Assembly: GCF_051252315.1 (NCBI RefSeq)
Contig: NZ_JBPOFP010000004.1
Coordinates: forward strand, 16,712-80,711
Origin: Paraglaciecola sp.
Lineage (GTDB): Bacteria; Pseudomonadota; Gammaproteobacteria; Enterobacterales; Alteromonadaceae
Direction: 5' to 3'
DNA length: 64,000 nucleotides
Shown here: positions 1 to 64,000 of the stretch, one piece after another
Position numbering within the stretch: position 1 is the first letter of the stretch
Layout of the letters: the number at the start of each line of letters is the position of its first letter
Made by a program: the position numbers and the translations under genes
The notes under the pieces: generated by a model
Databases searched by the model: none
What the model was told of the DNA's origin: nothing
What the model saw: the letters and a program-made list of their open reading frames with translations, nothing else

Positions 1-460
1 CAACACGAGCTGCCCCAACTGGGCCATTAAAAGGCATACCAGAAACAGCAAGAGCGGCAGACGTACCGATAAGTGAAATAATGTCAGTTGGGATTTCTGG
101 GTTAGCAGAAACAACAGTCACAATAATTTGTACTTCGTTCATGAACCCATCTGGGAACAATGGACGAATTGGACGGTCAATCAAACGAGACGTTAATGTT
201 TCGTACTCAGAAGGACGGCCTTCACGTTTGAAAAAACCACCAGGTATTTTACCAGCAGCGTATGTACGCTCTTGATAGTTAACCGTTAATGGGAAGAAGT
301 CTTGACCAGGCTTAGTGTCTTTTTTACCAACAACAGAAACTAATACAGTTGTATCGTCCATGCTTGCTAAGACTGCAGCAGTTGCTTGACGAGCAATTAC
401 GCCGGTTTCAAGAGTAACAGTATGCTGACCATACTGAAAAGATTTAGTAATAGGAGTCAT
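1..460 (-). CDS. pnp: Polynucleotide phosphorylase, N-terminal part (runs off left edge)
   Basis: Manual translation from ATG at 460: [30 protein letters not shown]...[31 protein letters not shown]...[13 protein letters not shown], the PNPase signature region. SD AAGGA upstream. Not in the supplied ORF track. Confidence 0.97.
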
Positions 461-536
461 TTTTATCCTTTAAATTTATAATATCGAACAGCCCATATGG
501 AGCCGCTCATTTTGCTTTTTCTATATCGCTTTCAAA

Positions 537-552
537 TGCGGCGCATAGTATA
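537..552 (-). promoter_or_regulatory. Candidate sigma70 -10 element (TATACT) with GC-rich discriminator for pnp
   Basis: Minus strand reads TATACT-ATGCGCCGCA about 90 nt upstream of the pnp ATG. No clear -35 at 17-bp spacing. Confidence 0.5.
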
Positions 553-627
553 GCTGCTCATATCAAGTAAAAACAGCTATTTGAAAATATTCTAGTGACT
601 TTAACTCAGTTTTTGGTATTTACTTGA

Positions 628-869
628 TAATTAACCCGAAGTCTGGATAAGAAGCGTCGTTCCACTTTAAATTTTTAAATAAAATTCAAGGGCTTATCTA
701 TAAAAATACTTTTAGATATTAGTAGTAGATTATTCGATGACGAAATTTTTGTTCCTAACAAGGCGGTTTTTCGTACGTAATAGCGAGCTATTGCTAGGAA
801 AACCAACATAGTTAGGGGCAAAAAGAGCGTTATCGAGAGGCCCAGCTTATCCAGAGTTAGGGTTAATTA
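628..869. mobile_element. MITE-like non-autonomous element, 242 bp, with 24-bp terminal inverted repeats and an internal long hairpin
   Basis: Left end 628-651 TAATTAACCCGAAGTCTGGATAAG; reverse complement of right end 846-869 TAATTAACCCTAACTCTGGATAAG (22/24 identical). Both ends finish in TA. No ORF. Internal imperfect palindrome 734-836 centred on AATAGC-GA-GCTATT. Confidence 0.72.
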
Positions 870-963
870 CATCCTGTAACGTTTTAACTCAAGCTGTAAC
901 AGAATTATGTGACTAACTCGTTAAACTGCCTGCGATAATTTTATTAAGACGTTGAGATTACCG

Positions 964-1674
964 ATGACATACAAAACTTTTAGCCTTTTAGCCTTAACAA
1001 CCACCAGCTTATTTTCGTGTAACAATGATGAATTTACCCGCGACATTAGCCAACCTATTGAAATTGACTTTGCTCAATCAGATCGAGGCTTTACGCCACT
1101 ATTTTCTGACTACCCTCAAGGTGAAGAAGCATTTTATCAATTAGATGCAAGCCATCAAACACTACCTGAACCATTTGCAGAAAAAATGGGTTGGAAATTG
1201 ACAGGTAATAATCACTCTGATGATTTGTTAATGACAATATCTGCACCTATCGATTTATTACAAAGCAATACTATGTATACCGTTTCTTTGGCATTAGAAT
1301 TTTTAACTGACGTGCCCCAAAATTGTTTTGGAATCGGTGGTGCACCCGGTGAATCGGTTTACGTAAAACTAGGGGTGAGTGACACACAACCTTCGAATAC
1401 TCTAGACAATGACATGTATAGGATCACAACCGATTTGGGAAACCAATCTCAATCAGGTACCCAAGGTCAAACTGTTGGTGATATCAATAACGGTATTGAC
1501 TGTGAGGCAGAAAATGCTTTTTCTTACACAGCGAAAACAGTTCAAACTAGCCAAGCTATTAACGTTATGTCCGATGACAATGGGGTAATTTGGGTCATCG
1601 CCGGAACTGACTCTGGGTTTGAGGGTTACACCTCTATTTACCTTACAAAGTTGAATGTAACAATTAGCAAATGA
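964..1674 (+). CDS. Hypothetical lipoprotein
   Basis: 240-aa ORF; ATG at 964 gives MTYKTFSLLALTTTSLFS-C lipobox; soluble beta-rich mature part. Confidence 0.8.
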   Translation: MTYKTFSLLALTTTSLFSCNNDEFTRDISQPIEIDFAQSDRGFTPLFSDYPQGEEAFYQLDASHQTLPEPFAEKMGWKLTGNNHSDDLLMTISAPIDLLQSNTMYTVSLALEFLTDVPQNCFGIGGAPGESVYVKLGVSDTQPSNTLDNDMYRITTDLGNQSQSGTQGQTVGDINNGIDCEAENAFSYTAKTVQTSQAINVMSDDNGVIWVIAGTDSGFEGYTSIYLTKLNVTISK

Positions 1675-1683
1675 TCTTAATGG

Positions 1684-1716
1684 TACAGGTAAGAAAAGGA
1701 TATACACTTACCTGTA
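1684..1716 (+). terminator. Hairpin / probable terminator after the lipoprotein gene
   Basis: TACAGGTAAG ... CTTACCTGTA, 10-bp perfect stem; weak U-tract. Confidence 0.45.
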
Positions 1717-1873
1717 TCTGCTGACGTAAGCGTTCCCAGTAGTTAACCTACATGACCACAGCACTTGAATATCACTTAATTTTAATAACCTCCAGATTCC
1801 TAGAGAAACAAAAAAGTCTGTGTTAAATTAAATACTTAAGACTTATTGCATGGTTGATGAAAGGGAATAAATA

Positions 1874-4774
1874 GTGGCGTCAAAGGACTCAAAAATTGAT
1901 GAGCTACAACGAGAACTGGCACTCACTCGGGTCGAGTTTTCAAGTCGTTTGCATAAATTGGAGCAAAAAATTGTTTCACTTAAAAACGATGCAGATTCAA
2001 CTCATCATGAGCACGTAGAATTAAGCGAAGAATCACAAACTACGCAGCCGTCGGCTAATTATTCGCAGCAGGAGCTAAAACCAGAAGTTCAATTAGCAAC
2101 TTTTATACAAACCGACAAACAAGAAAAAGCTAAACCAGAATCCAAACCTTCTTTTGCAAGGACGCTTTTAAAAGAGTTCAGCCAACACCTGATAAACCTT
2201 TCTTCCCCCCTCACAAAATTTATTTCTCCTGCAGTTAGCCTATATCAGCATTATCAAGCTAAAGGGCAAGGCCCAATATTTGTGTTTATGCTAATCGGCA
2301 TTACCCTTTTAGTCGCTGGTTTTGGTTATTTGGCACAGCTGCTGGTAGGAGAATTAGGCGCTGGAAGCAAATCGTTATTATTATTTATTATTGCTATTGG
2401 TGTCACATATGGCGGTGTACTTTTAGCCAATAGAGTCAAATATGCTGAAATATCTTCAGCCATTATTAGCTTGGGGTTATTACTCAATTTTGTAACGGTT
2501 TATATGGCTGGCAGCTATTATCAATTATTACCCGATTGGGCAGTATTATCGGGTTATTTAATCATAGCAGCAGCCTGTTTTTGGTTGTCGAATAAGTTTA
2601 ATGCAAAAGTATTAAGTGTTATCGCCGTAATAGGTGGGGCTGCAGTTCCACTTATATCTCAATTAGACCCATCCGGCACAAGCCTCTATTTACTAGGTTT
2701 AGGTTTTATCATTATGGCCAGCTTGTACCAAGCCAATGATAAAAACTGGCCTTGGCTGGGTATTATTAGCGTCTTTGTCACCTATAGCTGTTTAGAATTT
2801 TTATTACTTTCAATGTCAGTGAATCAACTTATTGCCTATTTTTCTCAAGGGTATTACTGCCTATTTTTGTTTTACTTATGTCGCTTTCTTAACTCTACCC
2901 ATCAAATTTCAAAAAGCATCATCACTTTATCGGTGATGATCTTATTTGCCAGTATTGGGGTATTTTACCAAAGTGAAGTAACAATCACTTGGTTAGTGCC
3001 GCTTTTTGCTTTTGTGAATGGGGCATTAAGTAGTTACTTAGTTTTCAAGACCAAAAAGCAAGATGGTTTATCTCTTAGTTCACACGCTTGTAGTTTACAC
3101 TCCTTGTTTGCGAGCACTTGGTTATTAGTCGCGATTGTAAGCAGCCTAGCCCCCGATTACTGGGGATTTGCCATTGGTGTTGAAGGCTTATTTATTTTGT
3201 ATTTTGCCCTAAAACAAAACTACCTATCTGTGCGAATTGAAGCTTATGCCTTGTTAGCTTTTGCGATTTTACATGCCGTTTTTGCAGTATTCCCCTATTT
3301 CCCTGACCCCGCCTTATCAAGCCTAAAAGGCAATCTAGTGGTAGCCAGTATTGGCGCCATAATATTTGCAGCTAGAAAACTCTTTAGCCACTATGCAGAT
3401 GTCATTAATTGGCAGTGGAAATGGGAGCAGCAACTTCATCGCGCTCTCAGGCCTGTAGAGTCAGTTTGGTTAGGTTTGTTTATCTTAACGCTACTTTGGG
3501 TTCAATTAGGTGTGTGGATGGCAATAGCGGTCTTACCATTACAAATTTGGTTATTAACCAAAACCTACAGAGCACAATGTAAAACCTCAGAAATAGTGAC
3601 TTATTTGGCAAGTGCCGTTGCCGTCGGAATTTGTATTTTAGGGATCAATGAAGTGCAGTCACTCTCTTTTAGAGACCTACCTAATTACGCCAAAGCTGCT
3701 TTGATTTTTGTGTTTGCAGAGTCTTGGTTATTTGCTGAGTATTATCGTCGAACTAATCAAACAGGACATTTAGCAAAACTAGCCGAAGCACTCAGGTTAA
3801 CCTTTTACCTAGTTTTACCTCTAACCTTTTTGCCTTCTGCAATTAAACACTACAACGAATTTTCGGCCATCGCTTTTTGGGCTTCTGCGTCAATAGCTTA
3901 CCTGTTAGGCCGTGCAATCAAACATGCATTTATCAGAACCGAGTCACTCATAATATTTGCCATTGCCGCTGTTTATAATCTTGCGTTCACCATAGATAAT
4001 TATCACCACCAAGCTTTAATTTGTTCCATTGCGAACCTGATCGGGTTAGGAATATTCAGCTATTTCTTGATTAACACCCATAAACAACATGCGCCGCTTT
4101 TAAACAAAAAAATAGCCTCTATAGGTTTATATTATCTGGCTGGTTGTATAGCTATCTACATGCAGGAATGGACAAGTTTTGTTTGGGCCGGTATTTTGAC
4201 CAGTGTTTATATATTTGCAATGGTCTTAAGTGCGCAGCATAACAAAATATTGTTCAGAAACCGCCGCATATTAGGATACTTAAGTATATGTAGTATTCTA
4301 CTTTCCTGGCTGTTGATGGCTATTACTGGCAGCGCACATATTATTAGCAGTAGCATTTGGTTATCCTTAAGCATGGTAATACCTCTAACCTTCTTGCTTA
4401 AGACTCACAGCTTAAACCTACTTGATTTATGGTTAATTAACCACAACAAAACCGGCTATACACTGCTACATGTATTGTTATCTGCCAGCGGCATGCTTTT
4501 ACTCAACGAGTGGAAATTAACTTTGTTAATAACACCTTGGCTAATACTGCATGGTAGTTACTTATTCTTTACTCATAAAAACAGTAAATTCATTGCAAAA
4601 CTAGCATTAACTTTCATGGCATTGGGTTTAGCCAAGTTAGGCTTAATCGATGCAGCAAACGCCATATTATGGCAAAAGGTAGCCCTGATGATTGGGATTG
4701 GATTGTTTATGTTAGCCGCTGCTTTTATGTATCAAAAACGTATCAACCAAACTGATAAAAGCGTAAAAATTTAA
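1874..4774 (+). CDS. Large polytopic membrane protein (DUF2339-like)
   Basis: 966 aa; N-terminal coiled-coil and polar linker followed by more than 20 hydrophobic segments, the layout of DUF2339 predicted membrane proteins. Confidence 0.7.
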   Translation: MASKDSKIDELQRELALTRVEFSSRLHKLEQKIVSLKNDADSTHHEHVELSEESQTTQPSANYSQQELKPEVQLATFIQTDKQEKAKPESKPSFARTLLKEFSQHLINLSSPLTKFISPAVSLYQHYQAKGQGPIFVFMLIGITLLVAGFGYLAQLLVGELGAGSKSLLLFIIAIGVTYGGVLLANRVKYAEISSAIISLGLLLNFVTVYMAGSYYQLLPDWAVLSGYLIIAAACFWLSNKFNAKVLSVIAVIGGAAVPLISQLDPSGTSLYLLGLGFIIMASLYQANDKNWPWLGIISVFVTYSCLEFLLLSMSVNQLIAYFSQGYYCLFLFYLCRFLNSTHQISKSIITLSVMILFASIGVFYQSEVTITWLVPLFAFVNGALSSYLVFKTKKQDGLSLSSHACSLHSLFASTWLLVAIVSSLAPDYWGFAIGVEGLFILYFALKQNYLSVRIEAYALLAFAILHAVFAVFPYFPDPALSSLKGNLVVASIGAIIFAARKLFSHYADVINWQWKWEQQLHRALRPVESVWLGLFILTLLWVQLGVWMAIAVLPLQIWLLTKTYRAQCKTSEIVTYLASAVAVGICILGINEVQSLSFRDLPNYAKAALIFVFAESWLFAEYYRRTNQTGHLAKLAEALRLTFYLVLPLTFLPSAIKHYNEFSAIAFWASASIAYLLGRAIKHAFIRTESLIIFAIAAVYNLAFTIDNYHHQALICSIANLIGLGIFSYFLINTHKQHAPLLNKKIASIGLYYLAGCIAIYMQEWTSFVWAGILTSVYIFAMVLSAQHNKILFRNRRILGYLSICSILLSWLLMAITGSAHIISSSIWLSLSMVIPLTFLLKTHSLNLLDLWLINHNKTGYTLLHVLLSASGMLLLNEWKLTLLITPWLILHGSYLFFTHKNSKFIAKLALTFMALGLAKLGLIDAANAILWQKVALMIGIGLFMLAAAFMYQKRINQTDKSVKI

Positions 4775-4873
4775 AAATAGATCCAGATAAACCACAAACA
4801 TCATACGTTTGTTTTTTTGGCATGTTTGTGTGATATGCTAACTATACCTTTTATCACGTCAGTAAAAAGCTAA

Positions 4874-5851
4874 ATGAACAATCTATTAAACATGCATTGC
4901 ATAATTAAACTAACAGCCTGTGCAGGCTTAATTCTATTAGCCTCTGCTACCTTTGCCTCAGTGCAACCTTTAAATGCTAGCGAAGATGAAACCTGGCTGA
5001 TTGATAAAGGTCGCTCCGATGAGTTTAATGGGCCATTTCTTGACTATGACAAATGGATCAAAAACCCCAAACATGTACAAACTTGGAGTTGGGATAATGA
5101 CAACAATGCTAGCACTAAAGATGGCAATTTAGTCATTCAGATGGTGTATAACCCCCACTCTCGAAATATCAGCAATGCCTGTTCACAAGGCCAATCTATT
5201 CCCAATTCATCCTTATATTTTAAATCAGCCATGTTGCAAAGTATCGCTGCTGGCACTACTGGTTATTACGAAGCTCGTATTTTAGGCTCAAAGGTGTTTC
5301 CTGGGTTTTCTCCAGCATTTTGGATGTATAGCAACTTTGACGACAACCAATTACAAGAAGGGTCGGTAAGATACAGTGAGATCGATGTAGTTGAAATGCA
5401 ACAAAGACAAAACTTTAAACCGGGAAACGAAAACATTACCGACCATAACTTACATACAGCCTTAACTAAAAAGGATGCAAAAGCCAACTCAACAAGCCGA
5501 GCTTGGCGCAGACCAGGCAAGTATCATGAACAAGAAAACGTCAATGTACTCACTAAGGATCCAGGTAAACAGTTCCATATTTATGGTGCTAAAGTAACTG
5601 AACAAGAAATCATCTGGTATGTGGATAAAAAAGAAGTAGGCCGAGCTAAAAATAACTATTGGAAACAACGACCTATGCAAGTTGCCCTATCCCTTGGCCT
5701 TAGAAAACCTTACACAGATTTTAAATGTAATGGTTTTATTCCTCTTGATCCTCTAACTCACATTGAAGGTTTTGATCCTAAATCATTCAATCAAGCTCCG
5801 CCTAGCATGACTGTAGATTACGTTAGAGTGTGGACTATTAAATCAAACTAA
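4874..5851 (+). CDS. cgkA: Secreted GH16 glycoside hydrolase, kappa-carrageenase-like
   Basis: Signal peptide; catalytic motif YSEIDVVE (EIDVVE at 5378-5395); FHIYG, IIWYVD, PMQVALSLGLRKP and MTVDYVRVW segments resemble the Pseudoalteromonas kappa-carrageenase as I recall it. Confidence 0.85.
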   Translation: MNNLLNMHCIIKLTACAGLILLASATFASVQPLNASEDETWLIDKGRSDEFNGPFLDYDKWIKNPKHVQTWSWDNDNNASTKDGNLVIQMVYNPHSRNISNACSQGQSIPNSSLYFKSAMLQSIAAGTTGYYEARILGSKVFPGFSPAFWMYSNFDDNQLQEGSVRYSEIDVVEMQQRQNFKPGNENITDHNLHTALTKKDAKANSTSRAWRRPGKYHEQENVNVLTKDPGKQFHIYGAKVTEQEIIWYVDKKEVGRAKNNYWKQRPMQVALSLGLRKPYTDFKCNGFIPLDPLTHIEGFDPKSFNQAPPSMTVDYVRVWTIKSN

Positions 5852-5891
5852 TATTGATAACACCATCAATGATAAAAATACTTTAAATAGT

Positions 5892-6686
5892 TTACTCGGC
5901 TGCTTTAACAACTCTATAGTTGTCGAGTATTTTTTGGTATTCGCCCGTTTGATGCAATTGAGTGATACAAGAATCCATATTAGTCAGGAACTTGGGGATA
6001 TTGTCTATATTTTTAGAGCTATTTGATACCGTGACAAAATACTCTTTGTAAGCAATCGTATACTCCAATACCTCTATTTTTTCACTGAGACCTAAGGTTT
6101 TAGCCCGCCAATAAAACGTATCTTTTGAATCGGCCATAATATCAAATCGTGGATTGCGACTTAACATTTGAGCGAACATAGAATTAATACTATACCCGTC
6201 AGTCACTTCACCTAATTGACGCTTTTTTTCAATAATGGCCATCAATTCTGGGGTGTATGATAAACCGGCTAGCAGGCCAATCACGTGAGGTGCCAAATCA
6301 TCCAATGAATTCACTTTAATATCGCTGTCAGCACGCACTGCAAAACCGTACTCAGTGCGGAAAATAGGAACCTTACCGTAACTAAGAAAGGTTTCACGTT
6401 CCTTTTTATAACTGAATATACTGACATCTAAACGGCCATTCTTCATGTACAAAGGTGTACGTTTGATTGGAAGGGGGACATAAGTCATTTGGTAATTTGT
6501 CTCTGCCAAACAAGTATTCAGCACCTCTTTACCTATGCCAACATACTGGCTGTTTTGTTCTGGAAACAAATAAGGTGGCCAATCGATATCGTTCAATGTA
6601 ATGGTATTGGCATTAACTATTCGCGGCATTAACAATGATGTTAAGAAAGTAAATATTTGAAAAACTACACAAAGTCGATGAATCAT
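5892..6686 (-). CDS. Orphan periplasmic substrate-binding protein (SBP_bac_3-like)
   Basis: DWPPYLF, PIKRT, G+DL, YSPE-type motifs and C-terminal GEYQKILDNY. Start chosen at ATG 6686 to include a signal peptide. Confidence 0.8.
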   Translation of the reverse strand: MIHRLCVVFQIFTFLTSLLMPRIVNANTITLNDIDWPPYLFPEQNSQYVGIGKEVLNTCLAETNYQMTYVPLPIKRTPLYMKNGRLDVSIFSYKKERETFLSYGKVPIFRTEYGFAVRADSDIKVNSLDDLAPHVIGLLAGLSYTPELMAIIEKKRQLGEVTDGYSINSMFAQMLSRNPRFDIMADSKDTFYWRAKTLGLSEKIEVLEYTIAYKEYFVTVSNSSKNIDNIPKFLTNMDSCITQLHQTGEYQKILDNYRVVKAAE

Positions 6687-6857
6687 TTGCAAACTTACCA
6701 AAAAACAAACAGGTCAAATACACATTAGTCTTCCACTGGATTGATTTCAATCTTAAATCTCTGATTTATGCGTTTCATCAAAACAACTCGGTCAAGAACT
6801 CCATTGGTCGTTTAAGCTCTTTAAAATTTAGAAGCGAATCAATTGCTAAAAACAAAA

Positions 6858-6879
6858 AACGGTCTCATAAGAGACCGTT
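6858..6879 (-). terminator. Rho-independent terminator of the beta-helix lipoprotein gene
   Basis: AACGGTCTC-ATAA-GAGACCGTT stem followed by a T-run on the minus strand. Confidence 0.75.
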
Positions 6880-6914
6880 AATATCTTTATTTTAGAATAA
6901 TAACCGTCAGGTTT

Positions 6915-9194
6915 TTATTCTTCATCCTCGATAGCATTCACACCCGCAGTCCATTGTACGCCACCTCTTTCGTAGGCGCCTACATCGGCAGCTGATCCTG
7001 AAGTTGTTTTTGGAAAATCTGAAATACCTATACCTTGATCAATAAGCACAGAATCGGGTTTTGGCATAAAGTTTAAGCCTTCAGCATCCATAAAGGGGGA
7101 GCTTTCATCAATAATATTGCCTTCTAAATCAAAAGCTGCATCTTGTATCCAGTCGCCAACACTAGAGTAATTATTCCACACTCTATTATCGCCTTGATCT
7201 CGGCCATTTACCCAAGTACCCATAGCTTCTCCTGGATTCCAAAGGGTATTGTGATACATGTAATTATCAAAGTTCGCCCAGTTTAGTTGCAGACCTGTCC
7301 ATGTAATATTCCACACAACGTTATGGTGAACTAAATAACCTTTACTATCGTTATCTAAATATATACCTGCTGCTCTTCCATCTGCATACTCTGGCCCGTG
7401 AAAATCATGAAACCAATTATGATGAATTTCGGTATTTTTAGGTAAGTCATTACCAACTGTATAAAACACGCCGCCATCGTTGTTAATCAACATTCCCTGG
7501 GACACATCATTGTAGGCAATTTCGCAATCAGTGCCGAAATTAGAGATACCATCTCGACCAACATGAGAAATAGTATTTTTCTGAATTATCACCCCTACAC
7601 CACCAGCACGAACACCAGAAGAATGGATCCCCATAGTGTTAAAATAGCGGATAAAATTATTTTCTATCAAGCTACCATCACCACGGCCCCCCCAAGCTAA
7701 CACTCGTACTCCATTGTTCGATCCATACTCAATTCGATTACCGCTAATAGTCCCGTGATGACCATTGATTACTACTGCACCATCATTGACTTGAGCGTTA
7801 TTATTGTCTAATTCATCTAAACGTTGAGAGCCATGTAAAACCACAGAGTCTTGCAGAGTATTGTAATTACCATTTAAACGGACACTTCCACCAAAGGTTT
7901 CAATAGCTTGCACATTCACGTAACTTGCATTGACTTCAACTGCACTTTCTCGCACGGCAACTTCAACGGTATTATCTTCTGGCGTAACACCTTCTGGGGC
8001 ATACAGATAAAGTGTCTGAGTATTGTTGTCGTAGAACCATTCTCTTTCGTGATCTAGTAAACTTAAACGACCAAACACAAATATACGGCCATAGTTTTCA
8101 TTTCTGAGTAAGCCTGGATTGTGAGGGTTAAAAGGCCACCTGTTTACATCAATTGATTCATAAGTAATTGTGCCAGCGGTGTATTGAGTGATTGGGCGAG
8201 TCCAACTGGTACCCGAATGAGCGCCTAAATACCATACATAACCACCAGCCAAATCATCTGGTAAACCTGTGGCATTAATAGTTGAACCATCACCGCCTGT
8301 TATTGGGTGTGCGTCAACCGTATGACGGTTATTATCTTCATTATTTGGCCAACGAGCCAAATCCATAATATTTCCGTCGTAATACACTTGGTTAAAACTA
8401 TCCCCTAAGGTTAATTCTACTTGAGCTTTATATATATTTCCGTCATGCAACTGCCAGTTGTTTACATATTGAGTAGCAGCTATTTGAACTTTCTCTCCGT
8501 TAGCCCCTTTTACAACAACTGGAGATGACTCCGTTCCAGAAACCGTGATATCAAGCTTTTCTGAGTATCTGCCGCCTTTAATCACCAAGGTATCGCCAGC
8601 TGACAAAGCAGTCATAGCTTTTGCAAAGGTTTTAAAAGGTTGCGTACTTGAACCATTATTATCATCGTTACCATCTAACGCGACGTAAAAAGCATCTTCT
8701 GGAGCATCAGCCGGACATCCAGCGTTATCGAGAAGGCCTTTTTCATCCACACATTGATCGTCAACATCTGCAACGCCATCAAAATCAGAGTCTTTAGGAG
8801 TAGGACAACCATTAAAAGATTCATATCCTTTATCGTCTATACACTCATCTACAGCATCGGCAATACCGTCTTTGTCTGTGTCGGCAGTGGTAGCGGGTGC
8901 TGGGCAACCGTTATTAGCGGCGGTACCAGATTCATTTGGGCAATCATCGTCTGCATCCACAATGCCGTCAGAATCAGCATCAGGTTCTGGCTCTGGAGCT
9001 GGCTCTGGGCAGCCATTATTGGTGGATGGACCCACTTCAGTTGGACACTGGTCTACATTATCTTTAACACCGTCGTTGTCAGAGTCTTTTTCGACTACAA
9101 CAGGGGGCTCAGGTGTTGACCCTCCGCCGCCTCCACAAGCAGAAAAAAGGATAAAACATGAAAGGCATATTAAAATATTTTTATAAAAGTACAT
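6915..9194 (-). CDS. Lipoprotein with four TSP3-like Asp/Cys repeats and a right-handed parallel beta-helix domain (putative carbohydrate-active enzyme)
   Basis: MYFYKNILICLSCFILFSA-C lipobox from ATG 9194; four D.D.DG..D..D.C...G.....GCP repeats; YVALDGNDDNNGS..PFKT start of a beta-helix; ARWPN, DGGVFYT and GIYLDNDS motifs; many Asn-ladder turns. Confidence 0.8.
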   Translation of the reverse strand: MYFYKNILICLSCFILFSACGGGGGSTPEPPVVVEKDSDNDGVKDNVDQCPTEVGPSTNNGCPEPAPEPEPDADSDGIVDADDDCPNESGTAANNGCPAPATTADTDKDGIADAVDECIDDKGYESFNGCPTPKDSDFDGVADVDDQCVDEKGLLDNAGCPADAPEDAFYVALDGNDDNNGSSTQPFKTFAKAMTALSAGDTLVIKGGRYSEKLDITVSGTESSPVVVKGANGEKVQIAATQYVNNWQLHDGNIYKAQVELTLGDSFNQVYYDGNIMDLARWPNNEDNNRHTVDAHPITGGDGSTINATGLPDDLAGGYVWYLGAHSGTSWTRPITQYTAGTITYESIDVNRWPFNPHNPGLLRNENYGRIFVFGRLSLLDHEREWFYDNNTQTLYLYAPEGVTPEDNTVEVAVRESAVEVNASYVNVQAIETFGGSVRLNGNYNTLQDSVVLHGSQRLDELDNNNAQVNDGAVVINGHHGTISGNRIEYGSNNGVRVLAWGGRGDGSLIENNFIRYFNTMGIHSSGVRAGGVGVIIQKNTISHVGRDGISNFGTDCEIAYNDVSQGMLINNDGGVFYTVGNDLPKNTEIHHNWFHDFHGPEYADGRAAGIYLDNDSKGYLVHHNVVWNITWTGLQLNWANFDNYMYHNTLWNPGEAMGTWVNGRDQGDNRVWNNYSSVGDWIQDAAFDLEGNIIDESSPFMDAEGLNFMPKPDSVLIDQGIGISDFPKTTSGSAADVGAYERGGVQWTAGVNAIEDEE

Positions 9195-9259
9195 GAAGGA
9201 CAACTCTAATGGCGAAAACCAAACAACAAAATGTTTCAACATGATAACTAAAGGAAAAT

Positions 9260-9275
9260 AAATTGTTAACAATTT
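9260..9275. promoter_or_regulatory. Perfect 16-bp palindrome, candidate operator
   Basis: AAATTGTTAACAATTT, 66-81 nt upstream of the beta-helix gene start. Confidence 0.4.
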
Positions 9276-9422
9276 TCATATAACTAAATACAAATTTATA
9301 TCTAAAAAATCATAGATGGATAAAACACAAATGAAATTGTCAGGAGAAAAATATTTAAACTAGAAGGGGCAGAATAAAACAAGCAATCCTTTGCTTTAAA
9401 TTAATAAAAACCTATAGCAATT

Positions 9423-12354
<2,932 letters not shown>

Positions 12355-12388
12355 TTATTTTTCCTCTTAAAGTTATCACCACTCAAAC

Positions 12389-12428
12389 TAGACAGTGTCA
12401 AGATAAGAGTTTATTTTGACACTGTCAA
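12389..12428. promoter_or_regulatory. Twin TTGACA-N-TGTCAA operators in the divergent crotonase/TetR promoter region
   Basis: TAGACAGTGTCAA (12389-12401) and perfect TTGACACTGTCAA (12416-12428), 27 bp apart. TTGACA 12416-12421 is 17 bp from AATAAT at 12439-12444. Confidence 0.75.
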
Positions 12429-12486
12429 GATTACAATGAATAATTTGTACTATCACTATAGGTCAGAAAAGCTAACGCATTTATTT

Positions 12487-13104
12487 ATGACACAAGCCAA
12501 CAATATTAAAACCAATTATCACCACGGTGATTTACGCAGCACACTGCTACTTGCGGCTAATGATTTATTGAAAGAAGTGGGAGTAGACGGTTTGTCACTG
12601 CGAAAATTGGCAGAAAAAGTCGGCGTGTCGCGCACGGCGCCCTACCACCACTTTAAAGACAAGAACCAGCTTTTATGTGCGATTGCTGAACAAGGCTTTA
12701 TACATTGGCAACAAGATGCTGAACAAATATTTAAACGAACCGACATCAACTTAAATCAGCAATACCAAGCTTTCTTTAAAGGTTATATAAATTATGCTGC
12801 TAACAATCCAGAGTTGTATGATTTGATGTTTGGTAGAGTCATTTGGAAACAAAACTCTGCTACCGATGAATTAAAAAATGTGGCATACCCGAGTTTTAAC
12901 TATCAAGTTGAAATGACCAAAACATGGCAACAACAAGGCTTATTACCAAATAACGAAAATACCTTGAGATTAGCCCAAGTCACTTGGGCAACTATGCATG
13001 GTATTGCTAGACTACTCATTGATGGAATATACGCTGACCAATCCCACGTAGACGAAATGTGCGATTGCGCTGTGAACCTGTTTACCCAAAACATGACGAG
13101 CTAA
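12487..13104 (+). CDS. TetR/AcrR family transcriptional regulator (WHG-type C-terminal domain)
   Basis: YHHGDLR...LSLRKLAEKVGVSRTAPYHHF HTH; W..MHG motif near the C-terminus. ATG 12487 preferred because ATG 12436 lies inside the predicted promoter. Confidence 0.9.
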   Translation: MTQANNIKTNYHHGDLRSTLLLAANDLLKEVGVDGLSLRKLAEKVGVSRTAPYHHFKDKNQLLCAIAEQGFIHWQQDAEQIFKRTDINLNQQYQAFFKGYINYAANNPELYDLMFGRVIWKQNSATDELKNVAYPSFNYQVEMTKTWQQQGLLPNNENTLRLAQVTWATMHGIARLLIDGIYADQSHVDEMCDCAVNLFTQNMTS

Positions 13105-13107
13105 GCC

Positions 13108-13515
13108 ATGCAATATGATGTGACTACACCTTCAGCCTACTTAGAAACAATAGAGCAAGATTGGCGTAAAGGTACCCTATTAGCAATCCGCGCTCTGATT
13201 TTAGACTTTGCTACAAACATCGAAGAAAGCATTGAATATAAGATGCTAAGCTACTCGTTAAATAATCACTCGCTAAATAACCCCAAGTCAAATAACCAGA
13301 CTTTATTTCACCTCAATGTACAAAAACATTTTGTTGGTTTGTATGTGGGCAATATTCAAAAAATTGATCCTAGCGGAGAATTATTGGCTGGCCTAAATAC
13401 CGGAAAAGGCTGTATTAGAGTGAGTAAATCTATCAATGTTCAACAAACTCAACTTCCAGAGTTTATTAAACGAGCTGTAGAGTTACATCTTGCTGGAAAA
13501 GATCTAGGTTGTTAA
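13108..13515 (+). CDS. DUF1801 (YdhG-like) domain protein
   Basis: YLETI...LLAIRALI...EESIEYKMLSY...QKHFVGLY...GKGCIR pattern. Confidence 0.75.
   Translation: MQYDVTTPSAYLETIEQDWRKGTLLAIRALILDFATNIEESIEYKMLSYSLNNHSLNNPKSNNQTLFHLNVQKHFVGLYVGNIQKIDPSGELLAGLNTGKGCIRVSKSINVQQTQLPEFIKRAVELHLAGKDLGC
13253..13297 (+). repeat. Three tandem 15-bp degenerate units inside the DUF1801 gene
   Basis: ACTCGTTAAATAATC / ACTCGCTAAATAACC / CCAAGTCAAATAACC, encoding SLNNH SLNNP KSNNQ. Confidence 0.7.
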
Positions 13516-13564
13516 CTTTTAAATTAATCATTCAGACAAAGTACAAGTTCGAGAACTCATTGAA

Positions 13565-14116
13565 TTAATAATTAGTTTTCATTTGAAGCCACTCTAATTG
13601 CTGCTGATAAGCTAGCCCGTTAAAATTGTCTGAAAGAGGGTTCATAAAACCATGTAAGTACTGTGTTTGCACAATATTCACATTTGGTTTGCCGGTTATC
13701 TCTGCCCTAAGTTTATCTACATCAAAATGTGACTCACATTTGGGAAATATTAAGTCCACTTCAAATAAAGGATTCACTTGTTTTAAATTTCGAATTTGAG
13801 AGCCGTAATAACAAATCCCACCATTTACATTTTTTATTGCTGGGTTTTCAGATAATTTCCAAATTGCCGCAGCGCCAATACTAAAACCAATCAACTTGTT
13901 GATGGAGCTAGCAGATTTGACCGCTTTGGTTAAGGTTATTAGGTAATTTTCAAAACCCACCTTTTCAACAAAATAGGTATATGCCTCAGTTTCGTTGTTA
14001 AAAGCCATATCAATCCCGTCATATGGATCAACTATCATACTGGTGTTTAATGCTTTACCTAGCTCTATTAAAGCAGGGGTTTTACCAAAAATGTCAGTAA
14101 CTAAAATGGTGTTCAT
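13565..14116 (-). CDS. Dienelactone hydrolase-like alpha/beta protein
   Basis: TDIFG, IGFSIGA nucleophile elbow, CYYGSQIR, HGFMN. Confidence 0.75.
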   Translation of the reverse strand: MNTILVTDIFGKTPALIELGKALNTSMIVDPYDGIDMAFNNETEAYTYFVEKVGFENYLITLTKAVKSASSINKLIGFSIGAAAIWKLSENPAIKNVNGGICYYGSQIRNLKQVNPLFEVDLIFPKCESHFDVDKLRAEITGKPNVNIVQTQYLHGFMNPLSDNFNGLAYQQQLEWLQMKTNY

Positions 14117-14152
14117 AGTTATTTATGCTCTTATTATTCCTCTACATCCACT

Positions 14153-14728
14153 TTATTTCGGCTTTTGTTGATTGACCAACATATCTAAATATTTAGTGAA
14201 CCGCTTTTGCCTAGTTTCAGGCTTTTTTGCACTGAGTAAACCATGGGCGATCACATAACGACTGGATTTACTTAACGATTGATAAAACTGTTTAGCTTGT
14301 AGTTGGTTATTAAGGGCTTCGACAAAATCAAGCGGCACTTGCATTTCACTTACCACATAAGCGCTTTCCCAGCGTCCATCGGCTTTTGCAGCTTGTACCT
14401 GTTTAAGACCAGATTCTTGCATGCGCCCTTCGCTTATCAAACGCTCAACATGTTGGGTGTTTCTTTTCGACCAGCCACTACGAGCTTTTCTAGGCGTAAT
14501 ACGTTGCAAATAAGCGCTGTCATCCAAAGACTTTTTAAGTCCATCTATCCAACCCCAACATAACACCTCTATCACTAACTCATTCCAAGTCACACTCTGT
14601 ATGACTGTGTTCTTTTTAAAAATCTTCACCCATAATTCAGTTTCACTGGCATGGTTAAAACTAAGCCATTGGCAAAGCTGTTTTGGGGTAGAAAATGTTT
14701 TAATTTTTAGTGGGTTAACTTCAGGCAT
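14153..14728 (-). CDS. YdeI/OmpD-associated family protein
   Basis: LCWGWIDG, TPRKARSGWS..N, GL..V..AKADGRW, KKPETR..R motifs. Confidence 0.85.
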   Translation of the reverse strand: MPEVNPLKIKTFSTPKQLCQWLSFNHASETELWVKIFKKNTVIQSVTWNELVIEVLCWGWIDGLKKSLDDSAYLQRITPRKARSGWSKRNTQHVERLISEGRMQESGLKQVQAAKADGRWESAYVVSEMQVPLDFVEALNNQLQAKQFYQSLSKSSRYVIAHGLLSAKKPETRQKRFTKYLDMLVNQQKPK

Positions 14729-14829
14729 TCGGGCCGGGCTTCTTAGTTACAACGATTAATATAAGGTTATTTGACAGTATAACTCCTAACTATATAAACA
14801 CATTTAGAAAAGTATATCGGATACAAAAA

Positions 14830-14849
14830 AGGCCGCTTAACAGCGACCT
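14830..14849 (-). terminator. Rho-independent terminator of the sulfatase gene
   Basis: Minus strand AGGTCGCT-GTTA-AGCGGCCT followed by a T-run. Confidence 0.7.
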
Positions 14850-14870
14850 AATTTAAATGTTTAATTCACA

Positions 14871-16808
14871 CTATTCTGCGAAGTGTGCGGCATCAAACCA
14901 AGGATGATAACCTACTTGCGGTGTGTCAACATCCTTAGCACAGCCTTGTCGATTTTCACGATAAGCCACCACTCGGTCTAACTTAAAGTTGTCGGACATA
15001 GGCGCTATTTTTATCTGATTTGCTCCTGCCTTAAACGTGGTACTAACCACTGTTGAGTGGTCTTGGCGAATACCAAACTCCCAGCCTTTAACTTTTTTGT
15101 TATCTGCAGAATAGTAAGCCTTCCAAGGGCCGCTACCAATCTTCATCCAAAATCCGTTTTGTTTATTCACATCAGCGTGATCATGACGATGGCGCACATC
15201 AAAAAACCATTTACCTTGTGAAGAAGTATTCATATTAAAGGCTAGAATGCCCTTTTCAGGTTTTTCGGTTTGGTCACGTAACGAACGTAAATACCCTGCC
15301 CCAGTATGTCCTGGAATAAGGTTTTGTATTATCCAAGACTCGTCCAAAGCAAAACCGATACTTTCGGCTTCCATCACCACACACCCGGTGAAATCTTCGA
15401 ACATGTAATAGTTAAGGAACGCTTTTCTTTTGGCTTCTCTGGGCATAGTCTGAGGATCGTACACAGCATAATCTTTATGTTTATCTAATACTGCTTGTAA
15501 CGCTTTACGTACTTTTGCTGTTTTACGTGTATCGTCTGCTGGCATAATTTCGTGTTCTTCATACAAGTCTTTTGCTGGCTGGTACATACGACCATCTTGA
15601 TACAGTTTGTAATTTTTATCTCGAGCAAAACGTTGCAGATAAAAACGGTCTTTGGCTTTACCTGGACGAGGATCGTGATGCATATACACCCAATCACGGG
15701 TATCGCCCTTTTCACCTTTAATTTGTGAATAGAAGCTCATGCCGTCCATATTATTTTGCTTTGCCACAGCGGGTTGTTCAGCAATGTCGAGTAAAGTCGG
15801 TAAGAAGTCGGTGGATTCGATTAAATCAGAATTAATTTTACCTTCTGGGGTTTTACCTTTCCAACTAACGTACATAGGAACTCGTGTTCCTAAGTCTGTC
15901 ATCATGGCTTTACCACCTTGTACTAAACGGCCATTTAGATCTGACATCACATTCCATTGGGTGCCATTATCACTGTAAAAAATAATAATGGTTTCTTCGC
16001 GAATGCCTAACTCATCCACCTTATCCACTAACTTTCCTAATACAAAGTCAGCATATTCCACCATGTCGCCAAAGTACTTTTCTTCTTCGTCAAACTTTTT
16101 AGCTTGATCACCCCACTCTTTACTGTGAGGAGTCGGATTAAAAGGAGAATGAGGTAAAGACATGGCGTAATAGGCGAAGAACGGCTTGTTATCATCTTTT
16201 TTACGGGTCATAAAATCAGACAAAAAATTGGTCCAAATATCTGGGCCATATTGACCATCAGTCTGTTTTATAAATTCTCCGTTTTGATTAATATAAGGAT
16301 CTGGGTAACGAGACCCTTTGTCTTCGGTGTGAGCCGTATGCCATAAGCTATACTCGTCGAATCCAGCATTTTCAACTCTCATGCCTTTACCACGTCTATG
16401 TTCCGCCCCAGGAAACCCAACCGGGTCATAACTTTGCAACTGCCACTTACCAGCCATAGCCGTGTTGTATCCAGCTTCTTGCATATAATGACCGAAGGTT
16501 TTCTCTTTAGGGTTGAACAAGCCAAACCCAGTCCAGGTTCGGTAGCTATACTTTCCTGTCATGAGTTGCACACGAGTGGGTGAACATAAAGGTGTGGCAT
16601 AAGCTTGATTAAACTGCACACCTTGGTTTGCCAAACGGGTCATGTTAGGCGTTTGGTAACTGCGCCCACCATAACTTTCCACGGCTTCAAACCCAAGGTC
16701 ATCAGCCATAATAAGTAGCACATTTGGCTTTTTGGCATGAGCCGAAAAAGTAAACAAAATACACACAACAGAAACAAACAAAATGTAGGGTTTAGGTAAA
16801 TTTTTCAT
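14871..16808 (-). CDS. Secreted S1 (formylglycine-dependent, Cys-type) sulfatase with an additional C-terminal beta-sandwich-like domain
   Basis: Signal peptide; KPNVLLIMADDLG, LCSPTRVQLMTGKY (CxPxR), AGKWQL, SLPHSPF, SDNG motifs; about 190 extra C-terminal residues starting VVMEAES. Confidence 0.92.
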   Translation of the reverse strand: MKNLPKPYILFVSVVCILFTFSAHAKKPNVLLIMADDLGFEAVESYGGRSYQTPNMTRLANQGVQFNQAYATPLCSPTRVQLMTGKYSYRTWTGFGLFNPKEKTFGHYMQEAGYNTAMAGKWQLQSYDPVGFPGAEHRRGKGMRVENAGFDEYSLWHTAHTEDKGSRYPDPYINQNGEFIKQTDGQYGPDIWTNFLSDFMTRKKDDNKPFFAYYAMSLPHSPFNPTPHSKEWGDQAKKFDEEEKYFGDMVEYADFVLGKLVDKVDELGIREETIIIFYSDNGTQWNVMSDLNGRLVQGGKAMMTDLGTRVPMYVSWKGKTPEGKINSDLIESTDFLPTLLDIAEQPAVAKQNNMDGMSFYSQIKGEKGDTRDWVYMHHDPRPGKAKDRFYLQRFARDKNYKLYQDGRMYQPAKDLYEEHEIMPADDTRKTAKVRKALQAVLDKHKDYAVYDPQTMPREAKRKAFLNYYMFEDFTGCVVMEAESIGFALDESWIIQNLIPGHTGAGYLRSLRDQTEKPEKGILAFNMNTSSQGKWFFDVRHRHDHADVNKQNGFWMKIGSGPWKAYYSADNKKVKGWEFGIRQDHSTVVSTTFKAGANQIKIAPMSDNFKLDRVVAYRENRQGCAKDVDTPQVGYHPWFDAAHFAE

Positions 16809-16895
16809 ATAGGAGCGAGCTTGTTAAAATTATATTTAAAGGGGTTAAATTAAATATAACACACAACCAATGTCAGATTACACTCAATTCTATCT

Positions 16896-17507
16896 CTAGT
16901 TAGAAACCACAACGATCAAGGCCGAAAGGTGCGGAAAACCTTGCCACAAAAACGGCCCGCCTTTAACCAAAGAAAAGGTATTGTCTGCTAACTTTGGGAA
17001 AAAATACATTTGATGAACAGGTGAATCACCAAGTGTACCGTGATGGGGATCAAAATATTTATTATGTTTTGACATCATGTAAACCAAAGATCCATGCTCC
17101 GCATTAGGTAATTGACCTTGTTTAAATGCATCAGCCAACTTCTTAACTGTTTTCGAATGAGACAACCCCTGATATAAATACTGCATTTGCAATTCATAGG
17201 AAGGAAAAACAGAACGCATGGCTTCTTGATTAAAACAAGAAGGTTCATATCTACCCTGTGGGTTACTCACCACCAAACAGGTAAAGTTATTATTACCTTG
17301 TTTAATCAATTCAAACCCGCCCTGACTAAACATCATAAAACTAGCACTATCTGTAATATGTGCTGGCGCTCCTTCACTAGCTTGTTTAATCACAGTTTGT
17401 TGTTCATTAGTGAGGGCGAAACACTGATGTGTCAAAATGACACTCAGCAAAGTAAAAATGCCGAACTTATTAGCTAATTTAGCACGATATAAATATAAAG
17501 GTTTCAT
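16896..17507 (-). CDS. Hypothetical secreted protein
   Basis: 203 aa; signal-like N-terminus; GAPAHITDSA, GNNNFTCLV, YMMS, HQMYF segments; directly downstream of the GlxA-type regulator. Confidence 0.7.
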   Translation of the reverse strand: MKPLYLYRAKLANKFGIFTLLSVILTHQCFALTNEQQTVIKQASEGAPAHITDSASFMMFSQGGFELIKQGNNNFTCLVVSNPQGRYEPSCFNQEAMRSVFPSYELQMQYLYQGLSHSKTVKKLADAFKQGQLPNAEHGSLVYMMSKHNKYFDPHHGTLGDSPVHQMYFFPKLADNTFSLVKGGPFLWQGFPHLSALIVVVSN

Positions 17508-17549
17508 GATATTTCCTTATAGTTTGTTGTTAATAATCCACGTAATAAC

Positions 17550-18488
17550 TCATGGATTGTAAGTTGATGGTGATAAACCAAAATAACGCTCAAAGGCGCG
17601 CCTAAAGCTTTCGTAATTGGCAAAACCCACTAGTCTAGAGACTTCTTGTAAAGAACGATTCTCGTGACTAATCAAATCTCTAGCCTGGAACATGCGTAGT
17701 TGGGTTAAATATTGGGCTGGACTTAAGTTGACATGTTGTTTAAACAGTCGAGAGACTTGCCTTTCGCTGACACAGAGTTTTTGCGCAATGTCTGTAACAC
17801 TAATAGGTTGTTGTAGGTTATCCAGCATCCATTCAATCACTGGATTTAAGCGTAAACTATCAGATGATTGAGTTTTTAATAAATCAGAGAATTGTTTTTG
17901 GCTTCCTTTTCTTTGTAAATACACCACTAATTCTTTCGCAACAGACGCAGCAAGAGTATTTCCTAAGTCTTGCCTGACTAACTCTAAGCTTAAATCAACT
18001 CCTGATAATATGCCGGCTGAAGAGTAAATATGTTTATGGCAAATGTATAGAGGATCGGGCAACACATCACATTGGGGGTACTGTTCACTTAATTGAGCAC
18101 AATGACGCCAATGAGTGGTGACGGTTAAAGGCGTATTTGGAAATAATTGGGCAAGAATAAAAGTACCCGTGCAAATGCTGACAATTCTTTTAGCTACGTT
18201 TGCGAGTTGTTTTAAATCAATGAATTGTTTGGTTGTGAGTTTAAGAGTGCGCATACCAGAACCACCACAAATCACCAAATAATCTGGCTCTGGAACATTA
18301 ACCACAGAAAAATCCGCCATAACCGAATGACCATTAGCACTTTTAATCAACCCAGATTCAAAACTAACAATGTCACATTGGTAACTGTCTTTTAAAAATG
18401 TATTGGCTTCGGTAAAAGTGTCTAGCGGGCCAAATAGGTCGAGAGGCTGGAACCCATCTGCGATGAAAAAGGCAACACGAATTGTCAT
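17550..18488 (-). CDS. GlxA-family transcriptional regulator (DJ-1/PfpI domain + AraC HTH)
   Basis: SICTGTFIL, TTHW, SSAGILSGVDL, QRKGSQKQFS, VGFANYESFRRAF..FG.SP. Confidence 0.92.
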   Translation of the reverse strand: MTIRVAFFIADGFQPLDLFGPLDTFTEANTFLKDSYQCDIVSFESGLIKSANGHSVMADFSVVNVPEPDYLVICGGSGMRTLKLTTKQFIDLKQLANVAKRIVSICTGTFILAQLFPNTPLTVTTHWRHCAQLSEQYPQCDVLPDPLYICHKHIYSSAGILSGVDLSLELVRQDLGNTLAASVAKELVVYLQRKGSQKQFSDLLKTQSSDSLRLNPVIEWMLDNLQQPISVTDIAQKLCVSERQVSRLFKQHVNLSPAQYLTQLRMFQARDLISHENRSLQEVSRLVGFANYESFRRAFERYFGLSPSTYNP

Positions 18489-18635
18489 TAGGTAAACCAA
18501 GTAAGAATGAATTCATACTTGGATATTACCTAAAAGCCAGATGACCAGATAGACATAAAAACAACAATTTAGGACATTATTATTTTAGGGAATGTAAGGC
18601 AAATTGACTCTTATGAATGGGATGAGATGAATTCG

Positions 18636-18670
18636 AATTAAATTAAATTAAATTAAATCAAATTAAGTTA
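18636..18670. repeat. (AATTA)x7 pentanucleotide microsatellite overlapping a stop codon
   Basis: AATTA AATTA AATTA AATTA AATCA AATTA AGTTA. Confidence 0.75.
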
Positions 18671-19767
18671 AACGCTGCCAAAGGATGGGTCTGTCCGTTG
18701 ATCATAACTTCAACTTTGTGTATTCCGGAGTACAAGGTCCGAGTGGTCATAGGTTTTAACGATACTTTTTTACTAAATGACTGCACTGCTTGAGGTTGGA
18801 GCTCGCAGGCTTTTAATTTAAAAACCTTAGCTGCACTAGACCCATTTGCTTTAACAAAATGAATAGCAAAATCTACCATCAAATTTACTTTTGAATTAGC
18901 AAGGTTTTGTAAATCAAAGACAATGTTAATGGCGCCTCCTACCTTGGCTGTTTCTGGTGACACAGACACATTCTGGATCAGAACATTTGCTGGTTTGCCG
19001 TAACCCAAAGCCTCTAACGCGCCTTTTTCGCCCCGTTTAATTGCACTTCTTAGTGCATGTTTTACCAACCAAGTACGTTCTGGCGACGCCTCCTTTAACC
19101 AACGTTTGGCTATGTCAGCCAATAAACATGGATGGTCTTTGCCAATATCATTTAGATTATTAGCCACTGAACGCCTGACATACAGTGCGGGGTCATCTTT
19201 TAATAATTCCAACAATGCAATAACAGCTTGGGGATCTTTTATAAACTCTGGTAGCCGAGATGCCCACGGCAAACGTGGCCGAGTCCCTTCAGAGACTAAC
19301 CTTCGAACATGTTCATTCGGATCCTGTGTCCATTTAGTGAGTAACTTAAGTGTTTTTTCTGGATACCCTTGAATAAAAGGCCGAATGGCAAACTCAGAAG
19401 TAAATTTTTGAGTCAAAATATACAAGGCAAACATTGAGGTATCGAAATCATCTAATCCATTTTCTGCAACAAAATTAACGTGAGGCATAAATAAAAATGA
19501 GGCAATGCTATTGCCTTCATCAAACTCAACAGTTTGCTCTGCGGAGTCTAATAATATCTTTACGGCCTGCTGATAATTATCTGGCAAAAATACCTTCAAT
19601 GCCGCTGAAATTTTACGCCCACGATCCATCAACTCCAAAGAATCATAGTCAGTGCTAATCCATTTAATAAAACCTTGTTTATCAAATTTTGAAAATACAC
19701 TGAGTGTCATATCAGCTATTTTCTCGGGAATTTCTAACCCATATTGATTTTTGAGGGGCTCAGCCAT
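18658..19767 (-). CDS. DNA alkylation repair protein (AlkC/AlkD-like HEAT-repeat family) with C-terminal Ig-like extension
   Basis: LTQKFTSEFAIRPF, HVRRLVSEGTRPRLPW, DPALYVRRSVANNLNDIGKDHP motifs. Confidence 0.88.
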   Translation of the reverse strand: MAEPLKNQYGLEIPEKIADMTLSVFSKFDKQGFIKWISTDYDSLELMDRGRKISAALKVFLPDNYQQAVKILLDSAEQTVEFDEGNSIASFLFMPHVNFVAENGLDDFDTSMFALYILTQKFTSEFAIRPFIQGYPEKTLKLLTKWTQDPNEHVRRLVSEGTRPRLPWASRLPEFIKDPQAVIALLELLKDDPALYVRRSVANNLNDIGKDHPCLLADIAKRWLKEASPERTWLVKHALRSAIKRGEKGALEALGYGKPANVLIQNVSVSPETAKVGGAINIVFDLQNLANSKVNLMVDFAIHFVKANGSSAAKVFKLKACELQPQAVQSFSKKVSLKPMTTRTLYSGIHKVEVMINGQTHPLAAFNLI

Positions 19768-19818
19768 GCAAATCCTTTCTTATTCGTCGACACTGCTAAC
19801 AAAATGATTTTAGTTAGC

Positions 19819-21549
19819 CTATAACGATCGTTTTTCCATTAGAAATTCCATCACCTGTTCGTTTAAAACTGACAAAGGTACATTGCCATTTTTTAGAATT
19901 AACCCATGGAAATCTTTAATGTCGAACTTTTCGCCTAACTTACTTTGCATCAGTTTTCTCAAGGCAAAAATTTCCAATGCACCGGAATCGTATGCAGTTA
20001 ACTGAGCAGGCATAGCCGCCATTCGATCTAATATAGTATCGGGATCTCTAGCAAATGAAGCACCTGAATCTTTAAGAAACGCGGAGACTTTTTCATTACT
20101 CCAGCCCAGCATATGCATCGCTGTGTCTGCCACCATGCCTCGAGCAGGCCACGCACGTCTTAATATTTTGGTCGAATCAAACTGATAAATGTTAGCTTCT
20201 TCGGAAAGCATTTCAGCATATCTCGCCCAGCCTTCAGCAAACGCAGAATTAGAAAAAAGCCCTTCAATTTCATGGAATTTAGCTTGCTCATGAACCAATG
20301 CTATTTGCAAATGATGACCTGGATAACCTTCATGCACAGATACTCGCTCACCAGAAGCAAAATTCTCCTTTTGGTAATTCGTTGGATCATAAGCAAACTT
20401 GGCTGTTCTGTCAGCAGTCCCGGAAATGTAGTGTGCACTTCTACCTGTCCCACGTTGATATTCTGGAATAGCCTCCACCACCATTTCAATGGAAGGCAAT
20501 CTATGAAAGTAGTCGGTTATCTTAATTTTTGAACGTTTAACCACAGACTCAAAAAACTGGTGCATCTCTTCAGGGGATGAAAACTTCTGACTTGGATCAT
20601 TACTCGCTTTATTAACCGCACCAGAAAACGAATCTACGTCATAATACTTTTTACCTAACTCAATCACTTTGTCTTTATTGCCATTGACCGTCTTTAAACC
20701 TAAGTCAAAAACCTGTTGAGGCGTTCGTTTTAGCGTTGTGTAATACCGATATTTTGCCATGTAACACGCTTTACCTTTAGGTAAAACGTGTATTCCTAAC
20801 TCAGAGCGTGCATCTTTGATATAAGTATCATTAAGAAAACTTGAGTAACGTTTAATCGCTGGAATTAACTCTTTATCTAAAACTTCTTTAAATGCACTTT
20901 TAAAGGTTAGGTCGTCCGTTCTGCTGGCTAATTTTAAGAAAGGATGCGCATCTACCGGTGACGAGGTTAACCCGTCTAATTGGCTAATGAGTCGTTTTAC
21001 CACTCTTTTGGGCGCTGAGTATCCTTGTTTTAGACCGAGGCTTAGATTAATAATTTCTTGATCGTAATAGGAAGCAGCGTCTTGCCAACGTTCAAGTGCA
21101 TCGTCTAAGTTCTGCTTTGTTTCTAGAGGCTGCACATTGACTAAAAAATCAAGTATTGAATGAGGACCAAACATATGGCTCAAATCCCAAAGTTCTGATT
21201 TACAAACTCTAAGCTCGACGCTCGTTTCTAGGCTTTCTTTGAACTTAGCATAGAATATTCGCGCTTGGTTTTCTTCTAACTTGTTGACATCTATTTGATT
21301 TAAAGTCTGCAATATTTCATCTTCAACTTTAGCTAAGGTAGCAAAACTCTCCAGCGAATTTTTGAGAAATAGATTATGCCGTTTTAACTTAATATCTTCG
21401 AAATACGCGTAAGGCTGTGAAAAAGTAAAGGTAACCTCAGAATACTTATCTGCTAAAGCTTTTATTTGGGCAATCTGATCTTTTGCAATTGAATTATTTG
21501 ATGAGAGCAAGACAAACATCAACAAAAGGGAAGAAACAAATGACTTCAT
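19819..21549 (-). CDS. DUF885 family secreted protein (putative metallopeptidase-like)
   Basis: Signal peptide; HEGYPGHHLQ, AFAEGWARYAE, PAQLTAYDSGALEI..LR, FDIKDFH..IL.NG.VPL. Confidence 0.9.
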   Translation of the reverse strand: MKSFVSSLLLMFVLLSSNNSIAKDQIAQIKALADKYSEVTFTFSQPYAYFEDIKLKRHNLFLKNSLESFATLAKVEDEILQTLNQIDVNKLEENQARIFYAKFKESLETSVELRVCKSELWDLSHMFGPHSILDFLVNVQPLETKQNLDDALERWQDAASYYDQEIINLSLGLKQGYSAPKRVVKRLISQLDGLTSSPVDAHPFLKLASRTDDLTFKSAFKEVLDKELIPAIKRYSSFLNDTYIKDARSELGIHVLPKGKACYMAKYRYYTTLKRTPQQVFDLGLKTVNGNKDKVIELGKKYYDVDSFSGAVNKASNDPSQKFSSPEEMHQFFESVVKRSKIKITDYFHRLPSIEMVVEAIPEYQRGTGRSAHYISGTADRTAKFAYDPTNYQKENFASGERVSVHEGYPGHHLQIALVHEQAKFHEIEGLFSNSAFAEGWARYAEMLSEEANIYQFDSTKILRRAWPARGMVADTAMHMLGWSNEKVSAFLKDSGASFARDPDTILDRMAAMPAQLTAYDSGALEIFALRKLMQSKLGEKFDIKDFHGLILKNGNVPLSVLNEQVMEFLMEKRSL

Positions 21550-21701
21550 ATTACATCCTAGTTTTGGACACCAACAATTTTGATAGTATCATTCAGTGGA
21601 TAACTTTGAACATGGTATTTAATAAATCACATCTACTCGCAGATTAAACATCTCTTCTTCAATTTCCCTTTAAGACACAAAAAATTTTCGGAAATTCAGC
21701 A

Positions 21702-23321
21702 TTATTTTTCATGTTCTTGTTTAATTAAGTCAGCACATTTTTCGGCAATCATAATAGTTGGAGCATTAGTATTACCACCTATTAAGCTTGGCATAATTGA
21801 GGCATCAACTACTCTTAATCCGTCAATGCCTACCACTTTTAGTTCTGGGTCAACGACTGTCATATGGTCATTCACATCACCCATTTTACAAGTACCAATT
21901 GGGTGATAAATACTTTCAGCTTTGCTTCGAATGAAATCAATGATTTCTTCGTCTGTTTGTGTCTCATTGCCTGGTAACACTTCTGTTGATGTATATTGGT
22001 CAAAGGTACTCGCGGCTAATATTTTTCGGCCTTTACGCACTGCCGCAATTAACACTTTGACATCAGCTGGATCAGTTAAATAATTAGGGTTAATGGAAGG
22101 CGGTTTTGCAGGGTTAGATGAGTTTAATTTTATCTCGCCGCGGCTTTTAGGGTACAAATCACATACGTGCAAACTAAAACCATATCCCCATGCAGTAGCA
22201 CGTCCATGATCCTTAATGACAGCGGGTAAAAAGTGATATTGAATATCGGCAATTTCCTTTGCATATTGGGTTGTGTCAAACCCACCGGCTTCAGCAATAT
22301 TGCTAGTTAACAAATCTTTTTTGTTAAACACAAAGTTAAATGCCGCGCGAATATATCTTGGAATAAGTGCCGGCATCACGGCGTAACTATCGCGACTTTT
22401 ACACTTATGTTGAATAATAATGTCTAAGTGATCTTGTAAGTTTTGACCTACCCCCGGTAATTCATGTTCCACAGGAATATTATGTTGTTGAAGATGATTT
22501 TTAGGCCCAATGCCAGATAACATTAATAGCTGGGGAGAATTGATGGCGCCAGCGCTTAACAAGACTTCTTTCGTTGCGGTTAACTCTATTGACTCACCAT
22601 CAAGTGTTAATTTAACACCTTGAGTTTTTCCATTTTGGATAAGGACTTTTTCTACCAAAGCATGGGTAACAAGTGTTAAATTTTTACGAGTTTTTGCTGG
22701 CGTTAAATAAGCCTTAGCTGCCGAACACCTTTGGCCATTTTGTTGAGTGACATGGTAATAGCCTAATCCATTACGATCTGCTTGGTTAAAGTCACTTGTT
22801 ATGCCTAAGCCAACTTCTGTGGCCGCTTGCACAAAAGACTCTGACATAACATTGGTATGCCGTAATTTTTGTACATCTAAACATCCTTTAGAACCATGCA
22901 AGGAATGTAAATACGCAGCAAATTTTTCTGACTTTTTAAAATAGGGTAATACCGACTGCCAATCCCAACCTGTTGCTCCTAGCTGATCCCAATGATCATA
23001 ATCTTCAGGAACACCGCGTACATAACACATTGCATTAATCGAACTGGAACCACCTAATACTTTGCCTCTAGGCCAGTAAAGACTGCGGTTGTTTAACTCA
23101 CATTGAGTTTGCGTATTATAATTCCAATTCAGCTTTTTAAATCTAGACAACAATGCCAAGCCAAAAGGAATATGAATTAACGGATTGGTATCCCTTCCTC
23201 CTGCTTCGATCAAACAGACTTCAAAACGACTGTTTTCAGTTAACCTATTGGCTAAAGCACAACCCGCTGACCCCGCGCCAACTATGATGAAATCGTACTT
23301 TTGGGATATGTTTTTACGCAT
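21702..23321 (-). CDS. GMC family FAD oxidoreductase (choline/alcohol dehydrogenase-like)
   Basis: YDFIIVGAGSAG, WPRGKVLGGSSSINAM, GAINSPQLLMLSGIG, YHPIGTCKMG, GNTNAPTIMIAEK. Confidence 0.93.
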   Translation of the reverse strand: MRKNISQKYDFIIVGAGSAGCALANRLTENSRFEVCLIEAGGRDTNPLIHIPFGLALLSRFKKLNWNYNTQTQCELNNRSLYWPRGKVLGGSSSINAMCYVRGVPEDYDHWDQLGATGWDWQSVLPYFKKSEKFAAYLHSLHGSKGCLDVQKLRHTNVMSESFVQAATEVGLGITSDFNQADRNGLGYYHVTQQNGQRCSAAKAYLTPAKTRKNLTLVTHALVEKVLIQNGKTQGVKLTLDGESIELTATKEVLLSAGAINSPQLLMLSGIGPKNHLQQHNIPVEHELPGVGQNLQDHLDIIIQHKCKSRDSYAVMPALIPRYIRAAFNFVFNKKDLLTSNIAEAGGFDTTQYAKEIADIQYHFLPAVIKDHGRATAWGYGFSLHVCDLYPKSRGEIKLNSSNPAKPPSINPNYLTDPADVKVLIAAVRKGRKILAASTFDQYTSTEVLPGNETQTDEEIIDFIRSKAESIYHPIGTCKMGDVNDHMTVVDPELKVVGIDGLRVVDASIMPSLIGGNTNAPTIMIAEKCADLIKQEHEK

Positions 23322-23435
23322 GAATTCAATTACTTTAACCAAGATCGAAATTTAATTATTGAAACACTATACAAGAATGTCATGTTCTGTAAAAATAGCG
23401 CCGCAAAAAATTATAAGATATAACATCGGGGAATT

Positions 23436-25589
23436 ATGAAAAGACCAATACTCGCCTTAAGTTTGTTGTTAGCCTTTGCAGGCTGTAACTCAAGCCAAGT
23501 AGAACAAACTACAAAACCATCAAGTGATCCAATGACAAAATCAAACCTTGTTTACCCTTCAACTCACAAAGGTGAGACTGTAGATACTTACTTTGGCACT
23601 CAAGTAACAGACCCTTATCGTTGGTTAGAAGATGATATGAGTGATGAAACTGCTCAATGGGTAAAAGCACAAAATAAAGTCACTTTCGATTATTTAGCAG
23701 ACATACCTTTTCGGGACAAATTAGCCAATCGACTAGCAGAATTATTAGATTACGAAAGAGTAACGGCACCATTCGTAGAAGGTGATTACAGTTACTTTTA
23801 TAAAAATGACGGTTTGCAAAATCAGTCTGTTTTATATCGTCAAAAACAAGATGCTGAGCCAGAACAATTTTTAAACCCTAATACCTTTAGTGAAGATGGC
23901 ACTACTTCACTTTCAAAAACATACTTTTCTAGTGATGGTAGCCTTTTGACCTACCTGATTTCTGAAGGTGGCAGTGACTGGCGCACAGCCATCACAATTA
24001 ACACTGAAACCTTAAAAGAAGTTACCAGCCAAATAAAGAACATTAAATTTGCAGACGTTTCTTGGTATAGAAATGAAGGTTTCTTTTATGCAAGTTACGA
24101 CAAGCCTGAAGGTAGTGAATTATCAGCTAAAACGGATCAACACAAAATTTATTATCACGAGCTTGGAACTGAACAGTCTAACGACAAACTAGTATTCGGT
24201 GGTACAGAGCAACAAAAGTATCGATATGTAAATACTAAAGTTACCAAAGACAATCAGTATTTAATTATAGATGCGGCAAAATCGACATCAGGCAACAAAC
24301 TATTTATCCAAGATTTAACCAAAGCCAATAGTGAGTTAGTCACAATACTGGACCACTTCGATTCTGACACAAGTTTACTTGATTCCGACGGCTCTGATTT
24401 ATTGTTTGAAACTAACCTTAATGCCCCAAATAAAAAAGTAGTTAAAGTTGATGCTAACAATCCTAGCCCAGAGAATTGGCAAGACTTTATTCCTGAAACT
24501 GACAATGTGTTAAATGCTGTTACTGGTGGTGGTTATATATTTGCACAATACATGGTTGACGCAGTTTCTAAAGTGCAACAATTAGATAAAACCGGCAAAG
24601 TTATCAGAACCATCACCTTACCAGGCGTAGGTACGGCAAGTGGTTTTAAAGGCAATAAAAAACAGCAGTCTTTGTATTACACTTTTACCAACTACAACAC
24701 CCCCAAAACTATCTACAGTTTATCGACACAGGATGGTGTATCGACAGAGTATCGAAAATCAGAAGTGAAATTTTCGGCTGAAGATTATGACTCTAAACAA
24801 GTATTTTACACCTCTAAAGACGGCACTAAGATCCCCATGATGTTAACCTTTAAAAAAGGTCTAGAATTAAATGGCAAAAACCCAACCATTTTATATGGTT
24901 ATGGTGGGTTTAACATTAGCCTTAAACCTAGTTTTAGTGCTACTACCGCAGCATGGTTAGAACAAGGTGGAGTGTATGCTGTAGCTAATTTAAGAGGTGG
25001 CGGTGAATACGGTAAAAAGTGGCATAAGGCAGGTATTACTTTAAATAAACAAAATGTATTTGATGACTTTATTGCAGCGGCTGAGTACCTAACTCAAGAA
25101 AAATACACATCTAGTGATTACTTAGCGATTAGAGGTGGTTCAAATGGAGGTTTATTAGTTGGAGCCGTCATGTTGCAACGACCAGAGTTGTTTAAAGTGG
25201 CTTTGCCTGCTGTGGGTGTTTTAGATATGTTGAGGTACCACACTTTCACAGCTGGAGCCGGTTGGGCATATGATTATGGTACCGCTGAACAAAACAAAGA
25301 AATGTTTGAATATTTATTAGGTTATTCGCCAGTTCACAATGTGAAGCCAAATATAGATTATCCTGCAACTTTAGTTACAACAGGTGATCATGACGACCGA
25401 GTAGTGCCTGCTCATTCATTTAAATTTGCAGCACATCTACAAGACAAACACACAGGTTCAAACCCAACCTTAATCCGTATTGAAACCAACGCTGGACACG
25501 GTGCAGGTACGCCTATTAGCAAAACTATTGAGCAGTACGCTGATATATATGGTTTTACTCTTTACAGCATGGGATTAGAAGCAAAGTAA
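23436..25589 (+). CDS. Prolyl oligopeptidase (S9A), lipoprotein signal
   Basis: LLLAFAG-C lipobox; DPYRWLE, RGGGEYG, GGSNGG (catalytic Ser), DHDDRV (Asp), AGHG (His). Confidence 0.95.
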   Translation: MKRPILALSLLLAFAGCNSSQVEQTTKPSSDPMTKSNLVYPSTHKGETVDTYFGTQVTDPYRWLEDDMSDETAQWVKAQNKVTFDYLADIPFRDKLANRLAELLDYERVTAPFVEGDYSYFYKNDGLQNQSVLYRQKQDAEPEQFLNPNTFSEDGTTSLSKTYFSSDGSLLTYLISEGGSDWRTAITINTETLKEVTSQIKNIKFADVSWYRNEGFFYASYDKPEGSELSAKTDQHKIYYHELGTEQSNDKLVFGGTEQQKYRYVNTKVTKDNQYLIIDAAKSTSGNKLFIQDLTKANSELVTILDHFDSDTSLLDSDGSDLLFETNLNAPNKKVVKVDANNPSPENWQDFIPETDNVLNAVTGGGYIFAQYMVDAVSKVQQLDKTGKVIRTITLPGVGTASGFKGNKKQQSLYYTFTNYNTPKTIYSLSTQDGVSTEYRKSEVKFSAEDYDSKQVFYTSKDGTKIPMMLTFKKGLELNGKNPTILYGYGGFNISLKPSFSATTAAWLEQGGVYAVANLRGGGEYGKKWHKAGITLNKQNVFDDFIAAAEYLTQEKYTSSDYLAIRGGSNGGLLVGAVMLQRPELFKVALPAVGVLDMLRYHTFTAGAGWAYDYGTAEQNKEMFEYLLGYSPVHNVKPNIDYPATLVTTGDHDDRVVPAHSFKFAAHLQDKHTGSNPTLIRIETNAGHGAGTPISKTIEQYADIYGFTLYSMGLEAK

Positions 25590-25612
25590 TCCTTTAGTTT
25601 GGAAGCATACTT

Positions 25613-25636
25613 AAAAGGCACCAACAGGTGCCTTTT
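25613..25636. terminator. Bidirectional Rho-independent terminator
   Basis: AAAAGGCACC-AACA-GGTGCCTTTT between convergent genes. Confidence 0.85.
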
Positions 25637-25671
25637 TATTTGAACAGATTAAAAAATGACGCTAGATCCGC

Positions 25672-27141
25672 TTAATCTTCTCGCATAACTTGATTCCAAA
25701 GGTTTTGATAACCTTCGACAATAAAATAATTATACCCCTCCCAATAGAGTGGAATGAGCTGTTGCGCCTTTTTAGGATCAAACTTATGCGTTAAGGTTTG
25801 TCTGATTTCTAGTAACTTTTTGGGATCTATCCTTTCTAGTTTTTTACGTGCTTTTTCGTAATGCATATTACGGGAGGCTTCAATCACTTCATTTTTCCCA
25901 TATTCTGAAAAAAGTAAGTTTCGACTCACCAAACGACAATTAGGTTCATCGACTTTAGCAGGGTTAAGACCCACCACTAGGGCATATTCATAGTGATTAA
26001 GTTCGATTCCTCTGGCATCTCGAGGTAAATAGACTACGCCATATCCCATAGGGAACTTACCTACAATACTGATAAATGCATTGGCTACTTGTGTACTAAT
26101 TTTCTTTTTACTGGCTAACTGAGCAATTAACACTGACGCATTGGGCAAAGTACTTTTTGAAAATTCCCTTTTTGTGGGAAAAATTATCGATGTGTATATT
26201 TGAGGTATACGTATTATTTCGCTGGTACCCGACTTAGTTGAATTCGCGTCTTTGACTAAGGTTAGTTGAAACTGAATTCGTTTTTCTTCCGCTTCTTTAA
26301 AAGCTTTCACATCTTGAGTAGATCCAACAATGTCCTGTTGTAAACCCAAACCTTGCTCTAAATACTCTAAGGTATATTGATTGGTAAATTTGGCAACTTG
26401 AGTACGTTCAGCTTTATCTAAAGTTCGATATCTGTCTAGGTTACCTTCAAGACCTTCCAAAATTGCGCTGACTTTAGGGTGGAGCAAGCCAATTTCTTGA
26501 AAAATAGCAGCAAACATTATTGGCAATGCAATTGATTGGGTGAAGTTTACGTTGTCTGGCTTACCTATTTCATAACGTGTTTGAGCATCATAATGGCCCA
26601 AAATATGTGTGTTTTTTAACCCTTTTCCTGCTAACAATTTATCTAATAAACGTAAACTTAACACAGCTCGGTAAGAAGGTTTCAAAGATTGGTGTAACTC
26701 GGCAAGTCGTTTACCTTCTCCTGGAGAGAACAATAAAATAGTTGCTAAATATTTAGAACTTTTCAACTGGGTTTCGTCAAACTCTCCGCCTTCAGTTAAC
26801 GAGAGTAATCTTAAGCAAACATCAATGGCATTGTGTAACCGAATCAATCTAGCTTTATTTTGAAGTGATTTTTCTTTTTCGAGTTCTTTTTCTAGTTTCT
26901 CTAGTTCTAATAACTTTATCTTAGGTTTAAATTTAAACAGTGGGGTTGCATCTAATTCTGCCTGAAGCGTCGCTACTTGATCATTTAAATCTTGCAGCTT
27001 AGCCCGGTTTTCGGGCTCTTTTTCAAAATACTCTTCTGCTTGCTTAAACAGAGATTTTTGCCCCCTGGCTTTACCACTAATTGCTTTGACCACAGTGTCT
27101 ACAGCTATGGTGTAATTCGAATTAAATTTTTTATCTAACAA
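25672..27141 (-). CDS. Hypothetical cytoplasmic protein, possibly a degenerate HD/HD-GYP-like fold
   Basis: 489 aa; N-terminal coiled coil; AAIFQEIGLLHP resembles A.L.HDIG; GKFPMGYGV resembles the C-terminal G.YP.G segment of HD-GYP proteins. Confidence 0.6.
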   Translation of the reverse strand: MLDKKFNSNYTIAVDTVVKAISGKARGQKSLFKQAEEYFEKEPENRAKLQDLNDQVATLQAELDATPLFKFKPKIKLLELEKLEKELEKEKSLQNKARLIRLHNAIDVCLRLLSLTEGGEFDETQLKSSKYLATILLFSPGEGKRLAELHQSLKPSYRAVLSLRLLDKLLAGKGLKNTHILGHYDAQTRYEIGKPDNVNFTQSIALPIMFAAIFQEIGLLHPKVSAILEGLEGNLDRYRTLDKAERTQVAKFTNQYTLEYLEQGLGLQQDIVGSTQDVKAFKEAEEKRIQFQLTLVKDANSTKSGTSEIIRIPQIYTSIIFPTKREFSKSTLPNASVLIAQLASKKKISTQVANAFISIVGKFPMGYGVVYLPRDARGIELNHYEYALVVGLNPAKVDEPNCRLVSRNLLFSEYGKNEVIEASRNMHYEKARKKLERIDPKKLLEIRQTLTHKFDPKKAQQLIPLYWEGYNYFIVEGYQNLWNQVMRED

Positions 27142-27477
27142 AATGTAATACCACTTATTTTTTATCTTGAGCGCTGTGTTTAAACACTATTTTATGCCCG
27201 TAAGCTTAATCGAATTAGAGCTTCGTTTGGGGTTATCGGTTAATCCCACAAACTTTGATTATTTTTAATAAAAAACTATTCATAGAGTTGCCGATATGTA
27301 GGAAGTATTTTTGTCTAATTGTTTAGGTGGTTTATGAAAATGTAAATAGAGCCCTACTCTAATAGAAAATGACCAATACCTTCCATGCATAACGCTAAGT
27401 TCCGACGAATTTTGTCTACTCATCTAATCATATATGTAAACAAAAATAAAGCACACTACAGTGAGCGAAGTGCTTGT

Positions 27478-27864
27478 TTAGTCGGTTTTTCCTTTAGGTG
27501 TAACATCGGTTGATTTATCTGTCGCCACAAATGCGCTGGGCAATATTTCAACACCGACTAATCGACCTAATTTTATCGCGATAGGGATAGTAATTGGAGC
27601 GAAAGGTAATACCGCGAAAACACCAATACCTAGACCTTTAATAACATCAAAAAACTGAGCGTTTGCTTCACTCATTTCTTCTTTTGTTGCTTGGCCCATT
27701 GTATATTTTCGATAGATAATTAGCATATCTTTGGTTTCTACCGACTCCTGGCGAAGGGCGAATTTCACCCTCACCATTTGACGCTTAAGATTTATTTTGC
27801 CCTGATTTTTCTTAATCCTAATGACACGAATAGGACTTCTAAAAATCAACAGCCACACTTTCAT
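27478..27864 (-). CDS. Hypothetical protein (LETM1-like short membrane-associated domain)
   Basis: 128 aa; EEM.EAN.QF.DV.K.LG.G...VLPFAPIT.P pattern. Confidence 0.6.
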   Translation of the reverse strand: MKVWLLIFRSPIRVIRIKKNQGKINLKRQMVRVKFALRQESVETKDMLIIYRKYTMGQATKEEMSEANAQFFDVIKGLGIGVFAVLPFAPITIPIAIKLGRLVGVEILPSAFVATDKSTDVTPKGKTD

Positions 27865-27876
27865 TTACGTGAAGGA

Positions 27877-28269
27877 CTAAAGAATGCTGTTAGAGTCATA
27901 CACCACAACATCTTTCCATAAGTAAGCTGCATCCTTAACAAAAGTTAAATGCACGTCTTCAGATTGATATTTATCTTGCTCTTCTTTATTCGCAAATGTC
28001 ACGATTAAACAATAATCGTAACTACTGTCGACTACATCACGAGGAGAACTAGCTTTAGTACCAATATGCTTAGTCTTGACATATTTAGAGGCATTTATAA
28101 ATTTGGTTAAGTGTTTTTCGAAAGCTTCACGCTCTTGTTTACTTTCTGGATTATTAAGCCAAAAATAAACTGAATGAACAAAACCGCCTGCTGCAATTTT
28201 TTCTTGATTTGCATTTGCCATTGAAGATACCCCTAAAAAACAGATTAACACTAAAAATAATTTTTTCAT
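27877..28269 (-). CDS. Dabb family (stress-responsive A/B barrel) secreted protein
   Basis: Signal peptide; FVHSVYFWL, YDY.L.VTF...EEQD.YQ....H..F, VVVYD. Confidence 0.85.
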   Translation of the reverse strand: MKKLFLVLICFLGVSSMANANQEKIAAGGFVHSVYFWLNNPESKQEREAFEKHLTKFINASKYVKTKHIGTKASSPRDVVDSSYDYCLIVTFANKEEQDKYQSEDVHLTFVKDAAYLWKDVVVYDSNSIL

Positions 28270-28447
28270 TTTTCACCATTCTAAATCATTAGATTGTAAA
28301 CAGCCCAGCACTATAAACTAAGTGCTGGTAAATTTTGATAAATTTTTTGATTTAATCACAATTTTACGATGTAAATATTCATAGTCGTAATGCTTGATAA
28401 GAATGGAATCTAGGTGATTTAAGGATTGATAGAAATAAGATAAAGAG

Positions 28448-28477
28448 TAAGACCACAAAGTAAACTTTATGGTCTTA
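28448..28477 (-). terminator. Terminator hairpin after fadR
   Basis: TAAGACCACAAAGT-AA-ACTTTATGGTCTTA, about 13-bp stem. Confidence 0.65.
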
Positions 28478-28486
28478 TTAAAATAA

Positions 28487-29197
28487 TTAGTCGACTAAAC
28501 CTTTAGGAATGTCGTCACGCATTTCTTGCCAAATTTTACCACTTTCTAATCCGTAATCACGAATTGTCATGGCAACTTGTTGATAATCACCATTTTCGGC
28601 TAGTTGTAATAATTGACTGTAATATTCTCGGGTTAAATCACGAGACTTTTGAGTTGAAAAGTAATATCCACCAATACGTGAATACAAACCTCTAAATCCA
28701 TTCATCATTAAAACATATACTGGATTACCTGAAGCAAAAGCTAGATCATGGTGCAGCTGATAATCACAGTCAGCAAATGCTTGAGGATCTTCTGAAATAT
28801 CCCGATATTTATTTAACTGGTCAATACATTCTTGTTGGTTGTTGCGAATTGCACCACGAATATAAACCGCGCTTAAATTAGTTCTAGCAGCTAATAAGTG
28901 GTCAACTAATTCAGAAATACCATCTTCATCCAATCGGGCTAGGGTTTCTAGTATGTTTAGACCGGAGGTCTCCCAAAAGTTATTAACTTTAGTTGGTTTA
29001 CCATGTTGAATGGTTAACCAACCATCACGAGCTAAGCGTTGCAACACTTCGCGCAAAGTAGTACGTGTTACACCAATCAATTCTGACAACTCACGTTCAG
29101 CAGGCAAAATCGTACCGGGTGGAAATCGTCCACTCCAAATTGATTCAACTATATATTCTTCAGCGAACCCTGCTGGACTTTGGGCCTTATATATCAT
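28487..29197 (-). CDS. fadR: Fatty acid metabolism transcriptional regulator FadR
   Basis: [21 protein letters not shown]...[56 protein letters not shown]; divergent from nhaB as in other gammaproteobacteria. Confidence 0.98.
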
Positions 29198-29238
29198 GAA
29201 CAACTCACTTCGTTATAATTTTTATTCTCAACTTTCGA

Positions 29239-29255
29239 AACTGATTGTACCAGAT
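29239..29255. promoter_or_regulatory. Candidate FadR box upstream of fadR
   Basis: Minus strand ATCTGGTACAATCAGTT, 12/16 to AACTGGTCnGACCAGTT. Confidence 0.6.
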
Positions 29256-29422
29256 GACATTTGATTGGAACAACGAATCTTTTCATTTGTCACAATTACA
29301 AGCATTAAAAAGGTAAAATAATTTATTAAATATTTTGTAACTACGGGATTTTACAACCATTTTTGTTTACACTGGCTACCTGTAGATCTTAACAATTATA
29401 ATAGTTGCAAGGAAAATTGCAT

Positions 29423-31006
29423 ATGCAGATGTCTTTACCCCAGGCCGTGGCCGCAAACTTTTTAGGAAAAGCACCTAATTGGTACAAACAAGCAATCATT
29501 GCTTTTCTTATTATTAACCCGATTTTATTTGCTATTAACCCGTATGTTGCTGGTTGGGCTTTAGTTTTAGAGTTCATTTTTACATTAGCAATGGCGTTAA
29601 AGTGTTATCCCCTGCAGCCTGGTGGATTACTACTGATGGAAGCCCTATTTATAGGCATGACAACCCCAGAACATATGAAACATGAGATGGTGGTTAATAT
29701 AGAGGTTATTCTCTTGTTAGTATTCATGGTAGCTGGCATCTACTTTATGAAAGACCTTCTGCTCTTTTTGTTCACAAAACTATTATTAAAACTAAAGAAC
29801 AAAATAGCACTCTCCATAGCTTTCGCAGCTGCTTGCGCAGTATTATCTGCATTTTTAGACGCACTAACAGTTGTAGCAGTAATCATCACAGTTGGTTTAG
29901 GTTTTTATTCTATTTATCATAAGGTCGCGTCAGGTAAAGACTTCCATGCCGATCACGATCATTCTCAAGACGAAGAAGTCCCCCACTTAAGTCGTGATGA
30001 TTTAGAAAATTTTAGAGCGTTTTTACGTAATCTTATGATGCACGCGGGTGTGGGTACTGCATTAGGTGGCGTAATGACTATGGTGGGTGAACCACAAAAC
30101 CTAATCATTGCTGATAAAGCAGGTTGGGATTTCGTAGAGTTTTTCATTCGTATGTCTCCTATAACTATCCCAGTATTTTTTGCCGGTTTAGCCACAACCT
30201 TTGTGGTTGAAAAATTTAAGCTGTTTAATTATGGTGCTCAAATTCCACCGGTTGTTCGTGAAATATTAACCGATTACGATACCTACACCACGGCAAACCT
30301 AACGATTCAAGACAAAGCTAAGTTAGGCGTTCAAGGACTAATTGCACTTTGGTTAGTTGTTGGATTAGCTGGTCATCTAGCTGCTGTAGGCCTAATTGGC
30401 TTATCTATTATTGTGCTAGCTACCAGTATGAGCGGCGTAATTGACGAACACTCTATAGGTAAAGCTTTTGAAGAAGCCTTGCCATTTACTGCTTTATTAT
30501 GTGTATTTTTTGGCGTAGTTGCGGTCATTATCGACCAAGGTTTATTTACCCCTGTTATTACGTGGGTATTAACCTTTGAAGGTAAAACCCAGTTAGTCAT
30601 GTTCTATCTGGCCAATGGGTTACTTTCTATGGTCAGTGATAATGTATTTGTAGGTTCTGTATACATTACCGAAGTCACTGCTGCTCTAAATAACGGTGCG
30701 ATTACTCGTGATCAGTTCGACATGTTAGCAGTAGCAATCAATACGGGAACTAACTTACCAAGTGTCGCGACTCCAAACGGTCAAGCCGCATTCTTATTCT
30801 TATTAACCTCGGCCATTGCACCTTTATTAAGATTGTCTTATGGCACTATGGTTTATATGGCTTTGCCATACACAATCGTACTTACTTTAGTTGGCTTAGC
30901 AGCTACCTACTTAGGGCTATACGAACTTACAGAATGGTTATACGAGATGCACTTAATTGAACACCATGTAACAGGCGCAGCAGACGCCGCACCTGCAGCA
31001 CACTAG
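29423..31006 (+). CDS. nhaB: Na+/H+ antiporter NhaB
   Basis: [77 protein letters not shown]; SD AAGGA before ATG 29423. Confidence 0.98.
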
Positions 31007-31017
31007 GTGACAAATAG

Positions 31018-31527
31018 GTGTTAACTAACCTTGTAGAAAAAAAGGCGGCATGGGCACTTCTCTTTGGGTCGTGCCTAAGCCTTGAGTTAGCTGCGCTGTA
31101 TTTCCAATATGGTATGCAGCTTGCTCCATGCATCATGTGTATCTATCAAAGAACAGCCATTTTCGGTATTTTGTTCTCAGCTATTCCACCACTAATAGTG
31201 AACAACATACTCACTCGGTTGATTGCTTATATTTTTTGGGGCGTGTCTTCTATCTGGGGACTACTAATCGCCATCGAACATGTAGACATACAAACGGCTG
31301 TTAATCCCTTTTTCGCTAGCTGTGAAATAGTACCTAACTTTCCTAGCTGGGCTCCATTACATGAATGGTTACCAGCCATTTTTGAAGCGAGCGGAGATTG
31401 TGGTGATATAGATTGGCAATTTTTCGATATGAGCATGCCACAATGGATGATAGTTATTTTTGCAGCTTATAGCGCAACGTTTGTTTTAGTAGTGCTGACT
31501 AGGTTGCTAAAAGCTAAAAAGTTTTAA
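31018..31527 (+). CDS. dsbB: Disulfide bond formation protein DsbB
   Basis: PCIMCIYQR, FASC, ASGDC, MPQW motifs; follows nhaB. Confidence 0.96.
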   Translation: MLTNLVEKKAAWALLFGSCLSLELAALYFQYGMQLAPCIMCIYQRTAIFGILFSAIPPLIVNNILTRLIAYIFWGVSSIWGLLIAIEHVDIQTAVNPFFASCEIVPNFPSWAPLHEWLPAIFEASGDCGDIDWQFFDMSMPQWMIVIFAAYSATFVLVVLTRLLKAKKF

Positions 31528-31541
31528 ACTAATTAAAATAA

Positions 31542-31568
31542 TAGTAGAGGTTGTCATAACCTCTACTA
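31542..31568. terminator. Bidirectional terminator between dsbB and ycgN
   Basis: TAGTAGAGGTT-GTCAT-AACCTCTACTA, 11-bp perfect stem. Confidence 0.75.
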
Positions 31569-32057
31569 ATCTATGTCTTCCATTGGCCAAAGCGCAATAT
31601 AGTCTTCAAAATTTTCCATTTCTACATCGTGATCATAAACTGTCTTGCCTCTAACCGACATACCACTTTTGTGCATTGCTGACTTCTTCCCTTTATTCAG
31701 TAATGGATGCCAACTGGGTAACCCCCTTCCTTCATGTAATCGCCTATAACTGCAGCTAGCAGGCATGAAAAATATTTCTTGTAAATTATCTTTGGTTAAC
31801 TTCACACACTCAGGTACTAACTTGGTACGCTCGTTATATTTAGTACAAGAACAAGATTTAGTATTTAATAAACCACATACAATATTGGTGTAATGTATTT
31901 TTTCACCTTTACCTAGGTAATCTGTGGGCGCAGCATCAACTACAGCTTCATCATCTATAAATTTATGTAAACAACATTTAGCGCAACCATCACACAAGGA
32001 TTCCCATTCTTGTTGATTCATTTCTTCTAGAGGCTTAGTTTCCCAATATTTATCCAC
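31566..32057 (-). CDS. ycgN: YcgN/UPF0260 cysteine-cluster protein
   Basis: EWESLCDGCAKCC, C..Y.ER...VP.C.KL, P.SCSYRRL.EG..LP.WHPL. Confidence 0.93.
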   Translation of the reverse strand: MDKYWETKPLEEMNQQEWESLCDGCAKCCLHKFIDDEAVVDAAPTDYLGKGEKIHYTNIVCGLLNTKSCSCTKYNERTKLVPECVKLTKDNLQEIFFMPASCSYRRLHEGRGLPSWHPLLNKGKKSAMHKSGMSVRGKTVYDHDVEMENFEDYIALWPMEDID

Positions 32058-32069
32058 GATTCGCTCTTC

Positions 32070-32459
32070 TTATTTAGGGGGAGTATCGAATAACAACCAA
32101 ATCAGCGCTTCACTTCGAGTTTCGAAGTTTCTAATTGATAATGACAATTTTCGGGCTATTTCAGCGATTATATTTTGACTGTTTTGTTCACCAGATGTGA
32201 TCCTAGCAATTTTAATGTCGCCCATTAAGTCGAGCTCAACTACGTCCATTAAAAAATGGGAAATTTCAATGCTCGTACAATTAATTCGTAAGGCAGTGAC
32301 ATCTAATACAATGTTACGGATCCGTTCTTTGCCAGCAAGTTTGACCATGTTTTTAAACATATACTCCATATCAACATGCTGATTTAGCTCACCTTCTGCT
32401 TCGCAAATTAATATTTGATTTGCTTGGTCAACTTGATATGTAAATGAGTAGTTTTTCAC
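32070..32459 (-). CDS. Hypothetical protein, STAS/SpoIIAA-like fold suspected
   Basis: 129 aa; IVLDVT, KIA.I, C-terminal F.TRSEAL.WL pattern. Confidence 0.6.
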   Translation of the reverse strand: MKNYSFTYQVDQANQILICEAEGELNQHVDMEYMFKNMVKLAGKERIRNIVLDVTALRINCTSIEISHFLMDVVELDLMGDIKIARITSGEQNSQNIIAEIARKLSLSIRNFETRSEALIWLLFDTPPK

Positions 32460-32474
32460 TGTGGGTATGTCTAA

Positions 32475-33140
32475 TTAAACAATTATCGTCTTGATTGACA
32501 GCAAAGGGGGAAGCTCTAGATTTAATTGTTCACTGACGTTTAATGCTGCCACACCTTTGGGTGTACCTGTCATCACGATATCCCCTGGTAACAAGGTAAA
32601 CTGCTTTGTGATTTCAACCAACAAGTCGACTATAGAAAGCATCATATCTCCAGTATTCCCATCTTGTCTAACTTCACCATTCACAACCAATTTAAACTTG
32701 ATATCCCTTAAATCATCGATTTGATCGAATGGGATAAATTGAGACATTGGGCAACTATCGTCAAACGCTTTAGCTCGTTCCCATGGTTGGCCTTTAGCTT
32801 TGAGCTTACTCTGAATATCCCTAAGTGTAAGATCTAAGCCTAATCCTACTCCCCAAATACCAGCTTGAACTTCTTCATTAGATGCACAAGTGAGTTTAGT
32901 CTTCAACAACACAGCCACTTCTAATTCATTGTGGCACTCCCCTAAATGTTTAGGGATCTTGATATCTTGTGCGACATCACATAGAGCAGAAGAAGGCTTC
33001 ATAAAGAGTAAAGGTTGCTCAGGCACTTCATTATTTAACTCTTTAATATGCAGCATATAGTTACGGCCTACACAGACCACTTTACCCACAGGTAAATCAA
33101 CTTTTTGTTCATTTATATCTCTATGTACATATGTGGTCAT
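32475..33140 (-). CDS. ycgM: Fumarylacetoacetate hydrolase family protein YcgM
   Basis: GKVVCVGRNY..H..E, LFMKP, H.ELE, DLTLRDIQ, WE.AKAFD, TL.PGDIV.TGTP.GV. Confidence 0.93.
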   Translation of the reverse strand: MTTYVHRDINEQKVDLPVGKVVCVGRNYMLHIKELNNEVPEQPLLFMKPSSALCDVAQDIKIPKHLGECHNELEVAVLLKTKLTCASNEEVQAGIWGVGLGLDLTLRDIQSKLKAKGQPWERAKAFDDSCPMSQFIPFDQIDDLRDIKFKLVVNGEVRQDGNTGDMMLSIVDLLVEITKQFTLLPGDIVMTGTPKGVAALNVSEQLNLELPPLLSIKTIIV

Positions 33141-33142
33141 CC

Positions 33143-34114
33143 TTAACTCCCCTTTTTTATTCTGTCAGACAAATAACTGACTGATACACCAAAATAACTA
33201 GACCTGTTCCATTTCATTAACGTGTGAAAGTTTTCATACACAAGGTAAATACGTCCTTTGGCACCATCCGGCGCAATTAATGAAGCGTTTAAATCAACCT
33301 TAGGTAATGCCTCACCAGAATAGCGAGTGATACCTAATTGATGCCAATCATCAATTGGTCTAATTGCATTCCGCTTTATACTGGCTAATTTAAGGTTAAA
33401 GTCGGTCGGAATTTTGACCTGCCGCCCCCAAGTTAGCTGGTCACTCCAACCTTCTGATTTTAAAAAGTTAGCAATGGAGGCAAAGACATCGGCTTTATTG
33501 TTCCAAATATCCTTTTTTCCGTCCCCATCAAAATCAACCGCATAATTAAGAAAAGAAGTTGGCATAAACTGACTTTGGCCCATAGCACCCGCCCAAGATC
33601 CTAAAAACTTATCTTGTTCAATATGTCCCTGCTGCAAGATATCTAAAGCAGCAAATAGCTGCTTCTTAAACAGTTTTTCTCGTCGTCCATCATAGGCAAG
33701 AGAAACTAAAGAAGAGATAACAGGGTGTTTCCCCTGAATACTTCCGAAGTTACTTTCATTCCCCCACAAAGCAACAATGAAACGTTTTTGTACACCGTAG
33801 GTTTCTTCGACCTGTTCTAAAATTTGACGGTTTTCTTCTAACAATTTAACCGCTTTACTGACTTTCCAATCGGGTACACGGGTGGCTAGATATTTATCTA
33901 ACGTCATCTTAGTTTCAGGTTGGTTTTTGTCTGCTTTAACCACCTTCTTACGTAGTTTCACCGAAGCGAATGTATTCTCCAGAAACGCTTGAGAATATCC
34001 TTTAGCTAATGCTTCTTCTTTCAAATTATGTACATAATCATTAAAACTAACTTTTGCTAATGCTGAGCTGCTAAAAACAATAGCCAAAAAACACAAACAT
34101 TTAATCGGTTTCAC
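33143..34114 (-). CDS. Lytic murein transglycosylase (MltB-like, SLT_2)
   Basis: Signal peptide; ALWGNESNFG, GSWAGAMGQSQFMPTSF..YAVDFDGDG..DIW, ASIANFL...GW, WNRS.YF. Confidence 0.93.
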   Translation of the reverse strand: MKPIKCLCFLAIVFSSSALAKVSFNDYVHNLKEEALAKGYSQAFLENTFASVKLRKKVVKADKNQPETKMTLDKYLATRVPDWKVSKAVKLLEENRQILEQVEETYGVQKRFIVALWGNESNFGSIQGKHPVISSLVSLAYDGRREKLFKKQLFAALDILQQGHIEQDKFLGSWAGAMGQSQFMPTSFLNYAVDFDGDGKKDIWNNKADVFASIANFLKSEGWSDQLTWGRQVKIPTDFNLKLASIKRNAIRPIDDWHQLGITRYSGEALPKVDLNASLIAPDGAKGRIYLVYENFHTLMKWNRSSYFGVSVSYLSDRIKKGS

Positions 34115-34125
34115 AGCGGCTCCAA

Positions 34126-34401
34126 TTATTTACTTTTCATTTGTTTAAGATGTTGTTTTAACAAATCTTCCGGTGGTGGTGGTAGTTGTAAATAAAACCC
34201 ATTTAATTTCAATTCACTACGTAACTTATCAATATCAACTCGAGCCAATTCACGATCTTCTTTTAAGGGCATAATCATTAGAAATACTGGTGTGCCGAAG
34301 GTAGCCAATAAGTCTTTAGGCACCTTAGAAAAATCATCTCGTCCAGGCACATATAAATAGGTTTCTTGTTTTTTGCTACTTTTATAAACAGCACACAACA
34401 T
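34126..34401 (-). CDS. ycgL: YcgL domain protein
   Basis: MLCAVYKSSKK.ETYLYV..RDDFS.VP..L...FG.P, GFYLQLPPP. Confidence 0.93.
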   Translation of the reverse strand: MLCAVYKSSKKQETYLYVPGRDDFSKVPKDLLATFGTPVFLMIMPLKEDRELARVDIDKLRSELKLNGFYLQLPPPPEDLLKQHLKQMKSK

Positions 34402-35568
34402 TTATTTAGGCTCCTTTTCAAGGGCTTCTGAAAGTTTCAAACTACTCACTTTTAATAACTCGTCTTCAAATAAAGGTTTACGCCAACCACTGATCAAATC
34501 GGGTTGCATGTTTAAAGCGCGGGTTTCGTCACTTTTAAACCAACACCATTTTATAATTTGGTTAATTTGTTTTTTCGATCCCACTAGCTCAACTGGAATT
34601 TCATATTCTCCAGCAATTCGACTGCAAATTTTACGTATTGCCGACACCGTATTTTTATTTTCTTCAAAGTCGTTTAACCGCTCTACTCTAGGTGGGAACA
34701 GTTTAGGTGTTACCTCTTGGCACTCTTTAACTATTTCCACTAACACATCACCATGAATGCGTATTTCGTGAGGGTTCATACTTTGAATTGCATTCAGTGC
34801 GTTTTTTGTTAAAGGTTGTTGTCGAGCAATTTCGATGAGGTTTTCTTCTCTCACAACAAAGTTTAACGCCATATCTCTTTTTCGGGCAGTTGCCGTACGC
34901 CAGGCTGCAAGTTTTCGTAAAATTAATATTGAACGACCACTTAACTTCCAGTTATTTTTTAAACCTAAATACACCTCTTCAAGTGGGATTGAATTTTTCT
35001 TTTTAGCAGACAATAACTCTATCTCTGAGTATACCCAAGGTAACTTATTCTGGCACTCAACTTTAGTCTTAAGTTCTGGGTATAATTGGAATAAATACAA
35101 GACGTCATTTGCCGCATAGACACACTGTTCTTTTCGCAAAGGACGGGCTATCCAATCGGTTCTAGACTCACCTTTATCAACGGTAATTCCCAACATTTGT
35201 TCTACTAACTTTGCATAACCTAAAGAGGTTCCCATGCCAACAATACTGGCAGCAAATTGCGTATCAAATATCGGCGAGGGCATCACATTAAAGGCATGCC
35301 AAAATGTCTCTAAATCTTCGGAACAAGAGTGTAAAACCTTAACGACATTGGGGTTAATTAATAAATCTTTTAAAGCATTAAAATCACTGATGCTTAATGG
35401 GTCAATTAATACTAGTTGTTTGCCGTCGTATATTTGAATCAATCCTAACTTAGGATAAAGAGTGCGCGTTCTGACAAATTCAGTGTCTACCGCAATGGCC
35501 TCAGCCTGACTTGCTTGAGCACAAAACTCATTGAGAACGTGATTGTCCGTGATAAAAGTATATTGCAT
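34402..35568 (-). CDS. rnd: Ribonuclease D
   Basis: AVDTEF.RTRTLYP.LGLIQ, KVLHSCSEDLE, FDTQ.AA, K.ESRTDW..RPL, YAANDV; HRDC domain follows. Confidence 0.97.
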   Translation of the reverse strand: MQYTFITDNHVLNEFCAQASQAEAIAVDTEFVRTRTLYPKLGLIQIYDGKQLVLIDPLSISDFNALKDLLINPNVVKVLHSCSEDLETFWHAFNVMPSPIFDTQFAASIVGMGTSLGYAKLVEQMLGITVDKGESRTDWIARPLRKEQCVYAANDVLYLFQLYPELKTKVECQNKLPWVYSEIELLSAKKKNSIPLEEVYLGLKNNWKLSGRSILILRKLAAWRTATARKRDMALNFVVREENLIEIARQQPLTKNALNAIQSMNPHEIRIHGDVLVEIVKECQEVTPKLFPPRVERLNDFEENKNTVSAIRKICSRIAGEYEIPVELVGSKKQINQIIKWCWFKSDETRALNMQPDLISGWRKPLFEDELLKVSSLKLSEALEKEPK

Positions 35569-35664
35569 GAAAATCCAAAACATTAAAAAGCCGGCTAGAG
35601 CCGGCTATGATACCAAACCGAAAGAGTTTGGGATGGGAAATTTGTTAAACCTTCGTAAGTTTAA

Positions 35665-37317
35665 TTACTCTCTTAATTCTCTACGCAGTATCTTACCAAC
35701 ATTACTTTTAGGAAGCTCGTCTCTAAATTCAACTTTTTTAGGTACTTTGTATCCTGTCAATTGAGTTCGACAATGTTCAATCACATCTTTTTCTGTCAGC
35801 GCGGTATTAGAGGTTACGACAAATACCTTAACCACTTCGCCCGAAACGTCGTGTTGAACTCCAACAGCTGCGGCTTCTACAATATCAGCGTGCATAGCCA
35901 ACACTTCTTCTATTTCATTTGGAAATACATTGAAGCCAGATACCAAAATCATATCTTTTTTACGGTCGACTAAGTAGAAATACCCGTCTTCATCACATTT
36001 AGCAATATCACCCGTGGCTAACCAACCGTCTTTGATTATTTCAGCTGTAGCTTCAGGCCTATTTAAGTAACCTTTCATGACGTTAGGGCCTTTTACCCAC
36101 ATTTCTCCAGCTTCGCCCAAAGCTACTTCATTGCCGTCATCATCCACAAGTTTGATATCAACAGAAGGCACAGGTAAACCTATTGAACCATTGTATGCCG
36201 ATAATTGAGGCGGGTTAACGGTGACGACAGGCGAACACTCGGTTAATCCATACCCTTCTAATAAAACTTGTCCTGTCACGGCAGCCCACTTTTCAGCAAC
36301 AGGCCTTTGTACAGCAGCTCCCCCACCTAAAGCAAACTTCATGTTTTTAAAGTTCAATTTGTCGAACCCTGGTGTATTGAGTAAACCATTAAATAAAGTG
36401 TTTACGCCAATGAGTATAGTAAATGGATATTTTGCGATTTCGGCAACAAAACCAGGCATATCTCTAGGGTTGGTAATTAAAAGATTCGAACAACCAAACT
36501 TAATAAAGGTGAAACAATTAACTTGCAGAGCAAATATATGATACAGAGGCAAAGCCGTTACAACAAAATCCTGCCCTTCATCAATAACTGTGGATAACAG
36601 CTGAGAGTTTTGCTCTAGATTAGCCAACATATTTCTATGGGTTAACATCGCTCCTTTTGAAACCCCTGTTGTTCCACCAGTGTATTGCAAAAAGGCGATA
36701 TCTTCGCCTGTTACCTCTGCTCGGTTAAAAGACTGTTTACTACCCAATTTAAGGGCGGTTAAAAACGAATCCGCATCAGGTAAGTGGTAACTTGGCACAA
36801 TCTTTTTCACATGTTTCACTACAAAGTTAGTCAACACTTTTTTAACGGGCGATAACATGTCACCTAAAGAAGTGAGTACCACTTTTTTGATCTGAGTTTG
36901 TCCAATCACCTCTGTTAAGACATGGGCGAAATTATCAACAATAACAATACCCTGAGCGTTAGAGTCTTTAAGTTGATGTTCTAGTTCTCTTGCCGTGTAT
37001 AGAGGATTGACATTAACCACTGTCATACCTGCACGCAAAATACCAAACAAAGCAACAGGGTATTGGATCAAATTAGGCATCATAATGGCTATTGCATCAC
37101 CTGCTTTAAAGCCTGAAGATTGCAGATACGCAGCAAAGTTTTTACTTAACTCATCTAATTCAGCAAAAGTAATACTTTTGCCCATATTGATGTAACTTGT
37201 CTTATCAGAGAATTGTGCGACTGACTGCTCTAACACTTCAACCAAAGAAGAATAATGATCGGGGTTTATTTCTGCCGCTACCTTTTCGTCGTAGCTTTTT
37301 AACCAAATTTTTTCCAC
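35665..37317 (-). CDS. fadD: Long-chain-fatty-acid--CoA ligase
   Basis: [64 protein letters not shown]; GTG start with GGAGG SD. Confidence 0.97.
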
Positions 37318-37390
37318 TGTGCCTCCAGGCAAGACCTCTCAAGCACACTTTTCGCTATAAAGAGATTTGTATATTTTGTATGCTAGTACC

Positions 37391-37407
37391 AACTAGCCCG
37401 ACCAGTA
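37391..37407. promoter_or_regulatory. Candidate FadR box upstream of fadD
   Basis: AACTAGCCCGACCAGTA, 13/16 to AACTGGTCnGACCAGTT, 74-90 nt upstream of the fadD start. Confidence 0.65.
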
Positions 37408-37454
37408 TGATACCTAAAGAATAAAAAAAGATAAATCAACAAATTATTAACAAC

Positions 37455-38300
37455 TCATTGATATATTAAAAACCTATGAACATGTTGAGCAACGATGGCA
37501 GAGTTATCCATATGTAAATGGTGGTGACCTTCACAGCTTATATGCAAAACGTCTGTTACCCATGCTTGTCTGCTAGTCACTGCTTGTTGAACAAAATCAA
37601 ACCCTTGTTTGCCGCTGATCACTAAAACTGGACAAATGATACGTCGCATAAACCCTTCCGCTTGCTCTTCCGTCATTCTTAAAGATGAATAGGTGCGTAA
37701 ACGTTTATCTGAACTAAACACCAAACAACCATCTTTTTGTTTAATATTTCGTTTAACCAATAAACTTGCAGACTCGATACTCATATGCCCCACTAGCGCT
37801 CTAGCCTTAATGGTTTTGTCTACACTTTTAATCGGTTTAGATTGAGTGCTCTGGATTTGCAAGCGACTTATAATTGACTCTTCGAGTTGTGTAGCACTCG
37901 TCATAGCTTCCTTGGTCATGGGTCCAAAAGACTCTATGCAAATTAACTTTCGGATCTTTGATGGGAAAGCACTGGCATATAAAGATGCAATAATACCGCC
38001 CATAGAATGCCCCATTAGAATAAATGACGACCAATTTTGAACCGTCACTAATTCATGGATATCTTGTACAAAATCGACTAAATGATAATGAGCGTCGGCA
38101 CTTCTATGCTGCGACTTTCCATGACCTGTCATATCAATGGCTAATACATAAAAATCTTCTAAGTTCGCGGCTATAGGTACAAAACTCGCCGCATTGTCTA
38201 ACCAGCCATGTAATGCCAGTATCATAGGTTTATTTGGATTGCCAAACCCTATGCCCCTTATTGTGTAATGCCTTAGTTGGCATTCAAATTCATGTTGCAC
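37455..38300 (-). CDS. Alpha/beta hydrolase (lipase/esterase)
   Basis: LHGWLDNAASF, GHGKS.H, GHSMGG nucleophile elbow, GHHHLHM. Confidence 0.92.
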   Translation of the reverse strand: MQHEFECQLRHYTIRGIGFGNPNKPMILALHGWLDNAASFVPIAANLEDFYVLAIDMTGHGKSQHRSADAHYHLVDFVQDIHELVTVQNWSSFILMGHSMGGIIASLYASAFPSKIRKLICIESFGPMTKEAMTSATQLEESIISRLQIQSTQSKPIKSVDKTIKARALVGHMSIESASLLVKRNIKQKDGCLVFSSDKRLRTYSSLRMTEEQAEGFMRRIICPVLVISGKQGFDFVQQAVTSRQAWVTDVLHISCEGHHHLHMDNSAIVAQHVHRFLIYQ

Positions 38301-38399
38301 GTATCACCTTTAATGATTCAGATAGCCCACAAAAAAAGCGGCAATAAATTGCCGCTTTACACTAAAATGTTGCCGGAAACTGCATCTTTTTGCAGTCTT

Positions 38400-39047
38400 C
38401 TATTTTATATCGTTAGCACTGCTGACCGGTTTAGGATAGGTGCTTGCTCCACTTGGCAAAGATACACCACTCGGACGAGATGAACCTGTAGAATGATGTC
38501 TACCTGAGTCATTAGAGCTACGAATAATCACTCGTCTAGAAAAAGGTCTAGGGTAATGATTAAACCAATAATCATAGGGCCAAATGTCTACGCGGCTTAT
38601 GTCAATTCTTTGCAGTTTTTTCCATAGGTAGTAGTTTGTAACATTGGCACTTGGAAATACGTATTTATGTTCACCAACGAGCCCCTCTTCAACTCCTGTT
38701 AACTCGCCAGTAAATGTCATTAAGCGGCCAACTTGATACACCATAGGATCCATAAATCCATTAACGTGAATACGAAAACGTCCCATGCTTTCATCTGACG
38801 AAAGTGGTCTGCCATAACTAGTCAAAGGATAATAAACCATTTCTAACATGGTCGATTTTTCTTTATTTTCAACTTTAACAATTGCCCCGCCCCATCGAAT
38901 GCTTTGGCCTTTTACCTGATCAGCTTTAGAAGCGGCATCTTGATAACTGACTAATACATTAGGATCGGTAACTTGTAGTTTTTCAGGATAACTCGCACAA
39001 CCAGCAAGGCCCAAAGCCATAAAAATTAAACATACTCTGATAATCAT
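38400..39047 (-). CDS. slp: Slp family outer-membrane lipoprotein
   Basis: ALGLAG-C lipobox from ATG 39047; RWGG.I..VEN, GRP, GRF, GF.DP..Y..GR..TFTG, Y.FP; synteny with fadD/tsaB. Confidence 0.9.
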   Translation of the reverse strand: MIIRVCLIFMALGLAGCASYPEKLQVTDPNVLVSYQDAASKADQVKGQSIRWGGAIVKVENKEKSTMLEMVYYPLTSYGRPLSSDESMGRFRIHVNGFMDPMVYQVGRLMTFTGELTGVEEGLVGEHKYVFPSANVTNYYLWKKLQRIDISRVDIWPYDYWFNHYPRPFSRRVIIRSSNDSGRHHSTGSSRPSGVSLPSGASTYPKPVSSANDIK

Positions 39048-39135
39048 AATCGCCCTTTCAATAAAGATTCTAATCACATGATAACTGAACAATTGTGTTT
39101 GGTGTAACGTAAATATTACATTCTGAAAAAGATTT

Positions 39136-39444
39136 TTAAACGAATGTATCAACACCTAACAACAATTGAATGTTTTGACGTTGTTGGTCTTTTTCAATAC
39201 TTTCATATGCAGCAATAGCTTGCTGTTCATTTAAGCTTTTATTGGATTGAGAGTGGGGTTGCTTACGAAAAGTTTCAGCTTTTTTTAAACTTTCTTCATC
39301 GCCGGGGCGAATAACGGTAACTTGAGAACTAGAGACCTGTTCATTTTTGTCACCCACAGGCTTAACTTCACGGGGTTTATCCCGATGAGTACGAGCAACA
39401 TCTAAGGCTCTTAAGGCAGATGACGACAACGAATCAATTGACAA
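39136..39444 (-). CDS. Hypothetical protein
   Basis: 102 aa; TTG start with AAGGA SD; C-terminal AIAAY.SI...QQR..IQ.LLGVD.FV. Confidence 0.65.
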   Translation of the reverse strand: MSIDSLSSSALRALDVARTHRDKPREVKPVGDKNEQVSSSQVTVIRPGDEESLKKAETFRKQPHSQSNKSLNEQQAIAAYESIEKDQQRQNIQLLLGVDTFV

Positions 39445-39686
39445 AAACGCGTTCCTTTAACTTTAAACGAGTGAAACAAATTCTTTTACATGGCAAAAAA
39501 TTGCCGTAAAACTGAAATAAATACAAGAATCGTTCCAATATGTGTTGGCTGAGCTCAAGAACATACATAAAAAGGGGAAGGGTTATTCGTTTTTTGGGAT
39601 AACTTATTTGTTTGCTTATTTATTTAACCTTAAGGGAGGCTGAGTAAAAGTTTACCAGCCACCTTTTAAGTTATTATAAAGTCAGG

Positions 39687-40277
39687 TTATACACAGTAGT
39701 TAGTATCTTCTGATGATATTTCTTTAACTAAAGAAATGGTCCCATCACTATAAACATCAACTAAATCCTTTCCTTTTTTACCACAGTTATTATCCCAAGA
39801 TACTAATGCTCTGTAGCCATACTCAGTAATGTCGTATTTAAGCAACTCGTACCCTTGAGCAGACGACCAAAGGGCGAGTTCTGCTGGTGTATCAATAGAC
39901 CCCAGAAACGTTAATAGATCATCCTTAGATTCAATTACAAATACGGAGTCTACAAGTAATCCGACACCATAAATTGGACAGTAAGAAGGAAGACACTCAC
40001 CTTTAAAGCCATTATTAGTATCCGAATTAGTTAACAATTCCAACTGATACTCCGAGAGATTAATATACATATCGTCGTCATATCTTATTTGTACGGTATC
40101 TTCCGACGCATCTTGGCCAGCCATATTTCCACGCCTGACTTCCCAATAGATATAATCTTCACTTAAATTAAAATCGGAGAACTTTGGAGATAATTCATAT
40201 TTGGTTAATGGAAGGTTATCTTTGTCCTCACAACCAGCCAACAGTAATGTAACCAATACCAAGTTTAGTAAACGCAT
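39687..40277 (-). CDS. Hypothetical lipoprotein
   Basis: MRLLNLVLVTLLLAG-C lipobox; four further Cys (CLPSYC, NNC, YC) suggest disulfides. Confidence 0.8.
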   Translation of the reverse strand: MRLLNLVLVTLLLAGCEDKDNLPLTKYELSPKFSDFNLSEDYIYWEVRRGNMAGQDASEDTVQIRYDDDMYINLSEYQLELLTNSDTNNGFKGECLPSYCPIYGVGLLVDSVFVIESKDDLLTFLGSIDTPAELALWSSAQGYELLKYDITEYGYRALVSWDNNCGKKGKDLVDVYSDGTISLVKEISSEDTNYCV

Positions 40278-40354
40278 ATGCTTCCTTTCTGCTTAACCCA
40301 TCGTTAATGGGGGAATTGAATTTGGCTCAAATAGAGAAGTACTAGCCAATGTTT

Positions 40355-40567
40355 TTAATTGGTGAACAGGTCGAATACATTACCTAAGGTACTGGTTTTG
40401 CCGCGATAAAATTCGGTGTAAGTACAATTAGAGCAAATAACTGCAGTAAATTTACGATTTTGCATATCAAATATTTTAGACCACCCACTCCCTGTAGTCG
40501 CAATAGTATCTGTTTCGTAATCTCTACAATCACATTTTGGGCACTTCCAACTGTTTGACATATTCAC
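40355..40567 (-). CDS. Small Zn-ribbon protein (DUF2082-like)
   Basis: CPKC...C..C pairs, SK.FD.QN.KF..V.C.NC.YTEFY. Confidence 0.85.
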   Translation of the reverse strand: MNMSNSWKCPKCDCRDYETDTIATTGSGWSKIFDMQNRKFTAVICSNCTYTEFYRGKTSTLGNVFDLFTN

Positions 40568-40702
40568 TCCCTGTTTGATGTAAACTTAATACTTATAAAA
40601 ACTATGACCGTCTAATATTCAGGCCATATTTTTACACATCCTCTGCGCTGTTCTTTTATAACCGTTTTCTTTTGCTGAGGCAAAAGGTACTTTAAAAAAT
40701 CC

Positions 40703-41389
40703 CTACTCTCTACCTGGTAACTTCTTCCACGTCACCTTGTCTCGCAAATAAACCGGTTGAATATCTTCAACACTTACAGCTTGGCCTAAACCAATATTCT
40801 CCTCTGCCAGAGGCAACATAAATTGTGCATCAGGGTACAAAACATTATCAGCTACAGTTAAGTCATTATTTGGATTTAAACTTTCGTAAGCCACCCAACC
40901 TGTCCCTACTCCTACTGAACCAATAGATACGTCAATCAAAGACTGAGCCTGCTCTGGTGGGATTACTTGTTCAGTACCGACTAATTGCATAACACCATTG
41001 AGCAATTTATATTCTGCAAAATACACCTCTGACATGCGTGCATCTATCGCAGCGTAAACGTGATTTACATTTTGTTTTGCCGCCGCTTGTTGAGACATTG
41101 CCGCAAGTGTTGACACCCCCACCACCCTAAGATCTGTACCTAAGGCTAACCCTTGTATGATCCCCGTAGCAATTCTCACTCCGGTAAAACTGCCTGGACC
41201 ACGGCCAAAGCCTAAGTAATCTAAGTCTTTGAGTTCACAATTGGCCTGTTTAAGTACCTGATCGACCATAGGCAAAATACGTTGACTATGTTGTTGTGGA
41301 CACACTTCAAACTGACTATATACTTTGCCATCTAGCTTTAATGCAACCGAACAGGCCTCTGTGGCGGTATCAATAATTAGTAGGTTCAT
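40703..41389 (-). CDS. tsaB: tRNA threonylcarbamoyladenosine biosynthesis protein TsaB
   Basis: LIIDTATEACSVAL, HSQRILPMV, GRGPGSFTGVRI, IDARMSEVY, P.YLRD.V.WKKLPGRE; 4-bp overlap with yoaA. Confidence 0.97.
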   Translation of the reverse strand: MNLLIIDTATEACSVALKLDGKVYSQFEVCPQQHSQRILPMVDQVLKQANCELKDLDYLGFGRGPGSFTGVRIATGIIQGLALGTDLRVVGVSTLAAMSQQAAAKQNVNHVYAAIDARMSEVYFAEYKLLNGVMQLVGTEQVIPPEQAQSLIDVSIGSVGVGTGWVAYESLNPNNDLTVADNVLYPDAQFMLPLAEENIGLGQAVSVEDIQPVYLRDKVTWKKLPGRE

Positions 41390-43317
41390 TCTTGCTCTCT
41401 GTCTTGATGAATGTCGTGCAGAAAGTCTATGGCTTTCTGCAGATCTCTTGTTCGATACATGTCGGGTAAACTGCCCATAAAAATTTTGCCATAATCTTTA
41501 GTCACAAGTCGATTATCACAAATCACTAACACACCTTTGTCGCCTTCATCACGAATAAGCCTGCCAGCGCCTTGTTTCAAAGAAATGGCGGCTTGTGGAA
41601 TTTGCAATTGTGCAAACGGATTCCCGCCACCTTTACGGCAATCTTCAATGCGCGCTTGTAACAATGGATCATCTGGAGAAGCAAAAGGGAGTTTATCGAT
41701 CAACACACAGGTTAAATCATCCCCTCTTACATCAACCCCTTCCCAAAACGCACCAGTACCTAATAATACGGCGTCTTTGTTGGCAATATAACTATCTAGC
41801 AAAGCGCGTTTGGTAGTGGTGCCTTGTACTAAAATAGGGTTATCAATTTTATCTTCTAACTGGCTGGCAATGGCTCTTAAGGCTGCGTGACTTGTAAACA
41901 ATAAAAAACATCTTCCTCGGCTGGCTTTCACCAATTTGATTGAAATATCTAATAAGGTACTACGCATTTCTCTGGCATTGGGCTCAGGTAAAAATCGTGG
42001 AACACATAACATAGCTTGTTTGGGATAATCAAAAGGGCTTTCTAAAGATAAGGTTTGTGCTTTGTCTAAACCCATTTGACGTTGAAAATGGCCAAAACCA
42101 CCATCCACCATCAAAGTAGCAGAGGTAAACACCCAACTCCGTTTAGGTTCAGCAATAAAATCAGAAAACTTTTGCGCAATACTTAACGGCGTTAAATGCA
42201 AAATAATATGTCGCATTGTGGTTTCGTACCACAAACTCACGCCCAATAAACTCGTGTCGATTAAACGAGATAGTTTGCCTTTCGCTTCACACACCCGTTC
42301 ATAAATATTGTCTAAATCTTTGTCTCTGCCTAAGTGTAATTTCAATACTTCGTATAACACAGTCAGGCTATCAGTCAGTTTTGTTATCTGAGTTTGAACG
42401 TCTTCTCTTTGTAACATTTCTCGCCAGTTACCCTTCTTGGGTTGTTCTGGAAATAACATACGTAAATCAGCCGCAATCATCTTGCACTTTTCAGCAGCAC
42501 TATGTAATTGTTTTGCATCTTTTAAAACAGTGCGATACACCACTTCAATATCGCGACTCATATCTTGCAGTTGTCTACTCGACAAACTTTCACCAAAATA
42601 TTCACTAGCGATATCTGGGATCTGATGGGCCTCATCAAATACGACTAAATCAGCTTCAGGAATAAGTTCACCAAAACCAATGTCTTTTAAGGCCATATCA
42701 GCAAAAAATAAATGATGATTCACTACAACCACATCTGCTGCTAACGCTTTACCTCTGGCTTTGACTAAATAACAATCTTCGTAATCAGGACAATCTTTAC
42801 CTAAACAATTATCTGCCGTTGAGGTGACAAATGGCAATACTTTAGCGTCTTCTGCCAAAGACTTCATGTCTCCCATATCCCCGGTTTTAGTGGAAGAAGA
42901 CCACTGTCTAACCTGAGTTAACTCAGACAGGGTATTTTTATCTAGCAGAGTATTGTTGTAACCATGTTGTTTTAACCTGTGGATACATAAATAATTAGAA
43001 CGGCCTTTTAACAAGGCGGTTTTTCTATGTGAGTCCAAGGCTTTTTTAACTAAGGGTAAATCTCGGTGAAACAGTTGTTCTTGAAGGTTTTTGGTGCCTG
43101 TAGACACGATAGTCTTTTTATCAGACAACATAGCTGGGACTAAATATGCAAAAGTTTTACCTGTACCAGTACCCGCTTCCACAATGAGTGGTGATTTAGT
43201 TTGAATGATTTTTTCCACTGCCACGGCCATATCAGTTTGGGCCTGCCGAGGAGCAAAACCATCAATGGCTTGAGATAACTTGCCATCAACAGCAAACAAA
43301 GAAGAAGTTTTGGACAT
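41386..43317 (-). CDS. yoaA: DinG-family Fe-S ATP-dependent DNA helicase YoaA
   Basis: EAGTGTGKT, KGRSNYLC, NCLGKDCP..EDC, DEAH, SATL, FWEGVDV, KQGAGRLIR. Confidence 0.96.
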   Translation of the reverse strand: MSKTSSLFAVDGKLSQAIDGFAPRQAQTDMAVAVEKIIQTKSPLIVEAGTGTGKTFAYLVPAMLSDKKTIVSTGTKNLQEQLFHRDLPLVKKALDSHRKTALLKGRSNYLCIHRLKQHGYNNTLLDKNTLSELTQVRQWSSSTKTGDMGDMKSLAEDAKVLPFVTSTADNCLGKDCPDYEDCYLVKARGKALAADVVVVNHHLFFADMALKDIGFGELIPEADLVVFDEAHQIPDIASEYFGESLSSRQLQDMSRDIEVVYRTVLKDAKQLHSAAEKCKMIAADLRMLFPEQPKKGNWREMLQREDVQTQITKLTDSLTVLYEVLKLHLGRDKDLDNIYERVCEAKGKLSRLIDTSLLGVSLWYETTMRHIILHLTPLSIAQKFSDFIAEPKRSWVFTSATLMVDGGFGHFQRQMGLDKAQTLSLESPFDYPKQAMLCVPRFLPEPNAREMRSTLLDISIKLVKASRGRCFLLFTSHAALRAIASQLEDKIDNPILVQGTTTKRALLDSYIANKDAVLLGTGAFWEGVDVRGDDLTCVLIDKLPFASPDDPLLQARIEDCRKGGGNPFAQLQIPQAAISLKQGAGRLIRDEGDKGVLVICDNRLVTKDYGKIFMGSLPDMYRTRDLQKAIDFLHDIHQDREQE

Positions 43318-43423
43318 ACAGCCTTAGAGGGTAATCAATTAGCAGTAAAATAAAGAACCAATTATGCCAAAAACTTTGGCAACTAACGAGATGAACTTTT
43401 AAGAAACCTGATGATAACGCCAA

Positions 43424-44158
43424 TTAAAGATTATAATATTTGTTTAATATATGTTTTAGCTCACCTGATGTTTTCATTTTTTGTAATTGATGATTAAATT
43501 TTTCAATAAAGACGCGATTAATCGGTGTATCTACACACTCCAATTTGTCTTCAGAGGAAGTAAGAGGTTTATCTTTATTAAATTTTAGCAAGCTAAGTGT
43601 TTCTGCATTAAGAGACAGAGTTATATCGGGGTAATAAGCAATATAACCATCTACTTTGTTGCTATGTAGCAATTTAATCGCGATGTCTTCTGTTTCAACG
43701 GGAACAAACCTAACAAATTGAAATTTATCAAATAACGTACCGAATATTAACCCTTTACGATAAGCAATCATTTTTCCACTTGAAGCCTCTAAGGATTGTA
43801 TGGCAGGTGTGGTGACTGAAAATAAGTGGCTTGTTACTTTATTAGTGGCCTCACTAAATAAGGTTGGCACGGCACGTTTATAAAAACCCGGAATGACCGG
43901 AAATACACAATCGATGCGCTTTTGGTGAATTAAGTAATTTGAACGAGCCGAAGGAATAAACAAAGTGCTGTATGGCATTGCAATTCTGTTTAACAGCCTA
44001 GCCATTAATTCGTTATAAGGGGCTGACTTCCCTGAACGATCTAGCACTTCTGGTAAATCAATATAGCCAATTCTTATTTTTTCTGCATCAAGAGAAGAAG
44101 AAAATACGGGTGTTGCAAACATCACACACAGTGCAAAAGAAAAGATTAGTTTACTCAT
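43424..44158 (-). CDS. Orphan periplasmic substrate-binding protein (SBP_bac_3-like)
   Basis: Signal peptide from ATG 44158; P.ARS...L...IDC, KVDGYI, C-terminal F...L..MK.SGEL..IL. Confidence 0.72.
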   Translation of the reverse strand: MSKLIFSFALCVMFATPVFSSSLDAEKIRIGYIDLPEVLDRSGKSAPYNELMARLLNRIAMPYSTLFIPSARSNYLIHQKRIDCVFPVIPGFYKRAVPTLFSEATNKVTSHLFSVTTPAIQSLEASSGKMIAYRKGLIFGTLFDKFQFVRFVPVETEDIAIKLLHSNKVDGYIAYYPDITLSLNAETLSLLKFNKDKPLTSSEDKLECVDTPINRVFIEKFNHQLQKMKTSGELKHILNKYYNL

Positions 44159-44300
44159 TAACAAATCAAAGTACTCCTGTACATATGAGTTAAAAATACT
44201 GGAACACCTGCCCCAGACAAATTTCAACCTATCTACTATCCTAGGATAGTTAAATACCATACATTCACGCTACTAAGCAATGAACTAAGAGCGTTTTCCA

Positions 44301-44334
44301 AATAAGTGCCTAATTGGGAATAAGTGGCTAATTG
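44301..44334. repeat. 16-bp direct repeat (period 18) in divergent intergenic region
   Basis: AATAAGTGCCTAATTG-GG-AATAAGTGGCTAATTG (15/16). Confidence 0.7.
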
Positions 44335-44411
44335 CAGTCAAAGATAGATTCCAACTTGCCTATTTTTAGTTTCATGTTATTTTCAGCGACACTATTTTTT
44401 TGGAGAATCAA

Positions 44412-44984
44412 ATGCCTAAAGCCAGTGAAATAAAAAAGAATGCCGCCGTTGAACATAATGGCAAAGTTTACCTAGTTAAAGACATCAATAAACTTACCCC
44501 AAGCGGGCGCGCTGGCGCTAGCTTATATCGTATGCGTTTGTACGAAGTAGGAACTGGAGCTAAAGCAGATGAAAGCTTCAAAGCAGACGAAGTATTGAAT
44601 CTGGTTGAGTTTAACCGCAACAAGGTCACCTACTCTTACCTAGATGGTGACGAGTATGTCTTTATGGATGACGAAGATTACACTTCTTACTTTTTAAACA
44701 AAGATACAATCAGTGAAGAAACCCCTTTTATCACCGAAGACACTAAAGGGTTACAGATACTTTTAGTTGAGGGAGAACCTGTAGGCATTGAACTTCCAGC
44801 AGCTGTATCACTCACCATTACTGAAACAGACCCGTCTATTAAAGGCGCATCTGCCAGCGCAAGAACCAAACCTGCCACGTTGACAACGGGTTTAGTGGTG
44901 CAAGTGCCAGAATACATTGCTAGCGGTGAAAAGATTAAGATTAATACTGCGGAGTCTAAATTTATTAGTCGAGCTGACTCTTAA
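44412..44984 (+). CDS. efpL: Elongation factor P-like protein (EfpL/YeiP)
   Basis: MPKASEIKK...TPSGRAG loop with Arg at the tip, [51 protein letters not shown]. Confidence 0.93.
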
Positions 44985-45009
44985 TTTAATTTCTCTTAAT
45001 TTAATTTCT
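44980..45009 (+). repeat. Perfect 15-bp tandem duplication including the efpL stop codon
   Basis: CTTAATTTAATTTCT x2. Confidence 0.75.
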
Positions 45010-45032
45010 ATTAAATTAAACCTTTCTGATCT

Positions 45033-45071
45033 AAAGACATACCAATCTTAACTTAAGACTGGTATGTCTTT
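45033..45071. terminator. Bidirectional terminator between efpL and the TauE-type gene
   Basis: AAAGACATACCA...TGGTATGTCTTT 12-bp stem followed by a T-run. Confidence 0.8.
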
Positions 45072-45109
45072 TTTATTTGAATTTGATTTACTAACAGCCA
45101 GGTTGAAAC

Positions 45110-46006
45110 CTATAACGGTAAAGTTGATATTCCCAATAAAAACACCCATCCGGCAAAAAATAATTTTAAGTTTCTAGCGGAGAAATATAGCACCAGCTGT
45201 TTTGCTAAAACACCTCCAACTATGGCTCCCATTCCAGCAAATAGCACAACTGGCCAATAAACTGCTTTGGTTTCAACAAGGTGGAAAATGATGCCCCCCC
45301 AAACGGTAAAAGCACTTAAAATCACCGCGGCAGCGATAGCTAGAGTGACGTTAAAACCGCGTATTATCAAATAAACAGCCAGTAATTCCCCTACCCCAAT
45401 AGATAACCAAGCTGTGATCCCACCACCAACAAAAGCAATAATCACTAAGGCAAAATAATCAAACATTTCAAGTTTAGATTTTAAAGGCTTGTTCTTTAAT
45501 AACAAAACCGTAGCAAATATCGCGACAGCTAAACAAATTGAAAATATACCAAATCCGGTATGTAAACTCTGAGGATCACTAAAGTAAGCAAAGGTCTGTG
45601 GTAAAATCTGCACTAACCAAACGCCCAAAATCGACAAAGGAACGGTAATTCCTATAAGTTTGGGTAGCACCTGCCAATCTTGTATTTCTGTTGGGTTGGT
45701 AGATTTTAATTTACCGTAATAGGCCCACCAAGTTAATGCACCTGCTGTCATACCACAACATTGAATCGCAAAACTAGTTGCCACAGATGTCGCCACAGAA
45801 AACTCTAACTGGTTAAAAAACGGCATAAATACTACGCCGCCTCCAGCGCCTGTTGAATTAGCAAAAACAGCTCCTAACACGCCTAAAAAGGTAAATCCTC
45901 CATAATTGAGTGCTAAAATCAAAGGTTCAGCCTGAGATAAAAATATTCCAATCCACAGCAAAAGTAAAAAACAACGGATCTGTGTGGCCGACAACTTTAA
46001 AGACAT
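45110..46006 (-). CDS. Sulfite exporter TauE/SafE family membrane protein
   Basis: GA.FANSTGAGGG..F.P, ATSFAIQ..GMT, GG..TAW.S.G.GE repeats; 8-9 TM segments. Confidence 0.85.
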   Translation of the reverse strand: MSLKLSATQIRCFLLLLWIGIFLSQAEPLILALNYGGFTFLGVLGAVFANSTGAGGGVVFMPFFNQLEFSVATSVATSFAIQCCGMTAGALTWWAYYGKLKSTNPTEIQDWQVLPKLIGITVPLSILGVWLVQILPQTFAYFSDPQSLHTGFGIFSICLAVAIFATVLLLKNKPLKSKLEMFDYFALVIIAFVGGGITAWLSIGVGELLAVYLIIRGFNVTLAIAAAVILSAFTVWGGIIFHLVETKAVYWPVVLFAGMGAIVGGVLAKQLVLYFSARNLKLFFAGWVFLLGISTLPL

Positions 46007-46369
46007 GAAAACTCGATTACCTTAACGACAATAAAATGCAGGATGGACTTTGCCAGAATATGTTTTGTTTGACAAAGACCTTTGACGAATAAATAAAAAA
46101 AACTACGTGGAAGAAGTAATGGTTGACCTCGAATACTACTGCGACATCAATAACATTTTAATTTCTGTTCAAAAACTTCGAGCGAGTTTCATCAAATTAG
46201 TCACTTAAATTCGCCCAAGCCCCAAATATTACCTTACAAGTAAGGGCTCGGTATAAAAACGAATCCACAAAGAGATTGCGTTAAACTTTGGAGTAGCGTA
46301 CTTTGCATTTGCAACTACAATGAATATCATCACTATTAAAGTTACACCGTAGCAAACTTCAAATGGATT

Positions 46370-47137
46370 ATGTGCAGTATGCAAAAATTGTTAAAACGAT
46401 TAAGAATATGCAGTTTAATCGTATTTTTCTCCTTCAATTATGCTTTCTTTTGTCAAGCCCAAACTAATAACGTTATTACCATAGCGACCCACATAGAACC
46501 TCCTTTCATGGCATTTAATGACGGTGAGTACAGTGGCAGAAGCGCAGACGTAACTAGGCTACTCGCATCGTCTATTAACCATTCAGTGAAATTTGTAACT
46601 TGCCCGTTTGTAGAATGTTTAACAATGGTGGAGCAAGGAAGTGCGGATATGATAGTTGATATTCGTAAAACAGCTGATCGCCAAGAATATTTAAGTTATT
46701 TAAGCATTCCTCTGTACAAAGAAATTTTACAGATGAATTTTTACTTATTAAAAGATGAAGAAAAATCCATCAACAGCTATTCCGATCTGTCTGACTTTAA
46801 TATTGGTGTATTAGCTGGAGCTAAATATTTTGCTCAATTTGATCTTGATAAAAGCCTGAATAAAACTTCCACCAGTGATCACCTTCATTTAGTTACCTTG
46901 TTACTTAGAAAACGTATCGATGCTTTTATAGGTAGAGAAGAATCTATCAAAGCTCAAGCAGAGAAATATATTTACGAAAACAGAATTAGAATTGAACCTT
47001 ACAAAATAAAACAAGAAGTAGCAGCCTATATTGCTATTTCTAAAAAATCTCCATTCGCCAATCAATCAAAAATCCTATCGGAACACCTAACCACTATATT
47101 AAACAGAAAAGACATCTCCCCCCTATTTCCACATTAA
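46370..47137 (+). CDS. Orphan periplasmic substrate-binding protein (SBP_bac_3-like)
   Basis: EPPF, CPF.ECL..VEQG.ADM, R..YL.Y, IGVL.GAKYF..FD, L.L..RIDAFI, YIAISKKS. Confidence 0.85.
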   Translation: MCSMQKLLKRLRICSLIVFFSFNYAFFCQAQTNNVITIATHIEPPFMAFNDGEYSGRSADVTRLLASSINHSVKFVTCPFVECLTMVEQGSADMIVDIRKTADRQEYLSYLSIPLYKEILQMNFYLLKDEEKSINSYSDLSDFNIGVLAGAKYFAQFDLDKSLNKTSTSDHLHLVTLLLRKRIDAFIGREESIKAQAEKYIYENRIRIEPYKIKQEVAAYIAISKKSPFANQSKILSEHLTTILNRKDISPLFPH

Positions 47138-47374
47138 TAGGTACGTCATAAAAGCCCTTATTTTATGACTTAACAACAATACTTTGCCTAATTTTATACA
47201 CTCAAATTATTTCCCCAAAATATTAACTAATCATTAGGTTTTCGTTACCTAATCTTCATGTTGTTTTCTCGATTAAGCTTACAGTTTTATCTGTCAATGT
47301 CATGACAAGTTTGCCATGTAACACACGTAACAATGGCTTCAAACAATTTATTTTATAGATTAAAGGGAAATTAT

Positions 47375-47995
47375 ATGTACAAGATTATCAAGGCGAAAAT
47401 ATTAAACCTGCACATTCTTCAACTCTGGTTAATGCTAAGTGCAATGCTCGTTGTTAGTCCTGTTTGGGCCGACGATCAATACTCTCAAAATAAAAATAGA
47501 TCTAAGTTTTCACACAATCAAATACTCCAATTTGATATTGCAGAAAATGGATCTCGATTTGCTTTTGACCAAGAACCAGTAGATGAAGACGGCATGCCAG
47601 CTTATGGAGGAGAATTTATAACGGAAGGATACCTATATCCCCATGGTTTTCTAGATAATCAAGAAGGGGTTAATTCTGACGGCAGTCCTGCTTTTCCTGA
47701 TGAAGTATTAGGTCGCTGGACATGTCGAGGTTGGCATATAGGCCAAGGTGCAAAAACAGAAACAGGGCCTTGGGTTATCACCAACCAATATTTTGATTTA
47801 GGCAAAAAGTACGGCCAACATAGTATTACCACAGAAGGTTATGAGCTGGTTGATTTAAACGAGTCAATTACTCGAGCCATTACTGGTGGCACGGGAAAAT
47901 ATAGTCGGACACGTGGCGATTCTACCCAGAAACTTTTAGGGTTTAATGAATCTCTTGGGGTAAACGTACGAGTAAGATTACGCCCCCACAAATAA
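47375..47995 (+). CDS. Hypothetical secreted protein, allene-oxide-cyclase/dirigent-like beta-barrel suspected
   Basis: Signal peptide ending VWA; RAITGGTGKY..RG motif; ATG 47375 has an AAGGGA SD. Confidence 0.65.
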   Translation: MYKIIKAKILNLHILQLWLMLSAMLVVSPVWADDQYSQNKNRSKFSHNQILQFDIAENGSRFAFDQEPVDEDGMPAYGGEFITEGYLYPHGFLDNQEGVNSDGSPAFPDEVLGRWTCRGWHIGQGAKTETGPWVITNQYFDLGKKYGQHSITTEGYELVDLNESITRAITGGTGKYSRTRGDSTQKLLGFNESLGVNVRVRLRPHK

Positions 47996-48055
47996 ATATT
48001 ACAGACCTAAAAATGACAGCGATTTAACTAGGTCGTGTTAATTATTACTGCATAT

Positions 48056-48087
48056 AAAGATCGCTATTGACTTAAATAGCGATCTTT
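48056..48087 (+). terminator. Rho-independent terminator
   Basis: AAAGATCGCTATT-GACTTA-AATAGCGATCTTT followed by Ts. Confidence 0.85.
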
Positions 48088-48211
48088 TTTTAGCCATAAA
48101 TAAATATTTTATCTACCTGATATTTATATAAATATTCCCAATAAACCTCCATTTATCACTTCTTGTTTTTTGATTTCTTTTACATTTAATTTTGCATATT
48201 CATGATTTAGG

Positions 48212-48235
48212 TGTACCATTACCACACATGGAACA
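48212..48235. promoter_or_regulatory. Candidate operator of the GntR/YtrA regulator
   Basis: TGTACCAT-N8-ATGGAACA inverted repeat (7/8), about 20 nt upstream of the regulator ATG. Confidence 0.5.
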
Positions 48236-48255
48236 ACTGGAGCATGTGAAAATTT

Positions 48256-48627
48256 ATGAATATCACTATTGATATCGATGATCCAAAACCTATTTTTGCT
48301 CAGCTAATTGATCAAATTAAACAAGCTATAGGTTCAGACAAAATTGCACCGGGAGACCCATTGCCATCTATTCGGCAGTTGGCCAATGACTTAGAGGTAA
48401 ATAGTAAAACTATCTCTAAAGCTTATAAGTTATTAGAGCGCGATGCTGTGATTCAGATGAAAGGCTATCGAGGTACTTTTGTACACCCCAATGCTAAAAA
48501 TAACTGCCAAGTAGATTTGAGTGAATGGGTAACGAGCCAATTTGAAGAGCTCATTACACGTTTGAAAGAAGCCGGTATTACCGACTCAGAAATGCGCATT
48601 ACCTTTAATGACGTGTTAACCAATTAA
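48256..48627 (+). CDS. GntR family regulator, YtrA subfamily
   Basis: 123 aa; PIF.QL..QIK.AI....L.PGD.LPSIRQLA.DL.VN..T..KAY..LE..G.F; very short C-terminal helix region. Confidence 0.9.
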   Translation: MNITIDIDDPKPIFAQLIDQIKQAIGSDKIAPGDPLPSIRQLANDLEVNSKTISKAYKLLERDAVIQMKGYRGTFVHPNAKNNCQVDLSEWVTSQFEELITRLKEAGITDSEMRITFNDVLTN

Positions 48628-48676
48628 GAGCAGTCGTAAAAATTAACGACAGTTATCAAATAAAGAGGAAACAATT

Positions 48677-49546
48677 ATGTGGATTGAAACACTATTTTTC
48701 ATAGTATTTGGCACGCAAATATTTTTGATGTCGCACTATTACCCAAAACGTATTTTGAACAGAATGAATTATATTTTTAAACATTATCCGATTGAAACTC
48801 ATGCCAAACTTTATCCAGATGGTTACGAAAAAGCATTGAAAGGCAAAATTATATTTAGCTTAATCAATTACGCTATTTTAGCACTAGGTATTATTGGCTT
48901 TATAGCAGCAGCTATATTCATTTTTGAAGGAGAAGCAAAAATACAGAGATTTAAAGGCTTACCCTTAGTATTTGGCATGGTACAAGCAATTCCGCTATTG
49001 ATAATGGAAATATCAGGCTTTAAAGCATTCAAAAAAATGCGCACCCAGAACCAAGATACAAAACGTAGTGCAGAATTAAACCCTAGAGGATTATTAAATT
49101 TCGTCTCCCCGATTCGATTATTTATGACTATCTCAATATTGTTAATCTGCGTGTTTGTCATGCTTGCATTAAATGATTTTAATATAGGTGAAAAACAAGC
49201 CATTTTATTAGGCTCTATGGGGTTAGCTAATACATTATTTATTGTGTTGGGATACATTCTCATTCATGGCAAGAAATTAGATCCTCATCAATCAGCAGTA
49301 GACCGACATAATGCGACAGCTGTAGTTATAAAATCATACACATCTATCAGCATGTTAATCAGTGTGTTTTTTATATTTAACCTAAGTGTAGATGAGTTTT
49401 CTCTACAGGATTGGGAGCCGATGTTTAACAGTTTATATTGGCTGTGCGTGATGTTTTTAAGCACCGGTAGTGTACTAAAATACATGAATGTTGAAGATAT
49501 CAATTACGATGTGTACAAGACCACTCCAGTAGAGCCTAACAACTAG
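48677..49546 (+). CDS. Hypothetical inner-membrane protein (about 7 TM)
   Basis: 289 aa alternating hydrophobic segments; SD GAGGA; co-oriented with GntR. Confidence 0.75.
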   Translation: MWIETLFFIVFGTQIFLMSHYYPKRILNRMNYIFKHYPIETHAKLYPDGYEKALKGKIIFSLINYAILALGIIGFIAAAIFIFEGEAKIQRFKGLPLVFGMVQAIPLLIMEISGFKAFKKMRTQNQDTKRSAELNPRGLLNFVSPIRLFMTISILLICVFVMLALNDFNIGEKQAILLGSMGLANTLFIVLGYILIHGKKLDPHQSAVDRHNATAVVIKSYTSISMLISVFFIFNLSVDEFSLQDWEPMFNSLYWLCVMFLSTGSVLKYMNVEDINYDVYKTTPVEPNN

Positions 49547-49715
49547 GCAAAATCAAATAGCGTTTAGCAGCCACCTATTACCTAAGTATTAACAGGTGGC
49601 CAAGCTTCTAACAACTGTAGGCGTTAAACCTACTTACACTTTTTAGTAGATAAATAGGCAACCTGCTCTTACCGTATTAGGTTTAAGCACAGTCATGTCA
49701 AAATTTAAGGATCGA

Positions 49716-52127
49716 ATGATGAAATCTGTTTTAGAAAACCCATCTGTATGGGTGACACAATTAATAATAAAACTAGTTACTTTATATTTTCTAGTAACAG
49801 CCACGGCATGTGCTAGCACTGTACCGAATGACTTAGAAAAGCGTCTAACTGCATTATCACTCGCTTTAGAAACACAACGAGTTGAACATCATATTCCAGG
49901 CATGGCGATGGCGATTGTCAAAGATGGCAAGGTAATTTTAAGTAAAGGTTTTGGACTGGCAAACATAAAGGAAAAAAAACCTGTCACCCCTAAAAGCATA
50001 TTTGCTATTGGCTCTACCACAAAAGCATTTACCGCAACCTTGACGGGTATGTTGGTGGATGAAAACAAACTAGACTGGGATACGCTGCTAACCGAATATT
50101 TGCCCGATTACCAATTCAAGCAAAAAGGTAAGTCACTCGATATTACATTACGTGATGCCTTATCACATCGCAGTGGGTATGCGCGAAACGACATATTGTG
50201 GGTAAATGGTTTAGTGACTCGAAAAGAAATACTCAAAGATGCTACCCAAGCTCAAAAATGGTCACCTTTTCGCAAAAAATTTAACTACAACAATGTCATG
50301 TACTTAGCCGCAGGTATGGCAACAGCCAAAAGAGCTGAAACAAACTGGGATTCACTTCTAGAGTCCAGAATAATTAAACCTTTGCTTATGAAAAATACCA
50401 GCGCCGACTTAGAAAAAGCCCAATCATCTAACCTTTTAGCCACCGGATATATGTGGCAAGAAGAACTAGGGCACCACAAACTGTTACCTATGCGTAACTT
50501 AACCAATATTGGACCTGCAGGATCAGTCAATTCAAATGTTGAAGACATGTCTCAGTGGCTTAAATTTCAGTTAGCCAATGGCACATTTAATGGAAAACGT
50601 TTGATTAGTGAAGACGTTTTACTGGAAACACGTAAGCCACAAATAAAAATGGCCAAAGACATGTTTTACGGATTGGGTTGGATGTTACGTAAGTGGCAAG
50701 GCCAAACTGTAGTTGAGCATGGTGGAAATATTGATGGGTATGCCGCGCAAGTGACACTTTTTCCTGAGTCCAATTTAGGCTACGTATTACTTACCAATGT
50801 TACAGCCACTCCTTTGCAACAGTTGTCTATCAATTTAGTGGCGAGTCATTTATTAGCAAAACCCAAATCAGCCACGACCAATAACCCAATCAAGCAAGAT
50901 TTTGGAAAATATACAGGTGAATATATAGCCAACTTTGGGCCTTTCAAAAATGCAATATTTAGTATTTTGGAAAAAGAAGGAAAGCTGGCTGTGGATGTTC
51001 CTGGGCAAACAACCTACGTACTCAATCCACCAAACAAACAAGGTAAATGGGTATTTGAGTTAACCGACACCATTGCCGTATCTTTTGATAAAAACAAGCA
51101 AGGCCAAATAACAGCACTGCGTATGCATCAAAATGGCATGAATTTCGAATTACCCAAAAAAGGCATGCCTATTATCCCAGAGATATCCCCAGCGGAATTA
51201 CAAAAATACTTAGGCAGTTATTATTCTAAACACCTGAAAAGTAATTCAACGGCTATCATCCAAAATCACAGGTTGGCCATAGATGTGCCAGGGCAGATGG
51301 TATATGAATTACACCTGCCAAATGAAAGCGGTGAATGGAAATTTAGGATCAACCCAAACATGCACGTTACCTTTGATAAGGACGATAACAACAAGGTGGT
51401 AAAGCTTAATTTCTACCGTGATGGTATACAAAATGGCGCCATGCCAAGAGTAGAAGATAAGAATGAAACGCCTCTTCCCACTGTTAAAGAAATTCTAACG
51501 TTGAGAAATACGCAAAAACAAAGAAAAGCCTTAATAGAAGCCCGTGGCATTGAAAGTAAAGGCTCTGTATTTTTAGCTCAGGCAGGTATTACTGCAAAAT
51601 TTGAATCATTTAATCTAGCAGACACCCATGTTCGGTATAATATGGATCTAGGCAAATACGGACTTATAGAGGTAGCGGTGTCCCCCACTGAAGGTGCCAC
51701 CAAACAAAGTTTTTCTCCCTTTACCCCAATGTTAGGTAAGTACCTAAAACAAGGTCAAAAATCCTATCCTATGATAGATCTTGATTGGTCATCATTTTAT
51801 CAAGATATTGAAGTAGTAAAGCGTACAGAGTGGCAAAATAAACCCGTTTATATGGTGTTACTGAAAAACGCTGATGTCCCTCCTGTCACTGCCTACATTG
51901 ACACTAAAACTGGTGACCTATTAAAACTCGAATCAAGTGTTTTGCTCGCAGGGATCGGAGCCATGCCTTACTCGTTAGAGTTTGAAGATTATCAAGAAAT
52001 AGATGGATTGCGTCTCGCACATAAAATTATTTCGAAAGACAATCAAAGAGGTAAATTAGTGTTTGATTATGCTTCGATTAAAACTCAACAAAATACTGAG
52101 GAGGAGACCTTTAAGCTGACTGAATAA
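49716..52127 (+). CDS. Serine hydrolase, beta-lactamase/peptidase S12 family, with duplicated DUF3471-like domains and a further C-terminal domain
   Basis: GSTTKAF (SxxK), YNN (YxN), HGG triad; two internal repeats sharing LA.DVPGQ..Y.L..P...G.W.F. Confidence 0.88.
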   Translation: MMKSVLENPSVWVTQLIIKLVTLYFLVTATACASTVPNDLEKRLTALSLALETQRVEHHIPGMAMAIVKDGKVILSKGFGLANIKEKKPVTPKSIFAIGSTTKAFTATLTGMLVDENKLDWDTLLTEYLPDYQFKQKGKSLDITLRDALSHRSGYARNDILWVNGLVTRKEILKDATQAQKWSPFRKKFNYNNVMYLAAGMATAKRAETNWDSLLESRIIKPLLMKNTSADLEKAQSSNLLATGYMWQEELGHHKLLPMRNLTNIGPAGSVNSNVEDMSQWLKFQLANGTFNGKRLISEDVLLETRKPQIKMAKDMFYGLGWMLRKWQGQTVVEHGGNIDGYAAQVTLFPESNLGYVLLTNVTATPLQQLSINLVASHLLAKPKSATTNNPIKQDFGKYTGEYIANFGPFKNAIFSILEKEGKLAVDVPGQTTYVLNPPNKQGKWVFELTDTIAVSFDKNKQGQITALRMHQNGMNFELPKKGMPIIPEISPAELQKYLGSYYSKHLKSNSTAIIQNHRLAIDVPGQMVYELHLPNESGEWKFRINPNMHVTFDKDDNNKVVKLNFYRDGIQNGAMPRVEDKNETPLPTVKEILTLRNTQKQRKALIEARGIESKGSVFLAQAGITAKFESFNLADTHVRYNMDLGKYGLIEVAVSPTEGATKQSFSPFTPMLGKYLKQGQKSYPMIDLDWSSFYQDIEVVKRTEWQNKPVYMVLLKNADVPPVTAYIDTKTGDLLKLESSVLLAGIGAMPYSLEFEDYQEIDGLRLAHKIISKDNQRGKLVFDYASIKTQQNTEEETFKLTE

Positions 52128-52153
52128 ACTCAGCATAAGTTTACAAAATCAAA

Positions 52154-52179
52154 AAGTCGTGCCAACGCTGGCACGACTT
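52154..52179. terminator. Terminator between the serine hydrolase gene and bioD
   Basis: AAGTCGTGCCA-ACGC-TGGCACGACTT perfect 11-bp stem. Confidence 0.8.
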
Positions 52180-52229
52180 ATACTAGTAACAACAAAATTT
52201 CGAATTGCATAAGGTAACTAGTAGCGCGG

Positions 52230-52952
52230 TTATAAACCAAGAGCTGCCAAATCTAAATAACTTCCGCCATGTTGAGCTGAGACTTTAGGCACATGACCTA
52301 AAAAAGGAGCGTCAATTAATTCTTTAAGACTGTCTATATTCTCTTCAACTAATGACATGTCTGGATCAATTTGATTAGCCACCCAACCCGCTATTTTTAA
52401 GCCGTCGTTTCGAATAGCCTCAGCCGTTAAAACAGCATGATTCAAACAGCCTAATCGCATGCCGACGACTAAAATAACCGACAAATTAAGTTCTGATACG
52501 AACTCTGACAAATATCTAGGTTTGCCCATATAACTGCCGCCTAAAGGTAAACGCCACCCACCAGCACCTTCAATTACAATCACGTTAGGCTCTTTTTGTA
52601 ATAGATGAATAAAACCTTCACGGATCTTATCAATAGGTATGTAATGAACCGCTTCTTGTTCTGCAGATTGTTTTAACGCTAAATGAGGGGCTATTGGAGG
52701 TTCAAAAGCAATTGGGTTCACCTCGTCATAACTTAAATCTAAACTAGAGTTTTGCTGCAACGTTAAGGCGTCTTCATTACGTAATCCATCAGGTGTGTTA
52801 TCACATCCCGCTGCTATGGGTTTGTATCCCGCAGTGGTATATCCCTTTTCATTTAAAGCTTGTAGTAGGCTTTTACACACAAAGGTTTTACCAATTTCAG
52901 TATCGGTACCCGTTACAAAAAATGCACGTTGGCTATCGGTTAAATGTCCCAT
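52230..52952 (-). CDS. bioD: Dethiobiotin synthetase
   Basis: FFVTGTDTEIGKT, YKPIAAG, NEDAL, EGAGGW, LGCLNHA.LT.EAI. Confidence 0.97.
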   Translation of the reverse strand: MGHLTDSQRAFFVTGTDTEIGKTFVCKSLLQALNEKGYTTAGYKPIAAGCDNTPDGLRNEDALTLQQNSSLDLSYDEVNPIAFEPPIAPHLALKQSAEQEAVHYIPIDKIREGFIHLLQKEPNVIVIEGAGGWRLPLGGSYMGKPRYLSEFVSELNLSVILVVGMRLGCLNHAVLTAEAIRNDGLKIAGWVANQIDPDMSLVEENIDSLKELIDAPFLGHVPKVSAQHGGSYLDLAALGL

Positions 52953-52980
52953 AAATACTCTTTATATTTTTACCTTGCCA

Positions 52981-53793
52981 TCAAGGCTTTTCACATTGTA
53001 AATAACAGACCTGATAAGTCAGCGGAAGTTGCCCATGTTGAGCAAATAAATCAGAATAAACTGTTTCAAGGTTTTGCAGAGTGTGGCGATTAAAGCGTTT
53101 CTTGCCGTCTGACTCTTGAGTGGGTAACACCACGTTTGCGCCTATTGATTTGATGGAAGCTAACAGACCTCTTAGATCAGCATGCCAAGTCACATAAGGC
53201 TTTACTTCATACGTGACTTTTAATCCTTGTTGTAACGCTGCACTTTGCCAGCGTTTAACTGAAGCAAAGTCATTCACATGTTTATGTTTATCTAGCTGGC
53301 GCCAACTTTGATTTAGTTCAACAAACGATCCTTCGCACATAATGGCCAATATCGCTTTACCTTGAGGTTTTAGTACTCTAGATATCTCAGCCATAACTTG
53401 ATTCTGATCATTACACCACTGCAATACCATAGATGAAAATACACTATTTACAGATCGATTTTGCAAAGGTAAATATTCGGCATCGCCTTGTAACCAAGAT
53501 ATTTGGCTAGTAGCCTTACTTATCGATTTTTGCGCGTATGACACCATTCCAAAGGCCAAATCCAAGGCCATTAAATGTTCGCAATACTGCGTCAGCACTT
53601 GGCTATTTCGCCCTGTACCACAACCTATATCAAGCAAGGTATCAGCATGTTGAGAAATATAACTAAAAGCATCTTGGGCAATCAGTTCTTGAACATGCGC
53701 GTCATTGTCATATTGCTCTGCAGCTCGACTAAACTGCCTGGCAATTTTGCCTTTGACACATGGCGTGCTTGGTGAGCTTGGAATAGGTATCAT
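52981..53793 (-). CDS. bioC: Malonyl-ACP O-methyltransferase
   Basis: IARQFSRAA..YD..A..Q, LLDIGCGTG, GDAE.LP, S.M.LQWC, LPLTY.V.Y. Confidence 0.93.
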   Translation of the reverse strand: MIPIPSSPSTPCVKGKIARQFSRAAEQYDNDAHVQELIAQDAFSYISQHADTLLDIGCGTGRNSQVLTQYCEHLMALDLAFGMVSYAQKSISKATSQISWLQGDAEYLPLQNRSVNSVFSSMVLQWCNDQNQVMAEISRVLKPQGKAILAIMCEGSFVELNQSWRQLDKHKHVNDFASVKRWQSAALQQGLKVTYEVKPYVTWHADLRGLLASIKSIGANVVLPTQESDGKKRFNRHTLQNLETVYSDLFAQHGQLPLTYQVCYLQCEKP

Positions 53794-55038
53794 TTACACT
53801 TCAGCTCTATTCAATGAAGGTGATGATGAGGATTTTAATGAACACGAAGATAATTGACTCATAGCAAGCTCAAGCCCATCAACTAACGCTTGAATATCTT
53901 GTTCGTTATGCACAGCACTTAGAGTAATACGTAAGCGGTCGGTATTTTTTGGCACAGTGGGATAACGAATAGCGCTAACCCATAGACCTAAACTTTTTAA
54001 TTTGTGGCTGATGTTCAGAGCTTGCTCAGCGTTACCTATCAATACTGGTTGAATAGCTGTATTTGACGGCATTAAGTTAATACCCGCTTTCGCCGTAAGT
54101 TGTTTAAACAGAGCAATGCGCGCTTGTAAAATAGATTTATTTTCAATACGTTTTTTAGACTGTAAGCAAGCTAACGTGGCGTAAGCCTGAGCCGCTGGCA
54201 TGGCTGTACTATAAATATAATGCCTAGCAAAGTTGACTAAATAATCGATCAACTCAGCACTTCCTGCAACAAATGCCCCCGCAGTTCCTACTGCTTTACC
54301 AAAAGTAGCCATTAACACAGGTAGCTGTTGTTGCGACAAGTTTTCTTGCTCAGCCACGCCAAATCCATGTTCACCTAACACCCCAAATCCATGAGCATCA
54401 TCCACCATTAACCAGGCATTTTTAGCTGCAACTAACGGTTGAATTTCGGCTAGAGACGCTTGATCTCCGTCCATACTGAACACACTTTCAGTGGCGACTA
54501 ACACATCTGAATGGTTAGCGGTTTTATCTAATAAAGTTTGTAAGTGAGTGAGATCATTGTGTTTAAAACGATGTAAAGTGGCTCCACTTGCCTGTGCGCC
54601 ATCAATAAAAGAGGCATGTATCAGTTTGTCAGCTAAAATTTCGCCTTTTGGGTTTTGACCTTTAACGGCTTGATTGGCAGGAAAAAGGGCTTGGCAAATC
54701 GCTTGATTCGCTGCAAAACCTGAATTAAATAACAACACTTTTTCACGGCCCAAAACATCCGCCAAGTACTCTTCTAATGCTTGATGGACATGGGTGTAAC
54801 CAGTGACCAAAGGAGACGCACCACTACCTGCCCCAAGCTCACTCACGCCATCCACCCAAGCTTGTGCCACAACGCTTGAACGACGCATGCCTAGATAATC
54901 ATTACTTGAAAAATTAATATAATGCTGGCCAGCGACTTCTATCATGGGTCCTTGAGCAGACTCAATCACTTGGCGTTGACGCAATAAACCTTCAGACTTT
55001 CGCTGTGCCAATGCCGAATGTATAAAATCAAATGCCAT
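53794..55038 (-). CDS. bioF: 8-amino-7-oxononanoate synthase
   Basis: NFSSNDYLG, GSGAS.LVTG, SGFAAN, HASFIDG, ESVFSMDGD, DDAHGFGV.G, TFGKA.G. Confidence 0.97.
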   Translation of the reverse strand: MAFDFIHSALAQRKSEGLLRQRQVIESAQGPMIEVAGQHYINFSSNDYLGMRRSSVVAQAWVDGVSELGAGSGASPLVTGYTHVHQALEEYLADVLGREKVLLFNSGFAANQAICQALFPANQAVKGQNPKGEILADKLIHASFIDGAQASGATLHRFKHNDLTHLQTLLDKTANHSDVLVATESVFSMDGDQASLAEIQPLVAAKNAWLMVDDAHGFGVLGEHGFGVAEQENLSQQQLPVLMATFGKAVGTAGAFVAGSAELIDYLVNFARHYIYSTAMPAAQAYATLACLQSKKRIENKSILQARIALFKQLTAKAGINLMPSNTAIQPVLIGNAEQALNISHKLKSLGLWVSAIRYPTVPKNTDRLRITLSAVHNEQDIQALVDGLELAMSQLSSCSLKSSSSPSLNRAEV

Positions 55039-55049
55039 GGCGAACTGGT

Positions 55050-56195
55050 TTACCCTTCAACTGTAGCAGTTACTTTTTCGTTCGAAACTTTGTCGTTAGA
55101 AACGTTCTGACTAGATGAATTCTGACTAGACGCCTCGTAGAATAAATTATCGTTTTGTTTATCTTCGATTTCTTCTAAAAGTGCAGCTTCATGGGCTTCA
55201 TCAGAATATTCACGGGTTTTCTCAGAGTTAATCCCTAACTTTTTAAATAACAAAACATCTTCATGGGTATCTGGATTTGAGGTGGTTAACAACTTGCACC
55301 CATAAAAGATTGAGTTAGCGCCCGCTAAGAAACACATAGATTGCATTTGTTCATTCATGGCTTCACGTCCAGCAGACAATCGCACGTGAGATTTAGGCAT
55401 CATGATACGCGCAACGGCTATGGTACGAATAAACTCGAAATGATCTAAGTCGTCCACTTTCTCCATAGGTGTGCCTTTTACTTTAACTAACATGTTAATG
55501 GGTACACTTTCAGGTTGTTGTTCTAAATTAGCCAACTGCATTAATAAGCCACTGCGATCGGATGCCGTTTCACCCATTCCAACAATGCCACCTGAACAAA
55601 CGTTCATCCCGGCTTCACGTACGTTAGACAAAGTATCTAAACGATCTTGATAAGTACGAGTGGTGATGATGTCACCGTAAAACTCTGGTGAAGTATCGAG
55701 ATTATGGTTGTAATAGTCTAAGCCAGCTTGCTGAAGTGCTAAAGCTTGATCCCGCGTCAACATACCCAAGGTCATGCAGGTTTCTAAACCTAACTTTTTG
55801 ACTTCTTTTACCATATCAATCACATACGGCATATCCCTGTCACGAGGGTTACGCCAAGCAGCCCCCATACAAAAACGAGTAGAGCCGGTTTGTTTTGCTT
55901 CTCTAGCACGCTGAATCACTTTTTCAATTTCTAACAAACGCTCTTTTTCAAGACCCGTATCATAACGAGCACTCTGTGGGCAATATTTACAATCTTCCGG
56001 GCAGGCTCCGGTTTTGATAGACAATAAAGTACTGACTTGCACTTGATTCGGATCAAAATGTTGTCTGTGTACACACTGGGCTTTAAACAATAAATCATTG
56101 AAAGGTAAAGCAAAAAGTTCGTTTACTTGATCGATAGTCCAATCGTGACGAACCTCTGAAGATGACTGATTTAATGATGCAGAATTTTGTGACAT
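55050..56195 (-). CDS. bioB: Biotin synthase (radical SAM)
   Basis: [15 protein letters not shown] (CxxxCxxC), YNHNLDT, CSGGI.GMGE, PESVPIN, VRLSAGR. Confidence 0.98.
55072..55131 (-). repeat. Two pairs of tandem 15-bp units in the BioB C-terminal tail
   Basis: ACTTTTTCGTTCGAA/ACTTTGTCGTTAGAA then ACGTTCTGACTAGAT/GAATTCTGACTAGAC; protein [20 protein letters not shown]. Confidence 0.7.
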
Positions 56196-56288
56196 ATTTG
56201 AGCCTTAATGTTTTTCAAACTTTACTTCCAAAGCGAGCGAGACTTTACTTCAAGCTCGCGCGGGCTTAGTCTATGTTTCCGGCGCACA

Positions 56289-56321
56289 TTGTCAACCTAA
56301 TTTAAATCTAAAACTTTACAA
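56289..56321. promoter_or_regulatory. BirA-type biotin operator between divergent bioB and bioA
   Basis: TTGTCAACC-N15-ACTTTACAA matches the TTGTAAACC-N14/15-GGTTTACAA operator architecture. Confidence 0.75.
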
Positions 56322-56332
56322 CTGGATGAATT

Positions 56333-57625
56333 TTGACCAATCAAGAACAACAAACTGAAAATTTACGTTTTGATCAACAGCATATTTGGCATCCCTATAC
56401 CTCAGCTATTAATCCACTTCCTTGTTACCAAGTGGTGAAAGCAGAAGGTGTGTATATTCATCTGGCCAGTGGTGAGAAGTTAGTCGACGGTGTAGCCTCT
56501 TGGTGGACTGCTATCCACGGTTACAACCATCCAGAACTCAATCATGCGATACAAGAACAAACACAAAGTTTTGCCCATGTGATGTTTGGAGGCTTAACTC
56601 ATCAGCCAGCCATTGATCTGTGCCGGCGGTTAATAGACATGACACCAACAGGGTTAGACAGAGTTTTTCTATCCGACTCTGGTTCGGTATCGGTTGAAGT
56701 CGCTATGAAAATGGCTTTGCAATATTGGGCTTGTCAGGGCAATCAAGATAAACATAAATTTATCACCCCACGTAATGGATATCATGGTGATACCTTTGCC
56801 GCGATGTCTGTCTGTGACCCCATAAACGGCATGCACAGTATATTTTCTGATGCCTTGTCTCAGCAAATATTTGCCCCGGCGCCACAAACCCGCTTTGATA
56901 AACAGTGGAACGAAGATGACATCAAACCATTAGAAGAGCTCATTCAGGCACATCACCATGAACTTGCTGCGCTTATCATCGAACCTATAGTGCAAAATGC
57001 CGGTGGCATACGTATTTACCACCCAGAATATTTAAAGCGAGCTCGCCAGTTATGTGACGAGTACAACCTATTACTAATATGTGACGAAATCGCTACCGGT
57101 TTTGGCAGAACAGGCAAGTTATTTGCCTGCGAACACGCAGACATTAGCCCAGACATATTGTGTTTAGGCAAAGCCTTAACCGGTGGTTATATGAGTTTAG
57201 CGGCCACCTTATGCAGCGAAGACGTGGCACAAGGTGTATGCCAAGGCGAGCCAGGTGTATTTATGCATGGCCCCACGTTTATGGGTAACGCTCTTGCTTG
57301 TGCAGTGGCAAACGCCAGTTTACAACTCATTGAAAATGGGGATTGGCAACAACAAGTGGCCAATATTGAACAGCAGCTCAATCACGAACTTATGCCATGT
57401 AAAGAATTAGATTCTGTCGCTGATGTAAGAGTGTTAGGTGCCATAGGCGTGGTTGAAACCAAATCAGCGGTAAACGTAGCCGAGATCCAAAAAGAATTTA
57501 TTAAACAAGGGGTTTGGATACGACCATTTGGCAAGTTAGTCTACATTATGCCGCCATACATTATTCAACCAGAACAACTCAAACAACTGACACAAACGAT
57601 ACATCAGGCTTTGGCAAAATTGTAA
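56333..57625 (+). CDS. bioA: Adenosylmethionine-8-amino-7-oxononanoate aminotransferase
   Basis: [70 protein letters not shown]. Confidence 0.98.
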
Positions 57626-57649
57626 TCACGGATAAATAAAACTACTGCA

Positions 57650-57713
57650 ACCGGTTATTAACCGTTAACTTGTTTTCTGTTAACGAATGAGCTGTTAACG
57701 ACTAATAACCGCT
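57650..57713. terminator. Extended hairpin between convergent bioA and the DUF1501-type gene
   Basis: GGTTATTA-ACCGTTAAC ... GTTAACGAC-TAATAACC inverted arms. Confidence 0.5.
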
Positions 57714-57719
57714 AAGAAT

Positions 57720-59054
57720 TTACACATTTCTAGGATCATAAATTTGAGGTGTTTGAGCAGAAGCATCAAATAAATTTAGGATCGTATTTTCTTTCAATCC
57801 AAAGGGAATAGTATCATTGGGATCGACAGAAAATAACTGACGTGAAGCGGCGATAATATCTTTTGGATAAATAATAATTCCACTATCACTGCTGTCCTCT
57901 TGCAAAGTTGCTGGGTTAATTTTGATGACATTTTGGGTTGCATCCGTCGCACCCACTACTCGATTACCCCATGGTGCATTCTTTTTCATAAAAATCGCGC
58001 TACCAATTGGCCAATGGTCTTTGCCATTACCACTGTTATAGTATGGCGTGCGGCTAAAGTCAGAACTTATTACCACATTGAGTTTATCCGCAATACCAAC
58101 ACTTTCAGCTTTTTCCCACAAGCGTGTAATACCAGCAATCAACCACTCAAGTCGTGTTTTATGCCTAGCATCGTGGTTAGAGTGTGTGTCGAACCCTTTA
58201 AGTGAAATATCAGCACTCACCGAGGTGCCTCCTAAAAAACAGCCTAAGGTGATATCAATCTTTTTGTAAAATTGGTCTCTTACACTGTTAGATGAATCTA
58301 TAGATGGATCAATCGTTTTAGATAAAGCATCAGACAAGGCATCCAGTTGTTCACCGTTATTAATGGCTTGTTGAAATAGGTTACGATTAAATTTTTGTCT
58401 CGGGCTTAAATTAGCCGCCTCATTTAAACGAGCTACACGTGCTTGGTGAGCATTTCTAATTTTTAACCAATCATCGTCAGGAAAATAACTGCCTGCGTTA
58501 ATTGCGCTATTCGGATTGATGATGTTTACCAAATCTGATGGAGAGCCTAAGCGATTACCTCGCACTAAACGGGCTGTTTCGCTGTATTTCCCCATTGACA
58601 AATAAGACGCGGGTAAATCACCGCCATGGGCCTTAGCTGCCAACGCACTTACAGTTGGATACCCTGCCGCTAAGCGACCACTAAAATTATAAATTTGCCC
58701 AGTATTGTGGGAATTTGTTTGAGAATCCACCCCATTCACCACCAACATATGTTGATGGTAATCATCAAAGAATTGCTTGGCATTATTGGCCCAAGGAGCG
58801 TATGGAATATTTCCAGCAATACCTATGTCCTTAGCCGTTTTTCCCACCGCCCAATTGTTAATGGGTTCAGCGTCAGATTCATTGATTTTGGGATCACAAA
58901 AACTACTCACATCCCACGCGCCTTCAACTTGAAAGAACACATAAAAGTTCTCTGGCGCAGCACTTTGCGCTGCCATAACATTAAATGGACTCGATACCCC
59001 AGAAACTAAACTAGCTGAAGCACCAAATTTGATAAATTGACGTCTGTTTAGCAT
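57720..59054 (-). CDS. Tat-exported DUF1501-like protein
   Basis: MLNRRQFIKFG twin-arginine signal; F.Q..GAWD, T.SH..G, GFDTHSNH, V...SDFSRTP..N...GKDHWP.GS, G.RVVG.TD motifs typical of DUF1501. Confidence 0.85.
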   Translation of the reverse strand: MLNRRQFIKFGASASLVSGVSSPFNVMAAQSAAPENFYVFFQVEGAWDVSSFCDPKINESDAEPINNWAVGKTAKDIGIAGNIPYAPWANNAKQFFDDYHQHMLVVNGVDSQTNSHNTGQIYNFSGRLAAGYPTVSALAAKAHGGDLPASYLSMGKYSETARLVRGNRLGSPSDLVNIINPNSAINAGSYFPDDDWLKIRNAHQARVARLNEAANLSPRQKFNRNLFQQAINNGEQLDALSDALSKTIDPSIDSSNSVRDQFYKKIDITLGCFLGGTSVSADISLKGFDTHSNHDARHKTRLEWLIAGITRLWEKAESVGIADKLNVVISSDFSRTPYYNSGNGKDHWPIGSAIFMKKNAPWGNRVVGATDATQNVIKINPATLQEDSSDSGIIIYPKDIIAASRQLFSVDPNDTIPFGLKENTILNLFDASAQTPQIYDPRNV

Positions 59055-59073
59055 AACAACCTCTTAAACTAGT

Positions 59074-62000
59074 TTATTCATGGTTAAATTTGTAATCCAT
59101 CATCAGATAGGCAATAACGGCTCGCCAAGCTGACTTAATGCCATTGCTATCATTACTATTAGCATTGGTAGCGCCGGGGCAACTTGTACCCTCTTCGTTA
59201 ATATTGACCGACTTACCGTCGCTAATTCGAGCAAGTTTTGCATCACGCACATTTACAAATAAATCGTAGGTAAAATCTAACTCTGCCGAATCAATGGTTA
59301 AGGATTCGCTTAAAAAGAGGTGGTGGAACTTTTTAATGGTTTCTTTTATTTCAGTCTCATTTGATTCTGGTGTACTCGTTGATTCAACATCAGAAAACAA
59401 CAGGCGATTTGCAGCGGGTTTAGAAAACTCATTTAGCACAATTTCACAAGACGCTTCCACCGCATGTGTAGCGGTAACATTAGCCATTAAGGTACTGACT
59501 TCTTTAGAACGCTCGGTCACTGAGTCAGAATCTAATCCACCTAAAAATATGTTGTACTCGTGGGTCAAATTCGTTTTCTCTAGGTTTGTTACCCCTGCGA
59601 CTTTCGTATTCCATTCAAACCCAGTTAAACTTTTGGTTTTAAACTCCAACTCCTCTGGGGTAAGTAACTTCTCACTTCCTACATCCAATAATGCTGTTTG
59701 TCTCACATCATCATTCGAGGATTGAATTGAAGAGCCTGTAGCCCTAAACCAATCACTCACAATCATGTTGGCTAATAATACTTTAACATTCTGCCCTTGA
59801 GCGTTGAGAGAAGTATTGGTCTTAAATTCATTTGCTAACTGTTGAATAAATACCGATTGAGCATCAAATAACATTTGTTGAGATTCAGAGCCGCCATCTT
59901 CGGGTTGCAGAACAGGTTTAGCGCCAAAAATAGACGGCCACCAAAATTGCACTGCAGCAGTATTAAAACGGCTATCATCCACAATTTGGTCAGCGACCCA
60001 ACTTAGACTGTGGTCATTATCTGGGGCTGGGGTAGCAGCCCCTTGTTCTGGATGAAAATACCCAGGGGCGCGCATTAATCTTTCGTCATACCAAGTGTCG
60101 TTATTGGCATAATAATTATCGCCATTTTCGTCCTTTAGACGAAAAACGTATTGCCATGGAAGCGAATCTTTACCGCCATTTCTAGCTCGATAAAAACCAT
60201 CATCATTGTAATTTTGATAGGCGCCAGCTAAAGGATCCATGATCACATGACATACAGTACAGGCTGGATTATTCATAGTCGGATTATTGGTGTCTGCTAA
60301 GGCAACCGGATCGGTGGTTCGGTCTTCTGAGGCTTCAATATCAAATCCTAAAAAGTGTTTCATAGTCCAACGAGCACGTGCACGATTTCGATTGGTTTCG
60401 GTAGACGGATAACGCTTCAAAAACGCAAAGGTGTTAAGCACACCTGCTTGTTTCATGTTATTCGCTTGCGTTGCTCTTTCTGGTCTAAAAAGTGGAATAT
60501 CTAAGTCGCCATTTTCGTAAGCATTACCTGGACCAGTACTCAAATACCGCCCTTTATCGGTAGTGGGCAAGAAAATGTCAGATTCTTTAAGATATGGGCG
60601 ACGAGAGGCGGCATCAGAGAAATCAACACCGTCTTCATCCAATCCTTTATACATCAAATTAGAGGCTTCATTTACCATCAAATAATCAGCCGTTAACACC
60701 TCAGAATAGGGTTTATCTTCTTCTACCACATATGCAATCAGCTCTAGTGGTGCACGTGTTATGGCATAGTTTAGCGGGATTTCGTATTGTCGGCGGTTAT
60801 ACCAACTGACATCATCTTCTTTAAAACTATAAAGTTTATTGGTGTATGCAGGGTAGTTGTAATCAGTGGCTTTTAATGAACTTACTTGATCTAAATCTAA
60901 CAATAATAAATCCGTTAACAGATTGTCATTGGCGCCACGTAATAAAAATTGGTGGAAACCATCTCCGGTCATTAAATCTTCAATAATAACTTGTTTTAAT
61001 GTCTCATCAGTTTGCCCAACTACCCTAGCGTATTCATCGTCTGTTGGCTGACGACCAGCCAAAATAGACGCCGCACGTTTTAATGTTGCTCGGTTATCAT
61101 CAAATTGTATATCTTTAAAAAACTCAACTTTGCTGATGTTAGGGTTATCTTGCGCTAGCGAATCTACATAGGCTGATAATGCAACGTATTCATCGGTATC
61201 TGAGGTAAATTGAACTTGCCCCTGATGATTGTTATCTCCTCTCACTTTAGCTAAAAGATTTAGCCTCTGGCTATCGCTAGACACATAGTCAACAAACGCC
61301 TGATGATTAAGTGCTAGATGGTTTGGTTCTTCACTAGTAGTGAAAACTAAGGTTGCACCATCGTTTGGCGCTTGCCCCCCACTAACATGACAAGCAATAC
61401 ATTTTTTCAATACGACTTGGCTTGAAATGTTTTCTGTGAACGCTACTTGATTGTTCAGTGAAGTTAAAAATAGAGATAAGTCGTCATACTCTTTTGAATC
61501 AACCGGCACTCGATTCCCACCAGCATGACCAATAGTAGCACTGGCTTTATCTAACACATATTTAGGTTTGGTATTGTCTATCAAAAAAGACACAAAGCTT
61601 AGGTAATTCTTAACGACATGTTCTGCATCGTTACTTTTAACAAACACTAATCCAGCACCTTGATTGACTGCCACGCCACCATCACTGTGACAATCTGAAC
61701 AGGCTTTACTGATATCCCCACCTTGTATTATGGGATTGGCAATATTGTCTGAAAAATGGGTATAGGCCACGGAGTCTTTAACTGATTGCGGTATTAAAAC
61801 GGTCGGTTCTGGCTCTGGGATTGGTTCAGGATCAGGATCGGGTGTAGGTGTTGCACAATCTGTTGTGCATTCTGTTAACAAATCTACAAACTCCTGAAAG
61901 TCTTGAACAATGACAGGGTCATTGCCTAAAGCATTGGCACCAGGATGACCATTCAATCCCCTTGGATAATCTTTTAATTTTTGTGCACCATCTGATGTTG

Positions 62001-62346
62001 AAGCGTAAGAGTGAAACACCTCAACGTTGTCTTCACTAAGAGTATTGGTTGAAGACTCAATAAACAAAGCCAAACCTGAGTCCTTGGCTATTCCTGTAGA
62101 GGTATGACAAGAGATACAACTTGCCTGCACTACTGCACTCGCGACCTTTTGTTCGTAAAAAGTAATCAGCTCTGCCGAAAATTTAGGTGTTGGATCTGGT
62201 TGGGGCGTTGGCTCAGGAGTAGGTACTGGTGCGGGAGGTGATGTATTGCCACTATTGGTTGATCCTGAACCGCCTCCACCTCCACAAGCGCTCAAAAAGA
62301 CACTTGTCAGAACACATAAAATTAGATTTTGTGATTTGTTAATCAT
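59074..62346 (-). CDS. 1090-aa multiheme c-type cytochrome lipoprotein with planctomycete-type (DUF1549/DUF1588/DUF1585-like) C-terminal region
   Basis: VFLSA-C lipobox, Gly and Pro linkers; CISCH (62104-62118), CSDCH (61687-61701), CIACH (61387-61401), CTVCH (60247-60261); TLKRAASILAGRQPT and CH..MDPLAG segments. Confidence 0.85.
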   Translation of the reverse strand: MINKSQNLILCVLTSVFLSACGGGGGSGSTNSGNTSPPAPVPTPEPTPQPDPTPKFSAELITFYEQKVASAVVQASCISCHTSTGIAKDSGLALFIESSTNTLSEDNVEVFHSYASTSDGAQKLKDYPRGLNGHPGANALGNDPVIVQDFQEFVDLLTECTTDCATPTPDPDPEPIPEPEPTVLIPQSVKDSVAYTHFSDNIANPIIQGGDISKACSDCHSDGGVAVNQGAGLVFVKSNDAEHVVKNYLSFVSFLIDNTKPKYVLDKASATIGHAGGNRVPVDSKEYDDLSLFLTSLNNQVAFTENISSQVVLKKCIACHVSGGQAPNDGATLVFTTSEEPNHLALNHQAFVDYVSSDSQRLNLLAKVRGDNNHQGQVQFTSDTDEYVALSAYVDSLAQDNPNISKVEFFKDIQFDDNRATLKRAASILAGRQPTDDEYARVVGQTDETLKQVIIEDLMTGDGFHQFLLRGANDNLLTDLLLLDLDQVSSLKATDYNYPAYTNKLYSFKEDDVSWYNRRQYEIPLNYAITRAPLELIAYVVEEDKPYSEVLTADYLMVNEASNLMYKGLDEDGVDFSDAASRRPYLKESDIFLPTTDKGRYLSTGPGNAYENGDLDIPLFRPERATQANNMKQAGVLNTFAFLKRYPSTETNRNRARARWTMKHFLGFDIEASEDRTTDPVALADTNNPTMNNPACTVCHVIMDPLAGAYQNYNDDGFYRARNGGKDSLPWQYVFRLKDENGDNYYANNDTWYDERLMRAPGYFHPEQGAATPAPDNDHSLSWVADQIVDDSRFNTAAVQFWWPSIFGAKPVLQPEDGGSESQQMLFDAQSVFIQQLANEFKTNTSLNAQGQNVKVLLANMIVSDWFRATGSSIQSSNDDVRQTALLDVGSEKLLTPEELEFKTKSLTGFEWNTKVAGVTNLEKTNLTHEYNIFLGGLDSDSVTERSKEVSTLMANVTATHAVEASCEIVLNEFSKPAANRLLFSDVESTSTPESNETEIKETIKKFHHLFLSESLTIDSAELDFTYDLFVNVRDAKLARISDGKSVNINEEGTSCPGATNANSNDSNGIKSAWRAVIAYLMMDYKFNHE

Positions 62347-62509
62347 ACGACCTCTTAATGATTGTAATGCCGTTCACCCAACCTAATGTTTACAGCCCAG
62401 CATGCTGTTAACCTATAGTGCAATGACAATTATAATTTCTAAGTTTTCAACGCTGTGAGTGTAACCGTAGATAGTCCACTCAACACAAGCTATTTGCAAA
62501 TAAAAAACA

Positions 62510-62553
62510 ATATTCACATTTAAATTTACAATAAATTTACATTAAAACACACT
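62510..62553. promoter_or_regulatory. 11-bp-period direct repeat array upstream of the multiheme gene
   Basis: ATATTCACATT TAAATTTACAA TAAATTTACAT TAAAACACACT. Confidence 0.4.
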
Positions 62554-62600
62554 TAATAGGAATAATTTCCGCAGAACATTTTATTACTAGCGTTGTTAAT

Positions 62601-62948
62601 TTAATCAAAGTACTCATCTGTTGGATCAAATGCAGGTACGGGCATGTTCAAAATTTTCATTTTGCCCACAGCCTTGTGACGACAGCCTGGTTTAATAAAA
62701 ATACTACTCATGGCTTTTACCGGTACCTTTTCGTCATCTAACTGCATGTAGGCACCTTCTTCAGCTTCCAAGATGACGTAAATTTCAGTCATCTTTTTAT
62801 GGTAATGCAATTTTGCGTCTTCGCTAATATCCACTAAGTGCAAGGTGGCAACACTATTTTCAGGTGTGACAAAAGCGCGTTTTGAATCACCACAAGGGCA
62901 CTTAACCGCAGTTATGTCATCTAAATGTTCAATCATGTAATTTTTCAA
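62601..62948 (-). CDS. Cupin domain protein
   Basis: H.H...TE.Y.I.EG-like motif 1 (LHYHKKMTEIYVILE) and I.PG..H motif 2; N-terminal CPCG. Confidence 0.88.
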   Translation of the reverse strand: MKNYMIEHLDDITAVKCPCGDSKRAFVTPENSVATLHLVDISEDAKLHYHKKMTEIYVILEAEEGAYMQLDDEKVPVKAMSSIFIKPGCRHKAVGKMKILNMPVPAFDPTDEYFD

Positions 62949-63014
62949 AGCATTCTCTTTTTAATATCATTTACCTTGCAGATAGCTTAAACCAAATGAG
63001 TCCGGCTCATAAAC

Positions 63015-63044
63015 AAAAAACCTAGCTAAATAGCTAGGTTTTTT
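63015..63044 (-). terminator. Rho-independent terminator of the GH82 gene
   Basis: AAAAAACCTAGCTA-AA-TAGCTAGGTTTTTT. Confidence 0.85.
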
Positions 63045-63073
63045 ATTGGTTAATTAATTTTAAAACTTAAAAA

Positions 63074-64000
63074 CTAATTACTGTAATTCCAACGAGCATC
63101 CGTACATGCTGGTAACTGAACTGCGGTGCCGTAATTTGTCACTGTTGGATTTAACCTAGCTGAACTACCATCAATCACATCATGATGCGCAGCAGGGAAA
63201 CCGTTTGGCGTTAAATTATAAACATTAATATTGAAGTTATAATCAACACCCGCTTGCATGTGGTTTTCAACCGGCGCTACAGAATCACCCATGAAGATTT
63301 GTGCTCTGTTTGGCCATTGATTGCTAGCAGCAATACACAAGTTTTCTGCTGTAGGAATGTAATACAGGTTATTCAGTTTTAAGTGGGCATCAGTACCATA
63401 GTTTGCCGTTACATTGTAAATGTAAGACTCTTCAAACCAACCTGGTTTTAGATTAGTTCTTTGATGAACCGCATCTAAACACGCCTTAGTTTCATTCACT
63501 CGCGTGGCCCATTGCTGCACACCACGTTGATAAGTGGTACCCGCACAGCCTTCACCATAAGTTGAATCAACTTCTGCCATCCAAGCGTTTCTATCTACCC
63601 CAGATGGGCTAAACAACTCAACAAAACCATCGTCAACACGTACCGCAAAACTACAACTATTTGACGTCACTCCGTTGACTTGAACAGAACCATTCTCTTG
63701 GAAGTGAGGACCAAACATTACCGGCGCTAAACAATTACTGCCACGAATATCTTCAGCAAATATATTATGTATGCCGCCTTTATCTGGAGCTCCCTGACCA
63801 AATTCTTTCAATGATAAATTATCGGTCTCCATACGCAGGGTAATACCACCTTGAGAATGTAGGTTTCTAAATAAGATGTTATCCGCCATATACATTTGGA
63901 TCACACCATAACCGAACAAAGAATTAGTTTGATCGATATTTTCAACAATGCCATTAGTAGGTCCGTAGAAAACGCCATCTCGTGAGGTAGGGCCAACTAA
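63074..64000 (-). CDS. cgiA: GH82 iota-carrageenase, C-terminal part (5' end beyond the right edge)
   Basis: Frame is open to the edge (LVGPTSRDGVFYGPTNGIVENIDQTNSLFGYGVIQ...). GYG.IQ.Y.ADNILF.NL...GG.TLR.ETDN, PVMF.PHF.ENG and AVRV..GF.E.F match the GH82 catalytic region as I recall it; ETD at 63821-63829. Confidence 0.88.
   Translation of the reverse strand, partial: LVGPTSRDGVFYGPTNGIVENIDQTNSLFGYGVIQMYMADNILFRNLHSQGGITLRMETDNLSLKEFGQGAPDKGGIHNIFAEDIRGSNCLAPVMFGPHFQENGSVQVNGVTSNSCSFAVRVDDGFVELFSPSGVDRNAWMAEVDSTYGEGCAGTTYQRGVQQWATRVNETKACLDAVHQRTNLKPGWFEESYIYNVTANYGTDAHLKLNNLYYIPTAENLCIAASNQWPNRAQIFMGDSVAPVENHMQAGVDYNFNINVYNLTPNGFPAAHHDVIDGSSARLNPTVTNYGTAVQLPACTDARWNYSN

Follow-up and report, generated by a model that had tools for sequence, protein, structure and literature searches.

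A probable IS982-family MITE carrying a conserved, strand-specific hairpin module upstream of pnp in Paraglaciecola sp.

The pnp locus

The window, that is the whole 64,000-nucleotide stretch of Paraglaciecola sp. DNA that was analysed, opens with the 5′ part of pnp (polynucleotide phosphorylase), an ORF at 2–460 on the minus strand with 82–90 % DNA identity in all congeners. It is followed by a genus-conserved pnp upstream block at 461–594, also on the minus strand. DNA homology upstream of pnp stops between window positions 477 and 594 in all congeners; in the two closest (G004 and G005, ~90 % identical) it stops at 581 and 594 respectively, and the conserved block ends ~35 bp short of the repeat element studied here, which occupies 628–869. 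On the far side of the element lies a strain-specific lipoprotein-like gene (952–1674, plus strand), which begins 82 bp past the hairpin end of the element and on the same strand. No DNA match to this ORF was found in 30 congeners, and it has no Pfam family.

Neither G004 nor G005 has the element at pnp. In G005 the pnp upstream region runs straight into the orthologue of ORF 1874–4774, with both the element and ORF 952–1674 absent, and the element thus stands at the edge of a strain-specific segment of ~1.1 kb. Because it lies within this segment, there is no clean pre-insertion allele at pnp. The first-pass annotation, made from the letters of the sequence, had named presence of the element at this position in all relatives as an observation that would speak against a mobile element; the closest relatives are without it.

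Boundaries and makeup of the element

An inverted-repeat search of the window returned a 24-nt inverted repeat at 628–651 and 846–869, complementary at 22/24 positions (92 %), and an inner inverted repeat at 734–775 and 795–836 (42 nt, 71 % complementary). Both had been reported in the first-pass annotation, the inner one as a nested imperfect palindrome at 734–836, and both were reproduced. The distance to the RNA-decay gene, put there at ~170 bp, was measured as 168 bp from the pnp start at 460. The same annotation had described the element as bounded by TA. These letters are indeed present at both ends, but the hexamer TAATTA at 628–633 recurs immediately after the element at 864–869 as a direct repeat, and the TA belongs to this 6-bp target-site duplication (TSD). 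Once the TSD bases are removed, the element proper runs from 634 to 863 (230 bp), with AC at its start and GT at its end, and the true terminal inverted repeat (TIR) pair is 634–651 and 846–863.

The left TIR (634–651, plus strand, ACCCGAAGTCTGGATAAG) is IRL-like, with the AC start of the IS982 family, and matches the IRLs of IS982-family elements in congeners. An AT-rich variable spacer follows at 652–729 (plus strand); it defines the subfamilies, within which it has 74–81 % identity, and is ~35 bp shorter in other genera. Next comes a conserved hairpin module of ~111 nt with covarying stems (730–841, plus strand), which scored 122 bits (E 4.4e-31) against the covariance model R1 described below. 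The right TIR (846–863, minus strand, reverse complement ACCCTAACTCTGGATAAG) is IRR-like, in that the next bases in the family (..TAAGCC/..TAAGCT) resemble the IRR of the insertion sequences (ISs) and not the IRL.

Folding of the whole 242 nt gave −86 kcal/mol for the plus strand, compared with −46.7 ± 4.5 for dinucleotide shuffles (z −8.8), and −68.4 kcal/mol for the minus strand (z −7.1), so both strands are far more stable than their shuffles. The sole open frame of the window copy (675–821, minus strand, 48 aa) is not kept, because copies of the same subfamily are open in different frames, and no frame is conserved in the family. A conserved small minus-strand ORF was accordingly rejected as a candidate, and the earlier statement that the element holds no ORF stands in substance. 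No match to Rfam 15 was found in window 400–1100 up to E = 10.

Copies, target-site duplications and distribution of the family

Copies in the source assembly (5.0 Mb in 254 contigs, with contigs <2 kb omitted) were collected by BLAST and with a profile built from the copies. There were 45 BLAST matches, 24 of them full length (~241 bp), on 22 contigs, as well as ~25 fragments of the element. The full copies were 65–93 % identical to the window copy, the nearest (93 %) being on contig C75. Across congeners, copy number ranged from 0 to ~100. The sequence is therefore multi-copy in both genome and genus rather than single-copy, and the proposal of a non-coding, TIR-bounded, multi-copy mobile family held.

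Perfect direct repeats of 6–7 bp flank 20/24 copies in the source genome and comprise 11 different sequences, for example TAACTA...TAACTA, TAGATA...TAGATA and TATGTA...TATGTA, with the 7-bp TAAATTA in two copies. The hexamer takes the form TAnnTA, in which nn varies among copies and is identical and in direct orientation at both ends of each copy; the TA ends are for this reason assigned to a 6-bp TSD and not to a TA duplication. Element termini across these copies start with ACC(C/T)GA and end with TC(G/A)GGT. In other genomes (Paraglaciecola aquimarina, P. mesophila and Neptunicella), 26/35 full copies had perfect TSDs. Eight mini-derivatives of 14–38 bp with perfect TSDs, such as TATTTA-ACCTGAACTCGGGT-TATTTA, were also found, compared with 0 in the reversed-sequence control; these derive from full elements by collapse or excision.

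Element-free sites were sought in relatives, as the first-pass annotation had suggested. The C46 site is element-free in G004 and the C69 site is element-free in G005, with homology breaking exactly at the TSD. These element-free orthologous regions come from other species, with flanks 72–90 % identical, and none is base-perfect. The differences in presence and absence at the pnp, C46 and C69 sites are likewise comparisons between species. Genome G020 has a separate copy upstream of its own pnp, with the TSD TATCTA/TATTTA; since position, flanks and TSD all differ from those of the window copy, this is an independent insertion.

The size of the element (230 bp plus TSD), its TIRs of 18–24 nt, the lack of a conserved frame, the varied TSDs of fixed length and the dispersed copies are those of a MITE. 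It is very likely that window 628–869 is one copy of an IS982-family MITE, in the form of a 230-bp non-autonomous element flanked by a TAATTA duplication made on insertion.

Among 185,579 species genomes, the exact 21-nt core was found only in P. aquimarina, P. mesophila, a Paraglaciecola MAG and two Neptunicella genomes, by which the window falls within Paraglaciecola or beside it. A plasmid collection queried with the window copy gave one Shewanella match, a full and unannotated copy on the S. baltica OS155 plasmid pSbal01; the same collection queried with a copy from another genus gave no match. The complete genome of congener G005 contained 206 TIR matches, compared with 1 for a control pattern, and 72 hairpin-motif matches. 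No longer cargo-bearing versions were found among 47 loci in other genomes or among the G005 matches listed. One TIR pair in G005 spans 623 bp.

A broader distribution was obtained with covariance model R1, which was built from 56 element copies. Full-length matches were present in 54/301 genomes sampled across the order, covering 13/93 genera and 7 GTDB families, with E values of 1e-9 to 1e-20 and several matches per genome. All of the inspected matches (29/29) were elements of 204–240 bp with a TAnnTA TSD, ACC(T/C)(G/C)A TIRs, a short AT-rich spacer, the hairpin and a right TIR. The same element type therefore occurs in genera including Neptunicella and Shewanella, and the earlier description of a lineage-specific family had to be dropped.

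IS982-family insertion sequences as the parent

The IS982 family was tried as the parent because AC ends and variable direct repeats, of 6 bp for ISVsa6, define this family (PMC7335449). P. aquimarina was found to contain a 988-bp IS982-family IS with a frameshifted transposase gene and TAATTA on both sides, the ends of which are ACCCGAACTCGGTTTAA... and ACCCCAGATCGGCTTAAG.... A transposase search of 40 congeners identified intact copies (298–320 aa) in several species, with IS lengths in the range ~988–1014 bp. These included a 1001-bp IS in G013 (IRL ACCTGAACTCGGTTTAAGAAATTG / ACCTGAACTCGGTTTAAGAA) and a 1014-bp IS in G053 (end ACCTCAGTTCTGGATAAGAAATAT). The TSDs seen at IS copies were TAACTA in G013, TAAATA in G053, TACTTA, TAATAA and TACATT at further copies, and the TAATTA of P. 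aquimarina. The transposases scored 284 and 261 bits on NCBIfam NF033520 (transpos_IS982), for which the cut-off is 130, and also matched PF13612.

The ends of these IS982-type ISs (ACCTGAACTCGG..TAAGAA) are near-identical to those of the MITE, which are ACCTGAACTCGGGATAAGAAGAGT and ACCTGAGT(A/T)CTGGATAAGAAGTAT and share at least 18/20 positions with the IS ends. Examples of such end pairs are MITE ACCTGAACTCGGGATAAGAA with ACCTGAACTCGGTTTAAGAA of the G013 IS, and MITE ACCTGAGTTCTGGATAAG with ACCTCAGTTCTGGATAAG of the G053 IS. The left end of the MITE is like the IS IRL (..TAAGAA) and its right end is like the IRR (..TAAGCC). Judged by these sequences, the parent family of the MITE is IS982. 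The search for an IS with matching TIRs that the first-pass annotation had proposed thus led to an IS982-family IS of ~1 kb, intact in congeners, and not to the IS630 family that it had brought to mind; the TAnnTA duplication with direct nn likewise departs from that expectation. The interior of the MITE is unrelated to that of the ISs and holds a hairpin absent from the intact copies, so that on present sequence comparison the MITE did not arise from the IS by deletion. Among 32 IS982 loci searched for the hairpin, no R1 match was found except for a MITE that adjoins the IS remnant in G005.

Across the sampled genomes, the MITE was present in 17/26 genomes with the transposase compared with 37/275 without it (Fisher p 2e-8), an association confounded by phylogeny. 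Within the genus, MITE and IS copy numbers were uncorrelated: G002 had 21 IS matches and 1 MITE match, and G005 had ~100 MITEs together with an IS remnant only.

In the source genome, a low-stringency tblastn search detected an IS982 relic at C38:6898–7282, in which an IRL can be recognised and which encodes 99 N-terminal residues (48 % identity) before running into stop codons. No intact IS982 was found in this genome by searching for TIR pairs 0.3–20 kb apart, contig ends, long self-repeats or IS-internal motifs. A collapsed 1-kb IS could be lost with the omitted contigs of <2 kb, yet no contig end bears IS termini. As the source genome keeps only this truncated relic, the window copy is probably immobile now, and the source-genome copies as a whole are probably stranded.

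Structure and conservation of the hairpin module

The stem sequences of the hairpin module were largely replaced across genera, with pairing retained. Double changes were counted at 23/31 pairs across genera; because the alignment used followed the model, such pair counts are somewhat too high. In the same model-fitted and hence flattering alignment, standard pairs filled 94 % of cells, compared with 75 % for shuffles and 35–54 % for slid structures, and the covariation score was 0.58 against 0.22. An independent analysis with MAFFT and RNAalifold, using the Paraglaciecola and Neptunicella copies alone, gave double changes at 11/31 pairs. The conserved unpaired and apical motifs were CAAGGC, AACGC and AATAGC-nGG-GCTATT.

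The fold also differed between strands. The plus strand was the more stable in 57/59 full copies (mean difference 12.6 kcal/mol) and in 28/29 copies from other genera. Stem G·U and A·C appositions stood at 260:35 in the full copies and at 64:3 and 108:4 in two further groups; between 10 and 12 pair columns had at least 10 % G·U, and none had at least 10 % A·C. Since the fold is kept by compensatory changes, with G·U accepted and almost no A·C, the module is under constraint as a single-stranded nucleic acid, on one of its two strands.

Within subfamilies of the source genome, identity was 93–94 % for the hairpin, 91–93 % for the TIRs and 74–81 % for the spacer, and private substitutions were 2–3 times rarer in the hairpin and in the TIRs than in the spacer. 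Internal sigma-70 promoter matches had no preference for strand or position, being present on the plus strand in 67 elements and on the minus strand in 62.

Insertion contexts and orientation

Insertion contexts were determined from crude ORF calls around 56 classifiable copies. Convergent genes flanked 27/56 copies (p 2e-4 against 25 %), and the divergent context, to which the window copy belongs, was depleted (6/56, p 0.013). In tandem contexts, 10 copies were in sense and 13 in antisense orientation. In many copies the TSD and a stop codon overlap (distance −7, −3 or 0). The family favours the 3′ ends of genes, without orientation preference. The enrichment between convergent genes would be explained by TAnnTA target sites often overlapping stop codons.

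The 72 copies of G005 were divided into 36 on the plus and 36 on the minus strand, evenly along the chromosome, and a replication-strand bias, as expected for a function in lagging-strand ssDNA, was rejected on this basis. A weak replichore trend in Neptunicella (17/23, with boundaries set post hoc) is probably due to chance.

The window insertion lies between divergent genes, immediately beyond the conserved promoter and leader block of pnp, and its effect on pnp is most likely small or nil. The first-pass annotation had noted that TA-bounded elements of this kind can alter transcript stability or supply promoters. No evidence for action on pnp was found: the element is beyond the conserved upstream block, and no sigma-70-like promoter or terminator motif was detected in window 400–1000, where chance alone gives a mean of 2.6 promoter-like sites.

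Function of the hairpin

The reading that we place first is a cis-acting role of the hairpin in the transposition or propagation of the element itself, which we regard as quite possible, if somewhat short of an even chance. It is favoured because hairpin and TIRs are equally well conserved and because the copies show no preferred orientation relative to genes or replication. Since TIRs have no importance outside transposition, the similar conservation of the hairpin suggests that it, too, has been filtered at the level of element propagation; the random orientation indicates that the agent acting on it should be intrinsic to the element. In the proposed mechanism, an IS982-family DDE transposase supplied in trans would bind both TIRs and insert the element into AT-rich TAnnTA sites, which would often overlap stop codons. 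The hairpin would then act in cis, on the plus strand, for the propagation of its own element; its active form would be a transcript borne by the element or else a strand that is transiently single in a copy-out type intermediate. Outward promoters, a feature linked to circular intermediates, are listed for the IS982 family among others (PMC9330008). Against a cis-acting role, the parent IS transposes without the hairpin, and no internal promoter is consistent across copies.

A host-used structured RNA ranks second and is rather unlikely; what probability remains falls to a hairpin with no present function. Under this second reading, the module would be either a small RNA or part of an mRNA, acting there in cis on stability, processing or targeting by RNase III/E, with the MITE as a mere distributor. 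Beside pnp, its influence would be on the 5′ region of the transcript of the lipoprotein gene, or on an antisense or upstream transcript of pnp. The covarying stems, the conserved unpaired motifs and the excess of G·U over A·C are a classic RNA signature, the rarity of private substitutions in the hairpin relative to the spacer fits selection of this kind, and the fold is retained in genomes that have no transposase. The concentration of copies near the 3′ ends of genes points the same way, and there is precedent in the Correia and ERIC repeats, which, once transcribed together with a gene, act at the RNA level through RNase III or RNase E (PMC10969869). With no orientation bias in tandem contexts, however, read-through would yield the well-folding strand only half the time, and promoter matches are as evenly spread over the two strands as reported above, with none in the window copy. 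Selection on a host-level RNA would also leave the equal conservation of the TIRs unexplained, and the module belongs to no Rfam family. An essential host role is implausible given a copy number of 0 to ~100 among congeners.

It is improbable that the window copy is instead a regulatory insertion, serving pnp or the divergent lipoprotein gene as a promoter, a protein-binding site or a DNA-bending site. Its place in a region of divergent promoters, where it is separated from pnp by 168 bp and from ORF 952 by 82 bp, with the hairpin end towards that ORF and on its strand, would suit such a role, as would the outward or hybrid promoters known from IS982-family ISs (PMC9330008) and the invariant palindrome AATAGC-N3-GCTATT, a putative protein-binding site. 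Set against this are the absence of promoter- or terminator-like motifs noted above, the gap between the conserved pnp upstream block and the element, and the rarity of the divergent context in the family, which suggests that insertions of this kind are usually harmful rather than recruited. Far less probable again is an origin outside the IS982 family, as a TA-duplicating MITE moved by an IS630/Tc1-mariner-type transposase or as a hairpin repeat of the REP/RAYT or integron attC type. TA at both ends, a long intergenic hairpin and AAC...GTT in the ends, resembling attC core sites, are what could recommend these classes. For an IS630/Tc1-mariner-type MITE, the bases between the terminal TAs vary by copy and are the same and direct at both ends (AC..AC, GA..GA, TG..TG), giving the 6-bp TSD by which this origin is refuted, and the autonomous element with matching ends is an IS982. 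REP elements have neither TIRs nor TSDs. An integron attC site was rejected because the ends are direct rather than inverted past AAC/GTT, with no complementarity beyond GTTA, unlike R″/R′ boxes, and because the copies are dispersed and not arrayed.

Returning to the cis-acting role and the RNA reading, a wider description can be offered for the module itself, as a tentative possibility. The ~111-nt hairpin may be an undescribed structured single-stranded module: a non-coding RNA, or else a signal in one DNA strand at which, for example, a copy-out intermediate is primed or processed. On this view it travels with IS982-type MITEs in at least 7 GTDB families of marine Gammaproteobacteria (Paraglaciecola, Neptunicella and Shewanella among the genera) and perhaps accounts for their success, and its conserved loops (CAAGGC / AACGC, AATAGC-nGG-GCTATT) would be recognition sites for a dedicated partner.

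Comparison with known systems

The IS982-family ISs of related bacteria (ISVsa6 in Aliivibrio, ISSod20 and ISSde7 in Shewanella; PMC7335449) have in common with the present family AC termini, TIRs of ~17–24 nt and 6-bp AT-rich TSDs. The MITE differs from them in having no transposase gene, in its length of 230 bp compared with ~1 kb, and in an unrelated interior with a hairpin that the ISs lack; it is a passenger on IS982 machinery and not itself an IS982. The 2020 review of the IS982 family makes no mention of MITEs (PMC7335449). The closest described counterpart is MITECca01 from the Cardinium endosymbiont of Oedothorax gibbosus (PMC9769881), which is likewise ~240 bp long, with IS982-like inverted repeats, no transposase and a high copy number. 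MITECca01, of the Bacteroidota, is described as IS-derived, with IS sequence beside its left repeat, whereas the gammaproteobacterial family shares only TIRs with its IS; the two were compared by description. The present family differs further in carrying a conserved structured module and in spanning many genera. IS982-derived MITEs are thus already known, and the element beside pnp adds another, of which the hairpin cargo is the part that may be new.

The Correia (NEMIS/CREE) repeats of Neisseria and the ERIC/IRU repeats of enterobacteria are likewise small, TIR-bounded intergenic repeats with long hairpins, and are frequent at gene ends. Correia repeats have a TA duplication, IHF sites and promoter sites. 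No sequence relationship to Correia or ERIC was seen, and the present family differs from them in its 6-bp TSD, an identified parent IS and the lack of a promoter motif. Named SonMITE families are reported from Shewanella oneidensis MR-1 (Romine et al. 2008, as cited in PMC10969869); these are MITEs of a genus that also bears the present family, on plasmid pSbal01. One of the SonMITEs may belong to the family described here, which in that case would be less novel. A literature search found no paper on Paraglaciecola or Glaciecola MITEs.

Significance

With this comparison the IS982 family, on which little work exists, gains a MITE that is widespread in Gammaproteobacteria, and the target of this clade is fixed as TAnnTA with a 6-bp TSD. 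For pnp itself the finding is probably of no consequence. The main interest is in the cargo hairpin. The parent IS does not have it, its conservation equals that of the ends to which transposase binds, and across deep divergence its stems covary in the manner of an RNA and in a strand-specific way. Should it aid transposition, this would be a rare case of a MITE with an accessory structure that acts in cis; should it be an RNA, it would represent a new RNA family dispersed by transposition.

For genome annotation, a name and a model are now available for a repeat that stands unannotated at dozens to ~100 intergenic sites in some marine Gammaproteobacteria. It often sits exactly at stop codons, and pSbal01 is one example of a replicon on which it has been left unannotated.

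The pnp upstream region and adjacent segment

The gene pnp and its upstream neighbour are divergent, and no rpsO-like ORF was found upstream of pnp within window positions 461–951. Because the upstream block at 461–594 is common to all congeners, the separation of pnp from rpsO appears, on this sequence comparison, to be genus-wide. A segment of approximately 1.1 kb (window 870–1873) that separates pnp from the large membrane-protein gene at 1874–4774 was missing in the closest congener G005, and a DNA match to it was found in none of the 30 congeners. It contains a plus-strand ORF (952–1674) encoding a lipoprotein-like protein of 240 aa, for which no Pfam family was matched. The pnp-side edge of the segment is the position of the MITE, and the segment may therefore have been acquired either jointly with the MITE or adjoining it.

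IS982 remnants and repeats in the assembly

The sole trace of the autonomous partner of the MITE in its own assembly was a truncated IS982-family relic outside the window, at C38:6898–7282, with the IRL-like end ACTCAACTCGTGATAAGAA. Transposase codons 1–99 are present in this relic at 48 % identity and are interrupted by stops. At L084:1501–2137, corresponding to G005 731625–732261, the complete genome G005 likewise had a sole IS982 remnant, followed approximately 70 bp past its end by a full MITE copy. A TIR pair spanning 623 bp in the same genome (4566495–4567117) is possibly a nested or composite element.

Within the own assembly, 110 contig ends had repeats in common with other contig ends. 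Among these repeats were tRNA and rRNA promoter regions, as well as an IS whose terminus reads TGTGTCCGTCCGGTAAACACC. The shortest contigs in this assembly are at least 2,009 bp, indicating that small repeat contigs were removed by filtering.

Target sites and derivatives of the MITE

For the MITE copy at C48:10209–10448 of the own genome, the target TAACTA lay at the overlapping stop codons of two convergent genes, TAA on one strand and TAG on the other, so that the target duplication left each gene with a separate stop codon. This insertion illustrates how gene ends are favoured by the TAnnTA target.

Mini-derivatives of 14–38 bp were also present in the own genome (for example at C19:32039, C96:2859, C14:38038 and C145:2822), in which both TIR tips are fused and perfect TAnnTA duplications are retained at the flanks. 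The outer 14 nt of the TIRs are nearly palindromic on their own (ACCYGARYTCRGGT). The mini-derivatives may represent footprints of excision, or deletions caused by slippage.

A recurrent subfamily of approximately 115 bp was found in Paraglaciecola aquimarina (loci L032, L059, L062, L064 and L073). Profile positions 1–41 are fused directly to 166–241 in these copies, which consequently lack the 5′ arm of the hairpin. The subfamily is nevertheless multi-copy, which is relevant to the question of whether the hairpin is required in transposition.

Follow-up and report, generated by a model that had tools for sequence, protein, structure and literature searches.

The two genes examined here lie on a 64-kb stretch of Paraglaciecola DNA (the window, meaning all of the DNA analysed) and raise the question of whether their products form a redox enzyme of the cell envelope, and whether such a system has been described before. 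With a probability of roughly one in two, the pair is considered to encode a two-subunit envelope enzyme, in which a cytochrome c subunit is redox-coupled to a Tat-exported metal subunit. Both genes were found to be co-oriented on the minus strand, with a gap of 19 nt between them (59055..59073) and with the Shine-Dalgarno sequence TAAGAGG ahead of each, as the preliminary description had stated (Table 1). They form a real operon for a lipoprotein with four heme motifs (CxxCH) and a Tat-exported protein with a modelled sulfatase/phosphatase fold. The region separating gene 1 from the cupin gene is presumed to be the promoter region of the pair; no consensus sigma-70 site was identified on its minus strand, and no convincing Fur or Pho box within it. 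At the other end, where gene 2 and bioA converge across a gap of 94 nt, lies an inverted repeat (RNA fold of -22.1 kcal/mol, z = -2.96) that is followed on the minus strand by a U-rich tract. This repeat, which was not called by a simple terminator scan, is probably a bidirectional terminator marking the end of the operon.

Table 1. Coordinates of the two-gene operon, its parts and its adjoining elements in the window.
Feature	Position	Strand	Basis or remark
Gene 1, 1090-aa lipoprotein with four CxxCH	59074..62346	-	ORF; Pfam PSCyt3; homologues; conservation
Signal peptide II and lipobox, residues 1-21, LSAC, Cys21	62284..62346	-	Translation, Cys positions
Heme-motif domain 1, ~residues 56-165, C77xxC80H81, downstream GHPG His	61852..62181	-	
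Heme-motif domain 2, ~residues 190-300, C216xxC219H220, GHAGG His	61447..61779	-	
Heme-motif domain 3, ~residues 301-400, C316xxC319H320 and H374	61147..61446	-	Family-wide copy
C-terminal module, residues 401-1090, conserved, mostly alpha-helical	59077..61146	-	AlphaFold secondary structure (low confidence)
Fourth CxxCH, C696-T-V-C699-H700, within PSCyt3	60247..60261	-	Invariant across family
Gene 2, 444-aa Tat-exported DUF1501-family protein	57720..59054	-	Pfam DUF1501; AlphaFold; Foldseek
Twin-arginine signal peptide, ~residues 1-29, NRRQFIK ... VMA|A	58968..59054	-	Translation
Shine-Dalgarno TAAGAGG, gene 1	62351..62357	-	4 nt ahead of ATG at 62346
Shine-Dalgarno TAAGAGG, gene 2	59060..59066	-	Within 19-nt gap; 5 nt ahead of ATG
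AT-rich intergenic region, cupin stop to gene 1 start	62347..62600	-	254 nt; sequence read
Cupin gene	62601..62948	-	Cupin_2, 25 bits, just below cut-off
18-nt inverted repeat	57652..57711		Arms 89% complementary, 24 nt between them

The product of gene 1 is, judged by its sequence, a divergent member of the PSCyt3/DUF1588 lineage, with a Pfam match of 36.8 bits (cut-off 27, E 5.1e-9) and additional marginal matches to Cytochrom_C. Its N-terminus (MINKSQNLILCVLTSVFLSAC, followed by GGGGGS) contains a lipobox with Cys21, from which a linker rich in Gly, Ser, Pro and Thr extends to approximately residue 55; lipobox-type N-termini were also identified in the homologues P0122, P0123 and P0130. The four CxxCH motifs attributed earlier to this Sec lipoprotein were located at residues 77, 216, 316 and 696. 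Four in a single protein are far beyond chance, as no CxxCH was found outside gene 1 among the six-frame ORFs of at least 60 aa in the window. Comparison with BLASTP showed that domain 3 is related to both domain 1 (E 8e-9) and domain 2 (E 5e-16), with domain 1 missing in most homologues.

Every full-length homologue was found to possess two core CxxCH motifs approximately 345-385 residues apart, and the window protein has four because its heme domain of about 100 aa has been triplicated. Among 73 homologues that are 33-41% identical to the window core, residues C316, C319, H320, H374, C696, C699 and H700 were at least 97% conserved, as were G370 and G376 of domain 3, whose six conserved residues are invariant in A1. 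Many of the columns that reach this level of at least 97% in these homologues fall within the segments TLKRAASILAGRQPT, TNRNRARARW and CTVCHVIMDPLAG, to which attention had been drawn previously. Within the C-terminal module, homologues of which fall into 634 clusters at 50% identity (E<=1e-30), a weak PSD4/DUF1592-like stretch (~520-566) precedes the PSCyt3/DUF1588 match (634-722). The AlphaFold model of the protein was poor (pLDDT 51) and gave no fold match, so a cytochrome fold, which was not recovered around the motifs, is not supported by the model. Relatives have binding-type domains (FG-GAP, PKD, TSP3 or DUF4214) in place of the N-terminal part, and further along many gene 1 homologues contain a CBM60-like insert, which is not found in the window protein. 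These elements also fit a substrate-targeting scaffold.

Gene 2 was matched to DUF1501 by Pfam at 59.7 bits (cut-off 27, E 3.7e-16), as were all 52 of the homologues scanned, one of which showed a weak match to DUF1552 as well. Its N-terminus, MLNRRQFIKF, carries the Tat signal already recognized in the preliminary description; R4 and R5 are at least 90% conserved, TAT_signal was matched by Pfam in 26 of the 52 homologues, and the sole sequence match of the family profile against the PDB was to the Tat signal peptide of CueO. The motifs TNSH (113-116), GFDTHSNH (287-294) and KDHWP (345-349) coincide with invariant or near-invariant columns in the 52 homologues, the invariant residues being D48, C53, D54, P55, K56, H116, D289, H291, D295, K345, D346 and H347, and the clade to which this DUF1501 protein belongs has the subfamily motif S-F-C-D-P-K. 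The AlphaFold model was confident (pLDDT 84), and Foldseek returned sulfatases, alkaline phosphatase, phosphodiesterase and LtaS as best matches with a probability of approximately 1.0, so that gene 2 models confidently as a member of the alkaline-phosphatase/sulfatase superfamily. To our knowledge, all characterised members of this superfamily are hydrolases, transferases or mutases and none is a redox enzyme; the fold therefore points to hydrolysis or group transfer, and the metal-dependent redox catalyst assumed at the outset cannot serve as the default for gene 2.

That these Foldseek matches reflect function directly, gene 2 being a periplasmic phospho- or sulfo-esterase or phosphodiesterase with gene 1 as its anchor and substrate-binding partner, is a tentative and rather unlikely alternative, under which the hemes, if present, would be structural or sensory and would carry no electrons for catalysis. 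It is favoured by weak Phosphodiest (NPP) Pfam matches in seven of the 52 homologues, by the near-invariant Thr113, which follows a beta-strand at the position of the superfamily nucleophile, and by the FG-GAP, PKD and TSP3 parts and CBM60-like inserts of gene 1 homologues. Sulfatase genes also adjoin PSCyt genes in Verrucomicrobia (PMC5615132). Also in its favour, VVISSDFS of gene 2 was placed by hhalign on the sulfatase metal motif LFLSDNG, though at a probability of only 10%; against it, the canonical metal motif SDH/N is SDF in gene 2.

The pairing of the two genes is obligate. All 165 related loci were obtained by fetching a relative of the DUF1501 gene, and a gene 1 homologue was found directly upstream in approximately 160 of them. 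It lies immediately 5' of the DUF1501 gene and co-oriented at 86 of 86 genome loci, and upstream and co-oriented at 72 of the 75 metagenome loci with upstream sequence, with a median intergenic gap of 12 nt (67 related loci). The pair was found mainly in Gammaproteobacteria and Acidobacteriota.

Two extracytoplasmic electron-transfer modules are the sole recurrent neighbours of the pair. Unbiased clustering of neighbours at 85 loci placed DUF3570 (10 loci), ApbE (9) and a TlpA-like thioredoxin (9) as the top three, and no fewer than three arrangements of these genes were observed. The two [S/T]GA[S/T] motifs for flavinylation are present in nine of the ten DUF3570 proteins beside the pair, and the DUF4266 proteins have a CGC end. 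These genes make up the system for flavinylated electron transfer described by Meheust et al. 2021 (PMC8238504); neither DUF1501 nor PSCyt3 is mentioned in the main text and searched supplements of that paper. The module is present at about 10% of related loci, its link to the pair being replicated in approximately 9 of 80 metagenome loci. In the relative most similar to the window protein (50% identity), the thioredoxin, DUF4266, DUF3570 and ApbE genes are co-oriented directly downstream, beginning 2 nt after the DUF1501 gene. At five other loci, an MtrA/MtrB-like porin-cytochrome module flanks the pair; its porin is of the MtrB/PioB type (Pfam 4.8e-94), and its cytochromes are one with ten hemes and a diheme cytochrome c. 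The window has neither module, and at approximately 80-85% of related loci no such module lies within 10 kb. A purely hydrolytic pair would leave these only strongly recurrent neighbours unexplained, along with the two invariant CxxCH motifs and distal His in a family of about 38% identity and the triplication of the heme domain in the window protein.

For the redox-coupled enzyme preferred here, the gene 1 product would be exported by Sec and then lipidated at Cys21. Its three tandem paralogous domains, which follow a flexible linker, are each a predicted site for one c-type heme attached at CxxCH, the conserved downstream His (GHxG) being the likely second axial ligand, and the helical module of approximately 690 aa that comes next (PSD4-like and PSCyt3/DUF1588) carries the fourth CxxCH. 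Before Tat export, gene 2 would reach its folded state in the cytoplasm, probably with a metal bound at a site for which D48, H116, D289, H291, D332, D346 and H347 are candidate ligands and C53 a possible further one. The two proteins may then act as one unit in a physical complex, in which electrons would be exchanged between the cytochrome subunit and carriers of the periplasm or outer membrane and passed to, or taken from, a reaction centred on the DUF1501 subunit. Such a layout would mirror that of periplasmic oxidoreductases with Tat-exported catalytic and c-type cytochrome subunits. The observations of the preliminary description are confirmed and its interpretation is partly supported: electron transfer is favoured by the conserved CxxCH and His residues and by the neighbours in relatives, two independent lines of support that were not available to that description, whereas the tetraheme character does not extend to the family core with its two CxxCH motifs.

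A quite improbable intermediate possibility is that gene 2 encodes a hydrolase dependent on gene 1, from which electron transfer would activate its active site or keep it functional, for example by fixing the valence of an Fe or Mn centre (as known from purple acid phosphatases) or by oxidising Cys53, which is invariant, to yield a catalytic residue comparable to the formylglycine of sulfatases. This would reconcile a hydrolase fold with invariant heme motifs and reductive thioredoxin/FMN neighbours, and would suit both Tat export of a preloaded metal centre and the lack of a conserved partner cysteine for Cys53; it is, however, wholly inferential, and C53 lies within C-D-P-K as opposed to the C-x-P-x-R of sulfatases.

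The earlier suggestion that the pair oxidises carrageenan or other algal glycans together with the adjacent iota-carrageenase (GH82; PDB 1h80/3lmw match E 2e-74, or 6e-106 with the full 1335-aa gene) and cupin is highly improbable, since the position of the pair on the same strand, 254 nt downstream of the cupin gene across an AT-rich gap and approximately 730 nt downstream of the GH82 gene, and the CBM60-like insert of some gene 1 homologues, absent from the window protein, are set against cupin and GH82 homologues in none of the 165 related loci (flanks of up to 10 kb), no recurrent CAZyme in neighbour clustering except a sulfatase shared by four syntenic loci of Acidobacteriota, and an otherwise housekeeping neighbourhood (bio operon, DinG-like helicase, TsaB). 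The best reading is of a self-contained pair with no functional tie to these two genes.

The pair had also been put forward as an undescribed system, and this claim does not stand. It is of an already described and widespread kind, in which a PSCyt/PSD-type protein accompanies a Tat-exported DUF1501 or DUF1552 protein: Kamneva et al. 2012 (PMC3542564) reported a DUF1501 and PSCyt module with a Tat signal and a guess at electron transport, and He et al. 2017 (PMC5615132) gave pairing rules under which PSCyt3 genes are partnered by DUF1552. The window pair is a variant, having PSCyt3/DUF1588 with DUF1501 in place of the published PSCyt3-DUF1552 rule. In agreement with the preliminary description, no established function for DUF1501/PSCyt pairs was found in the literature searched.

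Modules of PSCyt1/PSCyt2/PSD1 (DUF1549/DUF1553) with DUF1501 are known from Planctomycetota and Verrucomicrobiota (Kamneva 2012, PMC3542564) and were reportedly described by Studholme in 2004. They share with the present pair a large secreted CxxCH protein with swappable binding domains and an adjoining DUF1501 gene with a Tat signal; they differ in that gene 1 has PSCyt3 and no match to PSCyt1, PSCyt2 or PSD1, that gene 2 belongs to a divergent DUF1501 clade (60 bits, S-F-C-D-P-K), and that the hosts here are mainly Gammaproteobacteria and Acidobacteriota. The PSCyt3/PSD4 (DUF1588/DUF1592) modules with DUF1552, often with DUF1585/1587/1595 in addition (He 2017, PMC5615132), resemble gene 1 in its PSCyt3 with CxxCH...DP and the weak PSD4-like stretch just ahead of it, although PSD2, PSD3 and PSD5 were undetected in gene 1, which has a conserved mono-heme domain ahead of the module.

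Gene 2 shares with the alkaline-phosphatase superfamily its modelled core alpha/beta fold (Foldseek ~1.0, E down to 4e-6) and conserved Asp/His residues at strand ends, although TM-scores are only 0.3-0.4 at an identity of approximately 10% and no sequence-level PDB match to the superfamily was obtained. It also differs in a large helical insertion (~193-274) and an obligate partner with cytochrome motifs, and from sulfatases in lacking C-x-P-x-R and in having SDF in place of SDH/N. The type of heme domain at the N-terminus of gene 1 is met again in RoxC lipoproteins: residues 215-304 (domain 2) aligned at 2.8e-12 with positions 58-147 of the RoxC model in NCBIfam, in its N-terminal 'third haem' region. 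RoxC is likewise a lipoprotein with an N-terminal CxxCH domain, purified RoxC proteins showing c-type heme spectra (PMC10837239). The diheme catalytic domain of RoxA/B type is, however, missing from gene 1, which scores 45.6 bits where the cut-off is 900. The DsbD-linked thioredoxin/DUF4266/DUF3570/ApbE system and the MtrAB/PioAB conduits are connected to the pair as recurrent neighbours in relatives, but lie outside the window locus. Periplasmic oxidoreductases such as the sulfite dehydrogenase SorAB combine a Tat-exported catalytic subunit, with molybdenum, flavin or copper cofactors in the known cases, with a c-type cytochrome subunit. Gene 2 differs from these in its modelled alkaline-phosphatase-superfamily fold, which has no known redox precedent, and in showing no sequence relationship to them, but the likeness in arrangement is close, as adjacent genes encode a folded, Tat-exported product and a Sec-exported protein with heme c motifs.

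The two genes of the locus, gene 1 encoding a large lipoprotein with four CxxCH motifs and gene 2 encoding a Tat-exported DUF1501 protein, are separated by 19 nt, and the gene spacing, TAAGAGG sites, motifs and neighbours reported in the preliminary description were all confirmed (see the table). An AT-rich gap of 254 nt was found between the cupin gene and gene 1. The convergent gap between gene 2 and bioA is 94 nt long and contains an 18-nt inverted repeat; this is plausibly a bidirectional terminator, because its RNA fold (-22.1 kcal/mol, z = -2.96) is followed by a U-rich tract. Scans for sigma-70 and terminator consensus sequences showed no enrichment over shuffles, while Fur-box and Pho-box scans upstream of gene 1 gave scores no better than those at hundreds of sites elsewhere in the window. 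No tRNA genes or Rfam families were identified in the window. The biotin operon, of which bioA is convergent with gene 2, is an ordinary housekeeping context, with further genes around the pair encoding a beta-lactamase-family protein, a GntR regulator, a DinG-like helicase and TsaB. An 810-aa protein encoded at 49695..52127 possesses a beta-lactamase/transpeptidase-family N-terminus (Pfam Beta-lactamase, gene table of locus L087) and a long C-terminal extension. The DNA of the window was found in seawater and marine metagenomes only, and no RNA-seq run with the gene was identified.

Features of the locus, with positions in the window
Feature	Position	Strand	Description
Gene 1	59074..62346	-	ORF, 1090 aa
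Gene 2	57720..59054	-	ORF, 444 aa
TAAGAGG before gene 1	62351..62357	-	Sequence
TAAGAGG before gene 2	59060..59066	-	Sequence
Cupin gene	62601..62948		Neighbour upstream of gene 1
GH82 gene	63074..64000		Runs past the window; full gene at 1974..5981 of locus L087
Biotin operon, complete	52230..57625		bioA 56333..57625 (+), divergent from bioB-bioF-bioC-bioD 56195..52230 (-)

The N-terminus of the gene 1 protein consists of a basic n-region, a hydrophobic h-region and the lipobox L-S-A-C21, which conforms to the pattern tested ([LVI][ASTVI][GAS]C), followed by a Gly/Ser/Pro/Thr-rich linker. Within this Sec-exported lipoprotein CxxCH motifs are located at residues 77, 216, 316 and 696. Their presence is not a matter of chance, as no CxxCH was found in any other ORF of the 64 kb (all six-frame ORFs of at least 60 aa). 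The last motif, C696xxC699H700, is invariant and lies within a stretch (residues 634-722) that matches PSCyt3/DUF1588 (PF07627) with 36.8 bits against a cut-off of 27. It is preceded by a weak match to PSD4/DUF1592 at approximately residues 520-566 (16.4 bits against a cut-off of 23.3), a domain for which the gene 1 homologue of related locus L017 scored 23.0 bits. PSD4 followed by PSCyt3 is a domain order known in planctomycete proteins. No Pfam match to PSD2, PSD3 or PSD5 was obtained for gene 1.

The three N-terminal CxxCH regions were found to be paralogous repeats of approximately 100 aa (BLASTP E values of 5e-16, 8e-9 and 3e-6), each with a His in a G-H-x-G context around 55 residues past the CxxCH. 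For H374, the His of this GHxG in the third repeat, conservation is at least 97%, and an equivalent His occurs in all three repeats. The Cytochrom_C Pfam match of gene 1 was marginal, at 26.1 bits with no single stretch passing. The second repeat matched the N-terminal region of the NCBIfam RoxC model (E 2.8e-12), a region that in RoxC lipoproteins constitutes an extra 'third haem' domain according to a 2024 review (PMC10837239); c-type heme spectra have been seen with purified RoxC proteins (PMC10837239). Membership of gene 1 in the RoxC family was rejected, its score being 45.6 bits against a cut-off of 900 with the match confined to the N-terminal domain. The AlphaFold model of gene 1, built from 10 sequences, was poor (pLDDT 51, with low confidence around the heme motifs), Foldseek with this model gave no match below E 0.9, and a PDB sequence search returned nothing useful. 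The [S/T]GA[S/T] flavinylation motif was found in neither gene 1 nor gene 2.

Gene 2 starts with MLNRRQFIKF, a twin-arginine signal after which come a hydrophobic stretch and VMA|A, with R4 and R5 being at least 90% conserved. The TAT_signal model of Pfam scored 15.9 bits in gene 2, below its cut-off, and was matched by 26 of 52 homologues. DUF1501 (PF07394) was matched by residues 103-382 with 59.7 bits against a cut-off of 27 (positions 60-348 of the 390 of the model) and also by all 52 homologues scanned. The DUF1501 homologue P0012 of Glaciecola sp. KUL10 (locus L001, 10001-11344; 40% identity with full-length coverage and a PF07394 match) is named 'ribulose-phosphate 3-epimerase' in NCBI/nr and appears to be mis-annotated.

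The AlphaFold model of gene 2 was confident (pLDDT 84, pTM 0.84). Foldseek matched this model to type I sulfatases, alkaline phosphatases, a phosphodiesterase, LtaS and YejM; as these matches had probabilities of 0.9-1.0, with TM-scores of just 0.3-0.4 and an identity of about 10%, gene 2 is a remote member of the alkaline-phosphatase superfamily. Weak Phosphodiest matches in seven of the 52 homologues are consistent with this. Residues D48, C53, D54, P55, K56, H116, D289, H291, D295, K345, D346 and H347 were found to be invariant over the 52 homologues, and T113 and D332 near-invariant. Among these, D48, T113, H116, D289, H291, D332, D346 and H347 are candidate metal or nucleophile residues, with the conserved Asp/His set forming a putative metal site. 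Comparison by hhalign of the DUF1501 alignment with four sulfatases from related loci gave a local match, to the SDx motif only and at 10% probability, which may be taken as a hint. PDB searches with the gene 2 sequence and the DUF1501 profile gave nothing useful, the sole profile match being the Tat signal peptide of CueO.

Hundreds of gene 2 homologues were identified (37-50% identity), while a search with residues 300-1090 of gene 1, the family-conserved C-terminal part hereafter called the core, yielded 1600 clusters (50% identity) at a limit of E<=1e-3 and 634 at E<=1e-30. GTDB species representatives yielded at least 587 related loci, and metagenome contigs at least 543. The best 80 of the GTDB loci belong mostly to Gammaproteobacteria (Halieaceae, Cellvibrionales, Alteromonadaceae, Pseudomonadales, SAR86, OM182), and also include Acidobacteriota (Bryobacterales), Myxococcota, Latescibacterota and one Flavobacterium. 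Cultured isolates that carry the lineage are Paraglaciecola algarum G1-23, Planctobacterium marinum K7, Glaciecola sp. KUL10 and Motiliproteus sp. MSK22-1. A profile search of a word-indexed database for further gene 1 homologues gave only repeat-domain false leads, and no close relative of the window protein was found in the metagenome contigs scanned.

The DUF1501 gene was immediately preceded by a co-oriented gene 1 homologue at 86 of 86 genome loci (the best 80 of the at least 587 from the GTDB scan, plus L001-L006 fetched before) and at 72 of 75 loci in an independent sample of metagenome contigs, with a median gap of 12 nt across related loci. The pair is an obligate unit. Some genomes have two copies of the pair within 10 kb (L021, L055, L067 and L071, also L018 and L037; those of L067 lie at 6108-10559 and 10611-15032), and the module therefore duplicates in tandem. 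Tandem duplication is reported for planctomycete DUF1501 modules.

Among 73 full-length homologues of gene 1 that are 33-41% identical to the window core, C316, C319, H320, H374, C696, C699 and H700 were at least 97% conserved. All full-length homologues possess the two core CxxCH motifs, approximately 345-385 residues apart, and few have any further ones. Upstream of the core they vary, with FG-GAP/VCBS, thrombospondin type 3 repeats, PKD, DUF4214 or nothing detectable, and it is where homologues have such other N-terminal parts that the window protein carries its two additional heme-domain copies. Because of this variation and these extra copies, and with lipobox-like N-termini in only about 16 of the 73 homologues, lipid anchoring and the 'tetraheme' character are traits of the window member and not of the family; the term used in the preliminary description holds for the four motifs of the window protein, whereas the family core has two. 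Many gene 1 homologues also contain a CBM60-like insert of approximately 150-180 residues soon after PSCyt3 (columns ~1650-1830 of the homologue alignment A1), for example at residues 1069-1121 in L051 and 1172-1233 in L083; none is present in gene 1 of the window or in the homologous protein P0130.

All neighbouring ORFs of 85 loci were clustered with no prior choice of families. The commonest families were DUF3570 (10 loci), ApbE (9) and a TlpA-like thioredoxin (9), with a small DUF4266 protein alongside. This DUF3570/ApbE/thioredoxin module is downstream of the pair and co-oriented at L001, L003, L008, L013, L016, L020 and L045, upstream and co-oriented at L067 and L083, and upstream and divergent at L002; these three arrangements indicate that its linkage to the pair has outlived rearrangement. 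The relative closest to the window protein (50% identity) has the module, whose thioredoxin gene starts 2 nt after the DUF1501 gene. Two cultured relatives, Paraglaciecola algarum G1-23 and Glaciecola sp. KUL10, carry it downstream of the pair. Among 80 metagenome loci, many of them on short contigs, about 9 likewise had the module beside the pair. Nine of the 10 DUF3570 proteins have two [S/T]GA[S/T] motifs 20 residues apart, and the DUF4266 proteins beside the pair have a C-terminal CGC. A DUF4266 tail of the form ...SKE(A/G)S.GG....G.GCGCN is common to L001-L003, L008, L013, L016, L020, L045 and L067. Thioredoxin, DUF4266, DUF3570 and ApbE form the DsbD-linked flavinylated electron-transfer system of Meheust et al. 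2021 (PMC8238504), who suggested that the small DUF4266 protein may redox-cycle (PMC8238504). DUF1501 and PSCyt3 are not mentioned in the text and supplementary files of that paper that were searched (PMC8238504).

At five further loci (L035, L046, L051, L072 and L078) the pair is flanked by three genes, which occur in two arrangements: one codes for an MtrB/PioB porin (Pfam 4.8e-94), one for a decaheme cytochrome (10 CxxCH) and one for a diheme cytochrome c. Additional genes for c-type cytochromes were not generally enriched near the pair outside this MtrAB-like subclade. No other neighbour family occurred in more than 6 of the 85 loci, the smaller recurrent sets coming mostly from syntenic relatives. 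In the 64-kb window none of the four flavinylation components (ApbE, DUF3570, thioredoxin-like protein, DUF4266), no MtrB match and no further ORF with CxxCH was identified.

Many periplasmic oxidoreductases consist of a Tat-exported, cofactor-loaded subunit encoded beside a Sec-exported protein with heme-c motifs. The pair has this layout, with gene 2 as the Tat-exported subunit and gene 1 as the Sec-exported one with heme-c motifs. We give roughly even odds (0.5) to the pair being a redox-coupled two-subunit enzyme, for which heme attachment and complex formation are predicted. In favour of this are the invariant heme motifs and distal His, the triplicated heme domain and the fact that the sole recurrent neighbours are electron-transfer modules. 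Against it, however, are the fold of gene 2, which belongs to a superfamily of hydrolytic, transferase and mutase enzymes, and the conserved Thr at the putative nucleophile position; to our knowledge no other chemistry has been described in the alkaline-phosphatase superfamily. A further proposal, made tentatively, is that the pair could act as the terminal enzyme so far missing from two orphan electron-transfer chains of the envelope, one being the flavinylated DUF3570/ApbE/thioredoxin system and the other an MtrAB-like porin-cytochrome conduit.

The fold and the conserved Thr would also suit a plain hydrolase (gene 2) with gene 1 as its binding and anchoring partner. This is rather unlikely, as the heme motifs with their distal His, the heme-domain triplication and the electron-transfer neighbours favour redox coupling. 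Less probable still is a hydrolase that depends on electron transfer to form its active site or keep it active, through setting of the metal valence or oxidation of the invariant Cys53.

The preliminary description had also raised a link of the pair to carrageenan through the neighbouring carrageenase and cupin genes. The upstream carrageenase gene encodes 1335 aa, of which residues 858-1332 match the iota-carrageenase CgiA (PDB 3lmw/1h80, GH82 catalytic domain; E 6e-106), with no Pfam or PDB match for the N-terminal part of about 850 aa. Upstream of it are genes for a 215-aa protein without a match and an MFS transporter, and no carrageenan utilisation cluster is therefore apparent. Participation of the pair in carrageenan processing with this GH82 enzyme is highly improbable, since no cupin or GH82 homologue was found at 165 related loci (flanks up to 10 kb) and the other neighbours of the pair in the window are mostly housekeeping genes.

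The earlier interpretation therefore stands in part: its redox reading is supported by the heme motifs and electron-transfer neighbours, its carrageenan link and its claim of a new kind of system are not. If the pair is indeed the terminal enzyme of both orphan chains, DUF1501 would be the first enzyme of alkaline-phosphatase-superfamily fold to be coupled to redox chemistry, and would act at the outer membrane or on the cell surface in many Gammaproteobacteria of the sea and Acidobacteriota of soils; the heme-domain triplication of the window protein would lengthen the electron path. The recurrent linkage to flavinylation and porin-cytochrome genes provides one testable hypothesis for two orphan systems at once, and is a concrete reason to ask about redox coupling of an alkaline-phosphatase-fold protein. 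Taken alone, the finding in the window is more modest: the locus is a well-formed, ordinary member of the lineage in which the heme domain is, unusually, triplicated and which has no accessory module close by. The added value lies at the family level, where strict pairing, an invariant diheme core and recurrent electron-transfer neighbours open a long-unexplained module to direct tests in cultured Gammaproteobacteria.

In Planctomycetota and Verrucomicrobiota, combinations of PSCyt/PSD with DUF1501/DUF1552 rank among the commonest gene pairs of unknown function. Kamneva et al. 2012 (PMC3542564) described DUF1501 genes adjoining PSCyt1/PSCyt2/PSD1 genes, noted their Tat signals, cytochrome motifs and carbohydrate-binding add-ons, and proposed membrane-targeted electron transport. 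In 'group III' of He 2017 (PMC5615132), PSCyt3 always occurs with PSD4/DUF1592 and often with PSD2, PSD3 and PSD5, and the gene adjoining PSCyt3 is by rule DUF1552 (PF07586). Thus, the locus of the window is not the undescribed system it had been taken for, but a member of a described, uncharacterised kind, belonging to a large variant lineage of PSCyt/DUF1501 modules. A full-text literature search by domain names (2009-2026) found no later functional study of PSCyt/PSD or DUF1501/DUF1552, in agreement with the initial statement that no function is established. In contrast to group III, the partner of PSCyt3 in the window is DUF1501 and not DUF1552, the latter being matched by one of 52 gene 2 homologues at E 0.22. 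Compared with the described PSCyt/PSD modules, the lineage of the window pairs PSCyt3 with a divergent DUF1501 clade, has a conserved mono-heme domain ahead of the module, is hosted mainly by Gammaproteobacteria and Acidobacteriota, and is linked to flavinylation and porin-cytochrome modules.
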